A stretch of 59,099 nucleotides of DNA, counting the filler, from Sphacelaria rigidula (lineage: Eukaryota), in the NCBI GenBank assembly GCA_964200075.2. It is 6 parts of 6 records of this genome, joined end to end, with 100 filler letters (N's around TTAATTAATTAA, not from the genome) between each part and the next. Parts side by side here need not be neighbours in the genome. Positions count along the whole stretch, not along the records: positions 1 to 9,767 come from CAXNAA020007805.1; 5 more parts are not named here. The stretch is one strand, 5' to 3'. A program made the translations under genes and the position numbers. Shown piece by piece: positions 1-59,099 of the stretch. The notes below the pieces were generated by a model. The model was given only the letters and a program-made list of their open reading frames with translations. It searched no databases and was not told the DNA's origin. The number at the start of each line of letters is the position of its first letter. Within the stretch, counting starts at the first letter, position 1.

Positions 1-1016
1 ATGCACCAACATATACCGAAAAGTGTAGACTGGTGCCCAGAATAAATGGGACGACAACACACACACACAGTATCACTAGCACGTCGCGCTCCCACATTTT
101 TGGACTCGATAACAGTGGCCCAAGACCATATTTTTTTGTCACACTTTGAACCCCTCTCCTTCCTCGGGGCGAGCCCGTGGTCTCAAGGGATCAAGCCATC
201 TCCTGTTCACGTCCTCACACTTTCGACGGCGGTTGGTACACAGTAGTATCGACTCCACACCCGTTGGGTAACCTCTGCATTGAAATTCAATAAAACGCAC
301 TGAATTATATCACACGGGCGGGGTGCGTTATTTTCGAGCAGCACGCGCGCTAATGTTTCCGTGTTGCCAACACCGTGCGAGCGCGCTTGTGCATTATAGC
401 GTTGTACTCTCCTGTGGCAGCCCGTCACGGTATTGCTCCCCACGTTTCATGACGCTTTATTCGAAAGCACGCAGAAGAAATGCCAGCGAGTCCATCGTTG
501 TTGCACTTGGAGATGTGGTGTACCAGTTTTTCGATCTAGTACTGCCGCATGCTTCGTGCTGGACGAACTAGTATACCGTACCAGTTCAAAAACGGATATG
601 CATGAAGTAAACGCCACCAACATGCTCTGGTTAATATAAACTGTACTGTGTACGAGGCGCGGGGACCGTAGTTTTTGGCAAGGAATGCGAGGACGCAACC
701 ATATACTGCAGTACAGGTAGTTTTTCATTCAACACGTGATTCGAACGAGACACAAAACAAAGCATTTACGTGATGGTACCTGGGCGTTTTGGTACTGAAA
801 CGAGTCCACCAGTCCCTCCACTACCTACCGTAAGGGGATAAACACCACGTCTAAATACAAAATACGTTACGAGCACATCTTCATTTTAGAGTAGAGGGCC
901 CAGCCGAGACCACTCCGGGTTCACCGCCGAAATCCAAGACGGCAACGTTCCAAGCACCGAAATAAGTTGAAATTGGAAGCGCCCTGGACACAGGGCAATC
1001 AATCTCTATACCATTT

Positions 1017-1350
1017 CTGATCTTGTTGTCTCGCTTGGTCGCTCGTTGTCGGCTAGCCTCCTCTTCGTTCGTGTGCCAGGTGCCCATAAACCTCTCGGCT
1101 CCCTCCAGCACCCCCTCATGCCACGGAACTCCTTCCTTCACCTTCGCTGCTTCCGTCGAAATTAATTTTGGGACACCGAAGGTACACCTCTCGTCGCCCG
1201 TAGAGCCGTGTCTAGCCCCGAAGGCCTTGAAGTCGTCCTTCAGGCACATCAGCCAGCTCTGCTCCGGGCACCCACGCCTGGGTTCTCCCCCCCCACCAGC
1301 TTCTGCGCCAGGCAACTGCGCCCTGCCAAGCACACGTCGCGCAACACAAA
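1017..1350 (-). mobile_element. Remnant of the C-terminal end of a non-LTR (RTE-like LINE) retrotransposon ORF
   Basis: ORF 881..1399(-) contains RRVLGRAQLPG..PRRGCPEQSWLMCLKDDFKAFG..W..GVLEGAERFMGTWH. This resembles the RGRP..W...+..D+..+G..W tail of RTE-clade ORFs. No RT core is visible. Recognised by eye only. Confidence 0.5.
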
Positions 1351-1645
1351 TTTTGGCTCGCTTCCGGGTGGCATTTGGCGCTGTTCGGGATGTAGGCAAA
1401 GCAGAGGTTGCACCACTTTCAAAATTGAACGTACATTCTGCTCGCGGTAGCTGTACTGAGTAGTTAGTGCTGTCTTTGCTCCCGCAATACCATCGTCAAT
1501 TTGGGCACCGCGCAAAAAAGCACCGAACGACGACTCCTTGTACCGGGTACTTGGTTTGGGAAATCGAAGGGGTCCGAAGAGTCATTACCACGTATTATGT
1601 TGTCACTTGTATCTTAACCCGCACCCCTCTTTGCTCGACCCTCAG

Positions 1646-2143
1646 ATGGACAGTGAGATGTTCAACATCACTGCTCTCTTGCAGACGGAACGTGAACTGG
1701 ATGAGACCCCCCCCGGTGACGAACGTGACGCCAAGGTAAACTTGCTCAAGTACTGCCAGGTCGACACAGTAAAAAAGTACAGGAGGATAGCCGACGGCCT
1801 CTACTTCGATCTCGTACAAGGGGGTGGGTTGTGTCATCTGCGTCAGGTCCTCGACGTGAAGGGTGACCTTGTTCAGCCAATGCAGACAGGATCCATCGAA
1901 GACTACCTTCGGCACGCTGAGAACGCGAAGGGCTGCCTGGACACGCTCGTGAGGGAGGTGGCTCGAGGTGTCGGCGGAGAGGCGTTTACAACACGTGTCA
2001 AGACCCTGGACAGTACAAGGCGGAAGGTAGAAAACGTCGGCGACATCCGCAAGGTGACTGACATGGCGCGGGCGACAGTGGTCTGCGACACGCCCGAGGA
2101 TCTGGCCCACATCTACGAGCTTCTCACGCAGCGACTTCCGAAT
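1646..2143 (+). CDS. Exon 1: N-terminus and first half of the RelA/SpoT-like synthetase domain
   Basis: MDSEMFN...RVKTLDSTRRKVENVGDIRKVTDMARATVVCDTPEDLAHIYELLTQRLPN. Donor GT at 2144. Confidence 0.85.
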
Positions 2144-5100
2144 GTGCGCAGGAGATACGTCTTGTGTTATAAGTGTGTTTGCTTATGTTGGGTGAAAGAA
2201 CCATTGCATCAATTGTTGCATTGTACTGTACGGAGTATTTCGTGTGTGAATGTGAAGGACGCAGTTAGCATGTCTCTCTTGCCTACAATCATTCGATACG
2301 CTGCGCTGCCCATGCGCTTGTGATTGTTGCCCGTGAAGGTCATACCGTTGTTGTCCGCTCCACTGCTGTACTGTGTCCAGGCGGGTGATCTTCGGACAGT
2401 GAGGAATGGATTCGTTCACGATTACAGGCGGAATGGTTACAGGGACGTGAAAGTTTTTGTAATCCTGGAAGATCACATTTGTGAGATACAGCTGCACCTC
2501 CGATCCTTCCACAGCTTGAAGGACGGTCAACACACCGTCTACGAGTGGTCCCGGACGCTAAGCGTGACCGAGGAAATGCATCCCCACGACCTCTTCAAGA
2601 ATGTTGGCCCAGACATTTTCAAGAGGATGCTACTCCTGGCTCAGAACGATTGGAATTCCACTGCGGGTGCTGTACCCGAGTTGCTGCTGGCTACCGGCAG
2701 GCACAACGATGCTAGGACAGCGACGCTCCAGGTAAATAAGCATGTGTCTGGACGTGTATCCTATTGATCACGTGCGCATAACTTCCTTTCGCGAGGTCTC
2801 GGACCGCACACTCGCAGCCGGACACTAGGTTATACGTTCCACCCACGTATGCGTTGATGCAGGCACTTCATGCTGTCGAGATGAAGATGGACAATGCTAG
2901 GCTCGCACACGGGCTGGACAGCAAGGAATGGAGGGATGCCGCAGTTAGCCAAGCGGTGTATCTGGACTTCCTGGCGTCCGTGTGGATGGAAGAGGTGAAG
3001 TGATTCACAGACCCGTGTGTGCACCGGGTTCGATGAAGTCGACAGACCGGCTGGGGTGTCAGTGGTGCCCAACCAGTCGTGACCGCATTTACTGAGCAGA
3101 GAGCACCATTGTTGTGGGAGCTGGAGGAACACTCAACAAGGCATCCCCAAAAATCCGATTCCTGGGCGTACTTCGTTTTCTAGCGTTTTTGCAGCTCTCT
3201 CTGACAGTACTGCACCTGCTATACGAGGCAAATTTGAGGAAGCAGAACCTCTTCGAAGGATGAGCTATCGCTGCTCAGGAGAAGGCGAATGGCAAGAGGA
3301 GTCAAGAACAGGGTTCTGGTTGTTTGGCCGTTTGCACGCTTACGGACTCACCTTCACACTCAACCTTTGTAGCGCTTACATCCTCCCTTTATATCTCGTA
3401 CAGGCCAAATACAAGGAAGCCGAGCTCTGTTACGAACAAGCGCTCGATATTAACGAGAAAGAATACGGCCGCGATCACCCCGACGTGGCTGTGTCCCTCA
3501 GCAACCTGGGTGGTTTGTTTAACACACAGGTGCGAATCGGAATAATTATGCGGGAGTTGCCTTGCGGGGCATGGGGAGCTGGTCGGTGCTGAATACATGT
3601 GTACATTATATTTGGAAGAAACATAAACTTATCGTTAAGGGTTTGTTCATTGTTGATATAATATCGGGCGGGGTTATTGCAGAAGGGCGTGGGAAGATAT
3701 CGAGAAAATTTATCACCTGTGGTGTGTGTTTTTTTACTATGAGGATACTGTCGCGAAGCAGGTGGGAACCACGGGAAGATGTCGAGAGGTTTCTTGTCTT
3801 TCTGGGTTTTGACCATGAATGCCGTTGAAAAACCTATAACCGGCACGATGTTGAGTTTTACCGTCAAACGCTCGTGTCGAGGTCGATTCAAATATTTGAA
3901 TATTTGCTGTGGTATCAACATATCGATGTGCGCCCAAGAGCGTCAGCTTTCATTTGCAACTGCGTGCATGGGATTCGGTTTCAAATTGGTGGAGAAGTTA
4001 CCGTATTGAAAGGAATTTTTTTTCCTGCCGTCCATGGTGCATGTTGGGTTCTGAACAGACAGTCTACAGGCCAGAACGCGACGAAAACTGCGTTTTTGTA
4101 TTTTTTTTCGGGGCTTATGCGGCAGGATTGGAGCTTTCCAACGCATCAATCAGCGCATGAACCGGAGGCCTACCTGATGAGATGAACATTGTCAGGATAC
4201 GCTTTGGTGCTTTGGGTTGCCCATTTTTTATTTCCTATTTCTCGCGCACTCAGGAAGACACCTCGGCTTGTGATCTACCGAGTTATGTGCTGATCTTATG
4301 TGCGGTGCGTGTGTGATGACATATGCGCAAACATCCATTACGCGAAAACAAGAAGCAAAAAAAATTGTAATTGTGCTCCAGAAATAGGTTTCGAAACGGT
4401 ACCACTGCACTTGGTGGTGACAACAGAAGAACATTAATCCTCGCTCAATATGTCTCCCGCTTTGTCACCCTGCAGAAGATACGGCCTCATTCTAATCACG
4501 AAGGGTCCTCCGCAAATGGGCGTCGAGGTTTCTGTCTAAAAGATTACCCCCATTTTCACGAATACGGAGTTGAAAGAACACTCGCCTGTTATTGTCGCCC
4601 GCAATCTACTCACAGGGAAGGTACGAGGAAGGCGAGCGACTGTGCGAGCGTGCACTTAGGATTTCTGAGGCGGCTTTTGGCAGTAACCACCCATCCGTGG
4701 CTTCAAACCTCAACAACCGGGCGCTGTTGTTGCAGTTACAGGTACAGCAGGAGCCACTAGAATATTCGAAGAGTACTCTCGTGGTGGATGTGGCGTTGTG
4801 GACCATCAACCGCTAGGAGCTGTTAAAGAAGCGGGTGATGGTCGCAATTTTGTTTATGGCTGTGTTGTTGAGGCTGAACAACATCCTGCGTTGCTAAGAA
4901 GTCCACGGACATTTGTAACCCTTCCTTAAATACTTCACAAAGAAATGTGAGATGTACAAGCTATCCAGTCTGGGCAGTAGCCCCGGCTGTGACCATCCCG
5001 ACCTGGCCACAACACCCAACAACCAGGCGGAATGGTGGAGACAAAGAACTGAGCGTTCATTGTTACTATCCCGATCTCACCTTGATGTGTACATCCCTTT

Positions 5101-8100
5101 CGTACGTTCCTTACGTTACAGGGCAAGTTTGCCGACGCAGAGCCGTTGCTCAAGCGCGCCGCGGAGATATGGGAGAGCGTTCACGGCCGTGAGCACCGGC
5201 AAATGGCCTTAGCGCTCAACAACCGGGCGGGGTTGTTGTATGAACAGGTTAGAGCATCGGGAGTTCCCCTGGAAAACGCTTATAGCATTCCGCTCATATC
5301 GTAATGCTCAACAATCGGGCGTGGTTATCGAGAGCACAGGTGTGAGTCGAAGGAATGTTCGTTCTTCAATTTTACCGTCCCTCCTTGAACGGGGCCCCTT
5401 CGACATGGCGGAAAAACAGTTTTTCACACTCCAGCGCGATAAGGAACAAGCGGCGCAACCTCAGGCAGCAGGGCAAATGTTTTCCCGCGCTGGCTGAGGC
5501 ACTGCGCGTTGCCACCAGCTGGCCCAAGGTATCTCTGCATGTGGACTACCGACGGCTCCACGTGGGTTGCTGATTCAGCGAGAAGGGACCGCGCGGCAGC
5601 CAGAAAATGCCGTTTTTTGCCTTTTGAGACGTTCGTGGCACCGAACACCTTGCTTACATTTTGGAATCAACATCACAACCAAAACGGACAATACGCCTCC
5701 ACGACATACTCAGAGGAGGCGCTACAACAAGCACAGTGTATTGTGCACAAGACATGCGAAAATTCTATGTTGAATTGGGGCGGCAAAATTTGGGCGAAAA
5801 TTCGCACGTGCTGATGATCACTTGAGCCATATTTACGCCCAATTTGCGTAGGGTCGGTTTCTCAACTTGATTGGGTCTAGTGTGTCTATCAGTAGTCGAG
5901 GTTATTGGCCATGTGTGTTCTTCAGGCGGCATCCCAATTTCCCTGCGCCATTTTCAACGTAGGTGGGATAGGAACTTTGGGGTTGATCTGTGCAGCTTGG
6001 CCAGTTTGTGACACCGATCTGCCAACATAAAAGCAACCTAAAAAATAGTGCACGTCAGTCCGAGCACTACTTCCACCGTGGGGGCACATGATATACGCTG
6101 GCCAACAACCCTGCGCGAGTTCGTGCTCGACAGCAGCCTGCAGCGAGCTTGGAGCATCACTCAGGTCAAACATAAGCTCATCAAAACTTAGGAATGCGAC
6201 CTAATCTCAATGGCCCAAATTTACAGACTTTGGGTGTCGCTAGCTTCATCCGCACTGAACGGTTTAGGCTCCAGACCCATACGATCTCCATGATATCGAG
6301 TCAGCTAGCCATATGAACACTAGACCCAACCAAGTTCAGGCCGCAACAACTGAGACCTTTGCTCATTAGATTTTCGGAGCCACGCGAGCAGCCAGCTTCG
6401 ATTTTCTGCGCATGCGCCCAGAAGTTCACCTTGACGGAATCGATTTGTGCCGATCTTGATGCAGGGCACGTGCTGGAGAGATATGCAGAGTGCACTGGGC
6501 TTTATTTAGTCGATTTAGTTCACTGTGCGAAGAACGCCAATGTTGGCCAGGGGTGAAAAGCAACCGAAAATTGTGGCGGTTTGACGGATCTAATCCCATA
6601 GGGAAAAGGGCCCCCATTAAGTTTCAACGACACTGTGTGTTGTCGAGATCTCACCTGACACTCCACGCCCACAAGTACTTCACAGGGTAAGTACGAGGAG
6701 GCTAACATCTTCTTCCAAGAGGGGTTGGCGATCGACGAGAAGGTGTACGGCCCTGAACACCCAACAGTGGCCATGGACCTCAGCAACTGGGCGACGACGT
6801 TAGAGAGTCAGGTGAGAAACGGTGTTTCCGGTTTTCTTGTGGCTAGGCTGTTGAAACTCAAAAGCATTGCCGTCGTGCCGCAATTCCACTGACTTATTGG
6901 AGATCAAATGTTTTCACAGGGGATATACGACGAGGCCAAGTCGCTGTACGCCAGGGCAGTGGCCATTGGAGAGAAGTCCCTGGGCCTGGAACACCCAGAT
7001 CTTGCCGTATGGCTCAACAGTCAGGCTGCGTTGTTGTACGCATTGGTGAGTGTCGGAGGACGTTTCTTTGCGGAAGACGGGGTTCGAATCGCCCTGTTTC
7101 AATTGCTTTCATAGAAACGTAGAAAATTCTCGTGGGGGAATTATTTTTCCATGACCAACAACCGGGCGCGGGTGTTGGAGAAACAGGCGATAATTTTCCC
7201 AGACATTTCACGTGACCGAATTTTGCTCTGAACCTGTGCTGCGTCGTTGAGCATTCGGCGTTGTATTCGCTAACACCAACTGCCTCTTGTTACACAGGGC
7301 GAGTATGCTAAGGCCGGGCAGCTCTTTGAGCGGTCCCAAGCGATCCAAGAGAAGGTGCTGGGTGCCGAGCACCCCCGTGTGGCGAATGTACTCAACAACC
7401 GGGCGGCGTTGTTAGAGGAGCAGGTGAGAATGTAACTTGTAGATAGTTTATTGTAGAGGTATTGTTGAAGGTCACCAATACTCCGTATCTCTGACTCCAT
7501 CACCACACAAAAAAAAACTTATGCTTTATTGAATATTGAATACTAAACATTCATTGGGGACAACGAAGTCAGTCGACCACTTGAGTGTGACAGAGCAAGC
7601 ATTTGCTACCGATACGTGTACCTTACTCTGACTCTCGAGCACCCAACTAGCACAACGTTGTTGAGAAACCCACTGACACTTTAAGCGCCCAATTTTCGCA
7701 CAGGGAAAACACGTGGAGGCCGACTCCCTGTATCTACGCGCCATCAAGATTTTCGAGGGAGCCTTCGGCCCTAACCATCCATCCGTGGGGACAAGCCTCA
7801 ACAACCGGGCGGGATTGTTGAAAGCACAGGTGAGAGAGCTTTGCGGGAAACCTATTTTTCGGGGGAATCTCTCGGTGCTTGGCTGTTGACATCGACATTA
7901 CAGTGCATGACGTGGGGGATTACGTGACGGTCACCCCCTACCACACCTTTTCGACTCAGGGAAAGTATGAGGACGCTGACGCACTCTATCGGCGAGCTAT
8001 CCAGATTGCGGAAAAGACCCTTGGCCCTGACCACCCAGATCTGGCCACTTGCCTCCACAACCGGGCGGATTCGTTGCGAGAACAGGTGAGGGCGAAATGA

Positions 8101-9606
8101 TTTTTTCTATCACTACGCTCATTAAGCTTGTTTTGAGGTGAAGATGCCACACAGTATTCAGCAACCTACGCGGGACAGGTAGAGAGTCAGATTAGAACGG
8201 AAGTATCTGGGGGAACATTTTGTACTTTGTGTTGTTCAACCTCTATGCACGACAACACTGTGGATTGCTGACGCCTCCGCTGACGCCGAGGTCTCCGTAT
8301 TGTCCAACAGGGCAAGTACGCCGAAGCTGAGTCGCTGTACAGGACAGCGCAGGAGATCGTCGATAAATCTTCGGACGCTAATCATCGCGTACTTGCCACA
8401 GTTCTCAATAGTCGGGCGTTGTTGTTGAGCGCACAGGTGAGAGCCGCGCGAAGGTTCTACAGCAGGCATTTTCTTCATGGGAGCAGGCGTTTGAAAGCTA
8501 ACACTTCGTGGGTGTGTACCATGAGATTCTCAGACAGTTCTCGTGGTGGGAATGCTGCCGCTAAACATCCGCCTGGGTGGGTGAGACGTTTGACGAGGTG
8601 AGTTGCAATGAGCCTCCTCCAACGTGCGTGTCCATGCTGAGTTATTCCCATCTTATTCCCATCTTATTCCCAGAGCAAGCTTGACGAGGCGGTGGCAATC
8701 CAGCGCAGAGGCCTTGCTATTGAGGAGAGTATGCTACCTCCAGACCACCCGCAGATGGCTTCATCGCTCGAGATCTTGGCGGACTTGTTGCAAGCACAGG
8801 TGAAATCGACAGGAATGTTCCAGGACTTGCCGAAGGGAAAAATAGTTCGAAAAGCACTGTGGTTTCATTCGGTCAAGCTTCTCATAGTTTGTCTTCATCG
8901 TGCCCATATCCCACGTATCCACCCCCCCCCCCAATCTACTATAGATGATGCAGTTGAACAATTGATGAAATTGACGACATGAAATCCAGCCCCTGCGGGT
9001 TCTGTTGCTGAACACGCGGGGGTGGAAGCACCGGTGAGAGGCACAATGAGTTTCCAGCAAAGGATCTTCGGCAAAATGGAGGAAACGGCTTTTGTTCACC
9101 TAGTGTTTTCTCGTGGCGGTCGCTCAACAACAGGGCGGCGCTTAAGCGCGGTCGCCACTGTGTTGAGTGGTCAGCACCCCAGGAGGTTTCACGCGAATGG
9201 CCTGCGGTCGTGTATCTGTACATACAGCGGCGGTGATGATTCACGAGACGCGAGCGGTTTTTCTTGGGCTACATCTGCACAGACGCAAACACAATATTGT
9301 AGACGCGAGAAAATATCGTTCTTCGTACAGTAAGTAAGTATGCATATGTGCTTGTATTTATTCACAGGTCGAATTCTTGTTCCTATTAATACTACACGTT
9401 TGCGGATTGCCTTCTCGGTCCTTTTGATTGTTTTCACCGACACTGGACACGTGCCGCAGGAAAAGTACGAGGAGGCCATACCTCTCCTGGAGAAGGCCTT
9501 GGCAATCCGCATCGAGACCCTCGGGGATCACGAAGACACCGTTCGCACAAACGATTACCTGCAGGATGCCCGAGAGGCACAGGTTCGATCAAGACGGGAG
9601 GCTTGA
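1646..9606 (+). CDS. RelA/SpoT-like (alarmone synthetase-type) nucleotidyltransferase fused to a TPR array, about 795 aa, 14 exons: join(1646..2143,2381..2731,2863..2994,3404..3529,4616..4741,5122..5247,6686..6811,6920..7045,7298..7423,7704..7829,7960..8085,8311..8436,8674..8799,9460..9606)
   Basis: All junctions are GT..AG and phase 0, and the spliced frame is open. Exons 1-2 give RVKTLDSTRRK / TDMARATVV / NGYRDVK / CEIQLH / HTVYEWSR. Ten exons of exactly 126 nt each encode one kinesin-light-chain-type 42-aa TPR. The ATG at 1646 follows a pyrimidine tract plus AG, so an upstream exon is possible. Confidence 0.85.
2381..2731 (+). CDS. Exon 2: second half of the RelA/SpoT-like synthetase domain and linker
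   Basis: ccag|AGDLRTVRNGFVHDYRRNGYRDVKVFVILEDHICEIQLHLRSFHSLKDGQHTVYEWSR...ATLQ|gtaaat. 351 nt, phase 0. Confidence 0.85.
2863..2994 (+). CDS. Exon 3: divergent TPR-like helix pair (44 aa)
   Basis: gcag|ALHAVEMKMDNARLAHGLDSKEWRDAAVSQAVYLDFLASVWMEE|gtgaag. 132 nt, open, phase 0. Confidence 0.6.
3227..3320 (+). pseudogene. Decayed TPR pseudo-exon (5' half) in intron
   Basis: Reads GKFEEAEPL, then after a frameshift FEG*AIAAQEKANG. The acceptor is damaged (gag instead of cag). Confidence 0.7.
3404..3529 (+). CDS. TPR exon (126 nt)
   Basis: cag|AKYKEAELCYEQALDINEKEYGRDHPDVAVSLSNLGGLFNTQ|gtgcga. Confidence 0.85.
4616..4741 (+). CDS. TPR exon (126 nt)
   Basis: cag|GRYEEGERLCERALRISEAAFGSNHPSVASNLNNRALLLQLQ|gtacag. 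Confidence 0.85.
4941..5050 (+). pseudogene. Decayed TPR pseudo-exon in intron
   Basis: QAIQSGQ* / GCDHPDLATTPNNQAEWWRQ aligns with the exon at 7960 (RAIQIAEKTLGPDHPDLATCLHNRADSLREQ). The acceptor is mutated (tacttcacaa vs tacttcacag at 6676-6685). Confidence 0.75.
5122..5247 (+). CDS. TPR exon (126 nt)
   Basis: cag|GKFADAEPLLKRAAEIWESVHGREHRQMALALNNRAGLLYEQ|gttaga. Confidence 0.85.
6686..6811 (+). CDS. TPR exon (126 nt)
   Basis: cag|GKYEEANIFFQEGLAIDEKVYGPEHPTVAMDLSNWATTLESQ|gtgaga. Confidence 0.85.
6920..7045 (+). CDS. TPR exon (126 nt)
   Basis: cag|GIYDEAKSLYARAVAIGEKSLGLEHPDLAVWLNSQAALLYAL|gtgagt. Confidence 0.85.
7298..7423 (+). CDS. TPR exon (126 nt)
   Basis: cag|GEYAKAGQLFERSQAIQEKVLGAEHPRVANVLNNRAALLEEQ|gtgaga. 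Confidence 0.85.
7704..7829 (+). CDS. TPR exon (126 nt)
   Basis: cag|GKHVEADSLYLRAIKIFEGAFGPNHPSVGTSLNNRAGLLKAQ|gtgaga. Confidence 0.85.
7960..8085 (+). CDS. TPR exon (126 nt)
   Basis: cag|GKYEDADALYRRAIQIAEKTLGPDHPDLATCLHNRADSLREQ|gtgagg. Confidence 0.85.
8311..8436 (+). CDS. TPR exon (126 nt)
   Basis: cag|GKYAEAESLYRTAQEIVDKSSDANHRVLATVLNSRALLLSAQ|gtgaga. Confidence 0.85.
8674..8799 (+). CDS. TPR exon (126 nt)
   Basis: cag|SKLDEAVAIQRRGLAIEESMLPPDHPQMASSLEILADLLQAQ|gtgaaa. Confidence 0.85.
9460..9606 (+). CDS. Terminal/capping TPR exon
   Basis: cag|EKYEEAIPLLEKALAIRIETLGDHEDTVRTNDYLQDAREAQVRSRREA*. An alternative donor after 9582 (cag|gttcga) cannot be excluded because the contig ends at 9767. 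Confidence 0.75.
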   Translation, partial: EKYEEAIPLLEKALAIRIETLGDHEDTVRTNDYLQDAREAQVRSRREA

Positions 9607-9639
9607 GAGTGGAGGGCATCGTACTGTTAACAAGGTTTT

Positions 9640-9767
9640 TGTGAGATTGAGAGTTGGGTGCGGATTGAGAGTGGCTTTGATCATTGGCTTTTACTCGGCC
9701 AATTTTTCATTTCGTGTGTGTTTTTTGTCGTCTCATTACTGCCATGTGCTTACAGCTACACGTTGAT
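9640..9767 (+). repeat. Dispersed repeat family; other copies at about 28680-28900 (-) and 55350-55620 (+)
   Basis: Shared core gattgagagtggc..gatca...tttttcattt/ccgtgtgt...tacagctacacgt(t/c)gat occurs in three different contigs. Confidence 0.75.
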
Positions 9768-9867
9768 NNNNNNNNNNNNNNNNNNNNNNNNNNNNNNNNN
9801 NNNNNNNNNNNTTAATTAATTAANNNNNNNNNNNNNNNNNNNNNNNNNNNNNNNNNNNNNNNNNNNN
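9768..9867. other. Artificial contig linker N44-TTAATTAATTAA-N44
   Basis: 100-nt spacer with a six-frame stop core. Confidence 0.97.
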
Positions 9868-10705
9868 CCTTGTGGGGGAAAATGAAAAAACAAAAAAAAA
9901 AAAAAAAAAACAAGCCCCCCCCCCCCCCCCCCCTCCGAAGTAGTAAAAGCTCATCATGGGCGCAGCTGAGGGAGATAAAGGGCTCTACAGATGACTCTGC
10001 ATCACGTAGTCATAAGATCATTGACCTCGCATCCTTACAAAGCCGTGACCAAGCACCCCGGGCTTTCGCTTCATCAGGCTCGCATTCAGATGAGGGGGCG
10101 TACTCATTTGATGCTGGTCGTTGTCATTTGATCATTGGCCACGCATCCGTATCGAAAAAGAGAACCGTTCCCACTCCTGAGAGAAACACCTCCAGGACTT
10201 CTACATTCCCCACGTTGTTTCCATACATGACACAAGAACGTGTTACATATTTCATCCCCTTCCTGTTCCGCTGTTTGTGGCCAATCGTAGAGGGGGGGGG
10301 AGGGTACTTCCTAAATACCATGGAAAATAGCGATAGGATTTACTGTACACTGTAAGGCCCGATCAACTGTAAGGAAAGAGTCATGATGGGCAAGGCCTGA
10401 GAGGCGGGGTACCCCAGTTTTGAGGGGTGGCACTCCCTAGATACCATGGATTGTGTAGGGCGAGAGTAAGTACTCTGTAATACAGTTACATGAGTGCAGT
10501 ATACAGTCAACTTGTGTACAATCAGTACTACAAATTACGGGTACGTTGAAAGTTACTACAAGATGCATGCTGTCAACTATTCTACACGAGCTTCCCGAAG
10601 GCAAGCGAAGGTCATCACACGTCATTGATACATATCAGAACAACGCCATGCCCATTTGTACAGGCTGGGTCCGCCTACAAGCCGATTTGTACTTTGCAGG
10701 CGAAT

Positions 10706-10958
10706 TCGCAATTTTTTTCTTGGAGTTGGAGACTGAAATTCGGTATTGACAATCAACAGGGCATGAAGGAAAGCTGTCTGTGAGGTCCCAACGTTTTTTT
10801 TTTTCGTGAGTGAAGGATATTTTACCAAAATCTCAATTGATTTTTGCCCCTTAATTCACGAAAAAAAAATCGCCGGGACCTCACAGACAGCTTTTCTTCA
10901 TGCCCTGTTGATTGTCCATACCAAATTTCACTCTCCAACTCCAAGAAAAAAATTGCGA
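10706..10958. repeat. Long inverted repeat / foldback (arms about 110 nt, loop about 30 nt), MITE-like
   Basis: 10706-10816 (tcgcaatttttttcttggagttggag...cgtgagtgaagg) is the near reverse complement of 10849-10958 (ccttaattcacg...ctccaactccaagaaaaaaattgcga). Confidence 0.85.
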
Positions 10959-13075
10959 TCTTACCTTTAAAAAACCGAGGCGGCGGAAATTCGGAACAGT
11001 ATTTTGCAGGCCGTTTATCGGCCCACGTTCGGTGTTTGTGGGTTGAAACTTTGAAGAAAAATAAAATAAGGCCCATTTTTTTGTTTACTCAGCATACCTC
11101 TGCCGTTCTCGATGCCAAGTTTCAAATCACAATTCTCAAAATTTAGCTGAAAAATCGAGATAAGGCCCAGGAGCAATGTTCATTTCTCCTCAAAACTCCC
11201 CTAAAAACACGAACAAAGATGAGAAAAAAGGGGGAAAAAAAACGGAAAAGCTGTGTTCTTTATTTCATTATGCGCTAGCGGTTCTCCATACCAAATTTCA
11301 TAGCACAACTCTCAAAAACTGAGGCGCGATATCCAGATTAAGGTCATCTAGTGCCTCTGCTCGTAATATACTGATTTTAGTGTGGAACCTTGTGTGCGCC
11401 ATGTCTCGAGATAGATAACGAATTAGGTGAAAGTGACGGTATATATCGTCTCCCCGTGCTCCAGGGAAGGTTCACACCAAAAATCGTCATCATCCGCTTG
11501 ATCGATCGTTCGGGGTTTCATATGGATTTTAGTGTAGACGCTATCTCCGCTCGGTAAAGGAATTACTATACATGGGGTTTACTCGACGAGAAAAAATTGG
11601 CTCAAATTTTCGAGCAGATGGGCAACTTCCCCTTGATTAGACGATTAATACGAGGTGCGGATCACGGCCCAACTCGTCTGTGCCGGTGAGATATCGCTTT
11701 TAGAGCTTAAGCCGTTTTTAGGCTGGCCCAGCTCGTATTACAGTATGTATGCACTGGTGTGCGCTGTTCCAGCAGGTTGGACAACTGCAATATGCAAACT
11801 TTTTTCAATCCACCGTGCGACCTGAAGGTCATCATTCTGGTGTCGAACCGCCCCGTTGGTGATGATAACTTCTTGTTGGACAGCCCCCCGCCCCCGGGAA
11901 CCAAAAGTACTGACGCGTGAAACATCTCCGTTTTGAGCTGCTCACTCACCGTAGATCTCTGGGTGGTGAACGCGTTGTTCCATTAGTGGAGTGATTGAGG
12001 AATAGTAAGGATAAGGGTTCTACCCTACTTTCCCCTCATTCTCGACAGCCTCTGAGGGGGTAATGAGGGTGGGCGTACTCATTTGTTGCTTGCCTTAGTC
12101 GTTCGACCATTGACCACGCATCCCTTTCGAGACGGAGCCCCAGGGGTAGTGCCTGGTCTGCAACTGTTACAGCCCCTTGGTCTATCTCATGATTTCACTT
12201 CATCCTAGACGATGACAGTACACCCCCGTCGACGCATGGATGATATCACGGTACGTGTGAAAAACTAGACACGCAAAAATGCATACTTGTACGCGACGCG
12301 CGCAAGCCTCGAAGTGTCAGCCGGATAGATACAGGGCCACACTCCCAACGGGTTTTGTGCATCGGGTATTCCGTCTCGCCCTCGGTTGTCAACCTCGTTC
12401 ACCCAACATACTCCAGAGTTGTTGTCGAGTATTTGAAGCATAAATTGCTTCTCAGTGCAGACTACCCTGTCCTCGAAACCACAACAATTACCTGTACTGG
12501 GTGGTGCAGTACAGTACGCGCGCCGTGGTCAGACTGATACCGAGGCACGCACCTCAAAAAGTGATGCGGTGGTGCTTTAACGTACAACTTTGTCGCACTG
12601 TTTGGGCTCAGGTTGATGGTGGTATCAGTGGGTCTATTTTTTTCCCGAAATGTACAATTGATTCAGGATATACACATGTATATGTCCTTCACAAAATGTG
12701 AGGGCAAATTTCTCCACCAGGTCAGGCAGTAGATGAATTCACGACTGACTACAGATTTCTCCATGAATCTAGCGGCGGTTTTTTTTCACCACTTTCTTGT
12801 TCCTGTTTTTTCTTCGGGAGGAAGGGATAAGGTCGCGCCTTATGGCAGTCAACAAGGCCCCAAGCGACATCGCATAGTTACACCGACAGTATCGAGACAC
12901 GCGGGGGTCGAGAAGGAAACGGTGGTTGGCGAAAGAGAAGGAAATGTTAAGCTGGAGTTGGCGCTATCCTTTTCCTCTTCTTCCTTGGTCTGATTTCTCA
13001 TCGACTGGAAAGGAAGTCGTGCAGCGGGAGAACTCAAGGAACAATAATCTGGCAAAGTGCCTTTTGAAGCTTTCT

Positions 13076-13353
13076 ACACCTTTGGAATACCTTGCTGTAC
13101 TTATCGAGACGGTTTCAGTACACCTCTGCGTTTTTCTGGTGGACGCACGTTAATTCTTGCCCACACTTGCATTTTTCTCGGAGACCGGTCAAGTCCAGAC
13201 GAATCTCGGAAACGTTTTTGGAGAAACGTTTCTGGACTTGACCGGTCTCCGAGAGAAATGCAAGTTTGGGCAATAAAATAGCTACGGCCACCAGGAAAAA
13301 GCACAGGTGTGCTGGAACCATCTCAACGAGTACAGCAAGGTATTTCAAGGTGT
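13076..13353. repeat. Foldback palindrome (about 280 nt), MITE-like
   Basis: acacctttggaataccttgctgtact...ggagaccggtcaagtccaga pairs with tctggacttgaccggtctcc...agtacagcaaggtatttcaaggtgt. Confidence 0.85.
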
Positions 13354-16300
13354 CGAAATCCGCCTAGCTCTCTTCTAGGGCGTAAAACGACGCAGGAGCT
13401 CCAAACGGGCACTTTCGCACACTTTTATTTCTGTTTCCCACAAGGAGCCCCCTAAGGTTACTTCTCATGTATAAAAAAAACGTTATAAGAAAAGCCATTT
13501 TTCAACAGAACGTTTTCCAACAGAATTTTTTCAAGTAGTCCTTCTCACGTGATTGACGCTGTCAACATAGGAAAAGCCGTGTTCATCGTTCTCTACAAGG
13601 CCTGTGGGCATAATTTCAAGTTCTGGGGCCCGCGAGAGAGACGCAGCACTCTGCTGTCGTGTCGTGGTGTACGGTCCGTACTGACTGTCTTTCTGTACGA
13701 CTGTGATACATTGCCTGGGCAATACATGGTGGGCTGCGTGACGCAAGACGATCAGTACGAACACCGCCTTGCTGTACTAACTGACTCTAGAAGTGACAGT
13801 TGTCTTTCTTCACTGCACGGTAGTACTTGACTGGAAGGACAGCACGAGCAACAATACAGGCAGTGCTGTATTGTATGCATTGGCTGTAGTACTACAATAG
13901 TAGCACTATCCATAGTCTTGTGTGTACTGTCAGTACAGTCCTGTATCTACAAGGCTTGGGTGCATAGGGAGTCTGTACTGCAAAGCGACGTCTGTTCGCA
14001 ACACGCTGCATGCACAGACCTGAACTGAGCTGCGATTTCGCTGCACCTTACGAGTAGTATTTAATTTACGGACGGCACGGACAGCACGGACAACAGTACA
14101 GACAGTGCTGTATTGTATGCATTTGATGTACTACATTATGGGCGCGCCTGACCTCCCAAAATGAGCCAAAAAAGTGTCACCGACCAAAAGCACGAACAGA
14201 CCGGAGATCTCGTTCATCCCCTGATTATGCACGCCGTAAAATCCCCCCAAGTACTTGTGATTTGAGTGGGGTTCCACTTGACTATGTCCCATTTTCGTTG
14301 TCCAGGACTACGAACCATGGCATACCTAGGCTACTCACCGGCGTGTATTTGTCCAAGCTACAATCTGGAAAGATTGCGGAACCAAAGGAGTTATGGTGAT
14401 CGATAAAATCGCAAAAAAAAAAAAACATGTTTTTTCCACTTAATTTGTTATTAAACGCGGATCCCGATGAGATAGAAAAAATCGATCACCGAGTTTTTAG
14501 TTGCTGTCTTGGCGCAGATGATGCAAAAAATCGCATCCCAATCGATGGCTTTGACGATGAGTTATTGGGGCAACCGTTTGGGCTACGGGTGCAAACCAGC
14601 ACCTCCAACCCTCGCCGGTTTTCACGACATGCGAAAACGTCACCCCTCTCCAGCGGCCTCAGAATAGATTACACCCTCGGATAATTCTTGATACTGCAGA
14701 TGGTTGATACATCGCATGTGTGGAATGTTCGGCAGGTGTAGAATTTGAACCTTTGACCAAACCCCTAGAGGCTGTTGTGTGTGCGGATATTTACCCCCAT
14801 TTGTGCATCGCTTGTGATAGTGGCACGAGTAGCGCTCGCTCTCCTGCACCCGGTGCCATCACCACGCCACCATCGATAGCGTAGCTTTGTATCTCATCTC
14901 ACCTGGCGGCAAGTGTGGATAAACTCTGGACTGAAGGAGAACAGAAGCCACAAAGCATGCTAGAAGCACAGCTCCCATGAAAAGATCCGGATTTCGGTGT
15001 TCACAATAAAATCAATATAGATCAACTTACCCTCCGCAATGGTCAACCATACTGCGTCAAGGCTTGGGTGCGTGGGCAGTCTATAGAGCATTGCGACGGC
15101 TGTTCGCAACACGCAGCCTGCACAGACCTGAACTGAGCTACAATATTGCACGGACTACATTTAGACTGTTCTGCCTGTACAGCAGTCGTCATCGACCCTG
15201 CCCTGTGCTGTTCTCATGGGGTAAAGGGCCACCACGCTACTGGCGAGCGAAGGACAATGATGCAACACACTGAATGCCCGCGAGCACCAGCGACAGCAGT
15301 AGTGATGGCAGCCAAGCCATCACAGGTGCTGTCGTGGGCTGTAGGGTGTGTTCAAAGGCGTTTTAAATAACGTTTTTCGATAGCCCAAGGTTATCATAAA
15401 ATCACGATTTTCTGATGACTTGTGGGCTGTCAGAAAATGTCATCAGAAAATTTCTTATCGTAAAACTCGTTTTCTGATCACATAAAAAGTGAGTTTTTGG
15501 CCTGTTGTCGGAAAAAGCGTTTTTTTACACTGTTTTTGTTATTCACAGGAAGGAGCCCAAGTCGGGGGGGGGAAATACAATGTTTTTGGTGAAGGTAACA
15601 CAAAAACTGAAAAAATGACCCCGTTAATAAGTACGACCCCTCAGCGGGCCAACTACCCTACATGTGCAATATCGTGTGCGCGCAGTGCAAGCCCTCGCTT
15701 GATTTTAGTCTTCGGCGCCCGCGGGACAAACGGTAGGCTCTAGCACAGCCAGTAATACCTCCCCAAAGCAGATAGAAAGTGCATACACCAAAGGCACAAC
15801 CTATCTCCCATATGGAGGCCTCTAAAGTACCGGGAAATGTAACAGTCACGTGGGGATATCTTGAGCAGAAAATGCGGATTACCTCTCGCCAATTTGTCCC
15901 CCACTTATCATGATTATAACCCGTTGAGCGCGGAGCATTGTACAATTTTGAAGCTGACAGTCTCGCGGAGTGATTTTTTCGAAGTGCGGTTCATTTGGGG
16001 TGTTTGAACTAGGTGGTAAATATAATTAGCATACTCGGAACAAAACAATCTTGGGTGGACCATTTACTTGCTGTTGGAGTGGGGTCAGGAGCATGCTTGG
16101 CGTCAAGGCCGAAATCGAGCAAAGTTTTGGAACGTCCTGCGTCACATTTGTCCAGCTTCCGCTGCCTTGGCCCAGCTTGTATTCGAGAGCATGGACTCGC
16201 GTGGATTGCAGCATATACTGAAGTGTTGCCAAGAGACAAGACATATGTACAAGCGGGTTCACGCTCATCACCGCTCATGTTTTCATCCGCAAAACCTCGC

Positions 16301-16374
16301 CATCTGGGGTTAGCCTTAAAAAAAATGCACACCTTTTAGGCCATTGCGTAACTGTCGAGGGGCGAGGTTATCCA

Positions 16375-16960
16375 TTGTTCTATTTCACCGGCTATCGGGG
16401 GTCCCAGGATCTTGGGGGTCACATGCTCTTCACACGCCCTTCCAAGACCCCCGGTAACCGATGAAAGGAACAAAATAAACGACCCTCGTGCACGAAAGTT
16501 TTGTGATGACCCATAGTACATGTGTGCGAAGTTTTAGAGTCTGACTCCATAAAAGGGGTGACGTTTGGCGCATTTGTGCGATGAAGTGAGCGCGAAAGAT
16601 ACAACCTTTCCACTTCTTGACTTTTCTATAGACACAACTTGTCGGATGCGTGTAACTTGAGAATGATCCCGCATGATCAAGTTTTCGAGTTCCTCAAGGA
16701 AATTTTCACATATGTTACTCCGACTACCCCGGGGCGCGTACGTTTCATTTCCTCTACTTCGAGGAATTCTATACCGGCTTTCGGGGATCTTCTCGCAGGA
16801 CCCCCAGAAGCCGGGAAAAAGCGGAGAACCTTTGGAATATTTTCCAGCATTACATTTCTCTATTTGAAGCACCTGTACCGAACGGCCGAGCGTGAGGCCG
16901 ATCGGGGCGTTTCTACGGCAGATATGAGGGAAACCATCAAGATTCTTCCCGGGTCTTTGG
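16375..16960 (+). pseudogene. Decayed coding sequence resembling the C-terminal part of the 43479-45859 protein (P-transposase C-terminal-like)
   Basis: One frame gives LFYFTGY (16375) ... LRMIPHDQVFEFLKEIF ... IFSSITFLYLK ... STADMRETIK, interrupted by several stops. Confidence 0.4.
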
Positions 16961-19634
16961 AGCTTATCATCAGTGGAAGTTCGACGACGCCAAAACATAT
17001 CACCGAAATACCACAGTGTGTGGTATGATTCAATCCCATGGCAGCTGTTGTCACATATTTAATTTTTCCGCTGGATTTCTGAGATGGTGGCGATTACAAG
17101 ATATATTTGACGAGAGTCAAAGCGGTGCAGGAGGGCTCATCCAATCCGCGATGCCCCCCATCCGTGGTGACAAGGAATTGAGCCATCTCTCCCTCGGTAC
17201 CTGCCTGGCATGTCGTCATGGATTGGATAATGACCAGCACTCCCGCACCGTATCGGCTGTTGACGAATGTTCTCTCGCTATTCGCGTCCTCATGCTTTCA
17301 ACGACCGAAGGCAGATCCTGCTCGAAAATACCACATATATCGGAGCTCGAACCCACGATCTTCTGCCCTCGCCGACTTTTGATGTACCTTTTGCACCAGG
17401 GGGACGCCGCACGACTAACGGTACCCCCACTCTTCCAGGTACTCTCGTTTTTCGGCTGACGATCAGGCGGTGCAAAAACTACGTGAGGCCGAGAAAAAAA
17501 GGAATACTTACCGACTAATCGCCGTCCCCTTACGAAGCATCGGAAGAGCATAGATGGGTGAAGGTTACACCACTTGCGTAGAACCAGCGTGAAGGTTTTC
17601 GGCCGGGAAGTGGTGGCATCGGTGCACGTGTCGAACCTTCAAAAACAGCAACAACAACAACAAAAAGAGTAGTCAGACGCGTTTTTGTCCTTCCTTCAGC
17701 AAGTAACAGCACGTGTGCAGTCAGTTGCGGACAAAAATCTGAGGCCAAATCTGAAAAATATATATATATATATATGTTGTTTCGGGAAGATGGCAGATTC
17801 CCGTGCATTCGAATGACATTCTTTGTATGCGTGGCTAGACTCTACATCCTTAATTATTCGACATCGAACGAGTCACAGCAGGTTGAAAGACTAATGCTCG
17901 TCAAAGTGTTTCATCATCGACGACTCAATATTGGGCTCTTCGACCATACAGGCAGTTACGTCAAACGCGACGGAAACACGAATGAGATATGGGCAACACA
18001 GGGGCACTGACCGTTCAAAGAGCGAGAGTGCGGAGAGCATAATCTTCCCAGGGGTCGGACAAACTAATGACTCGTCTGGAAACTACTTGATGTTAGTGTA
18101 TTTGTTTCGTACCGCACGAATCAATCCTTGAGCTTTGTTTTCGGCGTTGCAACCCAGGTACGCGCAGCTCAGGCATGTGGAATGGCGCAAAAATTGCGTG
18201 AAGACCCTTTTGACCAGCGGTCAACTTTTTCCTCTCTTTCGAGCAATCAGGCCCGGAAAATCGTGCAGTTGGCGATTCGAACAGATGATGATTCATCCGA
18301 ACCGTGCAATCCTCCCGTCCCCGGGGTTTTATTTTCCCGGTCCATTAGACAACATCCACGAGGATCATTTCTCACCACCAACAGCTTGCTGGCTGTCTGG
18401 TCCCCACGAGGAACTCTCTCTCCCGAGAGCTATCAGTCCTCAATCTGTGCGTGCTCCGCATTACTACAGCACATACACGAACCTGAACTCTACTGCCAGA
18501 GCACGACCATCGCCCTCAAGGTAGCCAGTTTCGCTTTCAAGGGTGGTATCTCCATACTGCGGTTGTGGTTCCTGTTCAATTCCCCGCCACCTCTCACTCA
18601 TGATGAACATATCTCGTGAGTTCACGCTCAGAACGACACAGCCCTGGCTTGAATACGGGCTGCCGTGCTGACTACACCGCACGGTGCTCAGAGGAAGCAA
18701 CGCACGCAGTCCGATTCGCAGGCACAAGAGCGACAAGGGTGCACAACAAACGTTGTGATGCCTGTGCCGCAGCATGCGATAGTTGGGCGGGGGTAGCATC
18801 ATTGTGTTGGTCGCACAAGTGCACACCGAGTGCGTGATTGCTCGCCGTGCAAACCAAGAGACAATACAGCACTTGGGGGAGATAAATGGCACCACGTGAC
18901 ATCACCACAGAAAAATAATCGATCGCACTCCCAGGTCGTCACTCACGCACGGTCTAGATCGTGACCGACGAAGGCGGAGCTCTTCATTAGGCACAGCACG
19001 TCTCCCGGCAACGAGCACTTCAATGTACCACCGTTTATCCATGCCGCGTCCTGTCGGGGACAACGTTTCATCATGAACAATGACAGGTATAGACGAAATG
19101 TCATCACGCGCGGGGCTTTTCAGGGAGTGGTATCCAACGTAGCCCTATGAAGTGCTGGTAGTCACCAGCATAGAGCAAAAAAAAACATAAGATCCATCAT
19201 GCGGGGGTGGTACTCACGGAGTGGGTGAGTGGTACTCGTACACACATACCTCCCGCTGTTCCGAAAACAAAAACGCAGTTCGCGATGCGCCTCGGCTGAT
19301 CGCCGTTGCAGAATGAGGCACATGGACAGAAAGCCCAACCAATTAGGCCAGCCTCGACGATCCATGTCATACGCGACGATCCATATCATACGCTGGTTGC
19401 GGAGCCCACAGTCAAAACAATAAACCACCCTCGGAACAACAAGAAATACCGCGCGGGCGTGTAATACCCCGCGGGCGGGGGTATGAATGGGATGGTATCC
19501 AGCATATCTGGGCACAGAACGGTAGGTGCTGGTATCACGCCAAGATTACCGAAACCGTACCACGTGTTTTGGGGGGGGCGTACTCATTTGTTGCTTGCCT
19601 TAGTCGTGTGGCCATTGACCACGCATCTCTTTCG

Positions 19635-19734
19635 NNNNNNNNNNNNNNNNNNNNNNNNNNNNNNNNNNNNNNNNNNNNTTAATTAATTAANNNNNNNNNN
19701 NNNNNNNNNNNNNNNNNNNNNNNNNNNNNNNNNN
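19635..19734. other. Artificial contig linker
   Basis: Same 100-nt spacer. Confidence 0.97.
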
Positions 19735-20031
19735 CCCCCCCACGCTCCTTGCTGATTGGATGGTGTGATTTTTTCTGTCATTACCGAGAAATCAACTTCC
19801 AGCTGATCTCTGAGCGTATCGCACTCCGTACTCAACCTAATTCCAGGTTTCATATCGGTGCTAAATGTCTGCGTTAATCTCTCTCTCCCGTCCCTACTCA
19901 CCTTCGTCCTACCCACAACCCTCCCTGTTCTCGCTCCTCTGATGACACACCACATGTAAAACCAAAACGGACTCCTCTATCGCTCTCTATCTCTGTCTCC
20001 CGCTCACACACGTTGCTCACGCGTTCGGTAG

Positions 20032-23000
20032 GTTTCCAGTGAGGGTGATGCTGACGGCATTTCATCTATTCCACCACTACCAGTGGTGCGGATCGGTGGA
20101 GGCGTTTCGTTTTCCTCCGTCTAGCTTGCCGGCGGTGTGCCTGGCGTGCCTCGTGGCCGCAACGAAGGCGGAGGATTGCAATGCCAAACTGGACACTCTG
20201 CTCAAGGAGATGCGGCAGCTCGATCCCCTCCTGCCGCCCATGGACGGGGTATTTCCCCTCGGGAAGATGCCGAACACGAAGGAGGTAAATACAGAGTACC
20301 GTGGGTGATGATTAGAGGTGGGCACCTGGAAAAAAACCCCGGTTATAACCGGTTTTTGGAAACCCCAAAAGGCGTCAACCGGTTGCGGTTATGAAAAAAA
20401 AACGAAGTTTTTTTTTGCCGTTTAAACCGGTTTTGCCGGTGAACCGCTTTAACCGGTTCAATTGCGAAGTTTGAAATTGGTGCTCGTAGCTCGTAGCGAA
20501 AGCATGACATGCGACACATCACACATCACACGTCACCCTTGCAACTTACACATAGTCAGCTCGCAGAGACCACAATACTGCGGATGTGGCAAACACACTT
20601 GCATACTCGAGACTGCCTCGAGGGTCGTTTTGGGGGTATTCTGGCGTACTACCCTTCGATAGAGCTCTGAAGTGCTAGCGTCGGTAAATTTTGGTAAAAA
20701 TGAGCAGATAATCCTGAAAAAACAGTGCCCGAGTAGTGTTACGTAGTGTTGTCGGGCGATAGGAGCAGATACCCCGTTAATAAGGAGTGTATTATTTACC
20801 ATGAAACACCGTTATTCGGCTCTGGTGCAGTGACTAGCTACAATTCCAAAAAAATAAAATTGTACATTCCTTTCCGACAACGATCGGGACAGGCTCGATC
20901 GACCTAAAATTCTAGAGAGTCAGAATCTGTGCTGAAAAATTGCAGGACCCCCGATGACCGGTCAGCCCGTAAGTCACCCAATGTTGAGTACAGATGGTTT
21001 TTGTTTTCATTTAACGTGGAGCGGAGACAAGTACCTTCAAATCCCCAATGTGATGGGCGGTGACAAGCGGAAGAGCCTGAGAAAGTCGCCGATGACGAAG
21101 AAATTTGAAAAAGAACGGTTCAGATTCCCACCACTACTCCGGAGTATAGTTTTTTATATTCTACTTTTGACACCCTGTGTTTGCTAGGGATAGGAGCAAG
21201 ATTTGAACAGCAGCTGTTCACGTGATAACGAACACCATTTCCTATCACGCATAAAACTCCTTGTCACCAGTCGTCAGCCACTGCGCTGTAAAGTTCGACA
21301 GGTGTTGCACGGGTGCGGAGTGCGGAGTGCGGAGGTGTGAGATTGAACCTTGCCGTTACCGGCAGTGGGTGTGTTCGAGAGTATCCATCACCCACCACAC
21401 ACGAAGCATACGACAACAATGCCGAATTCACCCGCGTTTCAATGATTTGGAGGCGTTTTCCCTTGCTTATCCGATTAAACCGTTTTTCCGGTGAACCGGT
21501 TAAACCAGCTGAAAAAACCCCGGTTTAACCGGTTTTTTGTTTTTCAAAATAACGCCTCCTTATCCGGTAACCGGTTTTTCGATTTTCTTATCCGGTGCCC
21601 ACTTCTAGTGGCGGTGTACAAGTACCGTAGATGACGATGTACAAGATCCCCTGGATGGTGACTTTCCGAGGCCCGAAAAAAAAATCACCTGGGGGCGGTG
21701 CTTGGGGCGAGCACAGAAGGGGGAGAGTGGAAGGGGTATTCTACATACCCCGCTGCGATATCGTAGGGACTGGTATGGTTCCAATCCTAGCTGTGAACGT
21801 CATGGGTCGGGGGTGATATTCAGGAAGGGGGGAAGGGAGGTAATTACGGATAATGGAGTACTAAATGTCGCATGTGAACTAATTTACCGCAAAACTAGCC
21901 TCGGTATTAAGATGAACCCACATGCTGTAGGTGACTGAACGTCAACCACTTACCTGTGTTGTATATAGATATGTGTATATATTCACACAGATTCCATTCT
22001 ATGCGTGGTCCGAACGTGGTGTGTAGGAGCTGGTACTGTTTCCCGTTCGCCTCTTCTGTCATTCATTTTTTGTAATCTTCATGCTCCGGTCATTTTATTT
22101 CCGCACGATGCGGTTTTACACCACGACTGTAACTGTGTACCATTTTCGTCGTTAAAGGGTACAAGTCATCACACGGCAACTGTTAGATGAAGCCTACAGG
22201 TCAATTGTGTTCATGTTCACCCATACAAGATTGATTTTTTTGGCGCACAACATATTGCTTTTTACTGCATTGCAGTCGAACCACATTGAAACCTATGTTG
22301 GGTTCGACGGACGAAGCTCTGTTTACATACCCACCAGCCCACTCACCCCCCTCGTGCGCCTCTCCCGCTGTCGCCGCCCGATCGTCGGGCCATTCTCCAC
22401 TGGTACATACCACGTTCGCTCTTCAGGTGATCACGTTTGAGTACAAGCTACTTCTCTCACGAGGATTTGACCTGGAAATGGTGCACCCAACCGAGCACAT
22501 TGCCACCCTCTTGGCGGTTACGCGAGCTCCCATTGAGGTGCGTGTGAGGCAGTGGAGAGATATCTTGTGGGAGCCATTCGTACAGACATGCGTGAGGGAA
22601 TGAGGGAGGGGTGGGGGCGTAGCTCGTGGCAGAAACCTAGGTTGTGGTCACTGCTGTGCAGGCTTTCCTGATATTTTCCACGACCCACGATACGCCTAGT
22701 CAGCGTGTCCAGCGTCCCGGAACGTACAGGATACATACGGTACGAACACTTTTGCATGTAACTTGCCGTCTCACTCGAGTCAAGCTTTCAACTCCCGTAA
22801 CTTGTACGGTGGTTGTCTGCAGGTCGGCGAAATGGCGTACGAGGTTCTGTGCTCGAGGATATATACGGACTCGACCTTGTGCCTGGAGGAAGACCCGATG
22901 ACGTGTCTGTGTGCCGCGGTACAGTTCTCACTGTTGGTGAGACCATTCATCGCACTATAGGATGTTCGTATATTCTGGGTGAAGACGTCGCGGCAGAGAA

Positions 23001-26000
23001 TGTACTGACGGCTGTTTAAAAACGGTCGTGTTCTTGGTTTGTTTTCTTCCAAGTGAGCTCTCAATCACGACTTGGTCACATGGCCGTGGTGAGCAGTTCT
23101 GTAACACATCACCTTGGGTATGTTTGACCCTCTCGCAGGTCTGGTGCACTCGAGCGTACACTTACACCTCTCCCTGAAGCAAATAAATTCTAGTGGGCAT
23201 TGCATGGTCAATGGTTTAGGACCTTGAAACTTGCCAATCATGAGAGCACCCCCAAATCCAAACCCAAACCCAAACCTAACCGTTCTCCTCCCCACCTTCT
23301 TATCTCCGTCGGGGCGGCACGACATGATATTCTTCCAGAGCCCGACGCCGGGTGGACGACCACTCGAAGAAATGCGAAAGGGCATGCTCGATGACTGGCC
23401 CGTGCTGTGCGGAGCGACGAAGGCGGTTTTACTCTCCTACACGGAGCGCCTGGTGCAGTCTGCCCGCGACCTCGCCGAGTTTGCCCCCGCACAGACCTTC
23501 ATGATCCCTCGCGGTGTTCCCGACGCCAACCAATCCCAGCAGCAGCATCACCATCACGGTCACACCGCAGGCTCGAACTACTCCTCGGCAACAAGGGCGG
23601 GGTTGACTGCACCTGGAGCCTCAGGCAGTAGCGGCGGCGGGGGAAGCGGGGGCGCAGCGGGGGTTTCGAAGAGCCTACACGCTAGCAAGGCATTGGAACG
23701 CGCACGTGGCCATCGCGGCAGCGGCGACCGTGCCGGCCGTGCCGACGGTGTTCCAGGGAGCGATCGCCGTAAACGAACACCGCCGCGTATCAATGTTTCG
23801 CGGCCGAAGGTGGTGACGTCACAGCAACAGCAGCAGCAGCATCAGCTGGAGGGGGGGACAGGGGGTGTCGTTAGGGGCCCGGAAGCAGCAGGCGGCATGG
23901 TGGCAGGTGCAGCACCGGGACCGGCGGCGGTGGTCGTTTCTTCCGCGGGGCAGGTGAGGCCACAGCATTCGTCGCCATCACCGCCTTCACAGATGCAATC
24001 GCCCGTTGTGGAGAATTCGCAGAAACGCCGACGAAAACAGCAGCAGCAGCAACAACAGCAACAACAGCCCCCAACACAGCCACAGAACGTGCAGGCAACA
24101 ACGCCCCTGGTGTTGGAAACCACGGGAACGGGCGCTGGCATGTCCCTTGTGTTGGAGAGTACGGGGAAAAGTGGCGCCGGCGCCACGGGCTCTCTAGTGT
24201 TGGAAACAACGGGAATTGCGGGTGGGGGAACCAATGATGGCTTGACGGTGCGGCCGCAACCGGAAGAGCAGCAGCAGCATTCGGTACTGGTGCAACCGCA
24301 GGCTCGGCATGCGCTGGGTGGCACTGGACCAAGCACCATATCACCACCTGCCTCTGTTGTGCTGGAAAGCACAGGAAGGGGTTCTGATGGTGGCATGACG
24401 GCGGCGGCGGCGGTGGCGATCAAGTCGCAGACACTACCAACGGAGCCTACATTGATGTCAACGGCGAGGGTCGCCGCCCCCATCCCTGCGGTGCGAGTCC
24501 CGCCTTCTGTCGCAGTGCAGCTCCAGCAGCAGTTGCACGCGCACTTGAAACAACAACGCCGGAACCAGAATGCTGCTGCGTCGGGTGCCGACGCCGCTAG
24601 CCAGCCGCCACGAATGGCTTATCGCTACAACAATCAGCCGCCGTCTAATGCGGGCGCCATTGCTTCGGCAATAGATTCCGCCAACGCCGGTGACAACACA
24701 GATGATGCCAATATACCCGCAACGGCGTCCGCGGCAGTGGCTGGAGGGCCAACGGAGGAGCCGCGTGCAATACCCCATGTGTATGACGGCGCCGGTGGCG
24801 TCAATATACACCCACTGCAAAACCAGCAGCAGCCGCAGGTGCTCGACAGATCGCCGCGCCACCCTCGCAGCGCTCACGATTCTGTCGGCAGACCCGTTGG
24901 CCATGGGTCTTCTTCGCCGCAGCAGGCGGTCAATGGCCTTCACGGCCACGACCCTACTGCTCTTGCCGACACTAACTTTAGCGAGGGGCAGCAGCAGCAG
25001 CAGCAGCAGCAGCAACGACAACGTACCGCTTTCATGAGTGGAAGCGGTGAGGCTTTCGTTCATGATCGAACGCAACACCAGAGATCGTCCACATCTCCGG
25101 TGTCGCTTGGAGGGCCGGCAATGCTCCCTTTGCAGCCGCAACAAGAGCAACAAGAGCGACACCACCACCACCCGTTACAAGCGAATCAAGGTCATGAACA
25201 TGAGCAGCGCCAACATCAACATCAACAGCAACACCCTATCCCCATGCTTCGCAATGAAAACCCGCCGCCGCACCACAACCAACACTACGCAGATCGTGAT
25301 CATCGCAGTAGCACCGCGCAGTATGGACTGCCACCCGAGGGCAACAACCGATACTCCGAGGAAAACAACGAGAACATCACGACGAATATTAGTCACAACA
25401 ACCGCGGTGACAACCACGGTGACAACCACGATGGCGTCTACCCGGAACAGCACGAACAGCAGCACTACCATCAACGGCATCCCCCCCAGCGAGAGCCAAC
25501 GGTAAAAGTAGGCTACAACGACGGTGGCAGTAGCGGTATTCTTGACCCAAGTGGGAGCAGCAGCGGCGGGGTGGGTAGCGGGGATCCCAGTACCGGTCCA
25601 GGAGGGTTCCCTGTAGGACCTTCTCCACCTCCTGGCCACAATAAGGTATCCCCTCCTTCTATTCATCTCGGCCAACACCAACATCACCTCCAACAACAGC
25701 AGCAGCTGCAAATTATGCCACCTATTGAACCTGCCCTACTTCACAACGATGATTACGCGTCTCAATACCACCATCCGCAGCAGCAGCAGGGCGGTGTCGC
25801 TGATGAAGCAAGGCAATTTGGGACCGGCGGTAGTGGGGACGGTGGAGGTGGCGGCAGCAGCCGCAGCGGGGCATCCTTCGTGGGCGGCTACTTGCAATTA
25901 GGGAGAGTGACTAGTGAGCCTGCTGTGAGCCTAGGGGAGGGAGAAGGGATGGTCGACGATTCAGGAGGGTGGCAACCACAACAAGAACAGCTCCATCAAC

Positions 26001-26320
26001 AACAGGTGGATGGACGTGGGAATATGTGGACGGGGAGCGGCGGACGTGGTGGTGGTCCAGAAACGGTAACTGGGGATGCGTTTGGTAGAGGTGACAGTGG
26101 TGGTGTTGGGGGTGGTGATGGGTTTGTTAGGGACGGCGATGACGGGTTGATGGCTGAGGACGACGAGATGCAGTACGCGACAGAAGTGCCGTCACTTCAT
26201 CAGCAGCTCCCACGGCATCGGCGACAACAGCAGCAACATCACCATCCACAGCAACATCAGCAGCAGCACCACCTGGGGAGTGACTGGGAGGAGGGCGGAA
26301 CAGCTTCAGAAGGCTGGTGA
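20032..26320 (+). CDS. Transcriptional-type cyclin (cyclin K/T/L-like), 5'-truncated: join(20032..20284,22427..22537,22823..22936,23339..26320)
   Basis: Cyclin-box motifs TAFHLFHHY, CLACLVAATKAED, KEVITFEYKLLLSRGFDLEMVHP, AYEVLCSRIYTDSTLCLEEDPMTCLCAAV. GT-AG phase-0 junctions. The last exon is the 1029-aa Q/H/G-rich ORF entered at cag|agc 23339. Confidence 0.8.
20313..21607. mobile_element. Non-autonomous hAT-like DNA transposon (about 1.3 kb) in a cyclin intron
   Basis: TIRs TAGAGGTGGGCACC / GGTGCCCACTTCTA, dense subterminal AACCGGTT repeats at both ends, and degenerate 8-bp flanks gtgatgat / gtggcggt (differences are transitions). Confidence 0.75.
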
Positions 26321-29300
26321 TGGTTTCTCGTGACAAAACTGTCCCACTTGCCGCAACTACTGTGGAGTATGTATTGTATTGTTGTGGGATGGGGTACTGT
26401 CATCGGGGTGGAGTATTGCGTCTGTCCCCCCCCTCCCGTCAATTGTTTTTAGAAATGCGCCCCCCGGATCATTAGATAAGACCGCATCCAAAGACTGTCT
26501 CTGGAGGGCACGGCCGTATTGTTGAGCGCACGAAGCGCTTTGCGTTCTCTGCTGGGTTAGCCCCTTCTCCGTCCCGCGTGTAGGAGGATCGCCCAGGCAC
26601 CGAACCCCGCACGGTTCGTTGTGGCTCCAGAACGCATTGGTGTTATCATGCACCACATGACAGTTGTCGTGCTGAGGGGTTGAGTCGCTTGTAAATTTCA
26701 CCGGCAAGAGGGGAAAGGTCATGATCGTGTACCCCGAACGGCGTAACAACAAGGTTGGTCAGAGTGAGAGAGCTCGAAATAGGCCGTGCTTGAGTTTTGG
26801 TGGCAAGTTAACAAACAATTCCAAACTTGATGATATTTCGCGTCGGGTACCCACGTTATTCCTGAAAATCAACGTCTGGAATCGCCATACGTACACCCTT
26901 CCCCCGTTCGGTGCCTATGGTGCTGGTGGGCGCTGAATCATTGCTTTGTCACACCTGTCATGAGGATGAGTTTGTCGCCACACACACTGGTCGGGCTCAT
27001 ACTCCAGCGGGGGTGCGTTTCGTAAGGACACGAGAGGTGCCAGGAAGACGAGGGGAAAACGCGCTTCGGCCAAGGGAACTGAGGCAAGCGTAACCTTGAC
27101 GTGAAGGTAAGCATGATTGATGATCGATTGAATGTCGCACCTTATCTGAACGTTCACGCAGGGATCCAGCCGTGGTCACATGATGGGCGTACAGCCATGA
27201 TCACATGATGGACGTATCGGGGATGAACAAAACGGAAACGCTTGGTGAAGGAGGGTGAGCGGAACAGAAGGGCACAACACATGAGACAAAAATGAGGGAA
27301 GAAAAAAAAGAAGTGAAGTACAAGACATAGACGAAGACAAACATGAACTGGAAATAGCTGGCTCGGCAACATGACTTCGGTGGAGAAGGTCTTGCGCAAA
27401 AATCACACTCATACCCAGAAAGGAGCCGTCGGGACAGATTGCGGCTCGTCTAATTCGACGTCACTATCTTGGGTATACAACTCTCATCCATGGAGCCTGC
27501 GCAAGCAAAGCTTATGACATGAAGAATCTTCATGTCCGTGACCTTCGCAAGAAATCTTCCCATCCCTCCCCAGGTGCAGCCCTTATAATTTGTTATCGCG
27601 CATTAGACCAATTATACGTGCGCGCCCTGTCAGGGCTAGTCGAATTTTCTTCGCTACTAGAATAAATGAGACGATAACACACACACACACACTCGCGACA
27701 TCCTGTTTTCAACAACGAACACCAAACTCCCCTTGTAATCGCCGTAGCCGTGGGGGCTCGAACCCCCAACCGTATTCCCAGACTAGCGATCCATGTGTAC
27801 CACTTTAGTTTAGACCACCCGGTGCGGTGGCAAGTAAGTAGTTGATGTAGCGTATGTGAACCACTAGAGATGTAACACCACGTGAGTGGGCAGGTGAAGA
27901 GTAATGAGACGTGCACGTCATAGATAATTGAATGAGGTACATTCGTTGAGGAAACTCTCTTCCTTTGTGGGGTCGGGTTTAGACCAGGATAAAGGTGTGA
28001 AATTTTGAAAGCAAAATCTTGTGTTTCATGGGAAGTGAGGACAAAACGCGGCTGTTTTCCCCCACCTAGCGAGTACGTGCCGCGATTTTCCCACAGACCT
28101 TCAGGCTCGTCGTGTGCTTTCACCGATGACGAAGCACTTCAACACTTTCGTCACTTTTTCATGGGGACTTGTCTGCCCAGAATCAAGTCTCTGGACTATC
28201 GGGTCACCAGCTCGCCCTTCTCCGTCCGTCTAGTTTTTGCTTCTAGCAGAACCGGGATGAAGCTTGCATGGGAATGTTCGGCGGGTGTCGACTTCGCCAA
28301 TGGTGCCCGTTTGACTTTTGACGCAAATTTTGGGAGAAAACCTGTTGGCCAGAATACGCATCCAACATTTGATCGAGTGTGAACTTTTCACCTCATTTTC
28401 ACTAGGAAAAGGAGTGAAATTGATGCCGACACCAGGAACGGACATCTAGCTTCGGAGGTATCCATATGTAGAGTTGGCGTCATATTCGCTTGAACCGTCA
28501 CTACTGCGTAACCCAGATTACCAACCGTGAAGGTCAGATTTGTCAGTCGTTAGATCTATCATCCGATATCAAACGAAGACGAACCCAAGTTTTATTGAAT
28601 TAACGGTGGGTTAATACGCAACGCTGACATCTAACAACAATGTTTTCGTGAGATGGAGAGTGAAAAGGACTCAATTAGTGAATAAATCGTTTCAGTTCCG
28701 AAATGCTCCTCCGTGAGGCCTGATATACTTTTTGTAGTAGCTCGTCACTGACGCCCTTGATAACCCTGAGTAGGATATCGACGTGCAGCTGTAAGTACAC
28801 GCCAGTGATGGAGGCAAATGAAAGCACACACGGAAAATGAAAAATTGGCTAACTTGAAGTGAATGATCAAAGCCACTCTCAATCACCGCTCTACTTTCAA
28901 TTTCACGATAACGTTTTCTGACGTTCTGGACTGCAAACAAATTTTTCGTAACATTGAGAGTCCAGGATGCGATTGAGGCAGTGTCTTCTCAATTTGTTTT
29001 CGACTCGAAAACGGACGGTAGAATCGAATTCGCTCGTACCTGATACGTCAACGGCATCCATGTTCTCAACCATCTGAGAAAATAAACAGCGTGGACGAAT
29101 CAGAAACGAGCGAAGTCGATTCCACCGCACGTTTTCGACACGAGAACATTTTGATAAAACATGGCCTGAGAGTGAAGAACGTTCAATAATGAATTGATGC
29201 ATGAAATGTTTCAGTTCCGGAATGCCTCTTCACATGACTCGATACACTTTCCGTAGTACAGTAATCAGCGTCAGAAGTTTGCAGAATTCGTAATTTCTTG

Positions 29301-29501
29301 GTTTATCAAAGATTTCCAAATTGGTTCCGCTTGCCACCACTCATCACAGTGACTGTTGGATGTAAAAAAATTGGCATCTGGAGACATTTTTATCCTCTTG
29401 ACAAACATTGAAAGAAAAAATATCGGCGATCAATATTGACTGACTTACAACAGTGTTTTCGTGAGATTGAGAGTAGATGATACGATTGAGAGTGAAAAGC
29501 G

Positions 29502-29601
29502 NNNNNNNNNNNNNNNNNNNNNNNNNNNNNNNNNNNNNNNNNNNNTTAATTAATTAANNNNNNNNNNNNNNNNNNNNNNNNNNNNNNNNNNNNNNNNNNN
29601 N
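29502..29601. other. Artificial contig linker
   Basis: Same 100-nt spacer. Confidence 0.97.
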
Positions 29602-29603
29602 GA

Positions 29604-29680
29604 TCGTTCCGGGAATCGAAGCCCCCTACTCAACCATCAGAAGGTTACGAGGTTACCAACTGAGCCACCGGGGCGACCGG
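29604..29680 (-). mobile_element. tRNA-derived SINE head (Pol III A/B boxes), cut by the contig start
   Basis: Minus strand reads gtcgccccggTGGCTCAGTTGGtaacctcg...gcTTCGATTCCcgg. No intact cloverleaf. Confidence 0.55.
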
Positions 29681-29734
29681 TCCTGCGGTTGATATAATTC
29701 CCACAAGGCATGAAACATATCCAACTGTAACGCA

Positions 29735-32037
29735 GTGTATTACAATCTCCATGATTCAAGAGTCACGAGGGCGGCGTCTGGAAGAAACATTCTCAGTCAT
29801 CAACGGCGTGAGAAACGATGGAACCAGTAACATGAATAGCAGCGCTTCACCAGTACAATAGCGAACAAAAAAAATAAAGGGGAAGGAGAACGAAGGGAGC
29901 AGCAATACAACAGGACAAAACAGGTTCACGCGTGTGCATTTGGCCAGGGTATCACGTGTCGGAGACAGCCAGGTATAAATTCATTTACTCCCAAGAGAAT
30001 TCTGACTTCATATCAACCTGTTCGGACACACATGGGAAAATCCTGGCCCCTTGTCAGCCTGTTCGGACAGCATGGGAATTCCTGGATGCCTGCCAACCTG
30101 TTCGGGCACACATGGGAAAATTCTGGCCCCCTGTCAACTTGTTCGGACAGCATAGGAATTCCTGGATGCCTGTCAACCTGTTCGGGTATACGGGGGAAAA
30201 TCCTGGCCCCCTGTCAACCTGTTCGGACAGCATGGGAATTCCTGGATGCCTGTCAACCTGTTCGCACGCGCAAGGAAAACTCCTGCCCCCCTGTCAGCCT
30301 GTTCGAAAACATATGGGGAATCCTGGCCCCCTCTCAACCTGTTTGAAAACACATGGGAAATCCTGGATCTCTGTCAACCTGTTCGCACGCACAAGGGAAA
30401 CTCCTGGCCCCCTGTCAACCTGTTTGAAAACAGATGGTCTTGACATCTTGAGCCTTCGTCCTCGCCCATTTTCCTGTATGCAATCAAATCCTGCTTGTTC
30501 GCTGTATGGTGCAAGCATATGTATGTATATATATATATGGTTCATACAACTTTCTCGTTCATCCATTCGATGTCCGACTTGTATGTTGGCAACTTGCATA
30601 GTCTCCACGATAAATACACGACTCGTTCATTACAAGCCAACAACTTTCATCAGAATATTTCCGGTGTAAATCTCGGCAAAGGAATGTGTGAAACCCGTGG
30701 ACTCCCAAGACCAGAAGAATGTAGCCCTGCTCTCGGGACGGTCATAGCGCGCAGACATGTAGACGGTCATCTTCGAATCGATTGTCAAAGCACGCGCATG
30801 TACACGGTCATCTATGAATGGATTGTCAGAGCGTGCACAAGTAGACGGTCATCTTCGAATTGATTATCGGAGTGTGCACGAGTATAAACGATCAACGGGA
30901 ACTGGCGGAGCATCCGCTTGGTGGCCTCATGCAAACACATTAACTCTCCATTCATTTTACGCATGCATGGCTCGTTTATACTCTTTGAAGATATCTACCA
31001 AGGGCGCAAACGATCAAACAGGGGTAACCACGTAGAGATTTCATCCATTTTCCATGACAAAATAGCATTTCGAGCATTGATGATTTGCCCCCCCCTGACG
31101 AGGGGGTAGGGAAATACCCCATGTTTCGTTCATTCAAGCCTCGCACTTTCCGTTCACGGCTAATCGGCTTACATGGTACCGTGCCTGTTAGCATGTATGC
31201 AGACAGTATGACATTACGGTTACAAAAACATATTTTCGTGCATTAGCGAAGGGCAGCATAGCAATGTCATCCTCTATCAGTTGCATACACGCTCATGTAT
31301 GAGGTGCGGCTATTAGGTGCGCACGGAAACGATCACCCAAATATTGAAAGTCGTGAAGTAAAGTCAAAGTACATGATTGGGTCTGATTTATTCAAAACCG
31401 GAGCAGACATCACATAGCCCCGAAGTTCTCAAGCATGTATGGCTCGCCCATACCCTTTGGAGCTATCCACCAAGGGTAAAACTACCAATCAGGGGGAACC
31501 ACGTTGAAGTGACATTCAATTTCCATGACAATAACACACATTTAAGGCATCAATGATCTGCTCCCCCCCTGACCGGGGTAGGGTAAATACCCCATGTTGA
31601 TTCAAGCTTCGCACTTTCCGTTCACGACGAATCGGCTCACATGGTATCGTGCCTTGTAGCATCTATGCACAACCAGTATGGTATTACGGTCACACAAGCA
31701 GTTTCGTGAATTTGCAAAGCATAGAGTAAAACGACATTCTTTCACCGTTGCATACGTGGCCATGCATGAGATACTCGAGCGAGTGGTTCGCGTTCCTAAA
31801 AGTATATATATTATGCTCCATGTACTCGGTACTAATTGTAGCCGACAAGATCTCGATAGCCCTGTGTATCTCTTCTACAGGTAGTTCGTTAACTCACATC
31901 TGCTGGTTGATATCGCGTTCAGTAGTTTCACTCAGGCAACACTGCCATTACTACCTCATGTGTCCCCACAGTATATAGACTCGAATAAACAGTACAGTAC
32001 ACGGCAAAGGTTCTTCCGCATGCATAGTTCGACATTT
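29735..32037 (+). repeat. Large direct repeat, copy 1 (about 2.3 kb)
   Basis: Colinear with 36665-39298 from gtgtattacaatctccatgattcaagag to gcatagt(t/c)cgacattt. Confidence 0.92.
30012..30430 (+). repeat. Minisatellite, ~40-nt unit (cctgtcaacctgttcggacagcatgggaaaatcctggcc), about 11 copies
   Basis: Direct inspection. It accounts for the repetitive ORFs at 29932-30669. Confidence 0.9.
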
Positions 32038-35000
32038 GATATTCAATGGTGATTCGGAATAGTTTTGTTCCAACATTAAAAGCATATTACTCATGTACTG
32101 TTAGACTGAGTACAAAGTCAACGATTTCATCGAGGAGATGGTGCAGGCTGTAAACAGTCAGTACCGTCATCCTGTACAGCCATATTGTAACAGCATCACA
32201 ATAAATATAACGGTTGCATGTCGTAAAACCCAAGGGTGCTATCGCAACTCAATGTGCGCAGACACACGCGATTTTTAATCCAGCGGGTCTTGTCGAGTTT
32301 GAGTACGTGTGGGGCAGCATATTGTACCGTGGTTCCATTTCACTCAGCTGTGTGAAACTCAAAAAATCATAGCGTATAGCAACAACAGCGTCAGTTGTGA
32401 ACAAGTCTAACGTTAGTCTGTCCAGCGGCGCACCCCGAGCGTGTGGCTACAGCATTCTGAATTGCAAACAAAACCAGAATTGTTTTGGTCAGAAACAACC
32501 CAGATAGTGGTGCCATATGCCTATTATTTTGTTTTTCAAGTGCGGAACAATTAAGCAGAATTCGTGTGAATAGCAATCATGAAGCAGGAGAGTTGCCAGT
32601 GCCAAATATGACGGTTGTTGGAGGAGCGCTTGTTTGCACATTGACCACCACTCAGTCGAGACGTGAATGCAGCAATACAATTTTGTGTGCCCAACGGATA
32701 CGGCGATTGTAAGCAGCAGTTCAGACAGTGCAACACAGTACGGCGTCGTGAATTCTAGACCGCGGTGCGGGTAGTCCCTCTGCGTCATGCATATCTTTTT
32801 CCAAGTGAATATTGATGCCACCTCAGCAGGTGACCAACCCTCGTGGTCAACATGGTCAATATTCACAACGAAATGACGTCGTACAGCTATGTCATCCAAG
32901 AATACAGCAAAGCGGTGTAGATAATAATTTCATCTTAGCGTAAACCGACGGAGCTGCAGGAGTATCAGTGCGCAGGCTTGAGGTGAACAACTTAAAACTT
33001 CAGGTCCAGTTGGTGTCGGTAAACGGGGCGAAACGGGTACAGTGGTTTCACTTCATTTTGAGTTGCAGGGCAAATCGCTCCTTTCCGCTGCATTGCACAG
33101 CAGAAATCGGGCTGACAGCAGGTGTTGCTTCGAAGAATATAGCAAAGCTGGAAAGAGCAACACAACAGCTGTTGCATGGAAAGATTTAGTGAAGCAGTAT
33201 AGAGAGTCATGCAATCCTAGCATCCACCGTGACTCTACCCATTCAGGTCTACACGACAAGATTTGACCCTTATATGGTAACAGTATCCAATCGTATTACC
33301 GTGCGCACATCATCGCCGTTGATACTCAAAATTTGTATCGCTTCTTCTCTTTCCCATTCGAGCCGCCCTCGGAGGCGGGAGTGGAAAATACAGCTAGTGA
33401 CATGACATGTTTGGTGTATGCCGCTAAAAAATCACAGAACTGATTCTTGTATCGAGTAACGGCGGGCGTGTGGTGAAGCTGAGCTGGTTAGGGACAACCA
33501 CAACAGTATCGAACCGCGTGACAACTGTAGTGAACGATATATATATTCAGCGTCGCGCAATACATCGGTACCCGCATTGTAGTTTCTCGGCGATCGTACT
33601 GTATATCAGATTTGTTCCACAACACACGAACAATCACGTCGGGAGCAAGCAAATGTAGGACGACTGACAGAAGTACGCAAGCATCGGTGCAAACGTTGGT
33701 GCAATGCGAAATCCAGCAGTAGAACAGTACAGTATAACATAGTACAGTCGCCTATCATTAGGTATTCACTGTCAATACAGAAATGTTCATGTCGCGAACG
33801 AGAAAGTGCGAAACAGCTAGCACGCGGTGCGCAAGAGATCTCAAAATACTCCGCATTTATATGGCAATGTGTATCGGGCGCACTTCATGCATCGTGGACG
33901 ACAATTTGCCTCGAAGTGCGTCGGGTTTGTTTTAGCGACACACGAGGTAATATATCACCGAACAGTAAGGCACGATCGATGCAGGATAATGGTGAGGGAT
34001 AACTGGTAGCATTCAAATGACAACAGTACGCCGCATCAGGTTACAGGAAGATGGGGTTTCAGCCTGGTTCGTGTACTGTGCAAGCGTTGTGTAATTTCAT
34101 GTTTTAGTGACGGGGACGCACCCAGCAGATGGTCCGTATTCATGCCAGTTCAACAGCAATAGACAGTACAACAGCACATGAAACGTTTGATTCGGACAGC
34201 ATGGTGTAGGGTATCTCCGATTTTGAACAGGGCACAGCAAGCTCCAACTCAAGCGGGCAGCATTGCAACAGCAACCCTGCACCCCAGGATATAGATATAC
34301 ATATGTGCGCTTGTTACAGGCGCGTTGTAGTCGGGCATAGATGCTGTAGAAACGCGGCTTCGCGAGAATACCCGAGCCACGCATGCGGTGTCTTGACTCG
34401 GTCAGTTGAATTTTCAAAATTTCGAATCATCCGCACTTATACTATAAAATGTATACGAATATTTGTTGTCTGTATTCGACACGCGTCACCGTCGGCATGG
34501 CTGCCTTTTGTGGAGTTTCCCCGTGAAGACACACGGTCTGCAGACATTACATGAGCCAACTCGCATCACAGCCATAGCTACTATTGACAACTGTAGCATA
34601 GAAGAGTAGAACGGGTGTCTTGCCTTCGCGCGGAAACATCATTTCAAACATTAGAGGAACTCAACAACCGAAAGATATGGATCATGAGTGCACAAAAATC
34701 TTTCATCTGTGTACGAGCATTTGTGAGACGAAGTGCAACTTGATCTGCTGACTTGCACAGGAAGGGTGCGTACACCCAGTACCCGCTGCGTGGAATACAA
34801 AGCTAGCATCCAGGTCTTATCTCACTCCAAAAGGACGGTGTACAACCATACCTACGCGTTGTGTGCAGTAAGCCTAGAGCCGTTTCATAGCGCGGTGCGC
34901 AGACGATGTCAACATGTTCCAGCCTATCGTGCTTAAACCTTATATCCCCCCTGGGACGTGGCTACTCACGGCGGGCAATTGTACTTCAAATACCCGTTTT

Positions 35001-36140
35001 ACTGTCAAATACACATATAAGGCAGGGCAATCATGGCTGCAGCTCTAACATCAAACTCAGCCGTTTAGCAATAATCGCTGCTCCAACGCCGTGGACACGC
35101 ATGTTCGGTGGCGTAGGATGAGCACAGCAGGCAGTGACTTCAAGCACATACGAGATTGACCGAGGACACGTTCTTTCCGTGGCTCATTCACAGACGGCAA
35201 AATTTGTCATCACATTCGGGGTTATCTTTTGAGGTGAACAACGAATTTTTGCATATAGGGACCGAAAAATCACGGTGGCTGATGTTTCGTTGAAAAAGCG
35301 CATTCCGGAAAATCGTAAGTAGTGATCATACGTCACAGATGACAACAGTCGACACAATAGTCCCGGTTGGAAGCACCATGTTACGGACAAACCGTATAGT
35401 ACACTCTCTGGCTTGTCCGTGCACTAGTTCGTTTTTACTACTGGCTCAATTGTTATGGTTACCATGATCGCTGCTCAAGCACCGTGATGACGGATCTTCA
35501 CAAGACGGGGCATGAAGTGAAATTTCCTACTTCAACCAAACATGCGGCATATTCATCCATGTGCAGGCAGTACAGTATGCAGTGATTGGTACGTACTCGC
35601 TCACCATTTATCGCAGGGCAAAACGGTTTTCCAGCACAAGGGATGATCAGTTTAACAAGGAACAGCTCATCCTGAATGTCAGGGTATCTTGATCTCAGCT
35701 TTAGGATCGATTCAGTTTCTCTCTTTCAGTGGTGGTTTTGAATCTCATGTCTCAGGTCACTTCGTTCCCTTCCATAGGAGTAAAAACCAGACGGCCGGCT
35801 TTCACCGATTCTGAAAGAACCGAGTTCAAGCCGGATGTAGAGAGGTATGTTTATGTAACCGTCTTCGTACGGGCTCAAACATCCTCCCCCCTGACTGCGG
35901 CACATTGTCAGTTCCCGCAGTCAGCCCTCCGGGACTTTCTCTTCAGATTAGACGGGCCCATCATTGTACTGCCCTTCCTCCATGTATGCCGCGATCCATT
36001 ACATGCCCCCTCAGGCCTAGGGTTGACAAACCCTGGGGCTGAACGTGGTTCGACGATGGATCGCCGCGTTACCACCTTCCTCGTCCTCGAGTATTCGGCG
36101 TTGGTTTCGTGTAGCCGTCGATCTTAGTCCGTTTTGCCAA

Positions 36141-36400
36141 GTTAGATCACGTAGGGAATTGAAGACCGTGCAGAACAATCCCAAACAGTCTCGGCAACTT
36201 CCGTTCTTGTAGATCTCTCAGCCGGGTTAGACCACGTAGGGAATTTGAACACCGCACAGAAACGATCCCATCCAGTGTTCGGAGAAATCCTTGACCTGTT
36301 GACCGCTCTACAGGGTTAGATCACGTAGTGAATTTAAACACCGTACATAAACGATCTCATTCAGTCCGGAGGAGTCCTTGATCTTGTTGACCGCTCTGGG
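36141..36400 (+). repeat. Tandem repeat, ~88-nt unit x3
   Basis: gttaga(t/c)cacgtag(g/t)gaatt..accg recurs at about 36141, 36225 and 36315. Confidence 0.8.
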
Positions 36401-36664
36401 TTGTCCGTAAACCGTTTGCGGATCTTGGTACATTGGGGAACATACCGCTGAGGAGGTGCGGCAACCAACTGCCGCGTGGGAGGGTGCGTCAACCTGCTAC
36501 TGCATGGGAAGGTGCTTGCACGGGAGGCTGTTGGATGGATCCCGCCGGGCCGAAGGGCTGGGCTCGAGGATTCAAGGGGTTTCCACTCATTTTTCACCGA
36601 TTTGGGGTTTGCTATGTGACAATGGACAAACACTCATTAAAATAATTATGGATGCTTCATTGTC

Positions 36665-39298
36665 GTGTATTACAATCTCCATGATTCAAGAGTCACGACG
36701 GCGGTGTCTGGAAGAAACATTCTCAGTCATCAACGGCGTGAGAAACGATGGAACCAGTAACATGAATAGCAGCGCTTCACCAGTATAATAGCGAACAAAA
36801 CAAATAAAGGGGAAGGAGAACGAAGGGAACAGCAATATAATCGAACAAAACGGGTTCACGCGTGTGCATTTGGCCAGGGTATCGCGTGTCGGGGACAGCC
36901 AGGTTTAAATTCATGGACTCCCAAGGGAATTCTGACTCCATGTCAACCTGTTCGGACAGCATGGGAAAATCCTGGCCGCTTGTCAACCTGTTCGGACAGC
37001 ATGGGAAACTCCTGCCCCCCCTGTCAACCTGTTCGAAAACATATTGGAAAATCTTGGATCCCTGTCAACCTGCTCGAAAACACATGGGAAATCCTGGATC
37101 CCTGTCAACCTGCTCGAAAACACATGGCAAACTCCTGGCCCCCTTTCAACCTGTTCGAAAGCACATGGGAAATCCTGGATCCCTGTCAACCTGCTCGAAA
37201 ACACATGGGAAACTCCTGGATCTCTGTCAACCAGTTCGATAACACATGGGAAATCCTGGATCCCTGTCAACGTGTTCACACGCGCATGGGAAACTCCTGG
37301 CCCCCTGTCAACCTGTTCGAAAACACATGGGAAACCCTGGATCTCTGTCAACCAGTTCGCACGCGCAAGGGAAACTCCTGCCTCCCTGTCACCTGTTCAA
37401 AAAAACATGGTCTTGACATCTTGAGCCTTCGTCCTCGCCCATTTTCCTTTATGCAATCAAATCCTGCTTGTTCGCTGTATGGTGCAAGCATATATATATA
37501 TATATATGGTTCATACAACTTTCTCGTTCATCCATTCGATGTCCGACTTGTATGTTGGCAACTTGCATAGTCTCCGCGGTAAACAGATGAGTCGTTCATC
37601 ACAAGCCAACAACATTTTTATCAGATTATTTCCGGTATAAGTCTCGGTAAAGGAATGTGTGGTGTGTGGAACCCCTGGACTATCAAGACCAGAAGAATGT
37701 AGCCCTGCCCCCGGGACGGTCATAGCGCGCGCAGGTAGACGGCCATCTTCGAATTGATTGTCGGAGCACGCGCATGTAGATGGTCATCTTTGAATGGATT
37801 GTCAGAGCGTGCACAAGTAGACGGTCATCTTCGAATTGATTGTCGGAGTGTGCACGAGTATAGACGGTCAACGGGAACTGACGGAGCATCCGCCTGGTGG
37901 CCTCATGCAAACACATCAGCATGCAGCTTCTCTCATAGCCGCTCGATCGTTGTGGATCTGGGTTGATTATCACACTCATGAGTGGCTACATAGAAATTGG
38001 CAGGCGGGCGCCAACAATGATGGTTGACGAGCCACTGTTGCAGGCTTCATGCAGTCCTGTGATCCACCGCTGCGAGTAATATTGATCAAATAATGATATT
38101 TCAGTAGTGCACCTGAAAACAAACATCCACGTACTCACAGTCGAATGGTAAGCTGAAAGTAGATGGTTGGGTTTGATCTCTTAGAACCAAAACAACTTAA
38201 AATAACTCTCCATTTGTTCTACGCATGCATGGCTCGCATAATCTCTTTGAAGATATCTACCAAGGGCGCAAAAAATCAAACAGGGGGAGCCACGTAGAGG
38301 TTACATCCATTTTCCACTACAATGAAGCATTGCGAGAATTAATGATTTGCCCCCCCTGATCAGGGGGTAGGGTGAATACCTCATGTTTCGTTCATTCAAG
38401 CCTCGCAATTTCCGTTCATGGCTAATCGGCTTACATGGCACGTGCCTGTTAGCATGTATGCAGACAGTATGACATTACGGTTACACAACAGATTTTCGTG
38501 CATTAGCGGACGGCAGCATAACAATGTCATTCTCTATCAGTTGCATACACGGTCATGTACGAGGTACGGTTATTAGGTGCACACAGAAACGATCACCCAT
38601 GTATTGAATAGTCGTGAAGAAAAGTCAAAGAACATGATTGGGTCTGATTTCTTCAAAATCGGAGCAGATATGACATAGCCCCGAAGTTCTCAAGCATGTA
38701 TGACTCGCCCATACCCTTTGGAGCTATCCACCAAGGGCAAAACTACCAATCAGGATGAACCACGTTGAAGTGACATTCAATTTCCATGACAATAACACAC
38801 ATTTAACGCATCAATGATCTGCTCCCCCCCTGACCGGGGTAGGGTAAAAACCCCGCGTTGATTCAAGCTTCGCAATTTGCGTTCACGACGAATCGGCTCA
38901 CATGGCATCGTGCCTTGTAGCATGTATGCACAACCAGTATGGTATTACGGTCACACAAGCAGTTTCGTGAATTTGCAAAGCATGGAGTAAAACGACATTC
39001 TTTCACCGTTTCATACGTCGTCATACATGAGATACTCGAGCAAGTGGTTCGCGATCCTAGACGTATATATATTATGCTGTATGTACTCGGTACTAATTGT
39101 AGCCGACAACATCTCGATAGCCCTGTGTATCTCTTCTACAGGCCGTTCGTTAACTCCCATCTGCTGGTTGATATCGCGTTCAGTATTTTCACTCAGGCAA
39201 CACTGCCATCACCACCTCATGTGTCCCCACAGTATATAGACTCGAATAAACAGTACAGTACACGGCGAAGTTTCTTCCGCATGCATAGTCCGACATTT
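36665..39298 (+). repeat. Large direct repeat, copy 2 (about 2.6 kb; extra ~290 nt at about 37917-38203)
   Basis: Colinear with 29735-32037. Confidence 0.92.
36941..37410 (+). repeat. Minisatellite, same ~40-nt unit, about 12 copies
   Basis: Direct inspection. Confidence 0.9.
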
Positions 39299-39367
39299 AA
39301 CAGCCGATCCTAATTTTTGGGGTTGAAACATAAAATGAGGTTGAAGTCCCATTTCTCCATTGCAGGG

Positions 39368-39467
39368 NNNNNNNNNNNNNNNNNNNNNNNNNNNNNNNNN
39401 NNNNNNNNNNNTTAATTAATTAANNNNNNNNNNNNNNNNNNNNNNNNNNNNNNNNNNNNNNNNNNNN
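39368..39467. other. Artificial contig linker
   Basis: Same 100-nt spacer. Confidence 0.97.
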
Positions 39468-41990
39468 GATTTCAATCCTCCGGGTTCTCATCCTCATCAA
39501 TGAAAAGCACCATCCTCAACATAGATGATTGGCTGTTTGTTCCATGGTTGCTTCGGATGTTTAAGAGGACCCGAAGCGGCCACCTTCCCCGTCGTTTTCC
39601 GAAGATGCAATGGGGGAACCCGGGTATCGGGGGAAAACCCGTCGCGAAAGTATATAGACGGGGTCGAAATCCAACCGAGATGCAAGGGTAAACCCAAAAC
39701 CCCCAGGACGAAAAACGTCCTTGCCAATTGTACCACCTATGCTATATAACCTCTTAAGTTGTAGGAGAAACAGAACAAAATAAATGGTTTATCCTACTGA
39801 TGAAAGACGGAAATGCAAAAAACGCCAGCGGTAAAGCACTGAATGGCACTTGGGCATGCCACCGCGGAGGCGGATCGTAGAAACGATATGCATACATATG
39901 CCACTACCTTGTCCCCAGTCGTATTCGGACTGTCAACTCTACAAATAACCGTGATGAGGGCGATACCGATATTTGGAGTTGGGCAACTTTGAAATTCCCG
40001 AGAAAGCACACACCGACCACACAGCAGATCCACTGGACCGGTGGGGAAGTATTGCGCAAGAAGAGAGGTGTTGGTTCGCTCACACAGCGGCGAACGGGGC
40101 GACTCTTTACATGTGTATGAGGTGGGATACCACCCCCCGCACGTGATCCGAAATCAAGATTATTTTTGCACCTTTTCCAAAATCGAGACAAAACAGGCCA
40201 TTTTACGGGCATCAATATCAAGGTTTGAGTTGAGATTTACTGTACAAAACCCAGCTATATCAGTATAGGACACCATGGAGAAGGATGCGATGCGTGTTGG
40301 CATGTGCAGATCTGCCGCTGCTGGGGCGGAGTTATCGAGAGCCGCAGTAGTGGATCAGAACTCCGCAATTCTGGGCCGACGACAGGAAGCATCCACTGCT
40401 GTGCTCGCCATCGCAGACCCCAACCTCTTCAATTGCGGGTTCTCAGCAGTAGCTAGTACCATTGGCTACTGCTGTGGGCCTGTACTTGAGCAGGTTAGGA
40501 TCTGTGGTGGCGAGTACAGCACTGCAAGGTATTTGCTGTGGTGTAGATTGCGGAGTTCTGGAGGAGGTATTGCTGCACTGCTTTGGCTCTCGACAACTCG
40601 TTCCCTGCAAAAGATATAAGCATGTCAACACGCACCACACCCTTCTTTAGGCTGTCTTCTATTCATAGCACCCATGAAGGTACAGGAGAGTGTTCATGTG
40701 AACGGGTACACCAAGGGCTATGACATTATACATAGGTGGTGCACTCGCTGTGATATCCGTCATCATTTTTTACACAGAGACGGTGTAGTTGGGATTGTTA
40801 GAACACGACAATCGCATGCGGCAAGCACCGCAGATCGTGCGCGTTGTTGCACACCACATCGTCAGCTACCGCCGCTGCACCATCGGACGGAAGGGCGTGA
40901 GGAGTGCACAAGACTGTTGCTACAATGTGTGGAAGCAACTGAGCAAGTGGAAACTTCTCCATACACCCGGTGAGTGGTAAGAGCTTTGCCTCCAGCGGCA
41001 TGGGTGTGCTCTACGCGCAGCAGTCCGCAGCCGCATACCCCTCGCGTGCAACCGATGTATTTGAGGTTCCTCCAGTGGGCCGAACATACAAAGGCCCCAC
41101 GTGCTTTGTTATGTACTCGGCCGATGCTGTGCAAATTTTGGGGACAATCGACCCGCAGTGAAGCGAGAACGGCGCGTATTATCTGCCAAAAAGCCTGCAG
41201 GATTCTGCTGCACGCTACAGAACCCCGCCAAACGATGAAACGAGTTGCCCCGACACCTGATGCGCTGTCTCGTTGTACTGCCGTTGTGTGCCGCCATACT
41301 GTTTGTACTGTTTGTACTGTTTCTTACACACTTCATCTCCCCGGCGCTATCTTTTCGATACACCATGTACAGTACATGGCGCGCGGTTTGCGCTATACCT
41401 CGGGCAACAGCCCGACTCTGCAGTACAAACGTACTGTACTGGACTGTTGCACCGCACGCACAGGACCAGGTTGGGGGCACGGGGGAGCAGGGAAGGAGAT
41501 GACCCCCCGCCCTCCTCCGACAGGAACTCGTATGTTCTGCAGCTCACACCGACGCGTGTTACTTCAAGTATGACTGCTATACTTCACAGTATCAGCCGGA
41601 GGGGCACGGCGAAGGTATTGCAGCACATTTCATCCCGTCCCCATTGTGTTCCTGTACAGCAACATCGGATGGTAGAAACCGAGGATTAAAATTTAATGAG
41701 GGCGCGATCTTAATGAGATGGAAATCCGGTGATTGAGAATCCTCGTGCCCATACTACTGGGTGGATATATCATTGTATTTCCTGGCATCCCGGTGGACAA
41801 CGATGACTACTACACGCCGTACAAACTCGTCAACCGAAAGTCGATACGTCGGGGGTCCCATGCGAAGACGGTGTTGGGGAATGCTGTTTATCCGTTGCGA
41901 TCACCTCAATGTGCACGCGACTTTTATTCTCCAAGTGGGACACCAATCCTTCCGCGATCGGGGTCTTAGGTTAGGGGTACGATCTGGATG

Positions 41991-42100
41991 CACGGGTGGC
42001 CACTGGGGTGCCTGCAACCTCAAATTTGGACGTTGCAGACGTTACACAAGGTCTGTAACGTCCAGATTTGAGGTGACAGGCACCCCAGTGGCCACCCGTG
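41991..42100. repeat. Near-perfect 110-nt hairpin
   Basis: cacgggtggccactggggtgcctgcaacctcaaatttggacgttgcagac / gtctgtaacgtccagatttgaggtgacaggcaccccagtggccacccgtg with a 10-nt loop. Confidence 0.85.
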
Positions 42101-43478
42101 TGGGGTACTGTAATCGCAAGAAATTCTACCCAATATTAAAGGTGGATAGGGGCAGTTGATACCCGGATATGTAGGGTATTCAACACTTTTTTCACCCCGT
42201 ATTCGAATTAGTCGGGGGCGCACGTCTTCACCCGACCGGCGAGGAGATATGTTGCACGGTCTTTTTTTCTCTGAGTGTGTTTCATTTTCGTTTTTCTTGG
42301 GTACGTCTATCATGACACCACGGCTGGACCCCTGGAGAGTCACTTAAAGTGCGACAATCAAATCAAGAATAAGAAAAAACATCTTCACCCGACCGGCGAG
42401 GAGATATGTTGCACGGTCACCATATACATCCGCTCATATGTTTGGCTAGTCGGAGGAAGGCTCTATTGTGCTCGTGCTCGTGGAAACAAGAAAGTGTTGC
42501 GAAACAAGTCTCTACATGAACTGCCGCCAGCACACCCCTTGACACTGTAGCCGCGGCAGAGCACGAGCCACCATGCTGTTGGTCCTGTATCCCGACTCTC
42601 ACGCCGCCCGTGTCCACATTTCGGACAATCCACGCAGGGACCAGAGGCGCCGACGGGAGCTACATCGGGGAATATGGACATTCATCATGATCATGACGCA
42701 AACCCTGTCTGCGTGGACTCCGTTCGGTTGGAGGTGAGGTAGAGCACCGTGTTCTTCCTGGTGCGGACAGGCATGCACATCTTCGCCGGGCGGTACGGCA
42801 TTTACCCCGCGACGTTCCAAACGTCAAGCTACGGGCTGGTCATTTGACGCTGGGCGCCGCCACTTTCAGCCTCGAACTCCTGTCGTGAAACGGGGCAGGG
42901 TACTGAAAGGGTAGACTTGTTTGGTTACAGTAGAATTTGGCGTTTAGCGTTCGTCATTTTCACCTCCCATCCACACACGCGTATTAAAGTAAAGCTGTGC
43001 TGAAGCGCCACACCTGGTGACTCCGTGCGTGCAATCCACAGGCCCAGGCTGACAGCGACACCGATCACGACTCAACCGATGACTTCGGCGCGGTCGCGCG
43101 TGATCTGTACGGCAGGGAGGAGCCAGAACGCGAGACACCACGGCCCAGAAAGGACGCGCCGCTCGCGGGGGAAGGCCCGTCATGTGAACAGCAGAAGCGT
43201 TTGACAACCATTACGAGTAAGGGTGGAATCGTCGCCCCCTCGCGTCACTCGAAATACGAATGATGTAAATCGTGATGATGACATCGCTGCGCGTGGCCAG
43301 GCGAGACGCACGCGTCAAGGTATGCCGCACGGCCGCTCCGGCGACTGGACCTTTCTTCGAGTCGGCCATGCCCCGCCGCACAGAATGCCACGCTCAATGT
43401 GGTAGTCTCACCCCCCTGCCCGATAACCACACTGCGCACCTCCCGCCTGTACATCCGGCAGAATGCTTCACTGGTGCC

Positions 43479-45859
43479 ATGAACATCAGTGCAGTCGAAG
43501 ACGCAGACGAGCATGAGGTTGAGCTTGATATGTTCGCCGAGCTAATGGCGGGAACACCTGATGGGTTGGATGAAGCGAGGCAGGCAGTGATGACCGTCGG
43601 GGAGGCCGAAGATTTCACCACCCACTCGGGGGCGACGATGCCGCTGCCTCCCCCCTCGGCCGAGCGCTCAGCGGCGACGGTGCCGCTGCCCGCCCTGGCA
43701 ATCCGGCACTCAGCGGCGACCGCGCTGCTACCCCCCCGGCCTAGGCAGCACCCAGGTGGGGCGCCGCCGGTACCCGCGACGTCAAAGCACGAGTCAGTAG
43801 CGGCGGCGACGGTATCTGCGCCCTCAACGCAACAAGCACCGGTGGCGGAAACTGTAACCACCCATGCAACACAGGGGTTGGCAGCGGCGGCGACGCGCCC
43901 CACTCACTCGAGGCAGATCCCCGCCGCGAGGCCGGCGGTACCCCCCCGCGGGACCCTGTCCTCGGCGGGGGGAGCAGGCGTGCCTCCGGATAAGCACAGC
44001 TTTAACCGGCAGCTGAGAATTGACTGTGCGGACCTCCACAGTGTTCTGCAGGTTCTCGGTCCCATTGTCAACGTAGTTTTTGCTACACGTTCGCGTCATG
44101 TCCCGCAGTCGCGTCGCCCGTGTCGACTGCGGAGATCGGTGCCTTCGGCGATCAGCTTGTCCACCCTGCCGTCTCTACTCCTTCGCCTCTATTTCTCACT
44201 GGCAGCAACAATTTCATTTCACATAGACATTGTATTGGGAAGGGTTCAACATCGCCGTAGGTTGTGATGCTGTTGACGGCCCCTGTTGCTCCTCCCGCCA
44301 TTGCGGCAGGACTTCAACAGGATAATGGAACAGAACATTGACAAGCTACCTTCGGCGACATCCATGGAGGCCACGGTGGCGAGAATCGTGCGCAAATCTT
44401 GCGCAGAGGAGATGAAGTGGCTAGTACCGGTGGCCAATGCCGTGCTGGACCTGCCGGAAACTCGTGCAGAGATACGGCGCTTGTCGCAACATCTCATCAC
44501 AGTTCTCCCCACTGTCACGACGGGACCCGCGAATTCTTCTCGAGCTGCGAAGTTCACCATGCTTAGGCAAAGCAGGCGCCACGAACACAAGATGGTGTGT
44601 ATCGCTCAGCCTGCGGTACAGGCCGCCGCGGCCCACATCTGCCGCCACTCAGACACTGTAGACCCAACGCCCAGAGCACAGCGGGCCCTTGCGCTCCTGC
44701 ACGGATTCATTGACAAGGTACGTTCAAGCTGGAGGTCGTTTGCTTTCTCCGTCGCAAGGCCGGGCGCCCGTGGGTTGATGATATCGGCTTCATCTACCTT
44801 CGGATTTTGTACTCGCGCCGCTGTAACGTGTCGCGTCGCCGTAGTCACGAAAACAGGCGCTGCGTTGAAAGGCTAATCGCACAACTGCGCCTGTTTCTTT
44901 CCGGTCTTCCTCTGTAACCCCTGCATGCTGTCACACAGGTCACGTGTGAGACCCTAACGTCGGCGGTTGATCGCGCGAACGTCGTTGTCTTCAGGTGCCC
45001 AAAGGGTGCGTTCGAACTGCATCGCGATCGCGCCGCCGTGTTGTATCTAGTGTCGGGGTGGCTACTCAGCGCGGGATTGACTCACGTTCGCCGGAATATT
45101 CATGATCGCGACATCTTCCTGCAGGTTTTGAATGCGCTGAAGTATGTCGACATCCGCGATTTCAATCGGCGCGCACCGGCGAGCATTCGTGGGTTAGAGA
45201 TGGAAGCAGTCCGCCGGAATGAAGTATTCAACGGGAAGAGTTTGTTGTTGTCCACGTCGGATGTTTACGACCTGGTGCGGCGCTGGGAGGCCGGGTATCA
45301 CAACGCGTTTTCGAAGCCTTACCCCCTGTGTACATACATGGGAGATCTCCCCAACGAAGTCAAGAGAGTGGTAGGACGGGAGGAAGCCGTTCAGCTTCAA
45401 TGGAAGCAGTGTGTCAACGCCGCACCGGGGTGGAAAAGTGACCCCGATGCTAAGCGGGCTCTGTATGACTTTATTTTTCAAAAGTATCACAACGTCAGAG
45501 TAGCGGAGTACTGTAGACGCTTGCGCATGGTTTCCAACCTATTCAAGAGGGAGAAGGCCACACAGCAGGCCCTGCGGGCTACGCTGAAAGCCGCCCGCGT
45601 TGTCGCCAAACCTCGCGAGGAAGAAACCAAAGACAGCGCCGGCGGCGGCGCACGTAGGAATACGGAGCAGATCGGACGAGCAAAGGCAGATCTCGTTGCA
45701 TTAGGGTTGACGGAGGTGTCCTTCGCCCAGCTCACGGTGGCGCAGCGGAGGGGCCACATCGAAAACGTGGGTGGTTCTCTCAAGGGACAGAGCAGAGCAC
45801 GGAAGGGGGAACTGCAACTTCAGTTGAAGTTCCTGGTGCCGGGTATCATACACAGATAG
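43479..45859 (+). CDS. Uncharacterised 633-aa protein, probably transposon-associated, with P-transposase-C-terminal-like motifs and a C-terminal SAP-like motif: join(43479..44051,44310..44717,44939..45859)
   Basis: Three open phase-0 GT-AG exons. Motifs are VLYLVSGWLL, LLLSTSDVYDLVRRWE, FIFQKYHNVRV and FAQLTVAQRRGHIENVGGSLKGQSRARKGELQLQL. The start is uncertain (possible acceptor at 43461). Confidence 0.65.
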
Positions 45860-48152
45860 GTCGGGACTGGAACCTTGGAGGATACTGGTCATGTGCGATG
45901 AGAAAGGTGGGCGGGTGCACATTTGCGGGTTGGAATTAGGTGTGCGGCGGGTGTTACTGACCGTTTGTGGTCCAAGAAACATGGTGGTCGCGCTCTGGCG
46001 CAGTGAATACGTGCACTTGAAAAATAAAATCAATCTTTTCTTTCGTTTCCGTTTTTTTTTTCAGGTATTGGAGTGATTTTCTGCGTGTTCTGAGGAGTTG
46101 TCAACGTCGCTGTTGGCTCTTGACTCGATTTTCAAGCTCAATTCATAGATTTGTGATTCGAAACTTGGCGTCGAGAATCCCGGGTGTGCCGAATGAAAAA
46201 CAATCAGACGTTCATATCTTCGAGGGGGGAGAGTTTCGGCCGTTCCCGGACAACAAATGGCCGTTGCCACGCTAAAACGCCCCAACCGATTACAAAAATA
46301 AAATATAACCAACCTGCCTCATTTTCCTCGCTCAATCGTGAACTATCTAGGTCCCGCCCGAGAATTCAATACTTCAGCATCGGACGGGGGCCGCTGAGCG
46401 ACCCGCAAGATATTATTCCGGGTTGCCACAGGTCCGGTTTGCAAAAGGCCAACTCGAAATTATGTGCCTGGTGGGCCCTGAGCTTTGGTGTGCTGGATTA
46501 ACCGGGTGCGAGAAAAAAACATGCATGAGCCCAAAGAGTTGTGTTGCTTTTTCACAAGTTTCATGCAATAACCACTTGACGCGTTTTGGGAAGATGCCGT
46601 TGAATCACGAAAACACATCTCGGGATACATGCATAACTTTTCTTTATATGCCCTATTTCGACCGAATTCGGCTTGTTTTGAAATAAGTGAAGGCTGCGAT
46701 GTAAAGGGCATGTTTCGGACTAGGCGTAGCTGTCGGATGCAAGCGATGAACCGCAGAGAGCCAGTGACAGTTTTTGTCGCGCTTTCTGCCTCTCGGGTTG
46801 CCAGGGTTGTTCTCTGCGTTACAGAAAAGGGGTGATACATGACCATTTTTTTCGGGCCGATTGATCGTTTTTAGGCATTTCGCGCCCGCTCCCTGTTGCA
46901 CGAACAGCGTAAAAGAAGACGCAGTTCAAATGAAACCCCCCCCGAAGATATCAAAAAGAAATATCGCCCACGGTATTGAATATGGTTAAGGGTCCGTGTG
47001 GTCATGGCGGACTTTACTTCGGGCGCAGAGGAAGCATATTCACGTTTGAGATCCTCGAAGATCATCCTCAAAAAGCGCCTTCGCGGCCTGAAACATTTTT
47101 CCCCTTCGTGTTGGAGTGATGCTACGGTAGGGGTGCACAAATACTTTCTGAAGTTAGAATTGTTGGGAGCCATTAATCTAATGCAAAACACAACCTGCGA
47201 AAATATGTGAAAGTATGCCAGGATTAGTGCTCCAATATGCTGGGCATATCCCGAATGAATTTGCAAACGGGGATGCCCTGACCCATATTTGTGCGCATCT
47301 AGAAGCGTTGGGAGCCCCTGAACTAGGGATAATTTCGCGAAAAAAGTGCACCGCTACCGTCGCATTGGTTGTTGCACGTTCCCCGTGCTAACATCGGAAT
47401 CCCATTCACCGACATTCACGCGGGAATATGTGAGTGATAGTCGGCGCCGGTACGTTTTTGGCACAATATGAGGGCGGCCGGTAACCAGGTCGGTGTTGGC
47501 ATCCACCATTTGCAAAGTCGGGATGTAGAATCGCGCGCGCACCCCGGGATACTGAATGAGTCACATTCGAACTTCCTCCAGGACCGCAGCACCTTCTCCT
47601 GCGGCGAAAACCATCTGCCTTCACAGAAAATATAAGTTATATTACACCCTAATGGCCTCTTTCTCGATGTCATGACAGCATTTTATGGAAGTGTATGTCG
47701 AACCCACTCAACGATCTTGCAGGCCTCGCTGGTCAACGGCAAACTGTTCCCAGCCACACGGTATTCCATGACCGCACACTACGGTGACCTCGCAAACCCA
47801 TATTCAAATGACATCGCAGGCGTCGCGCATTCAACGACGGACGGGCTATCACGGGCTGCACCACAGGTGCACGACTGCCCCTCCCCCCCCCTTAAGAAAA
47901 CATGTAATACATTAGCCATCACGCGCGCAGTAATCGAAATGTTGTATTGTTTTGCGCGCTGCCATCATGGGATGTCTGTAGCTCTTGACGACGAGATGGG
48001 GGGCGAGATACCGGGGATGAGACGCACTGCCCGCGGTCCTATGACATGACTGGGCGACTCCCACCCCGGGGATCTCCGCATGACATTTCTCTCGGCGGTA
48101 TTGGTTGGCAATATTGTCACTGCAGACGTACCACCCAGAGCTAACAAGAAGT

Positions 48153-49090
48153 CTATGTTTCCCCATTTGGGCTCCAACCGGGATGCGTTCCGGCGTTCAA
48201 CCCCGTGGAAAGCACGAGCGAGTCACCATTGCGCGACGCGGACATTGACTGCTCCCTGGCGGGATTCCTCTGGGATCCCATGCCGGCCCGGAGGTGAGCA
48301 AACCAATGCTCGAGGATATCTTGCACGTCACGGCGCGGAGAGAGGGAAACCTGTGGTAAGAAACCAAGCTCAACAAGCGCAGACAGCAGCAGCTACCAAA
48401 ACAGGGAATTTCACCACACGCCGTGCGATGTGATGACTTCAACTCCCCACCTGACTGAAAACACGGGGGTGCAGGAATCGCCTCTTTTCCTCCTCTCTCA
48501 CCCACTCCCCGTGTGAGAATAGATAACGGCACATGGCGATAAAGCCCATGATGGTGAGGCGAAGGTCAAACCACGACTGCTCAGTGATGAAGGCGGTGCT
48601 GGCAGAGCCCGGACATACCGCCTCCAATACCTCCTGCCAGCTGTCGAAAACGTCGAAGATCTCCACCAGTCTTTCGATATGTATGGAGGTGGCCGAGAAG
48701 ATGTACCCTGCTTTCTTCGCCATATCCTTCGTGATCTACACCTTCGTCCGTCCGTATAAGCCTAATATCGATATTGGGCGTCCAAAACATAAGGGGAAAG
48801 CGTCCGGTGGACCGCCACATCTGCACGCACACTCTATGTTCCCCGGTTCCGCAAATACAACGGAACCCGACCTCATGGCAACGCGGAATGAATTTACGAC
48901 ACGAGGTGGATGGTGATGGGTTCGCGACGAGGAACCCGTCATAGCCCTGCAGGCGGCCCTCACCGTTGAATATGTCTGAGAAGTCGTTCATATATGTCGC
49001 CAATTTGGCATAGCACCATTGAGGACCGTTGATTTCGGTCTGGCGACCCTGCGCTGACTCCCGCATCGTCACGGCGGTCCTCGACAGACA
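48153..49090 (-). mobile_element. P-element superfamily (THAP9-like) transposase, 3' catalytic part; exons about 49090..~48875, 48735..48502, 48350..48153
   Basis: CLSRTAV...LATYMNDFSDIFN, FITEQSWFDLRLTIMGFIAMCRYL and SPRRDVQDILEHWFAHLRAGMGSQRNP match P-transposase motifs (FD+xN; R.nQD.LE.fF...R..GG.N.NP carrying the catalytic Glu). The 5' part is lost at the contig end and the first donor is uncertain. Confidence 0.75.
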
Positions 49091-49233
49091 CTGCGGGGGG
49101 CAGACGGGGAATATGTATCTACGTTGTCAGGAAGTGATCATGGCAGATGGGACGAAAAAACGAAGGGGGGGGGGTGTACTCATGATCATGCATGCCATAG
49201 TCATCAGACCATTGACCTCACATGCCTACAATG

Positions 49234-49333
49234 NNNNNNNNNNNNNNNNNNNNNNNNNNNNNNNNNNNNNNNNNNNNTTAATTAATTAANNNNNNNNNNN
49301 NNNNNNNNNNNNNNNNNNNNNNNNNNNNNNNNN
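49234..49333. other. Artificial contig linker
   Basis: Same 100-nt spacer. Confidence 0.97.
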
Positions 49334-50110
49334 CAGGTGCCCGCCCCCCAAGCGCGGTGTGGCTCGAGGAAAAACCAAAAAAAAAAAAAAAACAGCAATT
49401 CGCCCCCCCCCCCCCCCCCCCCACGACCACCACTTCATCTTGTATGCATGTCATAGGTGCACGCTTGCGGGGCGACCGACCGCGTGAGGGGAGGACAGAG
49501 GTGTCATTTCCCATGTCAGCCGGCATTACTTCGCGGTGGAATCAAATCATCGTCTGGTTGTTTTCATAATATGAATGTCAAGGGCCGCCGATGTGTCATT
49601 ATGCCAAGTCATTGAAGTGATGACAATCAGTGTACATCCCGTCAACTTGCAGCAGCGTGTTGCTAACACTCACTGCGGTACCGTAACTGACCCACCGAAA
49701 AAAGTTATTTCGCTCTGCAAAAGACTGAAAACCGCGGTCGAGCGTCGGATTTTTGTTTTTTATTTTCCTCGACGGATGGAGGAAAGCTAACCCCCACACT
49801 AACCCCGCAAACGGGTTCGTGTTCCGATTACCCGGAGGCTGCGGTAGACCGCCACGTGGCAGTCATGTGAGGTAGGCGTCTCGAGCGTTCGGAAAGCTAT
49901 GCTTAGGTAAATAAGTGTGGGGGTCGAACCCACTAGAATCCCCCATCAACTTGGCGCAGGGCACGCGCCGACATGCTCTTGGGAGCTCCGGCCGGGTGTG
50001 CATCCCCGAATTTCCTATGTTTTTGTTTTTGTTTTTCTGCGTGGATTTTTGTCGATTTTGTTCCGAAAAACTATTCTGAAATGTTCCGTCGTCAATAACT
50101 CACAAAGAAA

Positions 50111-50111
<1 letters not shown>

Positions 50112-50159
<48 letters not shown>
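50112..50159. repeat. (CA)n microsatellite
   Basis: About 24 CA units. Confidence 0.95.
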
Positions 50160-50161
<2 letters not shown>

Positions 50162-50904
50162 GAGGAACGGAGGGGTGTTTGCACATACTTCCTGTACATC
50201 TTGTCAAAATTTCATCGAAAACGACTGAGTATTGAGCTCAGGAATTGTGCCACAGCTTGTGCGGCACCACGCGGCACAAAACTGACCGTAACCGAAATCC
50301 AATCTCCGCCATTTTCTTTTGGCTAATTCCACCGCACATAGTACCCTCAATCCTTTACACTTTCGCACTTGATTACAGTTTAGTATTTTGTTAGATGAGA
50401 CCTTGTCGGATCGCAGTGCTACATGAACTTGAAGGCGCACGCTGATTTGCCGAAAATCACTGTGTGTCATGGTGGATACAACTCGCGATACACCGTCAGT
50501 TAAAACAGGCTGAAGGAAAGTGAGCTTGTTGGTCGGCCCAGCCTATAGTACTTCACCTTTAACCATTTCCCTCACCCCCTCCCTCACGTACAGAAATTAT
50601 ATGTACATATATATATATATATATATCGCTAACTCGTTGCAGAGAGGTGGGGCGAAGCGAGTCAACCACCGCGCCATCCATTGATCGATTTGAAAACATG
50701 ACTGCACACTGCACACGAAGGAAGTAGCGCCCAAGCGATAATGTCAATCCCTTGGTCCAAAAAAATAAATTCAACCAACCATTCAACCATCCATTCAATC
50801 CCAACCAACCACCCAATTAAATAATGTATTTATTATATTTAGTATATATTAAACATTTATTTCGCTCTCTGCGCGGTGTATACGTGAATGTGTGTGCCCC
50901 TCAG

Positions 50905-53900
50905 GTGCATGTCTCTGAGACGGCAACTGACCGCGTCGCCAACTCGTCTCCTTCCGCGGCGTCCATGTCCACTGACCTTTATGGCATGGCCACTCTCGAC
51001 GCCTGCGAGCAGATCACAGAGAGGTATGTATAAGAAGTACAGGACACCCCTTAACGTTAAGACGGCGAGAGTAGGTCTATGTTGAACCGGTATTAATTTG
51101 ACATGGAAAAAAGTATGCATGGTCTGGACGGACTGCCGTCGTAGTCTAAAGGTAAACCCTTTGGGAACCCACCGACGATCTTTGTTTTTGTCAATCGACG
51201 TAATCTTTTTGACTTGAAATTGACTGAACATGATGCCGATTCACAAGAGCAAAAATCGTCAGTGGGTTCCCAAAGCGTTCACTCGCAGTTCAATCGGTTC
51301 GGCCATTTCCGAATGTGCGTTCAGCTGCGAGCCCTTCTTCATGACCACGAGTAGCTTCTTGTACTGCTTTCCTTGAAGGAAGGTGGAAACCTGACCCAAC
51401 ATTTTACCCCGCATGCGGATTCGTGTGCCGATCACGAGGAGGCTCGGCGAGACCGCTTCACGGCAATCATGTGGGGCAGGCGCCTCGAGTGTTCTCAAGC
51501 TTTGCTTATGGCCAGTAGGTTGATTAATTGATTTTGATTGATTGTTGCGCTTGAACTTACCACCTGTGGGTCCAGCCGTGGTCATATGATAGACGTACCC
51601 AAGAAAAGCAATACTGAGACCCTTGTTAAAAAAACGAAGGAGCAGAAAAAAGTCGAACAGAACGACATAGTACACCAAGACGTAAGAAAATATACAATGA
51701 AGTAAATATAGAAAAAAAATCAACAAAAGTAAAGCACAGAAAAAGATGGCCGACCTGAAAAATAAAAAAAGAGAGCAGAGAAAAAAGTGGAATAAAAAAT
51801 TGAATGAAAAAAAGGGAAAAGCCCAAGGGATTCAGGGCAGCAGAGTAGATACAGACACACACCACTGGGCACTGCAGAGCCACCGACTAAGGACATAATC
51901 AACAACCGATATGAGCAGCCAGTGTGAGGTTCCAACCCCCTAAAACCCCCTGTCAACTTGGTGCAGTGCACGCGCCGTTCCACTCTGATGAGCTTCGGCC
52001 CTGGCGGGACGGCCGGCATAGGGAAAGTATTTTTTTCAACCACCGTGGTTTCCACCCTACACCCCGTGATTCCGCCAAGTCTTGTGCCTGCAGCAGCGCA
52101 CGTCTAAGTACAGAAGGCACTCAGTAAGTACCGTAGATTTAAAGGGACCCTCGCCCCACCTCTCCGCCTCCAGAATGTGAAGTATACGAGGAGGAACGGA
52201 ACGTGCTAGAGAGTGGAATGCGGGACGTGAACGAAGGTGGCATGAAATGGTTTGATTCATTAGACAGGGAGAAAACGATGGATATACTGGGAGATAGATG
52301 GTGGCCACAGAAGGCCAAACAGGACGGGGATAAGATATGTGGTGGAGTATGACAGCTTCTTTGGAGGTACTCGAAGAAAATAGTCAAAGCTGGATCATGT
52401 ATGTACTCCCCCATCGGCCCACTTTTTCGATATTGATCTATTACTATCTCAATACAGAAAACCGTGCATCGTCAAACACACTCATGCAGAATATAACAAT
52501 GAGATGTTTTTGTAGGCAGCATCTGCGAAGATCAAGCGCGGGGGACCCAGCAGAGATCAACGCATGTGCGGAGATGTCGAATGAGGGAACCAAGGTCTGC
52601 GAATCGTATCAAGGTGCCGAAATATAGAGTATCCACGAATAGCTAAATCTGCGCTACTCGCCTGAAAAGCTTGGAATGTAAATGCGTGTGTATGTGTACA
52701 GTATGCATTTATATTCTCGCTCTGAGCTGTATGAGTCATATCTGTGTGTATGTGTCATTTCCGTTTGGCTTTTGGACAGGCTGAAGCCGGTGGCCGCTGG
52801 AATGCCCCCCGGGGCAACGTTCCCAGACGTCGTCAAGGTATGCATGAATGCCGTTCACGTTGTGACCGCCAAGAATTTTCGGATTTTCAACTGTTGGAGC
52901 ATTTGTAGATTGTGATCATGTTCCAAACATTGGCATTGTTCGGCGAAGATGCATGAATTCAAAAGAGTATTTATCGTCCGGTGCGCTTCTGTTTTTTTTT
53001 CACCTCAGACCACTTTTTGTGGGATCAGTTAAAAACGCATATATTTAAATAATGCTTTAGTCGTCACTTTCGTCCATTTTGTTTTTCAAAGAGTCAGTCG
53101 CGGTATGGGATAATCTTTTTTAGAGAGAAATAGTGCATGCTCTGTCTGATCGTTGTCAAAACGTCGTCCCAGATCTTAAAAAATGCTCGCACTCTTTAAT
53201 CATTCGAAAGTGCACTATAAAAATGCATCTCCCCTATAAGTTGATCGCACCGCTCTTTGTATCATGTAGCCCAATTGACCATGCTGCCTCTGTCAGGAAA
53301 AAATACCCTATCCTATATTGCAACACACACCGCTCCGCTTGCACCGCGTAATTTGTCGGCGCACGCACATGAGTAACGATAGCGAAGTGGATATCGTGGC
53401 CTGATCCATCACCACTTGCAAAAAGGCTCTCCTTACTTTCAGCTGCCGGCGGAAGGAAAGTACGAGACGTCGCCTCATGAGTTTTTCCTGTGCGAAATCA
53501 TGGTTTTAAAGGACAGTCTCGTAACGCACGGTACCGTACACTGCTGGGTAGACTCCGGCCTAGACAAGCGTTGCGTGCATACAGCTAGTACAGGGGGTCA
53601 GGCTCGAAGCTGTTAGAGGCGACCTAAATATTCGGCCGTACATCTATGGTTAATTATTTCGGATAAACTAACAATAACCCTGACCCTAACCCTGACCCCG
53701 ACCCAAGGAACACGAAACCCTCGGGCAAGGGGGAATGCATTGGTTTCTCTAGGCAAAGTGCGCGTTGGGAGACCTCAAATCGATGCCGCAGGCGCCGATG
53801 TCGACCAAAATGCGTTCTGGACGAGCTGTGTCCACTGATCACCTGCCCCCAAACTACGAATTTTCTCAGAAATTTCTCAAGTCTGAAATCAGGTAGTAGT

Positions 53901-56900
53901 CATGTTGTCAACCATAGGTATACGACCAAAAACCCTCTAGGTCTGCTGAGCTATTTGTGCTGCTCCTCGACTCTTAGTGCGGGTCGTTAGGCTACGCGGG
54001 CAGACAAAACGTGTGATCACAGCGTGTTATTGTTTGTTTTGTTTTCGGCCCGCGGTGCTGACACCCTCGTGCTGATGGACGTGCGCCAAGGACCCCCGAG
54101 ATGTTTTGATGGATACAGCAACTGTTGCTCTTGCTCAGCCACACACATAGCCCGGACGACGCAGCTCCCAGTGTATTCGAAGAATGCTGTGATGAGGCGC
54201 AGTAGACCACTGCCTCGACGCCGATGGGCTTGATCAAGCGGTGGTCGTGGTAACGTAGCCATCGAGTTTTCTTCACCGCGAGTCGCGTTACAGTCAGTGC
54301 AACTATTTCAGTACCGTGCAGGCACTGCAGTCACAACAGTCACTGCAGGCTAGTACAGCCACAACAGTCACTGCGATCACTACACTCACTGCAGTACCTT
54401 ACAGTAACTGCAGTCAGTGAGCCAATAAAATCACTACAGTCAAGCAGTGAGCCAATAAAATCACTACAGTTAGTCAGTAAGTCACTACGGTCACTACGAC
54501 CACTGCAGTGGGTGCAGCTATGGGTCGGAATGGGAAGCCTAACGGCAAAAAAAACGCTCCCCGAAAAACATGGAAAAAAAACATGGAGGAATGATTAACA
54601 CGTCATCTGGTGGTCGCACCTCCGCCGAGCAGAACACGAACAGGACCGGTAGGGTTAACCGGCATTGGGCTACAAATGTCCATGGCTGATAATAACTTGA
54701 TTTGAGTGTGTACGACGAGAATTGGATCTTTGGTAGGGCTGACAGTCCCGTGTGCTCCTCGCGTGCGCAGAACGCGTTTTCGTCGATATTGGCGCCACAG
54801 GCATCGATTTGGGGTCTACCAAGGCCGCACGTTGCCTCGGGAATGCTATGTACCACCCATGCCCGAGGGTTCTCGGTATACGTTGGGTTGGGGCTAGGGG
54901 TAGGGGTAGCGATACTTGTAAAATTGTGTCAACCATGGACATTTGTAGCCCAACGCCGGTCAACTAGCGTCAGCAGAACACACGCGTCATCCCTTTTTAA
55001 CTTGGTTTAGTATGCGACAGTTGCAGCACCTTTCATCGCGACTTTTTCAACACAAGAAGCAAGCCGACCCGCGGCACTTCTCAGCCCCCCCGCTCACACA
55101 CAACAGCTAGGTCAAGCCATTATACTCTTGGTTGATTCGCCACAGCGGACCCGAAAAGCCTCGAAAATCGAGAGTAGGTCTCCTGTTGAACCGACATAAA
55201 TTTCAGTTGAAAAAAGTATGCATGATCCAGGCGGACTACCCTCGCGGTCTAGGAGTTAAATACATTTGGGTGTAGTGCGGATTAATATCACCCGCGAAGG
55301 CGATCGCGTACGTTTGTGGTAAAGTGTACTTGAAAAAATATCGTTCTCGCGAGATTGGAAGTAGAGCGCTGATTGAGAGTGGCCTCGATCACTCGCTTTA
55401 ACGTAGCCGATTTTTCATTCCGTGTGTACTTTTTTCTGCCTCTATCATCGGTGTGTGCCTACAGCTACACGTCGATATCCTACTCAGGGATGTCAAGGGC
55501 CTCAGTGGCAAGCTACTACTACAGAAAGCATTTTGGGCCTCGCGGAGGGGCATTTCGGAACTGAAACGATTCATTCACTACTTGACCGCCTTTCACTATC
55601 AATCGTATTCTTTACTCTCAATCAAACGAAAACATTGTTAATAGTAGCACATTTTGCATGTGCGCAGTCGTTATTTCGAGGTGACGAGGGTACTTGTGAT
55701 TGATGTTGATTGGCTCGTGTAGGCTTGACTTCTTCCGAATAGAGTGGTCGGTGCGCACCTTCCCAAAATATCGTACCCCAAATCGGCCCCCATTCCAAGC
55801 CATAACAGTCAGTACAGCCAGTACGGCCAGTGCCTGTTTCGATTTTCTCGAAGGAAGATGAAAAATATTGCCGTCCACCACAACTCACAGGTCAAAAATC
55901 AGTCTTTTCTTTTACACGCCGCAAAAAACATCAGAAAAATGTGTTTTATGTGTTTGTCAGGGCTTTTTTTTGGTACTTCCTGTCAGTATTGAGTGAGTTG
56001 GTTAGTCGATTGTCGCACATTAACTTATCATTATCTGCAAGATAGACCCAGCAGTGGTCATTATCCTAAAGATAGACGTACCCCAGATAATCAAAAAGGA
56101 AACGCTCGCCGAAGTGAAAGAAGTCGGAAACAGATGCAGAACAGTTTATACAACAAATAGGAGGAGTAAACTGAGACATGAAGGTCAACACAAACGAAGA
56201 CCAAAGCAATACGCACCGTTCTTTTCCTCGCTGCGAGACAAGAAAGATCTCCACCGCCATGATGGATGAGATCAGACTACTGCGGACTGGCTCTCTATAC
56301 ACCAACAAATCTTACAGATTCTTTTTTTTTATTTGTGTGATGGATGTTTCTGTTCGAACAGACGACATAATCATATCATACATTCACGGATTCGAAACAT
56401 TGCATCCTGCTCCTCGTCTGATCGAGAAATGTATGTCCCATACACGTGAACGAATACACCGTCATACAAATATTGTACCGTGAATGAATCATGATCATTC
56501 CATACGTGCGACGGAACAGACGATCTATCGTCCATGAATCGCATCAAACTCATTACCCCGTTTTCGGGCGAACCGTGCAGCACGTGATCTATAATGAAGT
56601 TATTTTGTTTTGCTTGTCGTCACACTTTCAACACATCCCCTCTCTCCGGACGAGACAGTCCATGGTCTCAAGGGATCGATACACCCGTCTCTCTCCGCCG
56701 GTACATGCCTTGCATTTTGGTCTGATGGATTGGATCATGACCAGCACTCCCGGACCGTGTCAACTCTCGTCAATCACCCTCAGTCCAACAAACTCTTTCT
56801 GCTACTAACGTACCCCCAATTCTACCAGCATAGTTCAGATACCCCGAAGAGATCATTCAAACGCATCAGCCGGGAACCGAACCATCCGAATTTAGATCGT

Positions 56901-57437
56901 GGGGGCGCAGCGGCGAAACATTACTAGATCATTATTTTCGATTTGCAGGTGGTGGAGCGATATGAGGGTGTTTTATTTATTTCGCGCGGTCGAAGCAGTA
57001 AATAATAATTATATAACTAGTCTAATGCCGACTGGTGCGTATTTACTTGAAAACGTACGTGCCCATTTTATTTATTTTCTGTTTTTTAACAGCGAAATTT
57101 GCCCGGGCCGATCTTGTAGATCCTGTCTATACCCGTTTGTACCGGACTACAGTACGGTATTAGCATATATGCCGGAATTCTGCGATGCGTGTGTGTTTAT
57201 GTATATATATATATATACACACACACACTCCTTAGCGGTGCACCAGTAGAAAACAAGCGTGTGTTCCCTGTATACCCCGCGTCGTTCGTGTTGTGAACAA
57301 AGGCGGCATACTTCCAGAGGGTGAACCTGTCCGCGCAGGGCTTCTACAAGGTGCCGACAGGCCGTTGCGGATACGATTTCGACATGGTGACGGACAACAA
57401 CAGAGATAGAGGATTCCCGTTCAACTATTTCACCCAG
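50905..57437 (+). CDS. XDH: Xanthine dehydrogenase/oxidase, internal fragment of the molybdopterin-binding domain: join(50905..51023,52780..52837,57303..57437)
   Basis: Spliced reading is [104 protein letters not shown]. This matches the XDH ETSTxxVxNxSPTAASxSxDLYG..LSAxGFY..PFxYF signature, and phases 2 and 0 are consistent. Confidence 0.9.
51520..52012 (-). mobile_element. Putative full-length tRNA-derived SINE (~500 nt) in an XDH intron
   Basis: Minus-strand head ggccgaagctcatcagagtgg...ccaagttgac...ggttggaacctcacac (related head at 49915-50000) and tail ttcttgggtacgtctatc..ccacggctggaccc..(aatc)n, shared with 42295-42365 (+) and about 56040-56090. Confidence 0.55.
54290..54510. repeat. 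Degenerate cagtcact(a/g)cag minisatellite
   Basis: Repeated cagtcac/tcactacagt units, including cagtgagccaataaaatcactacagt x2. Confidence 0.75.
54654..54964. mobile_element. MITE (~310 nt) with ~38-bp TIRs; an inverted diverged copy of its interior lies at about 53675-53830
   Basis: gttaaccggcattgggctacaaatgtccatggctgata / tgtcaaccatggacatttgtagcccaacgccggtcaac. Confidence 0.75.
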
Positions 57438-57449
57438 GTATACGTACGT

Positions 57450-57790
57450 GTAGTTGGTTTCCTTTTACTTGTTTTTTCCTTTCTCTTCCGTTTTTTCTTT
57501 TCTTTTATTGACTTTTCGTCATATCTTCAATCTTCTCCATTATTTTTATTTTTTGTTTGTCTCGCCTTTTGTTGTCTTCCTATTTTTATTTTTGATCCTT
57601 TTGTTGCTGTTGTTGTTGTTGTTGTTGTTGTTGTTTTAGTCTATTTTTTTTCTCCCATCTCTTTCTGTAATTTCTCCCGCTTTCCCCCTTTTCTCTTCGT
57701 TTCTTTCAATTATTCCCTTTTTCATTTTTTTCTCCTCTTTTTTCTCTTTTTTCTTCCCTTTGAATTATGTTTCTTCGTTTTTACCCAGTA
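57450..57790. repeat. T-rich low-complexity tract with a (GTT)n microsatellite
   Basis: Direct inspection. Intronic, downstream of the XDH exon. Confidence 0.85.
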
Positions 57791-58994
57791 GTCTCGATTC
57801 GTACACGCGGTGCTTCTTCGAGCTAGAATTTCAAGCGATGGCTTCGTTCCCGTCTCTCGTTATTTTGCGTTGGGATTCATAGACACCGCTATACCCCAAA
57901 GTTCGTCAGAGAATGGGTTCCTCCTCATTTCTAGCTTGCCGCATTTCTGCCGCACGACAGCATTTTTCAAGATCCGATGAGCAACTTTTCATTGTTCGGG
58001 CATGAAACCGCCCACCAACCTCAACAATGGATATTGAATCCATCAAGGATGCGCTCGGTAGGGTGGTACCATATTCGAGTATTTTGAGCAATCATTCTCT
58101 GAGCACCCAAAATTTGGGGAGAGTGTTGAGATCGTTCTCAGTGTTTAGTACCTGGATGTTGGGTGAAGTAATGCGATAGTACCAAACTTTACCCAATATT
58201 TGGGTGGGGTTTGGAAGCTGGACCATCGCAACACAAAATTCGGGAGAGTAAATACCCGGGTATTTACCCTAGCCAACACCCTTGGAATCCATATTATACT
58301 TCACGGGAGGCACGGTATGTTTTCCGTTATCACGAAGAGGAAAGATTTACGTTTTCCTCTTTTTTTGCCCACGCTGTGTCGTTTTCTTCGGTCCTTCCCA
58401 TGTTTGTGACGGGATATTGAATATTGGTGTGTTAGGGTGAAATGTTGGAGAAACGCTGACTGGCCCGTTTTGTATGTACTAGTCATGTCACGCACAGTTT
58501 CATTTTATCCTTTTGTTTCTGTTGTGCTGTTGCTGGGTAGGCTGTGACGATATCCCGAATGGCTTAAGTGTACGTGTGGTGTATTGATCAATTAGTTGAT
58601 TGCTTGTTTTTATTGTACATGAACGATTCTGCTCTTGGGTATACGACTACAACACACTCCCGGACAACGCCTACAGATGACATCGTCAAACGTTGTACCA
58701 TTGTGTACAGTCTACTCTTCAGGGTACGACTAAAGCGCACACCCGGACAACTGCTATCGATAACGTCGGCGAAAATTGTACTACTGTGTACAGTATCGGA
58801 ATACTCCGTCTATTGCTCTAAAGTGGACGAAACTTTGGATACTGTACGCAGTACACTTTTTGCCAATGTGATCGATCTATTGTCATACTCCAGATCGTGG
58901 AATATAGCCGTGGTCAAAAGATGAACGGAGCAAAGGTAAACAAACGGTAGACGGGAGCAGTCGCTGTAATAAACTCTACAAAGGGGGAGGGAGG

Positions 58995-59099
58995 GAGGGT
59001 GTACTCATGATCATGCATGCCATAGTCGTATGACCGTTGACTTCGCATCCCTACAAAGCCGGGACGGAGCAAGGGGGGCCTGCTCATTTGTTGCTTTGC
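58995..59099 (+). repeat. High-copy ~80-nt-unit repeat (G-run-gtactcat...tagtc...ccattgacc..gcatcc); other copies at about 9990-10150, 12068-12140, 19571-19634, 49166-49233
   Basis: The same motif recurs in three contigs and coincides with three contig ends. Confidence 0.8.

Follow-up and report, generated by a model that had tools for sequence, protein, structure and literature searches.

The window, by which we mean the whole stretch of DNA analysed (59,099 nucleotides, filler included), comes from the brown alga Sphacelaria rigidula. In its first part, record CAXNAA020007805.1, it harbours at positions 1646-9606 a gene of 14 exons on the + strand, to which all the coordinates below refer. 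A scripted analysis showed that AG precedes all 14 exons, that a GT donor is present at the 13 internal borders, that every exon length is divisible by 3 (phase 0) and that the joined frame comprises 795 codons and a stop, with no internal stop codon. Transcript support for these junctions, a check proposed in an earlier note on this DNA, was obtained from contigs of four out of four public runs belonging to two studies. All 13 introns, with GT..AG ends at the predicted borders, are absent from these contigs, the type of the four runs (RNA or DNA) being a guess of the tool and DNA with a processed copy the alternative. In each of runs X1, X2 and X3, a 1362-nt contig spans exon 1, exons 2 and 3 and TPR-coding exons.

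In all four runs, a contig also extends 5' of position 1644, by at least 255 letters foreign to the window, in which the extension has no match at up to two mismatches. At least one more exon must therefore lie upstream of the window, joining at the splice acceptor AG at 1644..1645, directly before the ATG. The intact 14-exon frame described in the earlier note stands as an open 795-codon frame with correct borders, and that number of exons, like the lack of an obvious presequence, is valid for the content of the window only. Because the 5' exon falls outside the window, the Met encoded at 1646 is only a candidate N-terminus of the protein. The locus is an expressed brown-algal gene whose protein, of at least 795 residues, has two modules.

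The first module is encoded by the first exons of the frame. Exon 1 as seen in the window (1646..2143, 166 codons; joint 2143>2381 in four of four runs) codes for a helical hairpin at the N-terminus and, after it, half of a synthetase core, the first, as indicated by alignment with homologues. Its ATG corresponds to the first Met in most homologues; most gene models begin at this conserved Met and continue with an acidic helix, and the first 40 residues of the window's protein include 10 acidic and 4 basic ones. Exon 2 (2381..2731, 117 codons) provides the second half of the core and a helical linker, its flanking joints in the contigs being 2143>2381 and 2731>2863 after a shift of the cut position. 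Exon 3 (2863..2994, 44 codons), with borders supported by the contigs, codes for a helical linker or a degenerate TPR-like unit; it is helical in structure models of homologues and matched no Pfam family.

All four synthetase motifs and the HxxYE motif reported earlier are present between residues 117 and 221 of the joined protein. RVKTLDSTRRK (residues 117-127, 1994..2026), the phosphate-binding K...K motif, aligns with its counterparts in Tas1 and RelP, and DMARAT (residues 139-144, 2060..2077), whose D is an invariant acidic residue of the synthetase site, aligns with the Tas1 motif. They are followed by GYRD (residues 185-188, 2435..2446), the acceptor-nucleotide loop, EIQLH (residues 201-205, 2483..2497), which contains the catalytic E-x-Q, and HTVYE (residues 217-221, 2531..2545). 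In an alignment of 37 sequences from brown algae to bacteria, no variation is seen at the D of the second motif, the G of GYRD and the E and Q of EIQLH, and conservation is 90% or higher at K, K, R, Y, R, D, H and Y, with H and Y in the last motif. The window's protein keeps all the conserved synthetase positions, which we take to be the phosphate-binding lysines, the metal-binding Asp, the Gly-Tyr acceptor loop and the Glu-x-Gln catalytic residues of RSH enzymes. The enzyme is likely to be active, as predicted from these catalytic residues.

The Pfam check proposed in the earlier note gave a mixed outcome, as single sequences stayed below threshold and the family profile identified solved synthetases. 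Exon 1 matched positions 1-50 of RelA_SpoT (PF04607) with 14.6 bits (E=0.04) and the homologue P0001 reached 18.6 bits, both below the gathering score of 27 bits, which is the operational cut-off of one model and not a feature of the superfamily. No RelA_SpoT match was found for exon 2, and four of the five scanned homologues had none at E<=1. Searched against the PDB, the family profile retrieved Tas1 (6ox6) with E=1.8e-18 and 70.7 bits, the next solved relative scoring 36.3 bits; the other matches included RelP/YwaC (5e-8) and SaSAS (3.7e-4). The joined N-domain of the window matched P0073 with 89.7 bits (E=1.9e-20, scaled to 1.84 billion sequences), a protein in which RelA_SpoT is recognised at 57.9 bits (cut-off 27) and is preceded by an eCIS_core toxin-delivery domain. 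A search with P0001 collected 513 relatives at E<=1e-3, and PF04607 was present in 15 of 59 distant relatives scanned.

The structural comparison suggested in the earlier note was run on P0001 and agrees with this placement. Its AlphaFold model (pLDDT 89.2, pTM 0.82) has the synthetase fold, a nucleotidyltransferase-type mixed sheet with flanking helices, and the 28 Foldseek matches listed are all RSH synthetases. CapRel, which its PDB title calls a tRNA pyrophosphokinase, equals Tas1 in closeness of fold and is not among the sequence matches of the family profile in the PDB at E<=1. RelQ and RelP (PDB 5ded and 6fgk) make (p)ppGpp as housekeeping enzymes of bacteria and have no repeat arrays; compared with them, the modelled algal domain has an additional N-terminal helical hairpin and a C-terminal helical linker. 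Residues ~1-235 thus almost certainly form a stand-alone nucleotide pyrophosphokinase domain of the RelA/SpoT superfamily, in which fold, profile and motif evidence place it as a divergent branch. Judged by its sequence, the N-domain belongs to the Tas1-like, toxin-type branch, every invariant residue of which it has kept.

The second module follows the helical linker and consists of 11 kinesin-light-chain-type TPR units on 42-codon phase-0 exons. Ten of these exons are exactly 126 nt long, as established by script, Pfam and contigs, and they lie at 3404..3529, 4616..4741, 5122..5247, 6686..6811, 6920..7045, 7298..7423, 7704..7829, 7960..8085, 8311..8436 and 8674..8799, the last being the most divergent. 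Each of the ten on its own matches a Pfam TPR family at E<=0.01, with nine matching TPR_12 and nine TPR_10, and none lacking both. The last exon (9460..9606; joint 8799>9460 in the contigs) encodes a degenerate eleventh unit, with a weak tblastn match to a TPR of a homologue, then a short tail and the stop codon. The 11-12 repeats proposed previously, one per phase-0 exon, correspond to ten exact units and a degenerate eleventh, exon 3 being either linker or TPR-like. When 126-nt TPR cassettes were searched for on either strand along the whole window, all ten matches fell within this gene. A decayed cassette (GKFEEAEPL...) was found by translation in intron 3 at 3227..3262 on the coding strand, with tblastn matches from 3221-3224; this remnant is absent from the spliced contigs. 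Because the ten TPR exons share only 47-68% pairwise DNA identity, they are, as far as their sequences tell, old copies with no sign of recent shuffling. The model of a full-length homologue (592 aa, pLDDT 89.0, pTM 0.83) forms one confident body.

Other domains were searched for in the same proteins. Pfam scans of exons 1-3 and of five homologues gave no match to HD, TGS or ACT, in agreement with the earlier note, and long RSH proteins (Rel, RelA, SpoT and the plastid RSH), which combine HD, TGS and ACT, differ from the algal protein in this respect. The NB-ARC domain, also reported as lacking, and NACHT were found neither in the window's exons and the five homologues nor in any of 12 long homologues, whose precomputed Pfam lists contain TPR families only. 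Exons 2 and 3 leave no space for a NOD domain between the enzyme and the TPRs; on the N-terminal side of the enzyme, further sequence is conceivable from the 5' exon that lies outside the window. No delivery domain was recognised in Pfam scans of the window's exons or of the five homologues, and PADLOC matched no anti-phage defence model in five proteins, returning two chance-level matches only. Elsewhere in the window, no paralogue, hydrolase or immunity-like gene was recognised by tblastn, whose matches are confined to 1646-9606, or by Pfam analysis of six neighbouring ORFs, none of which belongs to a Pfam family; in eukaryotes, partner genes need not be neighbours.

The search for brown-algal paralogues proposed in the earlier note revealed an old, multi-copy family, with several paralogues per Ectocarpus genome. 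The fusion of enzyme and TPRs recurs in independent gene models from Ectocarpus, Pylaiella, Sphacelaria and Ascophyllum. In the tree of the enzyme domain, all 28 brown-algal rows fall in one clade with deep subclades, and paralogue lineages are common to several brown-algal orders, a pattern more suggestive of conserved function than of rapid birth and death. The number of TPRs varies widely among paralogues, and the repeats do not correspond position by position, even inside the clade of the window's gene. In other protists, the domain is likewise joined to repeats, of the TPR, LRR or ankyrin kind. Its closest relatives in bacteria are of toxin type and include fusions with eCIS_core, very large proteins and a protein whose name describes it as a MuF/SPP1 gp7 fusion; RelA/SpoT-like domains have been described as polymorphic-toxin domains (PMC3482391; this and the other articles are cited from excerpts). 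The toxin-type bacterial relatives, the repeat-fused protist relatives, the variable repeats and the decayed intron cassette together give the family a flavour of biological conflict. Old paralogue lineages and TPR exons of 47-68% identity count against a fast-evolving receptor.

At present the family goes by the label 'kinesin light chain-like' or has no name at all, and its Ectocarpus siliculosus member carries the name kinesin light chain. The likeness lies in the TPR_10/TPR_12-type repeats, and the TPR columns of the family profile match the KLC1 and KLC2 structures. However, kinesin light chain has an N-terminal heptad-repeat coiled coil that binds the heavy chain, whereas the 235 N-terminal residues of the algal protein are an RSH synthetase domain. 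The name thus reflects the repeats only.

Among characterised proteins, the closest solved sequence relative is Tas1 of Pseudomonas aeruginosa PA14 (PDB 6ox6), a type VI secretion effector and (p)ppApp synthetase toxin that makes ppApp and pppApp from ADP and ATP (PMC12133291). Tas1 is a toxin that bacteria secrete and that, as stated in the PDB title, an immunity protein neutralises, whereas the algal protein is endogenous to a eukaryote, carries a TPR array and has no delivery domain or known immunity partner. CapRel (PDB 7ztb, 9erv), a tRNA pyrophosphokinase that serves phage defence in Salmonella as a fused toxin-antitoxin, differs from the algal protein in having no TPR array as its C-terminal part. 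Dyrka et al. 2014 (PMC4986451) described fungal NLRs with an N-terminal RelA_SpoT domain, proposed to be a direct enzymatic effector. As in the algal protein, the RelA_SpoT-type domain of these NLRs is N-terminal to superstructure-forming repeats (WD40, with TPR in other fungal NLRs), but NACHT lies between effector and repeats, and the algal protein has no NOD domain. RelA_SpoT effector domains are thus already known on fungal NLRs, the likeness being one of domain type, branch membership aside; the excerpt describes no experimental characterisation of these NLRs or of the algal kind (PMC4986451).

The TPR exons have their own precedent in the Ectocarpus NB-ARC-TPR genes, in which Zambounis et al. 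(PMC3341825) described 42-residue TPR units on 126-nt exons and, in introns, decayed cassettes on the coding strand. The window's gene shares both features, and its ten exact 126-nt, 42-codon phase-0 exons bear out the claim that it uses the same type of cassette as these candidate receptors. Nevertheless, the Ectocarpus family is defined by NB-ARC, which is absent from the algal synthetase gene, and the excerpt of the article does not mention the synthetase-TPR family.

We consider that the best explanation of the whole, with a probability of about 0.5, is that a Tas1-like enzyme and a TPR array make up a partner-controlled sensor-effector of conflict or stress. Binding of a protein partner to the TPR array would control the enzyme, which would thereby be either freed from a closed state or assembled. 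Once active, the enzyme would move pyrophosphate from ATP onto a 3' position, in an adenine or guanine nucleotide or at a tRNA end. Substrate choice is not readable from sequence, and we favour (p)ppApp as the product because of the closeness to Tas1, with ATP depletion as the predicted consequence. The protein would act as a one-protein sensor-effector in a conflict or stress response, be it defence or self-limiting cell shutdown, working like bacterial CapRel, which is released by a phage protein, or like a fungal RelA_SpoT-NLR minus the NOD switch. We infer both the immune role and the enzyme product. The earlier proposal of a new eukaryotic immune receptor-effector is supported in that a toxin-like enzyme and TPR cassettes occur in one transcript, but it is overstated, as the fungal RelA_SpoT NLRs are a precedent. 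More broadly, and tentatively, NOD-less single-chain immune receptors might exist in brown algae and, judging from related sequences, in diatoms, dinoflagellates and other marine protists, with a TPR, LRR or ankyrin array gating a Tas1-like pyrophosphokinase derived from bacterial polymorphic toxins; ligand binding would trigger (p)ppApp synthesis or tRNA pyrophosphorylation, collapse of ATP or translation, and abortive infection.

The same enzyme might not serve defence at all. As a cytosolic nucleotide-messenger synthetase for stress or developmental signalling, it would use its TPRs as a scaffold for a fixed partner (chaperone, ribosome or motor complex, for example). This is possible, if rather unlikely, and would be in keeping with the persistence of old paralogue lineages across brown-algal orders, the age of the TPR exons (47-68% DNA identity), the spliced form in contigs of all four runs from the two studies, whose infection status is not known, and the match of the profile's TPR columns to KLC1 and KLC2, as kinesin-light-chain-type TPR_10/12 arrays are classical adaptor modules. 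However, no hydrolase that might switch a messenger off is fused to the enzyme in the five homologues or encoded in the six neighbouring ORFs, the number and order of repeats vary among homologues, which would be odd for a fixed partner, and the cassette exons and decayed cassette match candidate receptor families. Moreover, Tas1, the closest relative to have been characterised, is a toxin and kills by depleting ATP (PMC12133291). It is also improbable that the domain is a pseudoenzyme whose fold was kept as a nucleotide- or protein-binding adaptor yielding no product. In favour of this reading are Pfam scores under threshold and several motif positions unlike those of housekeeping synthetases, the variants being common to the family and Tas1 and not to RelP; yet Tas1, with these same variants, is described as an active enzyme (PMC12133291). 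In addition, D and E-x-Q are invariant and K/K, GY and H..Y at least 90% conserved in the 37 sequences, from brown algae to bacteria. Dead enzymes usually lose such catalytic positions.

Two further readings appear highly improbable. Membership of the RelA/SpoT superfamily, and the possibility in principle that the out-of-window 5' exon adds a presequence, would be compatible with a plastid stringent-response RSH of the plant and algal housekeeping type. Nevertheless, the window's exons and the five homologues lack HD, TGS and ACT, each Ectocarpus genome has several paralogues, the helix after the conserved Met is acidic (10 acidic against 4 basic residues among the first 40), and the domain is nearer to toxin-type small synthetases than to long RSHs. 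We reject this reading, which is close to refuted by a multi-copy family without long-RSH domains. That the fusion is a gene-model artefact, with enzyme exons and TPR exons belonging to separate genes, is no more credible, even though gene predictors split or truncated many homologues, so that numerous database entries are fragments of exon 1 or exon 2 alone and P0007 lacks the exon-2 part. Against it, single contigs in three runs join exons 1-3 to TPR exons, the 13 joints occur in all four runs, and independent models from four brown-algal genera show the same fusion. The spliced contigs lead us to reject separate genes, unless the runs are DNA with a processed copy.

Small alarmone synthetases of toxin type are known from bacteria, as weapons and anti-phage devices, and the RelA/SpoT enzymes of eukaryotes chiefly from the plastid stringent response, in addition to the uncharacterised effector domain of fungal NLRs. 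The sequence evidence suggests that marine algae have a nucleotide enzyme, not described before, that is controlled by a ligand. Because the family is labelled 'kinesin light chain-like' or left unnamed, its annotation can be corrected now. If the sensor-effector reading is true, nucleotide-pyrophosphate toxin or messenger chemistry would extend to the eukaryotic cytosol, through a conserved, expressed, multi-copy brown-algal family, and direct gating of an enzyme by a repeat sensor would become testable by a simple assay. The broader reading as NOD-less immune receptors, if true, would reveal a eukaryotic counterpart of CapRel-type abortive infection, made of reshufflable exon cassettes. Under the sensor-effector reading, research on brown-algal immunity would gain its first candidate with a predictable biochemical output.

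The window's gene (1646-9606, + strand) encodes a Tas1-like synthetase that is fused to TPRs, has no hydrolase domain and keeps its catalytic set intact, and it is expressed from one spliced message. Stop-to-stop and base-by-base reading showed that its first exon begins with an ATG at 1646, directly after an AG. This exon is followed by two others and then by short open frames, each of which comes after CAG and ends with a Gln codon before GT. A script run over the entire window in both orientations collected ten 126-nt AG..GT open frames with a TPR-like pattern, all on the + strand between 3404 and 8799, and no further such frame outside this interval. A terminal exon (9460-9606, + strand) completes a 14-exon model, in which all exons are in phase 0, all introns are GT..AG and the joined frame of 795 codons has no internal stop. 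This bears out the intact 14-exon frame with phase-0 TPR exons proposed in an earlier note on this DNA, and the five synthetase motifs listed there were found at residues 117-127, 139-144, 185-188, 201-205 and 217-221. Scanned singly, all ten cassette exons matched Pfam TPR families at E<=0.01, with TPR_12 and TPR_10 each found in nine of them. Each exon starts at approximately position 16-17 of the 42-position TPR_10 model, and the exon period is therefore offset from the structural repeat. Intron 3 harbours a TPR cassette remnant on the + strand (~3227-3262), which reads GKFEEAEPL and then diverges; it matches the 'inactivated exons' reported from NB-ARC-TPR loci of Ectocarpus.

Eight public sequencing runs from two studies matched the gene, none of them recorded as RNA, and four were examined (X1, X2, X3 and X8); the run type is a guess, and transcripts are deduced solely from what the contigs bridge. 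All 13 predicted introns are skipped with GT..AG ends in contigs of all four runs, and the contig joints coincide exactly with the predicted exon borders once the stated cut shifts are applied. In X1, X2 and X3, a single contig of 1362 nt covers exons 1 to 3 from 1644 onward and reaches into the TPR exons. The possibility that the enzyme and TPR exons belong to two genes is ruled out by these contigs, which join both, and the single transcript predicted earlier was thus recovered. Unspliced contigs spanning introns are also present, at lower word depth.

In the same runs, a contig extends upstream of 1644 by at least 255 letters, and the final 30 letters of this extension have no match in the window at <=2 mismatches. 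As the extension is absent from the window, at least one more 5' exon must lie beyond the window's start. The count of 14 exons therefore applies to the window only, and the main spliced message includes one or more additional 5' exons outside it. Low-depth contigs run unspliced through 1400-1673. We think that the upstream exon is untranslated, because most homologues' gene models start with a Met where the window has its ATG and because the first 40 residues of the window's protein are acidic (10 acidic, 4 basic). Two joints, 1753>2423 and 2452>5214, found in two of the four runs (X1 and X8), are not GT..AG and have sides of 22-25 letters, and a loose contig end at 1729 in the examined runs corresponds to a contig of a close paralogue. 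Rather than as alternative splicing, the odd joints and the loose end are best read as contigs that switch into closely related sequence, which points to one or more expressed paralogues within this organism.

A dispersed repeat (9632-9767, + strand) starts ~25 nt past the stop codon of the gene, with copies at 28777-28915 (- strand) and 55343-55476 (+ strand) that are 75-77% identical. It accounts for the contig depth of ~1900-2800 and the loose ends at 9627-9632. Elsewhere in the window, an element with internal ~80-nt tandem repeats is present in two copies on the + strand (29840-30669 and 36770-37640) that are 83% identical, and its long open reading frames match no Pfam family. An open frame of 1030 codons (23228-26320, + strand), rich in runs of Gln, Gly, His, Ser and Pro, lies where the window's G+C content peaks (0.56-0.59) and probably represents a protein-coding exon of low complexity. 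Paired 44-nt N runs (9768-9811 and 9824-9867, and four further pairs ~9,867 nt apart) resemble the result of masking or formatting more than gaps in the assembly.

In Pfam scans of the N-terminal domain, exon 1 matches RelA_SpoT at 14.6 bits (E=0.04), below the cut-off of 27, and exon 2 has no match. P0001, a contiguous homologue that is 51% identical to the window's protein, reaches 18.6 bits over profile positions 3-89 of 113, and four other homologues have no RelA_SpoT match at E<=1. Pfam by itself is not decisive for the identity of this sequence. NCBIfam gave weak sub-threshold matches only, to the YjbM GTP diphosphokinase, spoT_relA and XopAD models, and a phmmer search of PDB sequences with P0001 alone returned nothing meaningful (best E=0.41). 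At E<=1e-3, a search of P0001 against 1.84 billion representative sequences yielded 513 related proteins, 102 of which reached E<=1e-10. PF04607 is present in 15 of the 59 distant relatives scanned; RelA_SpoT scores 57.9 bits in the metagenome protein P0073, where it is positioned after an eCIS_core domain, and 42.6 bits in P0092. The window's joined N-domain matches P0073 at 89.7 bits (E=1.9e-20, scaled to library size). A family profile of 37 members, searched against PDB sequences, matched Tas1 (6ox6), a type VI effector toxin of Pseudomonas aeruginosa PA14, with E=1.8e-18, RelP/YwaC of Bacillus with 5e-8 and, with E=3.7e-4, a small alarmone synthetase that Streptomyces exports; Tas1 was reached by this profile only, not by the single-sequence search. 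An AlphaFold2 model built with the family alignment (pLDDT 89.2, pTM 0.82), which is that of P0001 and not of the window's spliced protein, retrieved RSH synthetases in all 28 of the Foldseek matches listed, as the earlier proposal had anticipated. The deep search, the P0073 score, the family profile and the fold matches settle the identity of the N-domain: the RelA/SpoT assignment fell below threshold with Pfam on exons 1 and 2, but it stands through the family profile.

In an alignment of 37 sequences, four residues never vary: the Asp of D-x-A-R, the Gly of G-Y-R-D and both the Glu and the Gln of E-x-Q. Conservation is at least 90% for two lysines, an Arg, the Tyr-Arg-Asp and the H..Y pair. 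In RSH enzymes, the ATP phosphates, the metal and the acceptor base are bound at these positions. The whole conserved set is kept in the window's protein, and its retention from bacteria to brown algae argues that the N-domain is likely an active enzyme. Tas1 is the nearest characterised relative and CapRel, a tRNA pyrophosphokinase, is equally near by fold; the acceptor may therefore be an adenine or guanine nucleotide or a tRNA. Tas1 makes ppApp and pppApp from ADP and ATP, depleting energy stores, according to a review (PMC12133291).

The absence of HD, TGS, ACT and NB-ARC domains claimed earlier was confirmed with Pfam, and NACHT is likewise absent, from the window's exons, five homologues and the precomputed lists of all 12 long homologues. 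P0005, a full-length homologue of 592 residues, is predicted as one confident body (pLDDT 89.0, pTM 0.83), in which the C-terminal helices of the enzyme continue into the TPR solenoid. Predicted docking of its enzyme part (1-300) with its TPR part (331-592) gave a score of 0.01 and a mark of 0.34, values that count neither for nor against docking. PADLOC returned two chance-level matches only for the five proteins scanned.

Named homologues were found in Ectocarpus species, Pylaiella, Ascophyllum, Laminaria, Sphacelaria and Discosporangium, that of E. siliculosus being named 'kinesin light chain-like'. The brown-algal paralogues that were looked for exist, with at least three copies each in several Ectocarpus assemblies. 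Public gene models, such as P0007 (Laminaria digitata) and many short entries (P0008-P0072), often stop short or break where exons 1 and 2 meet, or are missing the exon-2 part, and the family is therefore under-recognised in annotations. We built a quick maximum-likelihood tree of 87 core-domain sequences, leaving out 11 near-duplicate rows beforehand; all group labels except 'brown' were assigned by us from domain architecture and source names. All 28 brown-algal rows cluster together (SH-aLRT 95), in deep subclades that each comprise several orders, which indicates an old, retained family with no recent burst. The window's gene groups with Ectocarpus sp. 13, Ascophyllum and Sphacelaria proteins.

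Outside brown algae, the domain is fused to TPR_10/12 in 11 of the 59 distant relatives, to LRR_6 in three and to LRR_8 in three, and also to ubiquitin or helicase domains. It occurs in dinoflagellate and MMETSP transcriptome proteins, and Atlas clusters that hold diatom members and ankyrin-fused forms of the domain provide leads only; the brown-algal type of architecture appears widespread in marine protists. By eye, two TPR-fused proteins from outside brown algae show a Met-Gly-x-x-x-Ser type N-terminus (P0099) and a hydrophobic stretch at the C-terminal end (P0103), possible membrane anchors on related enzyme-TPR proteins. The rows labelled toxin-like, among them an eCIS_core fusion, a protein named as a phage head morphogenesis (MuF-type) fusion, and Myxococcota and other very large proteins, lie on one side of a branch with support of 91. 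RelA/SpoT-like domains were described at polymorphic-toxin ends, in MuF fusions and in XopAD effectors by Zhang et al. 2012 (PMC3482391). P0073 (603 residues) harbours two tandem Tas1-like domains (~184-329 and 419-559) after eCIS_core, and two domain copies are also present in P0109, P0120, P0122 and P0156.

Two features of the window's gene speak for receptor-like behaviour. Zambounis et al. (PMC3341825) describe its type of cassette structure for 13 of 24 Ectocarpus NB-ARC-TPR genes, together with decayed coding-strand cassettes in introns, such as that of intron 3 here. Full-length homologues are between 592 and 1076 residues long, and the window's 11 TPR units have no collinear best matches with the arrays of the closest homologues, a lack of positional correspondence that cannot separate shuffling from plain divergence, the repeats being consensus-like and 42 residues long. 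On the other hand, the ten cassettes are only 47-68% identical in DNA, so that nothing was recently duplicated within the gene, the enzyme domain is kept in orthologue-like groups in the tree, and neither a second copy nor a hydrolase nor any other partner was recognised in the window.

Effector-plus-repeat proteins of this kind have precedents. In Dyrka et al. 2014 (PMC4986451), RelA_SpoT, previously known only from bacteria and chloroplast proteins, is one of twelve N-terminal effector classes of fungal NLRs, and Kaur et al. 2020 (PMC7159879) place a RelA nucleotidyltransferase domain among bacterial conflict-system effectors. CapRel, from phage defence, is likewise a sensor-fused toxic synthetase, an analogy that draws on PDB titles. 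No paper tying brown-algal TPR proteins to alarmones or to domains of the RelA/SpoT type was found in the literature searched, the coverage of which was incomplete and excluded supplements; the supplementary locus tables of PMC3341825 may include genes of this family. The earlier reading as a candidate new eukaryotic immune receptor-effector is supported in part: its domain and architecture hold, its immune role stays a proposal, and its novelty is softened by the fungal NLRs. What sets the brown-algal family apart is a synthetase that is NOD-less, eukaryotic, Tas1-like and built from exon cassettes. In such a protein, the TPR array would bind a protein and thereby control the enzyme. Activation would yield pyrophosphorylated adenine or guanine nucleotides, or blocked tRNA, and would, on the model of Tas1 and the toxic small synthetases, shut the cell down.
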